A stretch of 62,533 nt of DNA, the filler included, from Dugesia japonica (lineage: Eukaryota): NCBI GenBank assembly GCA_001938525.1. It is 5 parts of 5 records of this genome, joined end to end, with 100 filler letters (N's around TTAATTAATTAA, not from the genome) between each part and the next. Parts side by side here need not be neighbours in the genome. Positions count along the whole stretch, not along the records: positions 13,164 to 24,317 come from MQRL01543392.1; 4 more parts are not named here. One strand, written 5' to 3'. The position numbers and the translations under genes were made by a program. The notes below the pieces were generated by a model that saw only the letters and a program-made list of their open reading frames with translations, was not told where the DNA came from and made no database searches. Shown here piece after piece: positions 1 through 62,533 of the stretch; within the stretch, counting starts at the first letter, position 1, and each line of letters begins with the position of its first letter.

Positions 1-454
1 TAAATTTACATAATTTATAGAAACTCAAAAATTATAAATTCAGAAAAGAGAAGAGTTATTGTCTGTGAAACAAAAGTTTCATTTTACAATTTTCTATTAA
101 TAGGTTTCATTTACTTATTTCAAAATTGATTGATTATTTGTTTTTATTATATTTGTTTATTAAGTTTAATAAAAATATGAGAAACTGTTTCAAATATTTT
201 CTCAGACATTTTTAATATTTTATTATATTTTTCAATTTTATTTATGACATCGTTATTTAATAATAAAAAGCTAAAAGATTTTTGATCGACTCAATTTTTT
301 TATCTTTCTGTTTAATGTAAATTTAAGTAAAATGATAGATAATGGCGCACTGTAACACGTATTGCTGATGTAACTATTTCACATTGATAAGGTTTTCATC
401 AATTAATTACGTAATCACTACATGTATATAACGTAATCAATTTAAAAAGATTGA

Positions 455-860
455 ATTCACCAGAAATTAATTTTTTTGTTTAAATTAATCAAAATTGATT
501 ATTTTTTGTTTAAATTTAGTGAAAATAAAAATATTTCGTTTCAATTAACTGAAAATAAAATGATGTTTGTTTAAATTAAGTAAAATAAATTATTTTTTCT
601 TTAAATTAACTGGAATTAATTATTTTTTTAAAGTGAAATTATTTATATTTGTTAAAATTAAGTGAAATATTTTTTATCTTAAAATGAGTTAATTTAATGT
701 TTAAATTAAGTAAAGTTAAGTATTTTTGTTTAAATTAAATGAAATTATTAAATTTTTAGTTTAAATTATCAGATTGTTATATTTTTCGCTTAGATTCATG
801 GGAATTAAATTTTTTTATTGGAATAAAAATATTTTCTTAATACTTTTGTATAATTTGAGT
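455..860. repeat. Degenerate ~30-bp tandem repeat (TTTTTGTTTAAATTAAGTGAAATTAATTAT-like)
   Basis: TTTGTTTAAATTAA-like core recurs about every 30 bp. Confidence 0.65.
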
Positions 861-1279
861 GAAATATATCATGTAACCTATCGTTCATCTTAAAGTCATA
901 CGCTGAACAAGGATAACATGATTAAAAATCGATGCAACTTTTACGCAATGAATCAAAAAGTAAAACCTTCCTCGAGCAGTATTAACATTAATTTTTCCTG
1001 GGCAATGTTAACATTAGCAATATTAATAATAATAATAAAAGTAGGTAGATGTGAGCTCATCAGATTACCATCCCACCTTGTGGAAATAGGTAACTGATCT
1101 GAAAAACTGTGCCATAAGTTATCATGGATTTATTGATTTAAGAAATTTTAGCGGATCAGAATTTAATCGGACTTAATTCAAAAAATATTTTTGGTGTTTA
1201 AAATTCAAGTGGAATTTTTGTGAGAATTTAAAATTTTCTTTTAATTTTTTGGAATTAATTTTGGCGGGAAATATTTTTT

Positions 1280-1760
1280 TCCGGATATTGTGGGTAAACT
1301 TTGTGGGTATATATTGTGGGTATATATTGTGGGTTACTGGGGATAGATCAGATCAGTATTATGGGTTATCGCGCGTTTAAGGTAAAAGTAGGTATGGAAT
1401 GATGAGTTTGTGTTGGATGTAGATGTGAGTTAATTTCTTGGAAAGAAGGTGAGTGGGGAAAGGTGTTGTGGTTTTTGTAGTATTGATATTTTGTAATATT
1501 GATTGATTTTTTGGAGAGGTAGTGATTTAAAGGTTAGTAAGTAGTGCGTAAGGGGTAAAAAATAAATTTTATGAGGGGTTTGTTTTGTTTTAGAGATAAG
1601 AGGGTAAAAGATGAAGCTATGAAAAGTATGGGTTTTAATTTTTGTGTATGTCGGTGTGTATGAAATTTTGAAAATCATGGTTTTTTAAAAGTTGAGAAGT
1701 TCTCCAAGAATATTTTTTGGGTGGTCTAAATACTTTTTGTTCAGGTGGTATAGAGATATT
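1280..1760 (-). mobile_element. Possible 3' fragment of a non-LTR retroelement with a tandem-repeat tail
   Basis: C/A-rich minus strand with broken ORF; adjacent 14-bp repeats (TTGTGGGTATATA) at 1287-1333; no diagnostic motif. Confidence 0.25.
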
Positions 1761-1919
1761 TTATTAATTTTAATAAAAAAAAAATAAACTAACCGTTTTT
1801 AATTTATTACCATTATAGGGAAATATTTATCAATAGATAAATTAAAATGTATAATAATATTTTATTGGTTCTATTTTCATATAATTATATAATTGAAATA
1901 GCTGAGTGAATTAAAATAA

Positions 1920-2460
1920 ATTGTGTCTAAAAATAGATGTGATTTTAAAAATGAATTTTCAATTGAAGAATTACCTAACATTGAGGCAGCAGTACATACC
2001 GATTCTATTACAGATAGGTTATTGCTGAATGTGTTCTGCATAGGAGATGATATTGAGAAATTCATCAAGCGATGTGAATTATATTATGGGAACAACTGAT
2101 TAGTAATGCATTTCTAATTAATTATAGACGATATGATTGAACATATAGCTTCATCGGTTCAAAGTATAAAAATAACTATTATTAAAAATAACTAAAATAT
2201 TATTTAATAGTATCTGATGTTCAAAAAAATGATGTAGAAATAATTGCATCAACAGAGGAAGAGATGAGCGATATTCAACTAAATTATGACATTATTGACG
2301 AGAAAATGATTGATATACAATCAAATGTTGATATTATTGATGACGTAATGCCTGATACATCTACCAATAAAGATATGATTGATGAGAAAATGACTGATTC
2401 GCAGTCCATTGAGAAATAAAATGATAAAGAAATGACTAATGAAGTCATATGTGATAAATA
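1920..2460 (+). pseudogene. Gag-like coding remnant followed by an acidic 13-aa repeat region
   Basis: Translates to ..LLNVFCIGDDIEKFIKRCELYYG (resembles a gypsy gag N-terminus), then DIIDEKMIDIQSN/DIIDDVMPDTSTN/DMIDEKMTDSQS repeats with stops. Confidence 0.3.
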
Positions 2461-2586
2461 AAGAACATGTGTGTTTAAAATACATTTTTTTCAAATTTGT
2501 CTTTTAGGTGCTACCTAGATATTTTAATTGTAATGCAAAGATAAAATATTTCAAAATTTACTTAGAATTCATTACAATTTTTAATA

Positions 2587-2785
2587 AATTACAAAGAAGC
2601 CGGTAAAATATTTTATAAACTACACGAAAGCCATCAAACAATATTAATAATTACATAGAGGTCATTACACTTTTTTAAAAATTACATAGAAGTCGTTGAA
2701 ATATTTAAAAATTTACATAGACGTCGTCAAAATATTTTAACAATTGCATAGAAGTCGACAAATAATTACATAGAAGTCCCAAAAA
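2587..2785. repeat. ~33-bp degenerate tandem repeat (AATTACATAGAAGTCG...)
   Basis: TTACATAGA(A/G/C)GTC core recurs 5-6 times. Confidence 0.75.
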
Positions 2786-2874
2786 CGTTTCAAAAAGAAA
2801 ATATAACAAAATTCTTGTATGTGCGTTCATTTTTATTAAATATTATATATGCAACACGAATGCGATATATATGC

Positions 2875-3122
2875 TACGAAAATACATTTTTAAAATTTTA
2901 ATCTACTTATAATTTGTAAGTAGTTGAATGCGACATCTTCTTCATAAATACAACAAAATTAAATTTTAAATTTTTCATAAACATTTGTAATAATTTTATC
3001 TACTTATAATTTGTATGTAGTTAAATATAACATCTACATCATACATATAACATAAATGTATTTTTAAAATTTTTCATAATCTTTTTAAAATAATTTTATC
3101 TACTTATAATTTGTAAGTAGGT
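2875..3122. repeat. ~98-bp tandem repeat, about 2.5 copies
   Basis: ATCTACTTATAATTTGTA(A/T)GTAG at ~2901, 2998 and 3098. Confidence 0.8.
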
Positions 3123-3682
3123 AATTTCTTCATTTTTATTCAATTAATTTTTAATTAAAAAGCACGCGCATAATTTAACTAATTACAATCGTGTATACTG
3201 TACCGCATATATAGTTACAAACTATCAACCAATCACAATCGAGAGTAATCTGATAGGATCGTATTGCCGTAGTAAAATTAATCGTGGATTTTTATAGTAT
3301 AAGAAAAATAAATTGAATTTTTTGTTTTAATGAAGAAGTAGTATGTAGATAGTGGCGCCAGGGCACAATTTGTAGGGGTCATTCTTCCCAAGGGAGTAGG
3401 TGGGTGCTCGGAAACTGTTTACGATTTTGCATGATTTTTGTGCTATGTTTTTTTGGGTGGTTTTTTTTTTTAAAGATTTGTCGAATTAAAATATTTTTGA
3501 TCGGATCAGAAATTTCTGATCTTTGAGGGTGGAATTTTTAATTGTTTTAATTAATGGAATATTTGCTTTAATTAATAATGGAATTTTGTGAGCAATTCAA
3601 AATTTTAATATTTTTTGGGAAGGAATTAAATTTGTTTTTATAAAAGGATGTTGTGAGGTTTTGAAGTCTAAATATGTATGAT

Positions 3683-3851
3683 TAGTACAGTCTCTATATT
3701 TTGCATGGTATGGAACAGTCTCTATATTTTGTATGGAATAGGACAGTCCTAATATTTTGCATGGACGAGTCACTATATTTTGCATAGGGCAGTCTTGATA
3801 TTTAGCATGAAATGGGACAGTCACTATTTTTAGCATGGATGGGGCAGTCTA
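3683..3851. repeat. 23-29-bp minisatellite (ACAGTCNCTATATTTTGCATGG)
   Basis: About 6 visible units. Confidence 0.85.
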
Positions 3852-3869
3852 AATACATTTGCTCAAAGT

Positions 3870-5450
3870 TATTTAATTAATGGTATTTAAGGAATAAGAC
3901 ATTAATTATTTTCTTATAAGTTAATTAGTTAAAATAAATTATTTATAATTATTTTTATACATTGTTTCAGTAACCGTCTTGCTTTCCTTCCATACCATTA
4001 CATTACCCCCCCGACATGTACAGTCCCACGGAGCGAATCCATCAAGATCTTTAGCAACCAATTCGAGTCCATTCATTATTGAACTTATCGATTAGCTTGC
4101 GTAGTTTTAACTAGACTAAACTCGATTACAGTATGTGCATATTCAGGAGCAGTATTTATCTCCGTTCACAATCTGACATAAATTGAACACCACTACAATT
4201 GTTTTAAAAAACAATCAGTCGTCATAGTCAAAAATTGACTAGACTCAGATCCTCAAAATGGTCAGGAATTCCAAGTCTACTGTTACTTATTCAATATATA
4301 ACATTTTTTATATTATTTATATTAAATATCATAGACCATATTACTATGGAACCTTTAAATATTATATACCATATTAATATGGAACTTTTAAACATAATTG
4401 ACCATATAATAATCGAACCTTTTATTTACCTAAGTTTGAATTAAATTAACATTTAAAAATATAATTTAAATTAATCATATAAACAATGAAGATATTAAAG
4501 AAATAAACTCACCATTTTTAATTCTTCATTTTTAATTTTAAATACAATTAAGTAAATATGAAATTGAAAAATCAATGTATTTATTGAATGTTTAATTTCA
4601 TATTATCATAATTGAAATTATTATAATTATGCTAATATGAAATGAATAAAACCCCATACATTTACACATGGTCTAAAGGTCAAGTCACCAAATTTCTATA
4701 CCAGGTCAAAGTCTATAGCACTAAATTTATATACCAGTTGGCAGCCAGGGGATGGTACTGTGCACTACTACTTCTCTCTACATTTCTCAGTAGTTGGAAT
4801 CCAAACTGTTTCTGTAATTCTATTCCTCAATTAGATATGGATGTATTTGTTTCACCACAATAAATTTAACTGTTTAGTCTTTATTCTCGATGTCTACTTC
4901 TATCTTTATAGTACCTAAGATTTATTGGCACAACTGAAATTATCTTCACCTTTAAATAAATCGACTGTTTTCAATCTTTCAAAAATTTTCATGCTCATAA
5001 GATATATTCTTGTTTCACTGTCTAATAAGTAATCAATTGTTACACCTTGTATTTCAAACGTTATACTTGGTCTACCTTGTATCTTGTCATAACTTATTCC
5101 TTGACGACCTATCTCTTCTATCATCAGAATTTTATTGTAGTCTTCTCCAATTATAACATTGACCTCTAATTATTTTTTTCTTTACGAAATTGTAAGCCTT
5201 TCCTTTTATATTATTGTACTCATTTACTCGTTTATCCTCTGTACTTTCATTTATATTATTATACATACAATCTTTAATATAATTAGGAATATTGCGATTT
5301 TTAGGATACTTAATTCAAATTAATTCGGTTGGAGCTTTGCCATTTGGGTTAGATTCCTTTTCTGGACACCTTAATACAAAGGAGACCTGGGGGATTATTA
5401 ATTTACCAATTATATCAAATCATTTCACAGTGTACATATATTATCCTGGA
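3870..5450 (-). mobile_element. Degenerate Ty3/gypsy-type LTR retrotransposon fragment (protease remnant, PPT, start of 3' LTR)
   Basis: ORF 4915-5124 RPSITFEIQGVTIDYLLDSET is a decayed retropepsin LLDSG motif; minus-strand G7 tract (4006-4012) lies just before TGTAAT at 4002; extents approximate. Confidence 0.6.
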
Positions 5451-5454
5451 GTAG

Positions 5455-6672
5455 TATATACTACCACCAGACAGAAAATTGGAATAATTCAGGATGAAAG
5501 AATAAGAGCTGAACGATTATCTTCAAATGAAGAAATGAGACTGACGTCCCTCAATTTGATAAAAAATATATTTCTAAATAATGGTTATTCAAAAAGATTC
5601 GTATCTAAATATTTATCATCAAATACAAAATCTAATAAATCAAATAAAAGACGAATACAGTAATTAAGTTACCTTTTATTAATGAGAAATGTAGCCAAAT
5701 CATGCAAAATATAATTAAGAAATATATACTCAAACACAATCCAAGAATTATTTTCAAAAGGCAAGCACCTTTGGGTATCTAATTGCGGAAACCAAGACAA
5801 AATTTTTGTGGTCCCACATGCATTTGTAATTGTAGAAATATATGCAATAAAAATATCACTTACAAAATAGCATGCACCTTATGTAAAGATACATATATAG
5901 GAGAATCATGCAGCATTATCCGTACAAGAATTAAAGGACATCTCAAACAGAAAGTGAAGTCCTCAAACACTTTAAAAAAAACATAATGTTTTACAAGAAA
6001 ATAATCATATAACATGGAAAACATTAGGAATAGGCTACATGTCTACACTTCACAGAAAAAAACATGAATAAATATTAATTAAAGAGAAGAAACCTAAGAT
6101 AAACGTGATTTTCAATAATTACAATAATTAGAATTTTTTCTTTCAATACTTTTTGAATTAAATAAAAAAAATTTTAAAAAAAATTAAAATTATCAAAGAT
6201 TTATTATCAATAATTACAATAAATAAATAATTGATGTATTAATAATAAATAAATAATAAATGATAATTAATAATTTCGAAATAAATAATTTTAAAATAAA
6301 TTGTTTTAAATAATTTTAAATAATTTTAAAATAAATAAATTTAAATAATAATTTTAAAATAAAAGATTTTCACGAATTAAAATAAAAGTTTTCAATAAAT
6401 AAAAAAAAATTTCAAAGATTTTCAATAATTAAAATAATTCACAAAAACAAATTGAAAGATTTAGTGAAAACTTAGAGTTTTAATATTATAATATTTTAAT
6501 ATTAAGAAAAAATGTTTTTTTGATATTTAATTTTAATAGAAAAACAGTAGCAGATATCTTGTCTTTTTGAATTATCAGAAAAACATCATTCCTGAAGAAG
6601 TAAAGTGTTGAAAATTTGAACTTCTTTACAAATAAATTTTATTTTGATCGCAGCTTTTTCTTTATTTTAATG
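5455..6672 (+). mobile_element. Penelope-like element, 5'-truncated (RT thumb, GIY-YIG, 3' pLTR), family A
   Basis: FLNNGYS thumb motif; YKIACTLCKDTYIGES GIY-YIG; stops present; closely similar to 10350-11010. Confidence 0.9.
6589..6620 (+). ncRNA. Degenerate minimal hammerhead motif in the PLE 3' end
   Basis: ttc-CTGAAGA-..-GAAA-ATTT-gaa; stem II eroded. Confidence 0.5.
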
Positions 6673-6989
6673 TCATCGCAAAGTTAATTGTTTATAACTT
6701 TATCCATTTTCCATCGACAGCTTCTTTCCAAACATTGATACTAATTTTTGGAACTTGTTTTAATCACTCTTTGCTAACGGTTTTGTTGACTTACTTTTTT
6801 ATAAGAATCTTTGACTACTTCTTTGTCTTTTTTATTGTTTTGATATCCTTTGAAATATTATCTTGCATAATTGTTTTCTTGAGTTAATCAACTATAACCA
6901 TAATAAATTTCATCAATTGTAAATAAAATAAGAAATTACGTTAATTGTTTTATTACTGTAACTTCTTTTCGATTGAAAATATTAGTCCT

Positions 6990-7450
6990 CACTCTAAGGT
7001 CTTTTGGAAATTGTTGTTTTAAGTCCAAAAATGATATTCAAGTGGATTTATTGTTGCATCTTTGAATAAATAAATAAGAAATGTTTTATTGTTTGATAAG
7101 GCTAGTCTTGCAAGAAAATTAACAACGGTTTGATATCTTGTAATTTTAAATAGAACAAAGTATTGTACATTTAAATTACAAATTCGATGACCATCTTCTT
7201 AATGGAATAAAGTCTGAGTAAACGATATTACAGTCACATTACAATGTCTTGATATCTTGGTGAATAAATTATTAAAATCCTTTTTCTTGCGTGGTTTCCG
7301 ATATAGATCATCAACAACAATCACACTGCTTTTTGTCAGTCAGTTGTTCCAATTTTCATGAAAAAAGTTTAAAATTTTAATTTTAATATCACAGAATTTA
7401 GAAAAAATAAGAAACATTATTTTCATTTTATTTATATAACATTGGACATA
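6990..7450 (-). pseudogene. Polinton/Maverick A32-like packaging ATPase remnant (lineage 2 type)
   Basis: Minus strand reads SVIVVDDLY (Walker B), LFTKISRHCNVTVISFTQTLF, RICNLNVQYFVLFK..FLAR, with frameshifts. Confidence 0.75.
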
Positions 7451-8214
7451 AATAGCTTTTTTTTTGGAAAGAAATATGTCGTATTTTTAAGGTCAAATTT
7501 TTATTTTAACTATTTCTCATAGTTTTACTGTTTGAATTGCTTAGAATTTGCACCTTTCATCGATATAACACTAGTTATACAAGCGCGTAATATGAAATTT
7601 ATTCTTTGTAGAAATATGTTCAATAAATGAGTGAAAACTATGTTACGTAATAATTTAAATAATTCTGATTTCTTGGCAGACAAACGCTTGCAAGTGTTGT
7701 ATTTAGGCTCAATCAATATTTTAATTTTTTAAAATTAATGGTTTTCGTAAAATAATTGGTGCCAGAAAAAAAATCTTAATTTTAAACAATTAAAAAAACA
7801 GAGTGCATAGAATAAAGAATTATAATTTGTTTCATCACTTTGCATTTCAAAAAAGTGAGAATCATGTAATACAAACCAAAGAGAGGAAGATATGCCATTT
7901 TTGGCTTGTTCCCTGATAAGTTGGAAAATGTTTCTTAATTAGCAATGTATGTGTGTCTGTTTAGGTAAATACCAATCAGATTATAGGAATTTTTGCAATT
8001 GTTTTAGTACCAACCAATCAAAATGTGAGAAAACATTTAACAGACTGTTTGAATTTAAATATTTGGTAGACAATATGAATTAAGTATTGAATGCGTGACG
8101 CTTGTGCACGTTCTTTTTTTTAAAAAATTAATTTATTATTTTGTTTAAATCGATGGAGTTATTTTTAATTTGTTAAAATTTATTAAATTTTTCTCAACCA
8201 ATATTTATACTGGT

Positions 8215-8830
8215 TATAATGTTATCATTTGACCAAGAATGAAAAACTGTTTATACATTGTATTAGCAAAAAAACGCTATTCTCATCAAACATTTATTTA
8301 ATACAAAGTTACAATGAATTGAAAAACAGACTCAGAAAAGTTTTAATATTCTAATAAATAGGCCAATAATTATTTTAAATATTTTAAATTTCAAAACTTT
8401 TATAAATATTTTTATTACGCATATAAATTTGAAATTAAACAATACAAATATCATTCTCACACATTGTATAAAGTACCATTATCAAAAATGTCTATATATA
8501 AAATGCTTCTTTCTCGCACTAAATACGTTATTTAAATTAAAATTATTTGAATCCCTGATTCCTAAACACTTACAAAAGTCTTTGCTTTTTGATTGGTGGA
8601 AGCCTAAACAGACACATATACAATTTCAGCTGGGAAAAATCTTTCCAACCAAACATATTGAAGTATACCTAAAAAAAATTTCTCTTCCTCCGGGGGAGTG
8701 TTTACGAGCGTTGCTATCTACCTAATTAAATTAATTAATTTATATTAAATCAGAAGTTAAATTGATAAATTTCTCAGAAATAGAAGAAAAATATTAATGA
8801 TTAAACTGTCAAAACAGTTCGAACTATATT
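8215..8830 (+). mobile_element. hAT transposase C-terminal remnant
   Basis: LFDWWK..FP..YL..SLPP..LST resembles the hAT dimerisation domain; 8260-8460 is similar in nucleotide sequence to 57320-57540. Confidence 0.6.
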
Positions 8831-9634
8831 TCTAAATGCAATTTGTTAATAAAACAGGAAATCGTAAATTCATTTGGATATATTGGATAAATGATTTGGA
8901 TAATCTAATGGATGATATTACATGTATTGTAATATTTTCAAATTAATAAATTGTTAAATGATATATTCGTCTGAAGAATAATTTTGAAATAGTACAAATT
9001 ATATATTTGAAAAATACTTGTGTTTTTTCTAATTAATAATTATTTTCTTATAAAAATGAAACAAATTATGATATATATTTTTATTTTTAATAATTAATTA
9101 AATAATGTCACATTATAAAAAAGTTATTTATTTTATAACAAGTTTCAATTTTTGGAAGGATTTCTTAAAGTACATTGGAGAGACAAAACGTCATCTGCGC
9201 ACATCTGTTGGTAAGCATGTGCAATTGGGTAGAAAAATTTTAGATTATGCAGGTTTCTGGAAAAATAGAATTTTTTGAACAGTTGGTTTCGTAATTATTT
9301 TGAATGAAAGTCTGGTGAGTCTTTTATAATTGGATTGTATAACCCGATTTTTTAAACTCAGATTGCCACAAATTCACTTTTATATTTATTTTACTCTTAT
9401 TTGATTGATTACGCCCGGTTTAATTGTTCAATATTTAAACACTTTCTTTTTTTACAAGAGTAAATAGACATAGATGTGTGCGAAACATGTCTTGCAAATA
9501 AGAATTTTAAAAAATTATGTTTATCCTTTTATTTAGTTTGAAGCAATTTGTACAATAAGTTCTTAAATATAATAAAGAAAATGTCATGAACTAGTTCTAT
9601 TATCGATGTACTGTGTTCATAAATATCATAAAGA

Positions 9635-11240
9635 AAGAAAGATCTATTGTAAACGGTTCTGACACTCCTTTTACTGCATTATGCAAAACTTTGCCAGATA
9701 TATTAAAACCACTATTAAGTTTCATTCCGGCACATGTGAAGAATAATTATGAGTTTGTAGAACGAATTAAAAACTATGAATAGAATAGTGATGATGAATT
9801 TGGTCCATTAGATGTAACGAATCTATATGGATCAATTCCAATTGAAGGACTTGAAAATTTCATTGATATCATAAGGGACTTCTTTGAAAGATACAAAGAA
9901 CATACAGATATTCCAGAAATCATCAAAAATGATTTCAAATGTATTTTTTTCAATTTTAATTTGTTTCTCTTCTCTGATAGCATTTTCATCGGTGAAAAAC
10001 ATTTTAAACAAAAAGATGGTCTTGTAATGGGTAATAATTTATCTCCTATTCAAGCAATAATTTTCATAAACTTTATTGAAAATCAAATAATTCTTAAATC
10101 AAACAAGAAAATTCACCTATGGTTTAGATACATAGATGATATTTTCTTTGTAACTAATTTTCCTTTAGAGAACATTTTAGAATTAGCCAATAGTATACAT
10201 GATAACATTAAATTCACTTTAGAAAAATCAATTGACTTTCAGATTCTTTTTCTGAACACTTTAATCCAAAAGAAACCTGATGATATCTTAACTANCCAAT
10301 TATATATGAAACCATTTCACAGTAGACATATATTACCTTGGAGTAGTAATACTACCATCAGTCAAAAAAATGGTATAATTTAGGGTGAAAGAATTCGAGC
10401 TGAGAGACTATCTTCCAATGAGGAAATGAAATTGATTTCTCTCAAGTTGATAAAGAATAAATTCTTAAATAATGGCTACCCAAATAAAAGTATATCGAAA
10501 TATTTATCTTTAAATAAAAAACAAAATAAAATCAAACCAAAAACAAACGTAGTTATTAAATTACCTTTTATTAATGAGACATGTAGCCAAATCATGCAAA
10601 ATATAATAAAAAATTCTAAACTCAAACACAATCCAAGAATTATTTTCAAAACACAAGCACCTTTGAGCATCCAATTAGAGAAACCAAGACAAACTTTTGT
10701 GGCCACAAATGCTTTTGAGATGTAAAAATATGTGCAATAAGAAAAATGTCACTTATAAAATAACATGCACCATTTGTCAAGAAACATATATACATGAAAC
10801 ATGCAGAACCATCCGAACAAGAATTAAGTAACATTTAAAACAAAAAGAAAATGAAGTCTTCAAACACTTTCAACACAAGCATAAAATTTTACTAGAACAT
10901 TAGTTGGAAAACACTAGGAACAAGCTACATTTCTACACTGCATAGAAAAAAACATGAAGAATTAATAATTAAAGAAAACAATCCTGAAATAAATGTAATT
11001 TATAATAATTAAATAGTGAAATTTAAATTAAAATTAATCAATTAAAATTTAGTNNNNNNNNNNNNNNNNNNNNNNNNNNNNNNNNNNNNNNNNNNNNNNN
11101 NNNNNNNNNNNNNNNNNNNNNNNNNNNNNNNNNNNNNNNNNNNNNNNNNNAATTGTTATCCAATATCAATAATTAAAACCTAAATTTTGATCAAAGCTTT
11201 TATATTAAATGAATTCTAATAAAAATAAGTTTATAATTCT
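9635..11240 (+). mobile_element. Penelope-like element (RT plus GIY-YIG), family A, degenerate
   Basis: RSIVNGSDTP, LDVTNLYGSIP, FKQKDGLVMGNNLSP, WFRYIDDIF, FLNNGYP, C-x2-C GIY-YIG; stops and frameshifts. Confidence 0.92.
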
Positions 11241-13063
11241 AAAAATATTGTTAAATAAAAATAATTCTTAATGTTTAATTGGTTTATCTGCACAATCTAA
11301 AATATTTGCCTCAAAATAATCTAAATAAAATTATGTTTTAAATTATTTATATTTACTTTAAATAAAAATAAAATTGATTGTTGATTTATAATTTTTCTTA
11401 TTCTTTCTNTATTCTTCAATTTAATTCATTGATGTGACAATTATGACAATTTTTATTAATAATTTCAAGCCCTTTGGCATTTGGTATTGTAGAAAATATT
11501 AATATATAAAATAAATTTTTTGAAAATTATCAGAGAAAATTATTTAATGAGACATCGTTCGTATTGTTATTCAGATGGTGATTTCTAATTAAAAAATATT
11601 AAATCAAATGATGATTGTATTGATTTAATATATGATAAATTTATGTAATTTCATTAATTTTGTTTTAATTGACTTAATTAGTAAACAGTTTATTTAATAA
11701 TAGAAAAATTGAAACTAAAATAAAAATTGAAAATTATAATAATTATCGCATACCGAATATAAGAAATTAAGGAAATGTTTTTGAGACTAGAAGGTTGTAG
11801 CTAAAATAAACAATCCCACAGTTGATTTGTATTCCTGGATTTGTAGCTAGACCAGCTACAATCTTGGACTAGAAAAAAGCCTCAAAATAAGTCTGGGAGG
11901 GAAAATAGTTGCTAACAACTCATTGATAATCAGCTCAAAGATAGCAGAACCGATCCTCCAGGTTTAAATCCATTTCTGCTATTTTGCTTGTTTTAAAAGT
12001 TGAGGGCCTTGAGTTTAACGCCCCAAACAGAACATTAAACTCAATGTGTAGCGTAATGCTACCAAAATAGAAGTTGTAACCTTTAATAATTTAGCCTCAA
12101 GTCTTAAAAATGATGAAGCTGTTTATGATTTCGTATAGGTTTCGTTTGTCTATTAATAAAATATATAATCATTATTAATGTTGATTTGAAATAGTCTTTG
12201 TTCATAATATAGCCAAAAAAGCAAGCAATTCATTTTTATAAAGAGTGGTTATATATTGCTTTATTTATTGGTATTTTGCTTTATTTAAAAGATTGTCAAG
12301 GATGATCGCTCTGGTACGATTGGCATTATATGATCATATTAATCAGAGTAGAAACTTCGTTGTTCTGTTGTTCTAAGAGGTATGTTTAATGAATTTCAGA
12401 TAATTACTATGTTTTGTCAAAAAGAACAATTTTATTGATTTGATTACATTTATTGAATTTATTTCACAGATAAATAAATTCCTTCTTTACAAAACAAAAA
12501 AAACCTGAACTCAAAACACAAACCCTAATAATAAAAAATTGTCTTTAGAATTGTGTAAAATTTTATATAGGAAATCTCATTCATATAAAATATGAAACTT
12601 CAATAGATAAAATTGATTATATTTCATAAATAACTGAGGAAAATCTATTTTAATTATTCACATAAAATTTTAAATTATATTAAAGTATACATTATCATTT
12701 TACCGACAAATTTATTTTTAATAATATTAATAATCTTTTGACTTTTGATAATANTTTTTGTAAGAAAATTATTGAAATATTTAAATAATAAATTTATTTA
12801 GAGATTATAAATACGATATATTATTGCGTTCCATAAGGAATATAAATTTATCAAATTAATATAAATAAATTAAATAAACGAATATTTTATATTAATAAAT
12901 ATTAAATAAATTTGTCTGTTAGAAGTCTACTTTCCATAATATTTATTAATGAAAATCTAGAAAAGGACGAATAAATATGTATGTAATTTTGATTTGACCA
13001 ATCAACATACCTCAATCAGCAAACAAACATTGACCTGTTATGCAACATACAAAATATTTGAAC

Positions 13064-13163
13064 NNNNNNNNNNNNNNNNNNNNNNNNNNNNNNNNNNNNN
13101 NNNNNNNTTAATTAATTAANNNNNNNNNNNNNNNNNNNNNNNNNNNNNNNNNNNNNNNNNNNN
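13064..13163. other. Artificial assembly linker N44-TTAATTAATTAA-N44
   Basis: Six-frame-stop 12-mer at 13108-13119 in a 100-bp gap. Confidence 0.95.
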
Positions 13164-13977
13164 TAAGAAAACTGAATTTAAAACCTGAGTGAAAAAGATA
13201 TCCAAGAGTAAAATATTCTTTTGATGAAAAGTCTCAACAATATATTAAAAATAATTATGGTGGTTATGTTTTTAATATTAAAACAAATTCTTTTGAAATT
13301 CTAGAAATTGCAAAAAAAGAAAGTTTAACAGATCAAAGAAATAATTTAGCATTATTAAAATTAAAAAGTAACACAAATACAACTTTAAATTAATCTGTGA
13401 GGTAATTTTAAAAATTTGCAAATATTTTAAAATTTAATGCAATGTTATTAATTTAAATTTTTTAATGTAAATANNNNNNNNNNNNNNNNNNNNNNNNNNN
13501 NNNNNNNNNNNNNNNNNNNNNNNNNNNNNNNNNNNNNNNNNNNNNNNNNNNNNNNNNNNNNNNNNNNNNNNNNNNNNNNNNNNNNNNNNNNNNNNNNNNN
13601 NNNNNNNNNNNNNNNNNNNNNNNNNNNNNNNNNNNNNNNNNNNNNNNNNNNNNNNNNNNNNNNNNNNNNNTAATTGTAATTGAAATAAAGTATTGAATTA
13701 AAAGTCTTGTTTTAGTTGATTTAAATGAAGAAGAAAACAAATAATACTAAAAAAATAAATAAACAAAAAATCAAGAAAAATAAATAATGAAAGTGGTGGT
13801 GGATATTAAGATAGTAAAACAGATAATGATTTAAACAAAACATTAAACATCAATCCCAAAAAGTAAGATAAAACATAGACTAACATAAAGTAAATATAAA
13901 CACACATAAACCAACATTTAAATAAGTAATAACATTAAGGTAGTTTTTTTGTCCAACCTAAATTTGTTCTTTATAAA

Positions 13978-15740
13978 ATGAGTATCTCAAATGAGATGCC
14001 CTTCGCAAGTGTAACGAGTTCGTCAAATATGAGCTTCGCAAATGAAATGAATTTTCAAAGACCTATGAGTGTTTCAACGTTAATTTTTAAATATTCTGTC
14101 GGTAACAAAACTTTTAAAATTAACGCGGGGTTGTCGTCACATATTCATTTTCAAACATGTAAAAGATCGAGAAACATGTTTTATGAATGTAATTTATGTT
14201 TCAAAAGATTAGCAAGTGAAAAGGTTTGCGATTATATAAAAACTCCACAAATTGTGGAAGGGTTGGAAGTAGTATGAGTAGAGTTGGTTTAACATGTAAT
14301 TATTGCAATTTTACATTTACAAGACAAAATTATGCAAAATCACAATTCAACAGTGATTTGCACAAAGAAAATGTATTAAAAGTAAAAGAAGAAGAAGCTA
14401 AAAATTTTTTTGATGAATTACCTGGTGAAGAGACAATTGATTTTGAAAAGAATGAAACAAGAAAATTATTTAAACATTTAAAGGATAAAGAATATTATAA
14501 AATCGAATATTTTAAAGTAAAATTGAATTAACCAGGAATGTTCAACGATTAAATTGTAAATTAATAACCTGGTTTAAAAACGAAATTACTAAAATTGTCG
14601 ATATATATTTTGAAAATTTGAAAAAGATCATGTTGAGATTGAGTGTAAATTGTAATTACACTAAAGAAGATGAAGAAAGAATATTTAATTCATATTTAAG
14701 TAATGAAATAATTTGTAAAAATTATTGTAAATGATTTATTAAATCAACTTCAAATGTATATGGGAGATGAAGATCAAAATGAATCTGGGTAGAAAATAGA
14801 TCATATTGTTGATTTTAAAATCGAACTTTCTAAATATCAATCATTGATTGGCTCATCATATAAAAAATTACCTTTTGTTAAACAAGGTATAATTAATATT
14901 AAAAATAAAGATGATAATTATTGTTTTATATATTTTATTTTTGTTCATAAACATGTATTACAAGATCCAACTAGAGCAAATGTTTATAAACAATTTATTT
15001 CTGAATTAAAAATAAATGGAATGAATTTTCCTGCAAGTATTGATAATGTAAAAATATTTTTAAAAATTAAATGATTTTAAAGTAAATGTATTTGAAGTGA
15101 CATAGAAGGCTAAAATCTATCCTGTTTATATTTCATATTATGAAAGTAATCCTAAATCAGAGGAGAATAAATGTAATTTATAATTTTACAAAGGTCATTA
15201 TATTTTATGTAGAAATTTTCGTGTCTTTGGAAATACTAATAAAAATAAAAAATGAATTATGTTTATGTTTTATGAATTCATATAGAAGTAAAACTTTATT
15301 TATTAATCATCAAAAAGAATGTGTTTTACAAGATTCATGAAATGTTTACTTTGAAACTAATAAATATTTTTCATTTACAAATAATCATTTCTCAAAAGAA
15401 TTACCTTTTTTAATTAATGGTGATTTTGAAATTTGGATAAGTACAATTACAAATAAACAAAAACCATTATCTCTTGGAATTTACATCAAAAGTAAATATC
15501 AACATTTAATTCAAAATTAATATAAAGTATTTTATGGAGAAAACATTCATCAACAATTCTATGAATTTTTAGAAGAAATTAATAACAAATTAATTGAATA
15601 TTATAGAGGAACAAACCGTCCACAATATATAAATCAAAAATGTAGATATTGTAATAAAAATATAACTGAAAATTTAGTTATTGATCATGATCACTTTAAT
15701 GTTGAATTTAGAGGTTGTGCTCATCAAATTTGTATCTGTA
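13978..15740 (+). pseudogene. Zn-finger region plus N-terminal part of protein-primed DNA polymerase B (exo I, endonuclease VII-like), truncated
   Basis: CNLC and CNYC..H fingers; GSSYKKLP..IINIKNKDDNYCF; GMNFP; PFLINGDFE; CRYC..VIDHDHF..EFRGCAHQIC; many stops; breaks at ~15740. Confidence 0.85.
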
Positions 15741-16283
15741 ATATTTTCTTCAACTTCTTTAGGTTTGTCATTCATATTTTTATGGAACCTACTGGGATTA
15801 TTTTTTAAGTCGTTCTTTGTTTGTGTTTGCTCATTTTTCATTTCATTCATTTTAATAATCAAATCACTCTAGGTTTTAATCTATTGATTATTATTTCCTA
15901 AAGGTTTCTGAATATAAATATTTTGATTGTTCTTCGTTAGCGTAAGTGGATTTACTTGTTTTTCTAATTTAGTAATTTCTCTCTTCATTTGTGTTAGCTC
16001 GTTTTTAATTTCACTTGATATCATTTTTAACTTCATTCTTAAATTCATTCTTCAAATTATTTAAAATTTTTAAATTAATAGCATCTAGTTCATTTTTAGG
16101 TTCATTAATAATTTTCAAGCAAGTAATCGAATCTCCACTTTCATTAACAAACCTTTTATCATTGTTTATAGATTCAAATTTTTATTTAGCAGAAACATGA
16201 TTTAATATTTCTGTATTATTTTGACTATTTAAAGTAGCTTCAAATTTATTAATTGTCTATAAAGGTAATATACAATTTATTTT

Positions 16284-16570
16284 TTATAAGTCATTTTGAG
16301 TTAAAGTTGTAAATAATTCATTAATAATTTCATCAAAGGTTTTATAATTTATCACCTTTGGTTCAAGCTTTGCAAAAGAGTATAAAAAATATAAACATAA
16401 TATTCCACAAATACTAGTTCCAAAAGGTTGAACTTGAATTTTATTATATACATTTACCTTTGATTTTATTTCTTTCAAAAGTTTTAATTCATATGAATCA
16501 AAATAAAAAACAACGATTAAAAGCAACTCAATAATTTCCATTTTGATTTGTGTTTTGATAATTATTTAAT
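16284..16570 (-). pseudogene. Adenain-like maturation cysteine protease remnant
   Basis: VFYFDSY...IQVQPFGTSICGILCLYFL matches the YFDS/Q/CG protease motifs; His region decayed. Confidence 0.8.
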
Positions 16571-16666
16571 TTTAGAAATAAATATCTTTTGCTTCTTTAT
16601 CATTACTTTTATTTCCTAAAATTAAGTTCATTATTTCCTCAGAATATGGTATTAGTTCATGGTTAT

Positions 16667-17005
16667 TTAAAAAATATTTTTTCCATCTTCTTCAAATAAA
16701 TATATTACTGTTTGTGATCCTATTTCAAATATAGGTTTATTTGTATTAGATAGATTATCAATATTTAAATTAATTTTAGGAAAGAATGGAATTCTATTTT
16801 CAAAAAGATTAATAGGTTTTGTATGGGACCCTTTGGGACTTAATTTTTTAATTGCTTTAATCGTAGGTTGTTGATGGAAAGTTAAAGTATCTTGTAAAGT
16901 TTTTGATTCAATTACATTACCACTAAATAAATTATTATAATCATCTCGAGATTTAATTAATTCTTTCAAAAGTTTTATTCTTGCCAACATTTTCTCATTA
17001 TCCAT
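16667..17005 (-). pseudogene. Uncharacterised Polinton ORF
   Basis: 112-aa ORF with an AAAATG start between the core-like gene and the protease. Confidence 0.45.
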
Positions 17006-17037
17006 TTTTATAAGGTTTTAAATACAAACCATCACCG

Positions 17038-17546
17038 CTAGTTTTTATTTGTACTTCTTTTTTTAAAGACTTTAGTAATCATCTTCAATTCTGGGTTTGA
17101 TAAACTATTTTTTAAATATTTATGTATTGTGCTTCCTTGATAAGGTTTTAAATATAATCCAGATTCAGAATTAGTTTTATTATCACGAAGTTCTACTTTT
17201 TTCTTGTTCAGCAAATTTATTTTCAAGTTCTCTTTTTTATAATTCAACTAATTCAGTTTCTTTTTGTTTTTTGATTACATCTCTAGACTTGCGCACAGTT
17301 GATGCCACTGCACTAGCTGTTCTACAACTGCAGCCGCAGCTTCAGTCGCAGTTTTTATTCTAGATATTATCCCAGAAATTAATTCTAATAAAGGAAATAA
17401 TTCACTTTCATGTTTTTTACTTAATTTTTTTTTTATTTCTTCTTTAACTTTATTACCAATCCAATAGTTTTTAACAATTATTTTTCAGATTTATTTTTAT
17501 TTGAATTTATCAAATCAATTAATTCTTGTTCTGATATTGAAGACAT
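17038..17546 (-). pseudogene. Polinton core/membrane-active-like protein (FPLL..AAAA..GLYLKPY type)
   Basis: FPLLELISGI..EAAAA hydrophobic segment, then SGLYLKPYQG; frameshifted. Confidence 0.6.
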
Positions 17547-17765
17547 TTTATTCAATTGTAATTTGAAAAATAATAAAAATATTCTTATTTATTTTTAGTA
17601 TCAAAAACTCAAATCTTCTTTCTTCTCTTTTCATCTCTTTCCTCCTCTTTCTATCTCTGTTCTCCTATTTTCACCTCTTTACCTCTTTTAAATCCTTTTT
17701 CTCCTCTTTGAATAAGTCTTCTATTAATATATCAGCTTCTCTATCTAAATAATAATAACTATACT

Positions 17766-18450
17766 TTATTTTTTCCAATATAAATTTACATTATAATCAT
17801 ATTCCATTTTACTAGAAAATGTTTTACTAAACAAATCATAATAAACATGTTCTTTATCAGTTTTATTTAATTTGATAAAGATGAAACAATTAGAATTATT
17901 TCTAATAGAGATTTTATCTAAATGGAAATAAGTTTGTGAAATATAAATAACATTACAATTAAAATGTCTTCCTCTAGTGAAATAACTCTTTTGAATTTCT
18001 TGATCTTTCACATTTACAACATCATCAAAAATTATTAAATTCTTTTTTTGTTAAGATAATTTATCACAAGGAATAATTTTATTTGGTTTATTACTTAAAA
18101 TTGTAGTAATTTATTTGTTAAATACTTTTTTTCTATAAACCATTCAATACCTTGCAAAGGAGTAATTAAAGAATTTAGAACTATATTTTGATGTTCAAAA
18201 ATAAAAATAATATCCTGTTTTGTTAATTCATTTTNNNNNNNNNNNNNNNNNNNNTGTAATTCAAATTGATTTATAGTTATAGAATAAATTATCAAAGTGT
18301 CATAATCCAAAAACTCTGGAGTTAATAACATTTTCATTTACAAAATATTTTTACCTGAGACAGAAGAACCAATTATTAATAATCTAAAATTAGAAGGAAA
18401 GATTTTATTATTAAATATGTTTAATTTTTAATCCAAATTAACGAAGTCAT
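17766..18450 (-). pseudogene. A32/FtsK-like packaging ATPase
   Basis: FRLLIIGSSVSGK (Walker A), LIIFDDV (Walker B), FTRGRHFNCNVIYISQTYF. Confidence 0.9.
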
Positions 18451-19129
18451 TTTTATTTAATAAACGTTAATGTTTATTTTGATAATCAGAAGTTATTTTT
18501 TATCAAAGAATTCTTTTATTTCCCTTTGATATATATAACCATTCATACGTTTATCATTTATTTTATTTACTATTAAATTTAATATACCTATACTATATAG
18601 ATCCATACTATTAAAAGTGAAACTTTTTAAATAGTTGATTAATATTGCAACTTCTTCATCTATTTCTTCAAATGTCATGGTTTCATATTTTCTATCATCA
18701 GGCTTATTTATAATTATCCACTTCCAAAATTATTTTGGTGGATTTCTGAAATTTACAGCTGCAAGTGATTTCTTCAAATATTTATTTTCTTCTGATTCTT
18801 TTTTAAATTCTTCTCATTTTTGTTTAAATTCTTGTTTTAATTCTTCTTTAAGAAGTTCTTTTAATTCTTCTTCTAATTCTTGTTTAATTTCTTCTTCTAG
18901 ATTACTTTTCGATTTCTCTTTTAGAATATCTTTAAAAATAAAATCAAAAGAATAAGACTCTTTGAGATCACTCATTTTAATTTATTAATTTAAAATTTAT
19001 AAAACAGTTTTCTAAAGTTCATTACTATAAAATCTACGGATGGTTATATAGATCAAAGTAAAATAAAAGAATTCTTTGATGAAAAAATAACTTCTGATTA
19101 TGAAAATAAAACATTAAAAAAAATATTTT

Positions 19130-19885
19130 CATTTTCTAAATTAGTAATTCGATAAGTAAAAGACTTTGTTTTATATACTTTTGTTACTACAAATATTGCA
19201 TTTGTTCATTTAGCTGTAAATCCTTTTTCAAATTTATATTTGTATTCAAATATTCTAACTCTATCTCCAATTTTAAATTTCTGTTTTTCTTTTATAAAAT
19301 CATTTTTATGATTATGATCTTCGATTATTTCTTTTATAGTTTCAGGATTTTCACTAGCTTCTTTTGGAGTTGTGTTTTTAAAATAGTGAATTGTATTATT
19401 ATATTCATCAACAATTTTATCTTACAAGTTTTTATCCCATTTTTGATTTCCAACTAATATAAAATATTTGCACCTTTTATCTTTTAGAGTTTTAATAAAT
19501 CTTTCAGCAAAAACTTATTTACCCTCATTTTCAGTGTGAAACAGATTAATATCATTTTCTTTAAAAAATTTATAAAAATATTTTTATCTAAATGCTGACT
19601 CTTTATCAAACCAAATATGATTTGGAATTCTATTATTTTCTTCAAATATATTTTCATAAGCTTCTCGCAAAGATTCTTGATTTTTATTTTTCATTGGAAC
19701 ACAAAAACCAAATCTAGTATATAAATCTATACAAACTAAAATATATATATATTTTTTTCTTAATCAGTTGATTTTATAACTATATCAATAATATCAAAAC
19801 CCTAAGTATTATCTTTTCTTTTATTATTACTTTTAAATATTTTTTAGGTTTTCTATAATTTTTATTTATTTCATTTGCAAGTAAG
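19130..19885 (-). pseudogene. Polinton retroviral-like integrase
   Basis: LANEINK N-terminus, YILVCIDLYTRF, PNHIWFDKESAF, FAERFIKTLK, VDEYNNTIH; frameshifts. Confidence 0.9.
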
Positions 19886-19959
19886 GAGCAAACGGAGTGA
19901 GCTCCTTCATTTTCTTTATTTTTATAATTATTTTCTTTTTTTTTAATAATAGGTATGGA

Positions 19960-20260
19960 ACTCACTTCGTTCATTCCGGCACCTAAAATAATTTTACCTT
20001 TCATTGCTAATTTTACTAAACCTCTTTGGATCTAATCTTAAATTTAATCTTGTTCTTGGGCCATTATAATTATGTTTAAACAAATGTCTTTCACCTGGAT
20101 ATTTTTCCTAAGTAAATGGTTTTAAAATTGCTAAAGTTAATTTAGAAGATTGTAAATCATCTTATATTTGAACATTAAATAAACCAATTCGTAAATGTCT
20201 AGCTTTATTTTTCCAAAGTTAAATTTTGTTACAATTTTCAAAAATGCATTTATTATCCAT
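19960..20260 (-). pseudogene. Parvovirus-type phospholipase A2 (PLA2X) remnant with catalytic core deleted
   Basis: PGERHLFKHNYNGPRTRLNLRL (Ca-loop Y-x-G-P-x-T type) joined directly to the LAMKGKIILGAG C-terminus; no HD motif. Confidence 0.7.
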
Positions 20261-20312
20261 TTTATATATTTTATAATTAGAGAATTTTAGGACTACTTGC
20301 ATAGTCCAAATA

Positions 20313-21633
20313 TTAATCTAATTTTTCACCTAATTTATTTTCAATCATAACAATTTTGTCATTTAATAATTTCATTTCAAAATGTTTTTCTNCTAAAATA
20401 CGCCAACATAAACGACCTTTAAAATCAGAATCTTTAGTTATATGTAAAGTTACATCTACATTATTAATATTTAATTTATCATCTTGAGAACTAACATCAA
20501 AACCATAGATTGGATACAAATCACCAAACTCTTGTAAAGATAATTGTGGTTCACAAAAGAAATCTTTACAACAATTTAAATAATTTAAATAAAGGAAAAT
20601 CATTTCATTATTATTAATATTAAATTTACATTTATTTATAGGATTATTTGTATTATTTAATTGAATTTGAATACTTTTTAAAGAGGGTTAAGTAGTTTCA
20701 GTTTTTTCTTCAGTTCCTACTTTTTGTTTAACGGTTTTTGATATTCTTTGAATAAATAAAATTATTATCTTTTTGATCTTAAATTTCTAAATCTTTTATT
20801 CCAATAAATATATATCTTGGTTTATAAGTTAAATTACTTAGTTTAAGTGAATAATAATTTTCTGAATCAAAAGTTGTTTTTGAAATCATTCTATTTAAAA
20901 TTGAAACTTGAATAGATTTATTTGTGTTAATTCTTTCTAAAAGATTTATTTCCATTTTTGGAAGTAATTTACATTCTGGTATATGTAGTTCTAAAGTTGT
21001 TAGTTTTAAAGTTGCAGTTGTTTGTTCACCCCCATAAAATACTAATTTATCATTTATGTGTCGATTACAAGTAAATTCAATCATTGTATTATATAATAAT
21101 CTATTATAATATTGCATAAATCTAAATAAATTTTCAAAGGAAAATAACCTTTAATTTTCTTTTTTTGTGTTATAAAGTTTTCTTCTTTAAAAACCAAGAT
21201 TTGCATCAAGACATTCTACATCAACATCACCATTATTTGTGTCTGGTAACCAACCTGATAATTCTCCATAGATATTTTTATAAGTTGAATTAATTGTTAT
21301 TTAATTTATTATTGTTGATGAAATTCCTGGGTCATTAGTTATTTCTACATGTGAAGATCCTAAAGTTAATGTCATTGTTTTAAATAAACTTGGAAACCAA
21401 TTATTTTCCAAAGTTATTTTATCTCCATCTGAAACAACAANNNNNNNNNNNNNNNNNNNNNNNNNNNNNNNNNNNNNNNNNNNNNNNNNNNNNNNNNNNN
21501 NNNNNNNNNNNNNNNNNNCAGAAGGCATTAAATTAGTTATTGTTCCAGCTGAAGGTGAAATTCTCAAAACATCATTTTTCAAAATTAAATGTTGAAAATT
21601 AATATTATAATCAAGATCAAGTTTTGTATACAT
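20313..21633 (-). pseudogene. Polinton major capsid protein (double jelly-roll), lineage 1
   Basis: ITLENNWFPSLF..EITNDPGISSTI, LELHIP, KPRYIFIG, YPIYGFDVS; frameshifts and a gap. Confidence 0.8.
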
Positions 21634-22042
21634 TTTCTTTAGAAATAAAATAAGAAAAATATATTTGCTTTTGCATTTGCATTTCTATTTTTTAAAAACA
21701 AAATAAAAAACTATTTTTTATAATATTGATAATTATTCATACATGTAAATTTTTTAATATTAAATTTATGAATTTCTTTAATTTCCTCTTTTGTAGAAAC
21801 AACCCTCAGAGGTTTAAATTTATTTATGAGACTTTGAATTTATTTTTACTAATCTTAATTTTTTTATTACAATAACCGCAATGCCATTCATAATTAATTT
21901 TGAATCTACATTCACCAAAATCTAAATGTTTATATAAAATAATTTTACCATCAAATTTTTCTTTACAATCATTACAAGTATATTCTTTCATTTTATTGTT
22001 TTTAAATTTTATTATATTTTAAAAAACCAATACACCAACCCA

Positions 22043-22189
22043 AGTAGCGTATAAATAACGGCTTCCCGTTTGTATTGCAATTTACTTTCATAATACAAAA
22101 TTTTATATTGTTATTTTATCTAAGTATTAAACAAGTAGGTGAAGAAAAAGGGCAGAACCTTGCAAGGAAGCCGTCATTTATACGCTACT
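22043..22189. mobile_element. 147-bp element with 24-bp terminal inverted repeats (AGTAGCGTATAAAT..)
   Basis: 22043-22066 vs 22166-22189, one mismatch; no TSD seen. Confidence 0.7.
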
Positions 22190-22199
22190 CTGATAATTA

Positions 22200-22700
22200 A
22201 AAATTGGTTGATTCTCTTAATTGGGCACGTAAAAGATCAGTACAAACAACATTAAGGGTGGAATTGATTTCAATTTGTTGAGATTTTAGAAGTATCATCT
22301 ACTATTAACTGTTGCCTTCTGGCACAACGATTGATTCAAATATAATCTGCTTGAAATTAACCGAACTGTACAAGGCTATTCATACAAAGTATCCAGATTT
22401 AGCAGATTGCAAGAGTGTTGTCTTTCAACACAACAATAGGTAGCTTCATATATCATTAGTCAACTGGGAAAAATGATGAGCCATAAGTATGATATTTTGC
22501 TCAACGGACTTGGCTCTCAGCAACTAACATTTATTTATGTTAATGCAGAATTCTTTTAATGAAAAACCTTTAAGGATGAGAAGTTGTCTAAAAGCATCTA
22601 GATATGTCTTATTGAAAATAAACTAAAATAGTTCTACTAACGTAGAATAATGAAAGTCGTAGAAAGATGGAAAGATGTGTTTTAACAAAACTTATTGAAA
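22200..22700 (+). mobile_element. Mariner transposase C-terminal remnant
   Basis: Decayed IIYY.LL..GTTI, VVFQHNN, STDLALSN.HLF (SPDLAPSDYHLF), RW.C. Confidence 0.75.
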
Positions 22701-23012
22701 TTGTTTTTTTTATCAATAAAACATTTTGGTTTTATGTCTTGAAATATCCGAAGGAACCTATTTTCCACGTAATAATTATAATAATAATTATTATATTAAT
22801 TATTATAATTCAAATTATAATTATAATAACAAATGCTCATAAATGGTTCGTTCGATTGATGAAAGATTGGGTTCAAAAAGATATTTTAATGTTATTTGAA
22901 TATTTTTTATTGATTTCTTTAATCCAGGATATTCCATAATTGTCTGCATGCTCAATACATTTAGTAAGAAAATATATTTTTAATTAATAAATAAATAAAT
23001 AAATAAATAGAC

Positions 23013-23351
23013 CTTTAATGATCAGATAAATGGTTTCTTGAGTTATCCCTTCGGAGTTTGATGCCAGGCATTTATATTCCCCCGCGTGTCCATGATTAAC
23101 ATTCGTTATATTATATTGCCAAATAACATTCCGTATTTTTGGAATTATAACATATTGATTGGTATCTTTGTCACGAATGGAAATATCATGGAAATGTGAT
23201 GGCGCCTTTTCTTGTACTGGTAACGGCTCATTGTTTTTAAACCATCGTACAGTCGGTAGTGGTTGTCCTTGAACTTTACAAAAAAGACTTACGTTTTCAC
23301 CAGGTTTGGTAATGAAATTTCTGGCTGATATGTCGACTATTACCGGTTGTT
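23013..23351 (-). CDS. Single exon encoding an I-set immunoglobulin domain (cell-surface/adhesion or receptor gene)
   Basis: GENVSLFCKVQGQPLPTVRWFKN..HAGEYKCLASNSEG; TTTTCAG acceptor and GT donor; 339-bp phase 1-1 exon. Confidence 0.88.
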
Positions 23352-23399
23352 CTGAAAAGAAATTTAGAATCAATAATAGTGATAATCATAATAACGATA

Positions 23400-23412
23400 A
23401 TAATAATTAATA

Positions 23413-23470
<58 letters not shown>

Positions 23471-23520
23471 NNNNNNNNNNNNNNNNNNNNNNNNNNNNNN
23501 NNNNNNNNNNNNNNNNNNNN

Positions 23521-23560
<40 letters not shown>
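23400..23560. repeat. (AAT)n microsatellite with gap
   Basis: Directly visible. Confidence 0.95.
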
Positions 23561-24244
23561 TATTAATTTCCCACATCATAAATATTTACGTATTTTTTTG
23601 TAACTTCGTTTTAACAGACTTGCATTTTCTATAGTGATACTTCAAACGGAGCGTTCTTGAAGAAACTAATGCTCTATTTGTTTCTATAAAATTATATATT
23701 GAATTCACCATGCTATTTATTGAACCTTGAGATGTGAAAGTCTATTTCACATTTAGAAAGTTTCAAATCAACATAAGCAGTAATTTTTCCTATTTTCACG
23801 CTTAATTTTTTCCCATAATTTTTAATATTTAATAAAATAAGAACAGTTCATAATAAAAATAAAAAGAAAAATTAATATTTGTTTGTTGTATTTCGTTCAA
23901 AACAAATACTAGCTTTCTTCTAAAGAAAAAATTTTGTTTTTCTCTAAAATGGTTAAAAAATTCTGCATTGTTATCCTAAAATATTTTTATTATCAGCACA
24001 AATGTCTTTAATAATTTATTTAAAATTATTCAAAATATTTGTAACTATTGTTAATTTTTCTAAAAGCTAAACTAAATACGATCATGGAAATTTATTTGAT
24101 TATAATCCATCTGTAAAAATTACTTTTGGGAATAAATTTTTTTTACTAATCAGCTCGAAAATCCAAATCTGTATTATATCATAACTTTAAAGCAAATTAT
24201 TTATTTATAAACTCATTTTATATACATTACGTTATACATTATGC

Positions 24245-24246
<2 letters not shown>

Positions 24247-24317
<71 letters not shown>

Positions 24318-24417
24318 NNNNNNNNNNNNNNNNNNNNNNNNNNNNNNNNNNNNNNNNNNNNTTAATTAATTAANNNNNNNNNNNNNNNNNNNNNNNNNNN
24401 NNNNNNNNNNNNNNNNN
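24247..24417. other. (AAT)n microsatellite followed by an artificial linker (24362-24373)
   Basis: Directly visible. Confidence 0.95.
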
Positions 24418-25202
24418 ATTTTATATAAAGATCGACCCACCTAGATTTAATCACATAAATCATCAATTTAAAAAAGGGTAAAACCCCAACAGTTGTACTA
24501 ATTCATATACCTTCGTAGACGTGCTCATAACAACTACCAAAGTTTTATCGTAATCAAATGAATGTATAAGAACGCATACCGGACAATTTAATACTATATA
24601 TACAAAGAGAGAGAGAGTGAGATGTAGTATATTGACACAAATATTTGATAATAAGTGAATGTAAAGCAGACAATAATATAATCTCATTTTTAGTTCTAAA
24701 ATTCTAACTTTAATATACTCTTGATAATTTAATAACCAGGATCAAAATTCTCAAGTAGAATTTCAATATATCCGAAGAAAGGAAACACTAATAATCGAAT
24801 TTCAATTTTCACCAAAACTATGGAAATCAGATGATATAAGAAATCAATAGTTTAAAGTACTAGAAAATAAAAAATTTAATGAAAATTATAGACGTTAGAT
24901 TCTATATTCTAAATAATCAATATTTAATCTTCAATAAAATATGCAAATTTAATTTAAAACAATAACTTAAAATAAATATTTTTAAATTTAATTTACAAAT
25001 AGAAACCGTAAAATCTAATTAATTTTTCATTTATTTTTTGTAAGTAATAAAAACAAACTTTTTAATTATTATAATTTATAGTAATTACTATTGAGTACTT
25101 TTATTTGGTACACTGTGCTTATCAACAAAACAAATTCCAACTAGAATTTTTTACTCACAAGGATATATTTTCACCTTTGTGTGTTCTCACTATTCATTAA
25201 AT

Positions 25203-26195
25203 CAGAGTTTCTTAAACTATGGGTCGCGACCTTAAATAAAGCCGCTTTGCAAAATCCTGGGGTCACAAAATTTTAATTCAAAATATTTGAATACACAAAT
25301 TTATAAAATCTAGATGTGTATTTGTGATAGAATCACACTCACACACATTCACGCAAACAAAGGTTTGAATGTGCGTGCACACTAACACGTGGATGTGAAT
25401 TTGGCATTTGTGATAGTTTGAAAACAGCGTGCTTTTTGTTACACGTTTCGTGAGTTTCGCTTTGTGTCACTTCATGTTGAGCGAGGCAACAATTCCGCCA
25501 CACTGACTGTAGTGTGAACTAGTGTAGTGTTGACGGTTTTCCAGTGTTGTCAGTTGTCTTTGTTCCACCGCTTCGAGAGTTTAGTTTCTTTTTATTTATT
25601 CGGTAATTAATTAGTCAGTTATTGTATGCAACATGTTATTTTTATTGGCCATGGATAAATGGCTAAACTAAAATAAGAAAGGTAGTGACGCAGATGATAA
25701 TGCTACAAAGTCTCCTCAAGCAGGACTTACTATTGACAAACATTCATCTAATGTGAGAAAAAGAAAATATGATGAGTCCTTTCTTCAATTTAGCTTCACA
25801 TTTAAAAAATTTAATGGTAATGATTGTTTGATCTTCAATGAGTAATTGACCGCAGAGAGTATTAAACCATTAAAATTAAAAAGACATCTTGAATCAAAGC
25901 AGGTTTTGTATGTCAATTAAACCAAAAAAATGTTTTGAAAAACTGTGTAAATCTTTTAAAAAAGAAAAAAAATCCTTTGAAAATTTTTTTATCGTTAATG
26001 AAAATTTTTTATTGGCGTTATAGAAAGTTTTATACTGTATTGCTAAAAATAAAAATCTGTTTACTATTGCAGAAGATCTTGTATTACCTGCTGCTATTAA
26101 AATGGTAAAAATATTCGAAAAATTCCTTTGTCAAACAACACTGTATCGAATAGAATTTCTGAAATTAACAAGAATCTATTAGTTCAACTCATAGA
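25203..26195 (+). mobile_element. hAT (Buster/Charlie-type) transposon 5' portion
   Basis: CAGAGTTTCTTAAACT TIR with GGGTCGCG subterminal motif; MDKWL..RKRKYDESFLQFSFT..KPLKLKRHLESK BED-type region; IAKNK..FTIAEDLVLPAA; IPLSNNTV. Confidence 0.88.
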
Positions 26196-26499
26196 TGGCG
26201 AGATTTTTTTTCAAAAGTAATTCCCAATCAAACACAAAAATTTTAACTCACTTCAAAACCGCTCGCACTTAAAAATTAGAAATTTTATCCAGATAATTTC
26301 TAACGGACAGTGAAAAGTGTAGAGAAAAATAAAGTGTTTGATAGTTATCACGTAGTTCTAACTTAGAATTACGAAGTTCTTACTTATTTTTTTAGTTTAA
26401 CTTTTTGACCATCCTGTATATTATATATTACATATATATTACATATATTACATATACATTATATTGCATAGTAAAATATACTATTTATATTTTTACAAT

Positions 26500-27200
26500 G
26501 ACCAAATGATGACCATCAATTCTCTCTGTACGCAAACGAGCCTAATCTAGTCCACAGTACAAAGAATTCTTCCTGATGATCTGAACAAACAGGATGTTTG
26601 TGCTAAGTGGGTGCTTCACGATTTAAACATCTATCAGAAAAAATGCAGGTATAATACGTTTAACGAATTTTACTGGAGTTTCATTGAGGTGTTGTTGTAA
26701 TAGATGAGATGTAGCTTTATAGAGAACCATTACCATCAAAGGAAAATATCCGTGTATGGGTTGATCTTAGTGAAGATATAACTCAACAAAGGCGACAAAA
26801 AATTGCAGTGGTGCATTATTGTAGCAATGAACCTCGCCATTATTATTATTTTGAGATTATCTGGCATAACAGATCCATTAATACTTATCGGTATACTGAG
26901 ATCCTGCAAAATGTGAATGCCATACATCAATGAGAAAGCATCGTCATTATTTATGAAAAACTCTCGTCTTCATATAGCCAAAATAACTAAGTCATTCGTG
27001 GAATAGAATAGATCTTCGTATCTCACAATAATCTTACTCCCTTGACATAAACTTGATGAATCACTTCGTATTCAGGAATTTGTAGTCAAAGAATAGATTG
27101 AAATCATTCGATTCCTTGGAAAAAGTAAAAACGTTCTTTGAAGAATTCTTGAGAGAGAAGACAATATACAAGTTGATGCGTAAAAAAAAACTTTTGCGAG
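26500..27200 (+). mobile_element. Mariner-like transposase remnant
   Basis: VCAKWVLHDL (WVPHEL), VVIDE, decayed DNARPH and YSPD motifs. Confidence 0.65.
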
Positions 27201-27516
27201 ATGATATTAACAGTATTATCTTGTGTGTTCAATAATATTTGTAGCAAATATTGGTCATTATATGTTTTATATATTTAATGAATTTGTTGTACCTTATGTA
27301 ATAAATTATATTTTTATAGATTAATATTTTTGAAAATTATTGAAATGTATGTTATTATAATGTATTTTGTATACAAATTTGTTTTAATTAAAAAGTTGAT
27401 ATTTTTAAAATAAATTTCATTTTTAACTTTTTCTATTTTAAGGTATGCGTTTATTGTTTGAATATTATGAAATGGCATCTTTTTCAACTTTTCTGAATTC
27501 AACACTGCTTTGACAT

Positions 27517-28682
27517 ATTACGTTAGTGCATAATTAAATACGATATTTTGGGAGGTTTTATTAAATAAAATAAGATTAAAACATGTTCAAAATAATTTTA
27601 ATAGATCAATCTGGAACGTATTTGCTACCAGCTTTTCATTTGTTTGCAGACGGTAAATTCAACAAGAGAAAAAATTATTATTCTTAGAGGCAACCCCGTT
27701 TGAAATCGAACACCAACTCAGGCAAATCGTCTGCCAGTTTTCGAGCAAGCGATGGAAGTTATGGTCCGTGGGAATGTTGTGGGAGAGTAAAGAAAAATGA
27801 GAAAAACAGTTCTTAATTTCTTTTTGATGATTGATTCAACCACTCGACGGTCGACATGGAGACCCACATTATTGTGATGGAAAACGATTTGGTTCTTTTT
27901 CAGCAGTCTTTTTGAGGTAATCAGGCGGAGTCAAATAAATGTCGCTTTTGATGTTGAATTGTCTTTTACTGTTTGTCTTCATTTCTTTATTGTTGCTGCT
28001 ATTCATTGTCATTCCACCAAAAACACATGTTGTTTGAGATAATCTCCAAATATTTGAGTTCGCTTCTGTCACACCATAACACCACATTACATTCTTGCAG
28101 TAGAAATATTTTAATTACACTTTGGGTATTTATTCTGCAGATACAAAAACTTTATTTCCTTGATGTTCTTTAACAATATTCAAAGCTCATTTCAAAGCTG
28201 AGCACTTTCTCATCATTCTGCAGCAATATCCGTCAGAAAGTTTGTGAGGGACCCACACAGACAAATTCTATACTTTTCCAAGTTTTCGAGGTCACGGACA
28301 ATCGTGAAATAGTTGTCGAGCTCTTATTCTTTTCAAGGGCAGTCAAAAGTACCTGATCAGTAAAATCCGATGACTGTTCTCTTTCTTCCTCATATTTGGG
28401 GTTTGTATCACCCGATTTGAATTATTAAATTTTTTTAAATCTATTTTTGACTAATAGTTCCTTCACATAAAATTTTATTCAAATTACAAAAAGACTGTGC
28501 CACTGTTCATCTCTTCTCGACATGATAGAGCATAATGTGGCAAACATGAATATGCCTTTTGACACATATTTATCAACTAAATAAAGAATATTTTTACAAA
28601 ATTATTTATGGATTGGTTACAGATTTTCATGAATTTGTTATCAATGTTAATAAGTTATAGTCAATTATGCACCGCCCTAATA
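27517..28682 (-). mobile_element. Mariner element with both TIRs, degenerate
   Basis: TATTACGTTAGTGCATAATT / AATTATGCACCGCCCTAATA termini; minus-strand IHVCHIMLYH and WVPHKL motifs. Confidence 0.8.
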
Positions 28683-28937
28683 TTAAATAAATTTTTGATG
28701 GAAACCTTTAGTATTGTTAATTTAGCAGATAGTCAGAATGTGAATTAATGAGTAGTTCACTGGTAAAAATGCGCATTAGTGAACAAATTGTTAATATTAA
28801 TAAATTTGATATTCCATTATAGTTGAATTAAACTAATGAAAAATAAATAAACTGAACAATTGAAAGAACTTTGCGTTGAATAAAACATTTCATTTTGAGT
28901 AACCTAAAAAATTTGATAAAATTATTATTTTATTCAA

Positions 28938-28989
<52 letters not shown>

Positions 28990-29039
28990 NNNNNNNNNNN
29001 NNNNNNNNNNNNNNNNNNNNNNNNNNNNNNNNNNNNNNN

Positions 29040-29965
29040 TTCCTTTATTGAAAATTGTCTCTACTTCACATAAGATTGTTAATAGCTTGGTTAATAAATC
29101 CCATACACCAATTTGTTTGTGTTCTAACCTTGTTTATCAATTTAAATGTAATCGGTGTGATGCCACATACATTGGAGAGACTACCCATCATCTCTGTACA
29201 AGGGTTCAAGAGCAAAATCGTTTTGGTGGTGGTAGTAATATTGCTGAGCATAAATATAACAATAAGAGTAATTGCAATGCGAATGTTGAAATTTCAAATT
29301 TCGAAATTTTATCTAACCAATTTAAGAATTACTGGGAGAGAGTGTTGAATGAGTCGTTAATGATTAGATTTCATAATCCAAGCATTAATGTACAGGCAGC
29401 TCATTCTACTAAATTAATTAAAATTTTTTAAAAAATCTTTTCGATATAAAGTAATTTTTCAATTTTTATTGAAATCTTGATTTATTTTCAAAATTTTTTT
29501 ATAGATATTGTATTTTATTTTTTAAAGAAAATTTTAAAAATTTCATTACTTCATAGGTTTTCTTTTTTATTTTTTGAAATAAATTTCAATTTTCAATTTT
29601 CATAGGTTTTAAAAATTTTAATATAATCTAAAATTATAAAAACAATTATATATTTTGAAAAAACAACTTTGATTTTATGGGTAAAAGTAATAAAATATTA
29701 TTATATAAATTAATTTTTTATTGAAAAGTTGTTAAAAAATTTTAAAAATTAAGAATTTTATTTAAAAAATTAAAAAATTAAGAATTATAGCCGTCTTATA
29801 TTCAGTATAATCGCATTAATCTCTGTTTAAATAATACAGACTGAATAAACTCATTTATTTCATTTTTGTCTGATTATGACGGTTAATCCATCGAGATATA
29901 TAACAACAAAGTTTTATTTTAAATGCCGATACTTATTTTTTATTAAACCTCTTCCATCGTTTTTT
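29040..29965 (+). mobile_element. Penelope-like element 3' fragment (GIY-YIG plus pLTR), family B, between (TTA)n tracts
   Basis: NLVYQFKCNRCDATYIGET..RVQEQ..ESLMIRFHNPSIN; mutated HHR at 29866-29906; (TTA)n at 28939-28989 and 29975-30147. Confidence 0.9.
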
Positions 29966-29971
29966 GCATTA

Positions 29972-30028
<57 letters not shown>

Positions 30029-30078
30029 NNNNNNNNNNNNNNNNNNNNNNNNNNNNNNNNNNNNNNNNNNNNNNNNNN

Positions 30079-30124
<46 letters not shown>

Positions 30125-30149
30125 GTTATTATTATTATTATTATTATAG

Positions 30150-33100
30150 TTAGAAAATTTCAAATTTCAGACGTGTTACTCTGCCCAAAAATTTCATCAG
30201 CCCAAAAGTGACGGAGAACGGATTCAAAATGAAAACAAAAATTACTCAAAATCAATCCTCAAAAGGCAATGCAACTGAAGTTTCTGAAATTTTGGATAGC
30301 ATCAATCAAAAATTTGCCTTACTTCAACGGATCTACACAAAATATATCGAAAGCTCGGTTGCCCAAATGGTCGATAATTTTTAAAGACTTGGACCTATGA
30401 AAGTACAGTTGGGCTCGATGCTAAAACCGGTGTTCGCCTGGCTCACAGACACACTGGACGGCACTGCCCAAGTACCGAATATCAGTAATATTTTTTTCGT
30501 GCACTTTGCACAAAATTTGTAAAAATTTGAGTAAAGAGTTTCGTAATATTTTGTGTAATGTTTCTCATAATGAACTTTTCGTAAATAACTTTAGTAACAT
30601 TTTACTTAAGAATAATGTTAACTTTTCAAAATTCATTGAATGCTTGTTGTTATTTTTCTCGGAATGTTATCAAAGACCAAATCAATAAACTACTTTCTCT
30701 TCAGCCTACGAAGAAACATCTCAACAAAAATCTTACTGTCTCAAAATCTCAGAAACCTCTCACTCTTCAAGAGANAATTGATAACGTCAGTTATCTAATC
30801 ATGAGCTACAAAGATATGGATTCGAACAATATGGAAATTGCTTTCACTGAGCTCATATGGAATTCTCGTCAGATCAAAAGCAAATCCATTACTTGGTCTA
30901 ATAGACACATGCCTGCTACCAATGATTTGCATCTTCGTAAAAGATACCTATATTCACCTAAAATGGTTATCAATACAATTCTTAATTCTACAAAAACCTC
31001 TACTCATCCTTCCAAAGATGACATTGAAAAATTCTACAGCCTCAAATCAATTGAGTGTGTTGATACTGACTGGTCTTCCTCTCCATCTATTAAAGAAGGT
31101 CCGACCTTTGAATTTTAGCCAATCCATCCGGAAACTATCATCAAAATTCTCAAGAAGACCACCAACTCTTGTCCAGGTATTAGCAATGTCACCTAAAGTG
31201 ACATTCTGCGTTGTGATCCTAAAGGTGAATTTCTGAGCAACCTCTTCAACAAAATCATTACCAGTAGGTCTATTCCAGCTAGATGGAAAGAATTCAAAAC
31301 TCTTCTCATTCCAAAGCCACACAAGGAAGACAATTATGATAACATNGAGTCTTGGANACCCATAGCTCTTCTCGAATGTATCTATAAACTGTTTACATCT
31401 TGTCTCACTGACCAGATCTCATCATGGACAGATACCAACAATCTCATATACCCTCTTCAGAAAGGTAGTGATACTAGTGATGGCTGCGCCGAACATAATA
31501 GCATTCTTCGGGCTATCCTGGAGGACAGTTTCTCCCAAAAGGGGGACAAGGCTTTTCACATCGCCTTCTTAGATATCTCTGATGCTTTTGGATCAATTCC
31601 CATTCATCATATTGCTAGCATTCTCGCTGCTATGCAAATGAAAAAATCTTCCATAGACCTCATTCTTAATCTTTACTCTAATTGCTCCTATATTTATACC
31701 TGCTCTAACATCACAACAGCTCCAATCGTAATCAAAAGAGGAGTCCGTCAAGGCTGTCACCCTTTAATGTTATTATTCAATATTGGTCTCAACCCAATCC
31801 TCAATGAGATATCAAAAATGGTTGGTTCCGGTATCTACATTGGGGATCATAATATCAAATGCTTGGCTTAAGCTGATGATATTGCAATCTTTGCTCAGAC
31901 CCAGGATAATCTTCAGTGTATGGTCAATTTAGCAAATCACTGGGTTAAATGGAACCATATGAAATTCAATGTCAACAAATGTGTTTACCTTACCAATTAT
32001 ATGAACGTCAACAGCTCTATCACCATCAACTCGATGCCTATTCCTATTGTTGACAACGATCAGAGTTAAAGATATCTTGGAGTTGAAATTAATCACAAAA
32101 CAAAGAATTCTCCTACTGAAGTTCTCGAGAAACTCATAAACGACTTCCGTATTATTAACGACTCAATCCTTTTTCCTTGGCAGAAGATCAATGCTTACAA
32201 AGTTATTTTGCATTCGCGGCTCATTTTCTCTTTCCGGAATTACAACGTTCCTTCGCTTCATCTAGATAGCCCGCAAAACAAGAATTGTATTGATCGTAAG
32301 CTTAGGCAAATTATCAAAAAAGATATCCTTCACATAGGCATCAGAACAACTAACGCTTACCTCTACACTCCTATCGATCTTGGAGGCATAGGTCTTATTT
32401 CTTACAGAGACGAGTTTGCTGTTCAAGCAAATTCTCAAGCCTTCAGAGATCTCACTTGCTCTGACATCACCGTTTACTAAGATTGTGAGATATAGCCTTA
32501 AAAAAGCTGTTATGAAAAGCAAAAAATCTATTGACTATGTTTTTGTTAAGCAAGCACTCGAATGGCTCAATGAAGGAGATAATGAATCTGGAATTAAAGT
32601 CTACTGGACAAAAATCAGAAGCAATATCCGTTATTTGGCAAATAATTGCAAGATCACTGTTTCATTTAGTCAGTTCAAAATAAACATTTGTCTTTAATTC
32701 AGTTATTTGCAGAAATCGATCATGCTTCTTCCAGATGCAGCATCACTTTCTTCTCTGAAGCTGCTCGAACTCATCGGTCTTTCTTATTTCAACACCTGGA
32801 CAGAGCAAAAAATGGGAGGCTATTCAGCAAGCTCTCCATCATTGTGCAAAACCTCAAACAAGATCCTCCACAATGGTGTTATTTCTATTTCCGATTGGAA
32901 ATTTATCCACAGTGCGAGAACAAACTCATTACCTGTTAATGATCGCTTAAGTAAACCTGTGAAGGATCGCAACTGTCGTCATTGTGCAACAGATCCAGAA
33001 ACTCAGATGCACATATTTCTATGGTGCAAACATAACTGTTACGTTAAATGAATTTATTTATTTGTTTGTGTGTGTTTTATGTGTGTTTTATTATTCTGTG

Positions 33101-34200
33101 TATCTTCTATAAAAAAATTATTATAGAAAATTAAAAGTCAATAAAATTATTGATTAAAAAAATATATAAAATTCAAAATCAAAGAAAAAATATTCTTGGC
33201 AACGGCCAGAAAGATAATAACAGAAGAATTCAAACTAAAGTAGAAATTAAAGAAAGTGATTATTAAACAAATAAAATATCAAATACTGTTTTTCCTTTGT
33301 AATTCGGTTAAGAACTAGCTTTTTGGTAATATAGTTCTTTTGTGATATATTTATTTTTGAATATAACTTTGAATATTTTCTTTGATAATAATCACTTTCT
33401 TTAATTTCTACTTTAGTTTGAATTCTTCTGTTATTATCTTTCTGGCCGTTGCCAAGAATATTNNNNNNNNNNNNNNNNNNNNNNNNNNNNTTTTTTTAAT
33501 CAATAATTTTATTGACTTTTAATTTTCTATAATAATTATTTTTTTATAGAAGATACACAAAATAATAAAACAAACAAACAAATAAATAAATTCATTTAAC
33601 GTAACAATAACAAATACTTCCTCCAAAAAAGACACAATGCAATCCTCCAATTAGTCTTTGAGGCTATCTCTTTTGAGAAACCCTTTCTAGATATTTTAAA
33701 GGACTACTCTTGCAATCTTTCTAAAACTAATCTTAGAGTTGATCTCCAAATCCGAAATCAATCCAAAAAGATTATATGGTTAGTTGACATCAAAACATCT
33801 TATGTTATAAACCGGATGAATGGGATTAGAACTGAAAATGAAGAATACTACAAAGAGCTTCAATCAGAAATCCAGTCACATCTTCCTAATTTTGAAGTCA
33901 TTCTCAAAACCATTGTTGTAGGTTGTTTGGGCTCCTGGTCTCCTGATTATGATGATTTTTTGAGGAATATCGGACTCAGCTTGACCGCCATCAAAACTCT
34001 TAAAAATGATTGCATTCTATCAAATATCAAATGGAGCAATGAAAATTGGAAAGCTAACAACACCTACTCAATGAGCGAAAAGAAAATAAGTAATCTCAAC
34101 ACCTTTTAGAAAAAAAACTGATCATCCACTGCAATTTATTGACTGATTAAGTCTTGTAATTTCTGGCTTTTACCATTTTGTGATATGCATAAATAAATAT
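30150..34200 (+). mobile_element. RLE-type non-LTR retrotransposon (R2 superfamily, NeSL/Utopia-like), degenerate
   Basis: PIALL..YKL, QKG..DGCAEHN, FLDISDAFGSI, GVRQG, LA*ADDI, YLGV, PWQKI, WKFIHSARTN, CRHC..ETQMHI..C..RHN zinc knuckle, RVD..DIK RLE, IVVGCLGSW. Confidence 0.9.
33037..33606. mobile_element. Non-autonomous foldback element, TGT..ACA termini, ~240-bp TIRs, 5-bp TSD (ATAAC)
   Basis: TSD at 33032-33036 and 33607-33611; removing the insert restores the LINE frame CKHN|KYFLQKRHN. Confidence 0.92.
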
Positions 34201-34267
34201 TTATTTTCATCATTAAACATTCAATTTTGTTTGAATAATACAAAATATTTATTTTTAAATAAATATC

Positions 34268-34950
34268 TGGCAACCACGCCGACATTAATGCGTTAACAAG
34301 TGCGAAACTCGAAGATTTTTTCTAATTTCCTTCAAAAAACATAAGAAATGTTGATTCCAAAACCAAGTTTCTTTGATGGTCTCAGTCAAGATGCTGAAGA
34401 TTGAATGCACACAACGAAAGATTTTGTGACATTCAATCAAATGAAATTTGCTTTCGCGTTAGATATGCTCCTAAGAGGTGATGCGAAACCGTTATGGGAA
34501 GAATTTACCTGTTCAAATGCTTCTGTCACTAATGAGGAGGTCGAAAAATGGTTTATGGAAACCTTCACAAATACAAAATTGATATATGATAAAGTAAAAG
34601 ACGTATCTTCAATAAAACAGAGAACAGACGAGAAGTACAGAAATTTTGAGATTCGAGTGAAAAAAATGTTTACAGATGTGTTTCAAAAAAATCAACATTT
34701 GAAAAAATTTCAAGAGCATTTATTCTGCAAGGATTACACAGTGAGAAACTACGTGAATCCTTTGCTTTAGACCCATCAATGTCTGACGAAAGAAGAAGAT
34801 AATATGCAATGAATTTAGAAAAATTGGTTCCGCATCGAGAATTCCATGTCATGAAACCAACATATTCGCAAGTAATTAGTAAACATCGGTATTATAACCA
34901 ACGTTCAGAAGGGAAGACAAATTTTGAGCACCAAAGGAATTCAGTAAATT
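34268..34950 (+). mobile_element. LTR retrotransposon gag remnant with PBS-like TGGCAACC
   Basis: MLIPKPSFFDG..LLRGDAKPLW..IKQRTDEKYRNFEIRV gag-like; cut by the linker. Confidence 0.65.
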
Positions 34951-34951
34951 T

Positions 34952-35051
34952 NNNNNNNNNNNNNNNNNNNNNNNNNNNNNNNNNNNNNNNNNNNNTTAAT
35001 TAATTAANNNNNNNNNNNNNNNNNNNNNNNNNNNNNNNNNNNNNNNNNNNN
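34952..35051. other. Artificial assembly linker
   Basis: TTAATTAATTAA at 34996-35007 within Ns. Confidence 0.95.
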
Positions 35052-35052
35052 T

Positions 35053-35410
35053 ATGTAGAAATATACACCATTACGATTCATGACAAACAATATATTCAGA
35101 ATATATAGAGTGTTCAATGAGTTTCACCCGAATTAATTATGAATATGTAGAAATATACACCATTACGATTCATGACAAACAATACATACAGAATATATAG
35201 AGTGTTCAATAAGTTTCCCCTGAATTAATTATGATATGTAAAAATATACACCATTACGATTCATGACTAACAATACAAACAGAATATATAGAGTGTTCAA
35301 TAAGTTTCCCCTGAATTAATTATGAATATGTAAAAATATATACTATTACGATTCATGACAAACAATACATACAGAATATACAGAGTGTTCAATAAGTTTC
35401 TCCTGAATTA
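35053..35410. repeat. 92-bp tandem repeat, 4 or more copies
   Basis: Units start at 35053, 35145, 35236 and 35328. Confidence 0.95.
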
Positions 35411-36056
35411 ATTTATCTTATAACTCCCAAAGTAATAAAATTAAGAATGTATGATGAATATATATTAGTAATATTAACGCTAAAGATTTCATTTATTTTA
35501 AATGAAAAATTTGCCATTTGTTTTAATATTCAAAAATCCACATTTCCCAAATTATTTCAATTAATGAAAGAACTCAAGTCATTTTACGAATGGAGAAACA
35601 ATCCAAACCATCAAAGGGAAAGATTATTTGTTTATGTCAAAAGAATATTTTGTTCTATTACTAAAACTAAAAAACAAGTTATATGAGTTTTGATTATAAT
35701 AAGACTAAAGCTCCTCCACACTGATCTGTACAAAATTAATTTCTGAATGAAAAATTGCCATCACGCTGAATTGGCCATCTTATATGACCTTCAAGGTTCC
35801 CAGACATTTTATCCTTTGGAGATATCTAATAAAGAGCAACTGATATAATTTATCTCATGTGAATGTTTATAAATAATCCTACAACAGCTGAAAAATATCT
35901 TGTGTCCTTGCAACGCTATTTACAGGTATGTGTGAAAGCTGATGGAAAATCTTGTGAACATTAAAAACTATTTTGACAAATACATTATTTAAAAGATTGT
36001 TCACAGTTCCTTACTATTTATCACATTGATGTGAAAAAATATTGATACACCCAAGA
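35380..36056 (+). mobile_element. Tc1/mariner-superfamily remnant
   Basis: TA-CAGAGTGTTCAAT left end; decayed WP..S.DL..F.LWRYL near 35770-35830; possible right end ATTGATACACC. Confidence 0.5.
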
Positions 36057-37430
36057 AAATATTGAATTACATAATTTTACAAATTAGTCAAATCAAAATT
36101 TAATTGTTTTTTTTTAATTAGTTACGTTTGAGAAAGAGAAAATATTTTATTGAATGTTTGACATCAATTAATTAAATTTAGAATGAATTATTTGTTTTTA
36201 TTATCCTATATTTCAGAGATTCTCAAGCAATTGGTTGGCAAATAAATCCGAGAAACAAAGAGTAACGGATTGTTGCAATTGTTCGATACTGACATCATGA
36301 AATTCCTAATGAAACTTGCAAAAAAATTGCTAGAAAATGAAAGAAAGGCTAAAAATGGTCATTAATAAATAGTCAAATATTTCATTGCTTTTATTTGTCT
36401 TTAATAAATTTATTAAAAATATCTTGAATAAAATAATATTTCTATTTGTTAGACTAAAGATTAATTATTTCTCGACCAAAATAACTGTATAAATACTTTG
36501 TCACACCGCCATATATTAGTATTTTTTTAAAGTAATAACATTTTTACATAATATCTTTACCTAATCAAGTATGGAGTCCATTACCAGTTTTATCATTACT
36601 GAAAAACAGGTAGTACCGAGTAATACTTGAATCACTGAAGACTAATTACCGACAAGTTTGGTAATGAAACATTACAACAAATTCTTTTGCTCAATTGATT
36701 ATATTAGTAAGGATTGATTGACACTTTCAAACAATTTAAATACTCCCCATAGCAGCTATGAATAGTCAAGATCAGGAATGTGAAAAACAAATAAAAATGA
36801 TAAAAATTCTATGTGGTTCTATTTTCATCATAGAAAAAACAACCAACATTCAGGTATATGTAATCTTCTAAGGTCTGGTAAAGTTATGGAAGGTAGTGGT
36901 GGCATTAACGCACACCAAAAAAAGATAACATAATACAGTGTTGTCAAAGAAAGGTGCACTGGTAGAAACCGATAGAGACAGCCAGAAAAGTACCAATGGT
37001 AGAAAACCTACACATACTGTTAGAAGTGAAATATCTCAATACTTTTATACCAAAGGCGATAATTCTTTGCCACCAGTTCTATCTCCACTTACATATTTTC
37101 TTTATTTTAACATAAATTGGAAGTCTCTTGACATAAGGCAAGGATGAATAGCTCATGGATTTTTAGTATCAGATCAATTATACTTAAATCCAAAAATAGG
37201 GTGTTGAATAACATTAATAGTTAGTGCAAAAATTAAGTTTTATTTTGAAAAACGAGTAGACATCAGTTAACGATAAGAGATCGATACTAAAAATGTTTAT
37301 TCCGTCCAAACTACATGGAAGTTAGGAGTAAGCCGAATAATTATAACCATGTCGCTGAGAAGTATGTCAACCTTATCAATTCAAAAAGACATATATTGTA
37401 TTTATCCCTTCAGTCTGATATAACATAACT

Positions 37431-38703
37431 ATTTGTTTGGGATCTATACATCACGAACTGCTTGTTTTGGGTCTATTTGTCCATGAACTATTCATTTGGT
37501 GCCTATTTGTCCATGAACTATTTGTTTGGTGTCTATTTGTCCATGAACTATTTGTTTGGTGCCTATTTGTCATGAACTATTTGTTTGGTGTCTATTTGTC
37601 CATGAACTATTTGTTTGGTGTCTATTTGTCCATGAACTATTTGTTTGGTGTCTATTTGTCCATGAACTATTTGTTTGGTGCCTATTTGTCCATGAACTAT
37701 TTGTTTGGTGCCTATTTGTCCATGGACTATTTGTTTGATGCCTATTTGTCCATGAATTATTTGTTTGGTGCATATTTGTCCATGAACTATTTGTTTGGTG
37801 NNNNNNNNNNNNNNNNNNNNNNNNNNNNNNNNNNNNNNNNNNNNNNNNNNNNNNNNNNNNNNNNNNNNNNNNNNNNNNNNNNNNNNNNNNNNNNNNNNNN
37901 NNNNNNNNNNNNNNNNNNNNNNNNNNNNNNNNNNNNNNNNNNNNNNNNNNNNNNNNNNNNNNNNNNNNNNNNNNNNNNNNNNNNNNNNNNNNNNNNNNNN
38001 NNNNNNNNNNNNNNNNNNNNNNNNNNNNNNNNNNNNNNNNNNNNNNNNNNNNNNNNNNNNNNNNNNNNNNNNNNNNNNNNNNNNNNNNNNNNNNNNNNNN
38101 NNNNNNNNNNNNNNNNNNNNNNNNNNNNNNNNNNNNNNNNNNNNNNNNNNNNNNNNNNNNNNNNNNNNNNNNNNNNNNNNNNNNNNNNNNNNNNNNNNNN
38201 NNNNNNNNNNNNNNNNNNNNNNNNNNNNNNNNNNNNNNNNNNNNNNNNNNNNNNNNNNNNNNNNNNNNNNNNNNNNTATTTGTACATGAACTATTTGTTT
38301 GGTGCATATTTGTTTGGTGCATATTTGTTTGGTGCTTATTTGTCCATGAATTATTTGTTTGGTGCATATTTGTCCATGAATTATTTGTTTGGTGCATATT
38401 TGTCCATGAACTATTTGTTCGGTGCCTATTTGTACATGAACTATTTGTTTGGTGCCTATTTGTACATGAACTATTTGTTTGGTGCCTATTTGTACATGAA
38501 CTATTTGTTTGGTGCATATTTGTACATGAACTATTTGTTTGGTGCCTATTTGTCCATGAACTATTTGTTTGGTGCCTATTTGTACATGAACTATTTGTTT
38601 GGTGCATATTTGTTTGGTGCATATTTGTTTGGTGCTTATTTGTCCATGAACTATTTGTTTGGTGCCTATTTGTCCATGAACTATTTGTTTGGTGCATATT
38701 TGT
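37431..38703. repeat. 30-bp minisatellite (TATTTGTCCATGAAC+TATTTGTTTGGTGCC) with internal gap
   Basis: Near-perfect tandem array built from two 15-bp half-units. Confidence 0.97.
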
Positions 38704-39209
38704 AATAAAATTTAAGATTTTATTGCATAATTTTGTAGAATTTTTAGAATTCTCAAATAAATTATTCCTAGCAAGAGAGACTGTTTTGGCAATTTGCATT
38801 TAAAAATTCGTCTACGCATTTATTTAGGAATACATCATATATTAAAAGAATTGTATTTTGTTTAGTTTGGTATTTAATTTTCAAGATTATTCTGCATCGT
38901 TTCCAGATTACAAAAATAACCAATTTTAATAGATATGTATAATTTCAGAATTCATCTAATGTCTATTTTAAATCAGGTAATTTTTTTTTTGATTATTTAA
39001 CAATTTACACAAATAAATATTTCAGATCTTACCGTTTATAAAATCTTGATTTATCAATTCTAATTAACTTGGTGATAATATCAATAAATAAAATGAAATA
39101 ATTTTAAATTAAAAATGATTAATTGCAATTTTAATTAAGTTGGTGATAATATCAATAAATAAAATGAATTATAAATTAAAAATTATTAATTTCAAAATGT
39201 AATATTAAC

Positions 39210-39758
39210 TTGATTTCTCAATCGTTTGTTATCTTCTTCCGATTTATGATTTCTTTGAAGAAGTGATGATATTTCTTGATTTAATGAAGATATTTCACTA
39301 CGAAGCAATTTGTTTTCAATAATCGGATTGCTATCCATATTTATATTAATAATGTCCTCTGATTTAATATAATCATCATTAACTGTTTTATATCCACTTG
39401 AGCATTTATCAGAATATGAATCCCCATTATTAGGTGAAAATATATCAGAACGACTACGCGGTAAATCAGAATTATTTCGAAACTGGAATAGATTTTCATC
39501 TTTTCTATCGACTACTAAAGGTTTATTAGTTGTTTTTTTCAATGGTAAAGATCGAATAGAATCAGAAGTATTATAAACATCTGTAGAATACTGGCTTAAT
39601 TTATCATACTCTTTGATAACAATTGGATCGGTTTTTCTATTATATTGTGGTCGCTTATCCAGACTATCTTGACTTTTGTTGAGTGCTTGAGCTGCCGAAT
39701 TATCAAGATTATTAAGGAAATTTTCAGCTTTTCCAGCTAAATCACTTATCCAAGACAT
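39210..39758 (-). CDS. GOLGA5: Golgin-84 (GOLGA5) first coding exon
   Basis: MSWISDLAGKAENFLNNLD is the golgin-84 N-terminal motif; ENKLLRSEISSLNQEISSLLQR starts the coiled coil; GT donor after RNQ. Confidence 0.85.
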
Positions 39759-40776
39759 TTATCAATCTATATGTTAATTATTTCATCAATCTATTATAAA
39801 ATTTAAATTATTTTAATTGACAAAGTTGTATTTGTATACTAATGAAAATGAATATTTAAACAATCGAAACATACTTACTTTTTTCACAATTGAAATTATT
39901 ACTAGGATAATTGTTGGACGTAACCATTGATCATTTTTTAGAATTCCTTAAAATAAAAGCTTCGATCAAATTTTTTTTAGTTTTTGATGACAATTCTATA
40001 TTCTGACATTTTTTACTTTATAATTGTTTTATACTTTTTTTATTTAAATACTTACTTTTTATATAATTCCAAAAACATTCTAATTTCATTCTCAGAAATT
40101 ATTCGATAAAATTCAAAGAATTTAAAATTAAAGTTGAGTTTTTTATATTGTAATAATAAAAATTAAAATTATCTTAATCTTTAATATCTTATACCTTAAC
40201 TAAGATTTTCAATTGTCATTCCATTTTGATTGAAGTTATGTAAGTAACTAAATGTTTTAATTTCCAGAGTTAGTGTACACTCCCGTAATTTTTAATTAGT
40301 TATTTCTATATTCAAAAGCAACTTTGACATAGTTTTTCGAGAAAAAATTGAAAATTCAATTTGCTTATTCACCGTCATTAAAAAAGTTAAATTAAATTTT
40401 AAAAATCTAAATGTATAAATATTTATAAAGTTTTGTAGTGATAATTATGGTAACGGAAAATATTTATTTGCCATTCATGCAAATTATTGCATGTTTTATA
40501 TTTAATGCATAAAGTGGCATGTTTTTGATTTTTTTAAAAAATTGGTTAAAGGCTTTCAGATCTTTGAACTTTTAATAGTAAAAATCAAGTTTCCACTTCG
40601 TGTTAAATCAGTGTTCCTAAAACTTTTTTGGACTACGGATACCTTTTTGAAGATTTGAAATTTTCATAGACTGCTTACTATATTTGTAGCTTTTATCAAC
40701 CAAAGATACGTATTTAATACATAAAAATTTTAATTAATTAAATGTTTAAGTTTTCTATTTTCGTGATTGTTTATGT

Positions 40777-40977
40777 TTTCATTAAAATAAGATAAGGCTT
40801 CGATCAAAACAAAACAAAATTTATTTGTAAAAAACGTTCAAATTTTCGACAAAGAAGACTATTGTCGAAAATTTGAACGTTTTTTACAAATAGATTTTGT
40901 TTTGTTTTGATCGAAGCCTTATCTTATTTTAATGAAATCTCAAATCCGATCAATGGTTAAGTCCAACAATTATTCTC
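40777..40977. mobile_element. Hairpin element from the PLE family A terminus (76-bp arms, 9-nt loop, plus tail)
   Basis: 40777-40852 inverted against 40862-40937, one mismatch; arm similar to 6595-6672. Confidence 0.85.
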
Positions 40978-41271
40978 ACAATAATTGTAATTATAAAATT
41001 GTTTATGTTGTTTAATAATAAAACATTTATGGATGGTATGCTTAAGTTGGTGACTCACATGTTTTTTATTAATATCAAATTATAAACGTCAATGATGCTT
41101 AATTTGGTTTCAAAGTAGGGTATAATAATCTTAACTTTAAATGCAAAAAATGGAAACAAAATTTTTAAAAAACTAAATTTATAAAAAGTGAATTTTATTA
41201 TATAAAAACTCTAAAAATAACGGTTATCATTTTAAATAAATAGTTCACAACCATTTTTTTAAAATATTCAT

Positions 41272-41312
41272 TTGCGACCAATTTCGACGGAATAACCGTC
41301 ATCATCAGGCAA
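41272..41312 (-). ncRNA. Minimal type-I hammerhead ribozyme, intact core
   Basis: UUGC-CUGAUGA-U-GACGG/UUAUU/CCGUC-GAAA-UUG-GUC-GCAA: stems I and II pair perfectly, GUC cleavage triplet. Confidence 0.88.
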
Positions 41313-42430
41313 TTAAAGAATATTAAAAAAACTTTTTACAAAGTTGAAATGATTATATAATTTCAATTGTACAATCTCAATAAAAAATTCAATAAAATAA
41401 TTTTAAGATCGATGTTGAGCGATATTTTTCTGTTAAACCTTTAGTTTATAAACGTTATGTCGATGACATTTTGAAAATCTCTCTCAAGTACATCCATTTT
41501 TGGAGTATATGAATAACTTGCATCCAAATATAGGCTTTATAGTTGAAGAAGAGATCAATTCAACTATTCCTTTTCTTGATTTGCTTTTTGAAAGAAAGAA
41601 TACTTCAGTTGAAACAGAGATATATAGAAAGAAAACTGATAACGGTTTGTTTACAAATCCTGCCAGTTTTTGTGACATAAAGTATAAAAGTAATATGATT
41701 AAAGAACTAATTCATCGTTATTGGTCTCTCTCTTCTACTTTTATCAAAGTAGACAAGAGTCTAAAAATTATTTGACTAACTTCATAATAATGGGTATTCT
41801 AAATTGTTTACGACAAATTAGTTTATGAAACTTTGAATAAACTTAATAGTGACTTGTCACGTGTTGATGTATCTGAGAATGTAGAAACATATCCTAAAAT
41901 TGTTTTATCTTTATCTTATTTTGAAGGCTTAAAAAAATTCAAACTTTCGATTGAAAATTCCTTTAAGACGATTTTAAATATAAAGGTGGTTTCTCGATCT
42001 CATAAGGTTATAAATATGTTCAATAATAAATCTGTAACCCCTTTAGACTTGTGCTCTGATTTGGTCTATCAATTTTAATGTAATGGGTGTAAAGCCACAT
42101 ACATTAAAGAGACTTCTCATCATCTTTGCACCAGAGTTCAAGAGCATAGTCGAAATAGTGGTAATAGTAATATTGTTCGGCATCGAAGAAAATGTAGAAA
42201 ATCAATAGGGTGTTCAGATTTTAAAATTCTGTGCAGTGGATTTAATAATTATTAAGAGAGAGTGATGTGTGAAGCTTTGTAGATAAGGGCATTAAATTCT
42301 AAAATTAATGTTCAGTTGACGGATTCAACATCTTTCTTAAAATCATTTTATTGAATTTTATATTGAGATTACACATTTGAAATTATATAATCATTTAAAC
42401 TTTGAAAAATGTTTTTGTAATATTCTTTAA

Positions 42431-42471
42431 TTGCCTGACGATGATGGTTATTCAGTCGAAATTGGTTGCAA
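42431..42471 (+). ncRNA. Minimal hammerhead ribozyme, second copy with a weakened stem II
   Basis: UUGC-CUGACGA-U-GAUGG/UUAUU/CAGUC-GAAA-UUG-GUU-GCAA. Confidence 0.75.
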
Positions 42472-43017
42472 ATAAATATTTTAAAAAATGGTTGTCAATT
42501 ATTTATTTATTATAAAACATTAAAAATTTAATGTCATGAATGTATCTGATGAGATTCTATGAAGTTTTTGATTCTAGGTTTGATTTTTGCTAATAAAAGT
42601 GTTAAATTTTGACTATCAGATATTTGAAATCTATTTTTTTTGTTATTTAAAAGGTCCATAACCGTCGTTAAACTTATTTCAACTAAATACGATGAAGGAA
42701 ATGAGATTAAAAGATTTTTTACTATGCTCCATAATTCGGGACCGGTCTTTGAAATATTTTCTTGTTACCAGAAATGTTGATATCCATTTTGAATTTTAAT
42801 TTCAACTCAAAATTGGTGAGGAGCTCTATTAGTTCTTCTTGTATTTTAAAAGATTTTTCAGTTTTTACATGGGTCTAAAACCCAATCAGGTATTTTAATT
42901 TTAAAATATCCACAAATTGACAATTTAAATCAGAATATAAAAGATCAAGATGATTACATTAAGGGCTTCCCAGTTTTAGCAATCTATAACAATATGTTAT
43001 ATGATGCACGTAATCAA

Positions 43018-43890
43018 TCATAAATTGAAATGATCTAAATTCGAGCTTGATGTTTTAAAGTGTCCATTATATCGATATCTGCGTTGAAATGTTACCAACA
43101 AAAAGTTTGGTAATCGACGATCTCCAAAGATTTGTTCCTTATAAAACGTTGTACTATCTTTACTGATTGCATAAATTACAATTTCCTTGGTTCTTATTGG
43201 ATAAACAGCATTTTGCTTAGCAAGTCCTACTTGATGACCTCTTAGTACAGATGATTCAACTTGAACTCTTCTAACCATCAATTTTGCATCAAGCAATATA
43301 AATTTTGGTTCTTCAGTTACAGCTTCTAAATCCATTCTATTGGCTGCTCTCCTCAATCGAATGTGTACATTAACACCAGGAATAAGATACTTTGGTTGAT
43401 CCATGAAATCAAGTTGCAAAGAACCACATNNNNNNNNNNNNNNNNNNNNNNNNNNNNNNNNNNNNNNNNNNNNNNNNNNNNNNNNNNNNNNNNNNNNNNN
43501 NNNNNNNNNNNNNNNNNNNNNNNNNNNNNNNNNNNNNNNNNNNNNNNNNNNNNNNNNNNNNNNNNNNNNNNNNNNNNNNNNNNNNNNNNNNNNNNNNNNN
43601 NAAAGGACAACATCTTTAAACAGTGTATGAAACACATAGTTGCTCGGTACTACGTCAGATTTTTCACTCAAGTCTTTTTCAAATTTATCAACAACTCTTA
43701 CTTGTACATACAATAATGCATCATTCAAATCTAGATAATCAGTTTGTGATCCATTTATAAAAAACTCGACATCATTTCTACTTTCAGAAATTGAATTCAT
43801 TGGAAACACATCTTCAAATGATCCGTATTCGATATTACCTTGAGGAGTTGGACGATCAAAAATACACAATTCAGTTTTTCCGCAAATCAT
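43018..43890 (-). pseudogene. Polinton/adintovirus major capsid protein, lineage 2, 3'-truncated
   Basis: CGKTELCIFDRP..YLDLNDALLYV..HTLFKDV..DFMDQPKYLIPGV..SNLDHF. Confidence 0.9.
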
Positions 43891-44264
43891 TTTTCAAAAA
43901 TAGTTCCATAGCCATGAATTTGTTTGTTTATACTTGAATGCTTAGGCTTTATTCCAGCACTTTTGAGTTTAGATTCATTTGTAGTGTTGTCTTTTGACAT
44001 AATTTTCGTTACTTCTGGAGAAGCCATAAAATCCTTGAATTCTGTCATAGCATTTGTTTTGAGAGAAGGTAAAATATTTGCTTTATTATTTATTACACCA
44101 TGTGCTGTTTTCATTACGATTGCTCCAATACGTCTAAGAATAGGCAAAGCAAATCTACCAATTGTTTGCAACCATCCAAATCCAAATTTTTTTCCTACAA
44201 AGTATGGTAATTCTCTACCAGCTTGACTAGTACTATAAAGTTTAATAATATCGGGAGTAGACAT
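43887..44264 (-). CDS. Polinton core-like protein (Q-x-G..P-Y-F-x-G..G-x-G amphipathic type)
   Basis: SQAGRELPYFVG..GFGWLQTIGRFALPILRRIG; ATGA stop/start overlap with the capsid gene. Confidence 0.75.
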   Translation of the reverse strand: MSTPDIIKLYSTSQAGRELPYFVGKKFGFGWLQTIGRFALPILRRIGAIVMKTAHGVINNKANILPSLKTNAMTEFKDFMASPEVTKIMSKDNTTNESKLKSAGIKPKHSSINKQIHGYGTIFEK

Positions 44265-44271
44265 TTAGTTT

Positions 44272-44774
44272 TCAAAAATGTAAAGTTAAATGAGTTTTTG
44301 AGTCTTTAGTAAAGTTGATTAATTCTCCACTATCACTTTGGATACTGATTTCTATATTGTTTATACACAAAGTGGCAACTGGTAAATACATTGGATTCTT
44401 AATAATTGTCTGAGCTACTTGATCATCTTCATAATTCTTTAACCATACAGATTTTAACAAAGGAACATTAACATCACCAACAATTATAGGTTCAACAATA
44501 TTACTATAGATGAACATTTGATGTGGATTAGTGATTAATTTTTGACATTTTCCAATAACGAAAATCGAAATGGTTCATTGCTTTTTATAGTAAGTGTTTT
44601 GAAAACAGATTTGCACATTTTTGTGATGAAACGACCAAATTGATCCAAATTCGATATGTAATATTCGTTTTGTAAAGACATGAATTTATTATTTTTCTAA
44701 TGAAAACACTTATTTCATTTTCACAACATCAATCGAATCATCGTTTTTAAAGTTTTGATATTGTATGGTAGAAT
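44272..44774 (-). pseudogene. Polinton minor capsid (penton) protein C-terminal part
   Basis: MFIYSNIVEPIIVGDVNVPLL..PMYLPV..IEISI..GELINF..LTLHF. Confidence 0.85.
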
Positions 44775-44874
44775 NNNNNNNNNNNNNNNNNNNNNNNNNN
44801 NNNNNNNNNNNNNNNNNNTTAATTAATTAANNNNNNNNNNNNNNNNNNNNNNNNNNNNNNNNNNNNNNNNNNNN
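44775..44874. other. Artificial assembly linker
   Basis: 44 N + TTAATTAATTAA (44819-44830) + 44 N. Confidence 0.95.
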
Positions 44875-46911
44875 TATAATAAATATTTTAAATAAAAAAT
44901 TATTTATTTTAATGACCATTAAAAATGAATTATAATTATTATTTAAATGCGCACTAAATATCTGGAATTAAAATTGCCATAACTAAAATACACCCGACCC
45001 TTGTAAAACGCGGGAGTTAGGTTCCTCAGAATTTGTGCTTAATGTAAATCGAGTTAGGCGAGACTAAGTTATTTTATAATTTACACATGATTTAAAAAGA
45101 ATGAAACATACATAAGAAATAGTTTTTTATCAACAAAAAATAACTAAGGTACATACCGGAATATGAAGTCAACTTGTCAATGTACACATACAATGTGAAA
45201 AAAATATTTATGTTCTTTATTGAAAGTTTTACTTAAATATATTTATCAAGATTAACTTTAAAATACCTCAATTTAAATCAGATAAAATTTTGTCAAATTG
45301 AAATAATTATCGAAAATTGATCACCATCAATTTTAGTAATGATGAAAAATGTACGAATGTTGATATATATTTTCTCAAAAATGTATGCATACCTTGATAA
45401 TAATCAATAAATTCTATTTTAGTTTGATGTCGTATAATTAGTTTAACTAAATATAATAATAAAAAAATTAAACCAAAAGAATTGTCAGAACTGCTTTACT
45501 TTTTTTGAACAAGTAAATTTAATTGACTATTTTTAATTAATACTTAATTAGCATTGAAAAATATACGCGCTTGTTAAAAACATTAGCTACCATTGTCCTT
45601 TTTTTGGGACGTTACATTTTTTTGAGAAAATTTGCTAGTTTTTAGCTCAATCTATATATAATATTGTTAAATGGAGAAAAAAATAATTTTAAAAAAACAA
45701 AAATATTAAGAGAAAAATAGATTTAAAAAGTTTGGGCAAATTATCCCTTATTCTTTGAAACATTTAAATACCAAAAATTATTTTAGAATTCTATTTAATA
45801 ATTAGTAGAAATTATGATTGCCTAGTTTAAGTGAAAATTGTTCTAAGTTAATAAAACTTTAAGGTAAATGTTTCAATTATATTTAGAAGTGTTTAAACAT
45901 AGAAAATCACGTGATCTTATTTTATTTTAAAGATTGATTTGTTTAGTCTCATCGTAAATATTAAGTGATGCGATCATGTGTACAATTAGTTGACAGTTTG
46001 CTTAAATTTAAAAGGTATGTGATTTGATACCGTAATTCAGTAAATGTAAATATGGATAACTTCGATATTTTTTATAAATCAAACAGGGAAATAATTAAAA
46101 GTTAGAAGTGATTTTAAATGAAAAAGAAAAGTGATATATTAAATTGAAAAGTTAAAACGTAGAACGTGGATCTTTTATGTTAATATGTGCTTGTGATTAT
46201 TAACCAGTCAAAAAACAGTAACTCTGAGTGTATGTATTTTGCAACAATATATAATTTGTCGATGTTATTGAGTTGTACTTGGATTTAATTTTATTGAAAA
46301 CTTCATTTTTGTATCCCAGTTTTTGTATTTTAATTGGACCTAATACGTTAGAATATTACTATCAATTGTATTTATGTCAAATTTATTAGATTAAATTAGT
46401 AATTATTTATTTCAATAAGACATTTAATAAACATGAATTTTATAAATTTATTGAAATAAAAAAAATTATTTATAAATAAAATTATTTAAACAAATGTCAG
46501 TCTATATAAAAATAAAAAGATGATTTATTAAAAATTATGTACACTATAAAATAAATTTCCTACAAAATAGATTTCCTATAAAAATTGATTAAATTATCTA
46601 TTTTATCATTACTCCAACATTTATACTATTGATCGAAATAAGAAATTATTAATCTTATCCTTTAAACAAACATACTAAAATATGAGTTTTCAGTTTCTAT
46701 GTTTAAAATATTCATAAATTTTAAGAAAAACATTTTTTGATTTAATTTTGAATCTGGTCCAAATACACTGTTTCTGCTCGTATTTCTAGGTCTTTGTAGA
46801 GCATTGGTGTTTAAAAATCCATCGCGATTTACAGTCAATTCCAAGGAGTTTAAAATATTTTGAAAATAATTTAATGCTTGTAAAAATTTAGTACAGAATA
46901 TCATTTTTGTA

Positions 46912-47385
46912 ACCGTATTTTTCGACATATAAGGCGAACTCCTATAAATTTTTTTTTCTGTAGAAAATCTACATATAAGGCGGAATTTATGAACATAAAA
47001 GAAAATTTTAAATTAAATAATAAAAAATCTTTGTATCATTCATTTATTCAAATCCATTGAAATTTTTGACTCCAAAATCTGAATAAAAAAATCGAGCTCT
47101 TTAATAAATAAATCATTTTCATTACATCCCAAGGCGTCATCAACATTAACATAAATAAATATCTCCTTGAATAAATCTAGTTTCCAATTTCACTTGCAAG
47201 TTCTGGCCAGTTTGGATTGCCATCTCGAAAGCTTTCTCTAGTTCTTTTAGTAGAACATTTAGTAGAACTTCTGAAGTAGATCATCCTCTTGACCTCTCCA
47301 TTTTCGAACCATGGATTCATTTATCCCAAACTCTTCANTGTGGCACGATTGCTATGCTCCTTTCCATATTTAATAACTTACAATT
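46912..47385 (-). mobile_element. pogo/Tigger-like transposon remnant
   Basis: CCGTATTTTTCGACATATAAGGCG terminus; minus strand VIKYGKEHSNRA..FGINESMVRKWR..FRDGNPNWPEL (Brinker-type HTH). Confidence 0.75.
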
Positions 47386-47408
47386 TAATTTCTACATTAT
47401 TCTTATAG

Positions 47409-47575
47409 AAAATCGATACCCTGGAATACTGATGCTGTGCGTGTTGCAATAACAGGTGAAACTATTTCCGTTCGTTATACTGAAAAACGATTGCTCAAAA
47501 CCTATCATCAATTACAACGGAAAACGTTTTTCGAAAAACAATATTGTGACATTTGTCATAAATTCGTTTTTATCG
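47409..47575 (+). CDS. raf: Raf kinase exon: end of RBD and start of C1 domain
   Basis: KSIPWNTD..GETISV..HQLQRKTFF..YCDICHKFVFIG; AG/GT boundaries. Confidence 0.9.
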
Positions 47576-47621
47576 GTTCGTTTTTTAAAAAAAAATTGAA
47601 TTTATATTTAATATTTCGTAG

Positions 47622-47754
47622 GAGTATCATGTAAAATATGTTGGGGAGCTTATCACGTCCGGTGTGTTGGAAAATCTAAATGTGTTGTTGGAGATGATGA
47701 AGTGTTTGCCACGAATTTCAGTGGAGAATCCAGCAGTGGTTATAACAACAAACT
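47622..47754 (+). CDS. raf: Raf kinase exon: rest of C1 domain
   Basis: VSCKICWGAYHVRC..C; 46-bp intron upstream, phases match. Confidence 0.9.
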
Positions 47755-47834
47755 GTATGAATTCTTATTCTTGTTTTATTCAATAATTATTAAATTGATT
47801 AATTAATTCTGTTTGTATGTAATTAATATTATAG

Positions 47835-48009
47835 GTTGAACAATAATTTCTATTTTAGTAATACCAGTCCTCTGTCTATGACACCATCATTATTGGCTCA
47901 ACGTCGTGAGAGATCATCTTCAACACCTAATGTTAGCAATAACATTATTACACAAGGTCTCAATCATGTTAATCCAAATAGTCCACAAAACTTTGATAGT
48001 AAACCAAAG
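47835..48009 (+). CDS. raf: Raf kinase exon: CR2
   Basis: RERSSSTPNV 14-3-3 site; phase-0 donor AAG|GTATTT. Confidence 0.92.
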
Positions 48010-49589
48010 GTATTTTGTCGATTCCGATATTTGTTCAAAGCTTGCCTTACTAGTATTTTGTTGTCTTTTTGTTGCGTTCTGTATGCACGTATTTTTGCTA
48101 GCACTTTCCGATTAAACCTGAATTTCATTATAATTTCTAAGCTTAAATTTTAATTAAACATGTTTGTTAAAAATCATTAGCTTAAATGATTGATTTTACG
48201 CTTAGTTAATTAAAACAAAATGAAAATTTCAATGAACAACTTTTCATTAAATATGTGCTCATATAGAATAATTACACATACTTAGAATGATGCCAAATAA
48301 TTATTGAAATTCGATAATTATCATGATTTAATCGATTAATAATATTTTATTGATTTCTTATATTTCATGAATTGTGAAAAAAAAAACTTTTTATGCATGT
48401 GGAAAATGTCACAATTTTGCTAACAAGTTGAACTGTAATAAAACTTTGGATGTATTAATTGGACAGCTAATTTTTCAGTCAAAATCATATTTCATTGATT
48501 TCAAATATAAAACACAATAGAGAATTTCGTGTTTCTACAGATTTGAGAGAAATTAGTTTTTTAAAATTATTATGCGATATTATTTTAAAAAGTGAAATAA
48601 AAAAGTTTTGTTTTTTTCTAGATTTTTAAAATTTTATTTTCATCTGGAATTTTATTTCAATTTATTCAGCCATAAATTCCTAAATAATACCCCAATTAGA
48701 ATTAATGTGATTTAAATTAATTTTGATTGGTTTTACAGTTTTCAAGTAAATCGAAAAAAATTACTATTAATTTTTGCAAGAAATAAATAAATGTTTTTAC
48801 CTAATACTTTCTTTTATTAAATGGAAATAGAAGTTTTATTTGTTTCAAATAGTAATGAGATTAATTACTAGAATTTCAGTTATCAAAGGTTAAAGCTTAT
48901 TGTCTTTTGATTTTCATAAAATAAAATATCCTTCGAGAAACAATAGAGTACTAGTTATTGGAAATTCTTTTAAAAAAAAGGAACATTCAAAACTTAATTT
49001 TACAAAAATTTAATTAGAAATATCTCACAGTTTAACAAACACATGAAAATTCATTTTAATAAATAAAGTAGGTTTTAATTTTAATGAAATATTTAAACAT
49101 TTAATTGGTTTATATTAAATAATAACAATTTTTCTTTGTTGATTTTCAAATATAAATTGAAAAAACAAATTTAAATTCAATTTAATCCATAATATAAATA
49201 ACTAANNNNNNNNNNNNNNNNNNNNNNNNNNNNNNNNNAAACTTTTCTTTGTTTTTATTAATTATCAGAATTTTTTAATTCACTGTTTAAATTAAATAAT
49301 AAAGAAAATTAAATATTTTAATCTATATTATTAGCAATAGTTAATTCCAATAGTAATAATTTGATATTTAAAAAAAAAACAATTTTTAAAATAATTTTAA
49401 GGTAAATCTAATTCTGAAAAATGAAAAAAAGTATTATTACAGTTCATCGTTCAATGTGTTATGCGTTAAGATTTCCCATTCTACTTCTAAATATTTACAT
49501 AAATTCAAGAATACCATTGATAATATTGAATAATATGTTATTTCCTAAAAAGTTATAAACAGAATTAACTTTGCTTTTATCATTAACAG

Positions 49590-50358
49590 AATTAGTCCAA
49601 CAATCAAATCACATCGCAAGAAACGTAGAAAGTTTTTCCCCATTTGTTTTAGTATTTCAAATTCATTGTGCTGTGTAAAGAAAACTTCTAAATCGTCTAA
49701 ACGTATTAACACAGTTTCACAACAATCTGAGAACAGTTTTGAGATTATTCCTCTTGAAAATGATACTCGATTAAGAACATATAGCGAAGAAACTACAATG
49801 ACAAATATTTCAGTTTTACCTAATACTGCTGAAGAAAACATTTCAAATATTGTAGAAGATAAAATTGTCAAAAGGTATAATTTCAAAAGGAGTCATTCTG
49901 CAGCGGTTAATTTTCATAGAGATTTTGAAAATAAAACTGCTTTGACTGTAAGTGAGGCATCATTTGAAGGAGATATGTCAATATGTGATTATTCCGAAGG
50001 CAGTCTTAAGTCTATAATGACTGAAATGGACAATATAACATTATCGAATTATGGTTCCAGTTATTTGAAACAAATTAAAGAAATTCCATTAGATTCTGAA
50101 GAAGAATCAACTCCTTGTTTATTGCCTAGCCAAAAATCAGCTCGTCGCACTATCAGTTGTAGAGAACCCCCAAAGATATTCATTGAAGATGATGAATTAT
50201 TAAAAAGTGTTGTTCAAATTAATCCTCCTCATTCTAGTAAAACAAATTTCTATTCTTCAAATATCGATCGACAGTTATCAGCACCAAATATGCGAATGAG
50301 AATTTCTCATTATCCTGAATATCAAAACTACCATTTTAGCAATTATCTAGGAATTTGT
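49590..50358 (+). CDS. Putative alternative Raf exon (long Ser/acidic-rich ORF)
   Basis: Frame open 49549-50439 in very AT-rich DNA; phase-0 donor TGT|GTACGT fits the next exon; 5' boundary uncertain. Confidence 0.55.
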
Positions 50359-50503
50359 GTACGTTTAAATAATGGAATTACAAATTGTTTTATGCAAATA
50401 TTGGTGTTGGGGGAATCTTATTTAAATTTAAAATGCTAATATTCTTTTAAATACTTTTTAAATGTTTCATGTATTATTTATCAATTAAGTATTTTTATTT
50501 TAG

Positions 50504-50558
50504 GATATGACAAAACATTCGACACACACCAATCATTTAACTCCATCAATATCATCAG
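50504..50558 (+). CDS. raf: Raf linker exon
   Basis: TTTTAG acceptor, DMTKHSTHTNHLTPSISS, G|GTTAAT donor; phases join 48009 to 53270. Confidence 0.75.
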
Positions 50559-50736
50559 GTTAATTTTTATTGTCAATTTATTTTATTTATTTATTTATTC
50601 TATCACACATTAATTTACTCAATAGGAACTATTTCAAATTACAAAATTATATATCTCCAAGACTATTCAACCGTTTTTTTCAATTAAAAAAAAACCAATA
50701 GTTCATTGTAAAGTTTTTTTTTATAATTCTTTTTAA

Positions 50737-50818
50737 ATATAAATTATAAATNNTAAATATAAATTATAAATATAAATTATAAATATAAATTATAAATATA
50801 AATTATAAATATAAATTA
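50737..50818. repeat. 13-bp tandem repeat AAATATAAATTAT
   Basis: About 6 copies. Confidence 0.9.

Positions 50819-62533: not shown

Follow-up and report, generated by a model that had tools for sequence, protein, structure and literature searches.

What are the short hairpins that punctuate an AT-rich, virus-like locus of Dugesia japonica, and how did they come to lie there? For enzyme-less short palindromes in AT-rich genomes, among them GC clusters and coding palindromes, the mechanism is unsettled. We analyzed a 62,533-nt stretch of this genome, hereafter the window, in which a sequence-only reading had proposed that small hairpins with GNA loops and differing stems formed an undescribed system in Polintons. 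All of the letters that it quoted are present where it placed them. The motifs proved real, but what they form is a smaller system than had been claimed, and one less specific to Polintons; a hairpin design that phage DNA commonly carries is now extended to an animal virus-like element.

The host element

The window from 13.9 to 22.0 kb is a decayed Polinton with zero intact genes. The Polinton marker genes that we looked for were all found, the protease by a weak match, and all are broken:

13978..15808, + strand: broken, truncated gene for a protein-primed PolB, 5' part alone (profile and protein matches)
16284..16565, - strand: adenovirus-type protease fragment (weak match, PF00770, E 0.009)
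17766..18337, - strand: A32-type packaging ATPase, broken (PF04665, E 1e-5)
19092..19881, - strand: rve integrase with stops and at least two frameshifts (profile and protein comparison)
19882..19974, - strand: PLA2X-integrase linker, 31 codons (93 nt), with both cassettes in frame
19975..20110, - strand: PLA2X domain remnant, internally shortened (compared with P0003, P0012 and P0015)
20137..21684, - strand: double-jelly-roll capsid gene, broken (PF21738, E 8e-7)

The longest stop-free frame in this element is 127 codons, N gap included, and alternative genetic codes did not restore long frames; the Polinton ORFs in which the hairpins had been placed are thus not intact. The PolB segment 14793-15071 matches 520 proteins, and among 13 long matches scanned, PF03175 occurs in three and an EndoVII domain, also found at 15521, in four. 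As queries, the capsid fragment retrieved no longer homologues, and the ATPase fragment and P0131 retrieved zero viral contigs. Polintons typically have terminal inverted repeats and a 6-bp target duplication; no long inverted pair flanks the element among the 25 longest listed, and its left side meets N gaps. PolB, rve integrase, packaging ATPase, capsid, protease and PLA2X are a gene set shared with the Alpha adintovirus/Polinton elements that carry PLA2X (Starrett et al., 2021; PMC8502044), with which the copy here contrasts in being broken; the main text of that paper contains neither 'hairpin' nor 'palindrom'. The observed/expected CpG ratio is 0.51 in the Polinton and 0.85 in the window outside it. 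Host repeats are abundant in the window.

A 13-nt core at three sites

Three sites in the element share one design, C-GA-NN-GNA-N'N'-GA-G, in which tandem G·A pairs are capped by a GNA loop, at 14006, 19889 and 19973 (minus strand). The motifs are as follows:

14001..14069, + strand: two imperfect tandem units of 33 and 36 nt where the polymerase gene begins (5' end), in a leader or unconserved N-terminus (homologue N-termini compared)
14006..14018, + strand: Core 1, decayed C-GA-GT-GTA-AC-GA-G (first CpG now CA), with T-A loop closure and no long outer stem
14033..14039, - strand: canonical GCGAAGC mini-hairpin
15015..15024, + strand: 10-mer match on the conserved polymerase motif ELxxxG[IL]xFP; no cassette
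19883..19907, + strand: Cassette A, GGA-loop core (19889-19901) enclosed by an outer stem of 7 bp
19950..19985, - strand: Cassette B, GAA-loop core (19961-19973) enclosed by an outer stem of 11 bp with interruptions

With CpG decay allowed, the strict 13-mer occurs three times in the element against 0.022 expected (maximum one in 400 shuffles) and zero times in the remaining 52 kb of the window. The looser 10-mer of the sequence-only reading, defined after the sites had been seen, is enriched around the element, with 9 in 13680-22700 against 1.97 +/- 1.4 in shuffles, but over the whole window its 16 occurrences compare with 11.7 +/- 3.1. We rejected its match at 15015 as a cassette, as these are ordinary polymerase codons, and the other AT-rich matches are probably due to chance. 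That chance and codon effects also account for the cores is very improbable: the 15015 match and probably its AT-rich fellows show such effects at work, and the motif was fitted to known sites, but three cores stand against 0.022 expected, letters predicted beforehand are present in sister copies, and viral contigs give an independent stem signal (both below). For the two 19.9-kb cores this explanation is already largely refuted.

The motif islands are 42-52% GC in an element of 22% GC, in keeping with their description as GC-rich, which does not extend to the AT-rich motif at 14041. The first CpG has been lost in each of the three cores. The GNA loop is closed by C-G at 14033-14039, 19892-19898 and 19964-19970 and by T-A at 14008 and 14041, and only 14033-14039 has two G-C stem pairs, the three cores having one or none. 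Outer stems are mutually unrelated, leaving the 13-nt design as the sole shared part. Relative to shuffles under standard energies, Cassette A folds well (z -3.0), Cassette B no better than shuffles (z -0.7), and Core 1 has no stable fold (z -0.4). Rfam gave three matches in 13900-22100, all with E > 2, far under gathering score and none on a cassette.

At 14.0 kb, a 33-bp in-frame duplication had been described. The 33-nt offset is there, but only 19 of 33 letters are identical (16 among the first 20), and the length of the second unit is 36 nt. Since the motifs lie upstream of an in-frame ATG at 14065, they may be located in a leader rather than an ORF. The AT-rich motif at 14041-14050, in the second unit, looks like the decayed duplicate.

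The 19.9-kb cores are near-identical, 80 nt apart and in opposite orientations, and, as had been noticed, one open frame of 83 codons holds both, joining PLA2X to integrase residues. Being read in opposite orientations, Cassettes A and B encode unrelated peptides. Across 15 proteins parsed, the window's own included, the linker varies from 0 to 58 residues. The proposal of a structure-conserved, frame-tolerated design, in sequence absent or replaced in homologues, is supported. The 93-nt linker has stayed in frame though the rest of the gene is broken, which argues against scraps of host repeat inserted after integration. The richness of the window in such repeats favors scraps, but with no cores in the other 52 kb and cores common to sister copies, we regard that origin as quite improbable.

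In Cassette B, the 5' arm consists of the conserved L-G-A-G codons of PLA2X, and the other arm is an inverted copy of that sequence. A second arm copied from a conserved flank suggests that fold-back copying built this hairpin, the flank-copied arm being seen in one cassette.

Sister copies and related loci

We compared sister-copy reads over 19560-20330 in four runs, leaving out 19905-19952 as repeat. The CpG letters predicted for the intact cores were found in sister contigs at both 19.9-kb cores in three of the four runs, with G at 19890 in 9, 3 and 9 contigs (62-100% of depth) and G at 19973 in 25, 23 and 29 contigs (about 98% of depth). The fourth, X8, covered 19973 without G, and 19890 fell outside its coverage; the window may itself have come from X1, X2 or X7. 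In X1, summed depth, which is contig-derived and does not equal copy number, was 62,247 at 19976-20001 but fell to 456 over 19950-19975 and to 216 over 19872-19897. Sister contigs that skip the linker also occur. The cassette pair thus appears to be carried by few copies of the family, and from the protein and depth data we infer that the cassettes were inserted.

The claim that the hairpins spread through Polintons as a system of their own was not supported by wider counts. Across 93 Polinton-integrase loci (462 kb) there are nine relaxed cores, every one of them more than 1 kb away from the integrase match, while phage contigs commonly carry the design. In a set of 85 loci (385 kb), GA-NN-GNA-NN-GA occurs 20 times against 14.6 +/- 3.3, with four of five control patterns equally raised, while GCGNAGC gave 59 against 68 and CCGNAGG 62 against 83. 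We therefore rejected a Polinton-wide enrichment of the core.

The core in phages and the origin of the cassettes

In uncultured phage contigs (IMG/VR) the 13-nt core is common; most sites are intergenic, and the outer stems vary. Raw counts were at least 121 for the core and 55 for the control, which we did not take as proof. Among the matches listed, an outer stem of at least 4 bp was found in 45 of 125 core matches and 1 of 55 GA-to-AG controls; after collapsing, also among the matches listed, in 18 of 77 and 0 of 38 (p 0.0015). The 14.0-kb core type had such a stem in 0 of 22 viral matches. In one phage family the core has a conserved position while its stem comes in three variants (21, 1 and 1 loci); together with the mostly intergenic location, this conservation suggests that the core is functional in phages. 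The L090 query matched no annotated phage, and by blastn the cassette pair gave one 19-nt chance match to phages and none to plasmids. ColE1 carries the core at 1331-1343, presumably in its primosome assembly region, although the record has no such annotation. A link to rolling-circle CS-6 sites failed: pT181 lacks the core, and phiX174 has one AT-rich 11-mer.

In DNA mini-hairpins of the GCGNAGC type, a sheared G·A pair closes the GNA loop (Kimoto and Hirao, 2026, PMC13037366; PMC3201870), and such hairpins have roles at phage G4 origins, RSF1010 ssiA and N4 promoters (PMC13037366). A high melting point and nuclease resistance characterize the class. The window shares the GNA loop with them, 14033-14039 being canonical and both 19.9-kb cores C-GNA-G; the latter differ in having one inner G-C pair, to which GA/GA mismatches in tandem and an outer stem that varies from site to site are added, a composite that has no counterpart in the available part of that account (PMC13037366). 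We found no published description of the GA/GNA design; the main texts of two papers on Weinberg motifs do not contain 'GNA', and most of those motifs are in supplements, which may bear on novelty.

Such roles raise the alternative that one Polinton sub-lineage uses the hairpins as functional signals on single strands, for priming or packaging or as a template-strand promoter. The 14.0-kb pair just upstream of the polymerase gene, the phage family and ColE1 are in its favor; the low depth that the family shows across the cassettes, the missing core near integrase in the 93 loci, and opposite orientations in a coding linker that can shrink to 0 residues make it unlikely. Another alternative is a true mobile micro-element, REP/PATE-like, moved by an enzyme acting in trans, such as one supplied by a large virus infecting the same cell, and spread among Polinton copies. 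Near-identical opposite cores 80 nt apart, the core inside 110-nt repeats of bacterial contig L290, and many short presence/absence indels in related integrases would fit. However, the hallmarks of REPs and MITEs are missing: by inspection the three core sites share neither ends nor a constant length and show no target duplication, their outer stems are unrelated, and no mobilizing transposase is among the 40 window ORFs scanned. We consider such an element improbable.

The reading that we prefer, and hold to be about evenly balanced, is that the three cores, in unconserved spots of the Polinton, are sporadic enzyme-less passengers, gained by some copies during the element's replication. Once protein-primed replication had displaced a single strand, the core on it would fold, and fold-back or a template switch would copy flanking gene sequence into a second arm, so that outer stems differ from site to site. 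Insertions would survive selection only where they preserve the frame in loose linkers or leaders, and host methylation would erode the cores after integration. In favor of this reading, back-translation of hand-picked indel events among integrases with 85% identity or more showed that 12 of 20 short indel peptides (the other eight being negative) can encode a GCGNAGC or CCGNAGG hairpin, compared with 7.1 for shuffled peptides (p 0.012) and with 5 and 1 for control motifs. This passenger reading requires no role for the Polinton; the single copy here is dead, and no function is shown. In a high-copy Polinton family with and without a cassette, filled and empty sites by the hundreds would test fold-back copying.

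By analogy, the cores are best read as resembling the GC clusters of yeast mitochondria (Wu and Hao, 2015; PMC4478555), which are likewise short, GC-rich, sporadic, enzyme-less palindromes in AT-rich DNA whose mechanism of spread is unsettled. Those clusters form constant-sequence families with putative target duplications and are mostly intergenic, whereas the Polinton cassettes share the 13-nt core alone and have a virus-like host. Rickettsia palindromic elements also insert in genes with the frame kept, but are about 150 bp long, encode a conserved peptide and number in the dozens (PMC10969869); the cassettes are 25-36 nt, readable in either orientation and three in number. The PeSL cassettes of T4-type phages are small stem-loops in hyperplastic virus-genome regions, differing as promoter-terminator units between genes with polyG/polyC stems, and the GA/GNA core was not seen in the available part of that account (PMC2839356).

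A bolder extension, which we find rather doubtful, would make the 13-nt GA-zipper/GNA core universal. Fold-back copying of whatever flanks it on displaced single strands would seed the outer stem, the core would spread transposase-free through phages, giant viruses and the Polintons of animals, and Polinton proteins would owe to it many of the short in-frame insertions by which they diversify, as one of the main sources.

The degraded host element and its hairpin cores

The window is AT-rich DNA of animal type that contains an Ig-domain exon, remnants of retroelements and numerous repeats; a Polinton spans roughly 13.9-22.0 kb of it.

Features of the Polinton
13.9-22.0 kb, plus strand: 5' part of the PolB gene
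13978, 13996, 14029, 14047, 14065: in-frame ATGs near the 14.0-kb pair
13.9-22.0 kb, minus strand: protease, A32 ATPase, rve integrase, PLA2X remnant and double-jelly-roll capsid

All of these genes are broken, and the longest stop-free frame is 127 codons, N gap included; the motifs that the sequence-only reading had placed inside Polinton ORFs therefore lie within former genes only. At 15808-15880 the polymerase gene ends after an EndoVII-like domain and runs into the minus-strand genes, its catalytic part apparently deleted. Just past the last Polinton gene, a 24-nt inverted repeat pair at 22043-22189 (starting AGTAG, one mismatch, ~100 nt between arms) may be an element end or a small MITE.

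Every motif quoted in that reading was found in the sequence. Its 10-mer, A-N1N2-GNA-N2'N1'-GA, was counted nine times in 13680-22700, where 200 dinucleotide shuffles gave 1.97 +/- 1.4, and 16 times in the whole window, where shuffles gave 11.7. The matches are mostly AT-rich, and the one at 15015 coincides with a conserved polymerase motif, ELxxxG[IL]xFP (94 of 149 parsed homologues). The flanks of the motifs pointed to a longer form, C-GA-NN-GNA-N'N'-GA-G, in which the first CpG has decayed; CpG observed/expected is 0.51 in the Polinton and 0.85 outside. This 13-mer core, a pattern drawn up after the sites were seen, occurs three times in the Polinton (14006+, 19889+, 19973-) where 0.022 would be expected, a count that makes chance highly improbable; because the pattern was post hoc, an outside test was needed. 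The cassettes could also be scraps of host repeats, in which the window is rich, but we consider this improbable, as the window's other 52 kb holds no core.

The 33-bp duplication described at 14.0 kb is present as an offset repeat, but its units measure 33 and 36 nt, with 19 of 33 letters alike, and they fold no better than shuffles. Since five in-frame ATGs fall between 13978 and 14065, the pair may or may not be translated. Thirteen polymerase homologues with an early zinc finger carry 4-98 unconserved residues before it. In one protein of 4,866 residues (P0163), a single short motif from the N-terminal region of the polymerase is matched by 53 stretches.

Cassettes in the PLA2X-integrase linker

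At E <= 0.001 there are 170 relatives of the integrase; the best of them is 61% identical and PLA2X-fused. An 83-codon frame in the window aligns with both the end of PLA2X and the start of the integrase. The linker between the two domains, 31 codons in the window and 0-58 among 15 parsed proteins, contains both cassette A (19883-19907, plus strand) and cassette B (19950-19985, minus strand). Conserved L-G-A-G codons make up the 5' arm of cassette B, and the 3' arm repeats them, imperfectly, in inverted orientation. In an intact relative (L008) the only GCGAAGC lies in the same linker. Indels of 3-20 residues are plentiful (41 raw) among integrases at least 85% identical. From these, 20 events were picked by hand. 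Of the 20 peptides, 12 can be encoded so as to contain GCGNAGC or CCGNAGG on one strand or the other; background windows gave 2.35, shuffled peptides 7.07 (p 0.012), and two sets of control motifs 5 and 1. The test is indirect, working back from peptides.

The letters expected at the decayed CpGs were written down before contigs from four runs carrying the same species label, one of them possibly the window's own source, were placed on 19560-20330. In three runs, sister contigs carry G at 19890 (9, 3 and 9 contigs; depth 80/129, 63/63 and 113/122) and at 19973 (25, 23 and 29 contigs; depth 679/689, 741/755 and 764/779). The fourth run showed no G at 19973, and 19890 fell outside its coverage. 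The Polinton family of the window's copy is very abundant by contig depth. Summed depth in run X1 is 62,247 at 19976-20001 and 13,583 at 19794-19819, outside the linker, against 456 at 19950-19975 and 216 at 19872-19897 over the cassettes; contig depth is not copy number, and 19905-19952 was left out as repeat, but these depths suggest that core-bearing copies are a minority in the family. Single contigs skip the linker from 19875 to 19979 (X7), and from 19841 to 19980 and 19878 to 20000 (X8).

Cores beyond the window's Polinton

The motifs had been proposed as a micro-element spreading in Polinton genomes; the observation was partly confirmed, the interpretation held only in part, and motif density showed no enrichment over shuffles or controls in 85 integrase-related loci (385 kb). 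All 93 integrase loci (462 kb) held nine relaxed cores, none less than 1 kb from an integrase match; the density is 0.19 per 10 kb, compared with 3.6 for the Polinton of the window. These loci are for the most part distant relatives, so the core could still be restricted to one Polinton clade.

The 15-nt form of the 19.9-kb core matched at least 121 IMG/VR stretches. Flanks pair over at least 4 bp in 45 of 125 listed core matches, where a GA-to-AG control gave 1 of 55; with relatives collapsed, the counts are 18 of 77 for the core and 0 of 38 for the control (p 0.0015). Other CGA-NN-GNA-NN-GAG words nearby have a complementary inner stem in 37 of 48 cases (chance 1 in 16; relatives uncollapsed). 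Most core sites on viral contigs (68 of 80) lie outside ORFs of at least 120 codons. The longest ORF, scanned at 44 of the 80 loci, had Pfam matches in 17, mostly to tailed-phage genes and none to a Polinton gene. The 14.0-kb form matched 22 stretches, with an outer-stem signal in 0/22. The core design is thus real and widespread, and not Polinton-specific. That the cores are a functional signal of one Polinton sub-lineage is unlikely.

One phage family (L090, L096, L099, L117, L140, L143 and relatives) keeps the core and a second GNA hairpin, both in the space separating divergent genes; its 23 loci show three variants of the outer stem. Locus L290 has two 110-nt REP-like repeats (8989 and 9099) with the exact cassette A core inside a 5-bp stem. 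In L291, on a contig catalogued among bacterial MAGs, three GA-NN-GNA-NN-GA motifs lie at 617-718, spaced 44-45 nt, and the central one sits within a 10-bp stem; a Polinton integrase is 9 kb away. Eight GTDB MAG contigs (L284-L291) carry Polinton-type integrase genes and are probably host contamination. ColE1 (L292) has an exact core at 1331-1343, a stretch without annotation in the record that we take to be the primosome assembly region.

Possible origin and neighbouring features

Three cores, CpG-type erosion and in-frame placement in a dispensable linker are established for the window's Polinton. Protein-primed replication of the Polinton type displaces single strands. The core would fold on such a strand, fold-back copying would supply an arm that matches the flanking sequence, and survival would be limited to events that preserve the frame in loose regions; we give this joint reading an even chance. 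According to one source (PMC13037366), GNA mini-hairpins are much more stable as DNA than as RNA, are poorly bound by SSB, and are found at G4, ssiA and N4 sites.

The cassettes work in the manner of mitochondrial GC clusters (PMC4478555) and Rickettsia palindromic elements (PMC10969869), yet belong to neither. An element mobilised by an enzyme is unlikely. Rfam gave no match. Literature searches of openly accessible main texts found no description of the core motif in Polintons, and the main text of the adintovirus paper does not mention hairpins.

Elsewhere in the window, two related reverse-transcriptase remnants (5292-6121 and 9559-11011) have 3' ends 83-86% alike. Two arrays of a 30-nt unit at 37427-38704 (12.5 and 14.3 copies) have open frames of ~400 codons on both strands without Pfam match. 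Intact-looking ORFs of 125-296 codons, also without Pfam match, lie at 43018-44264, 39192-39758 and 49549-50439, with long inverted repeats nearby at 41255-41418 and 42325-42488.
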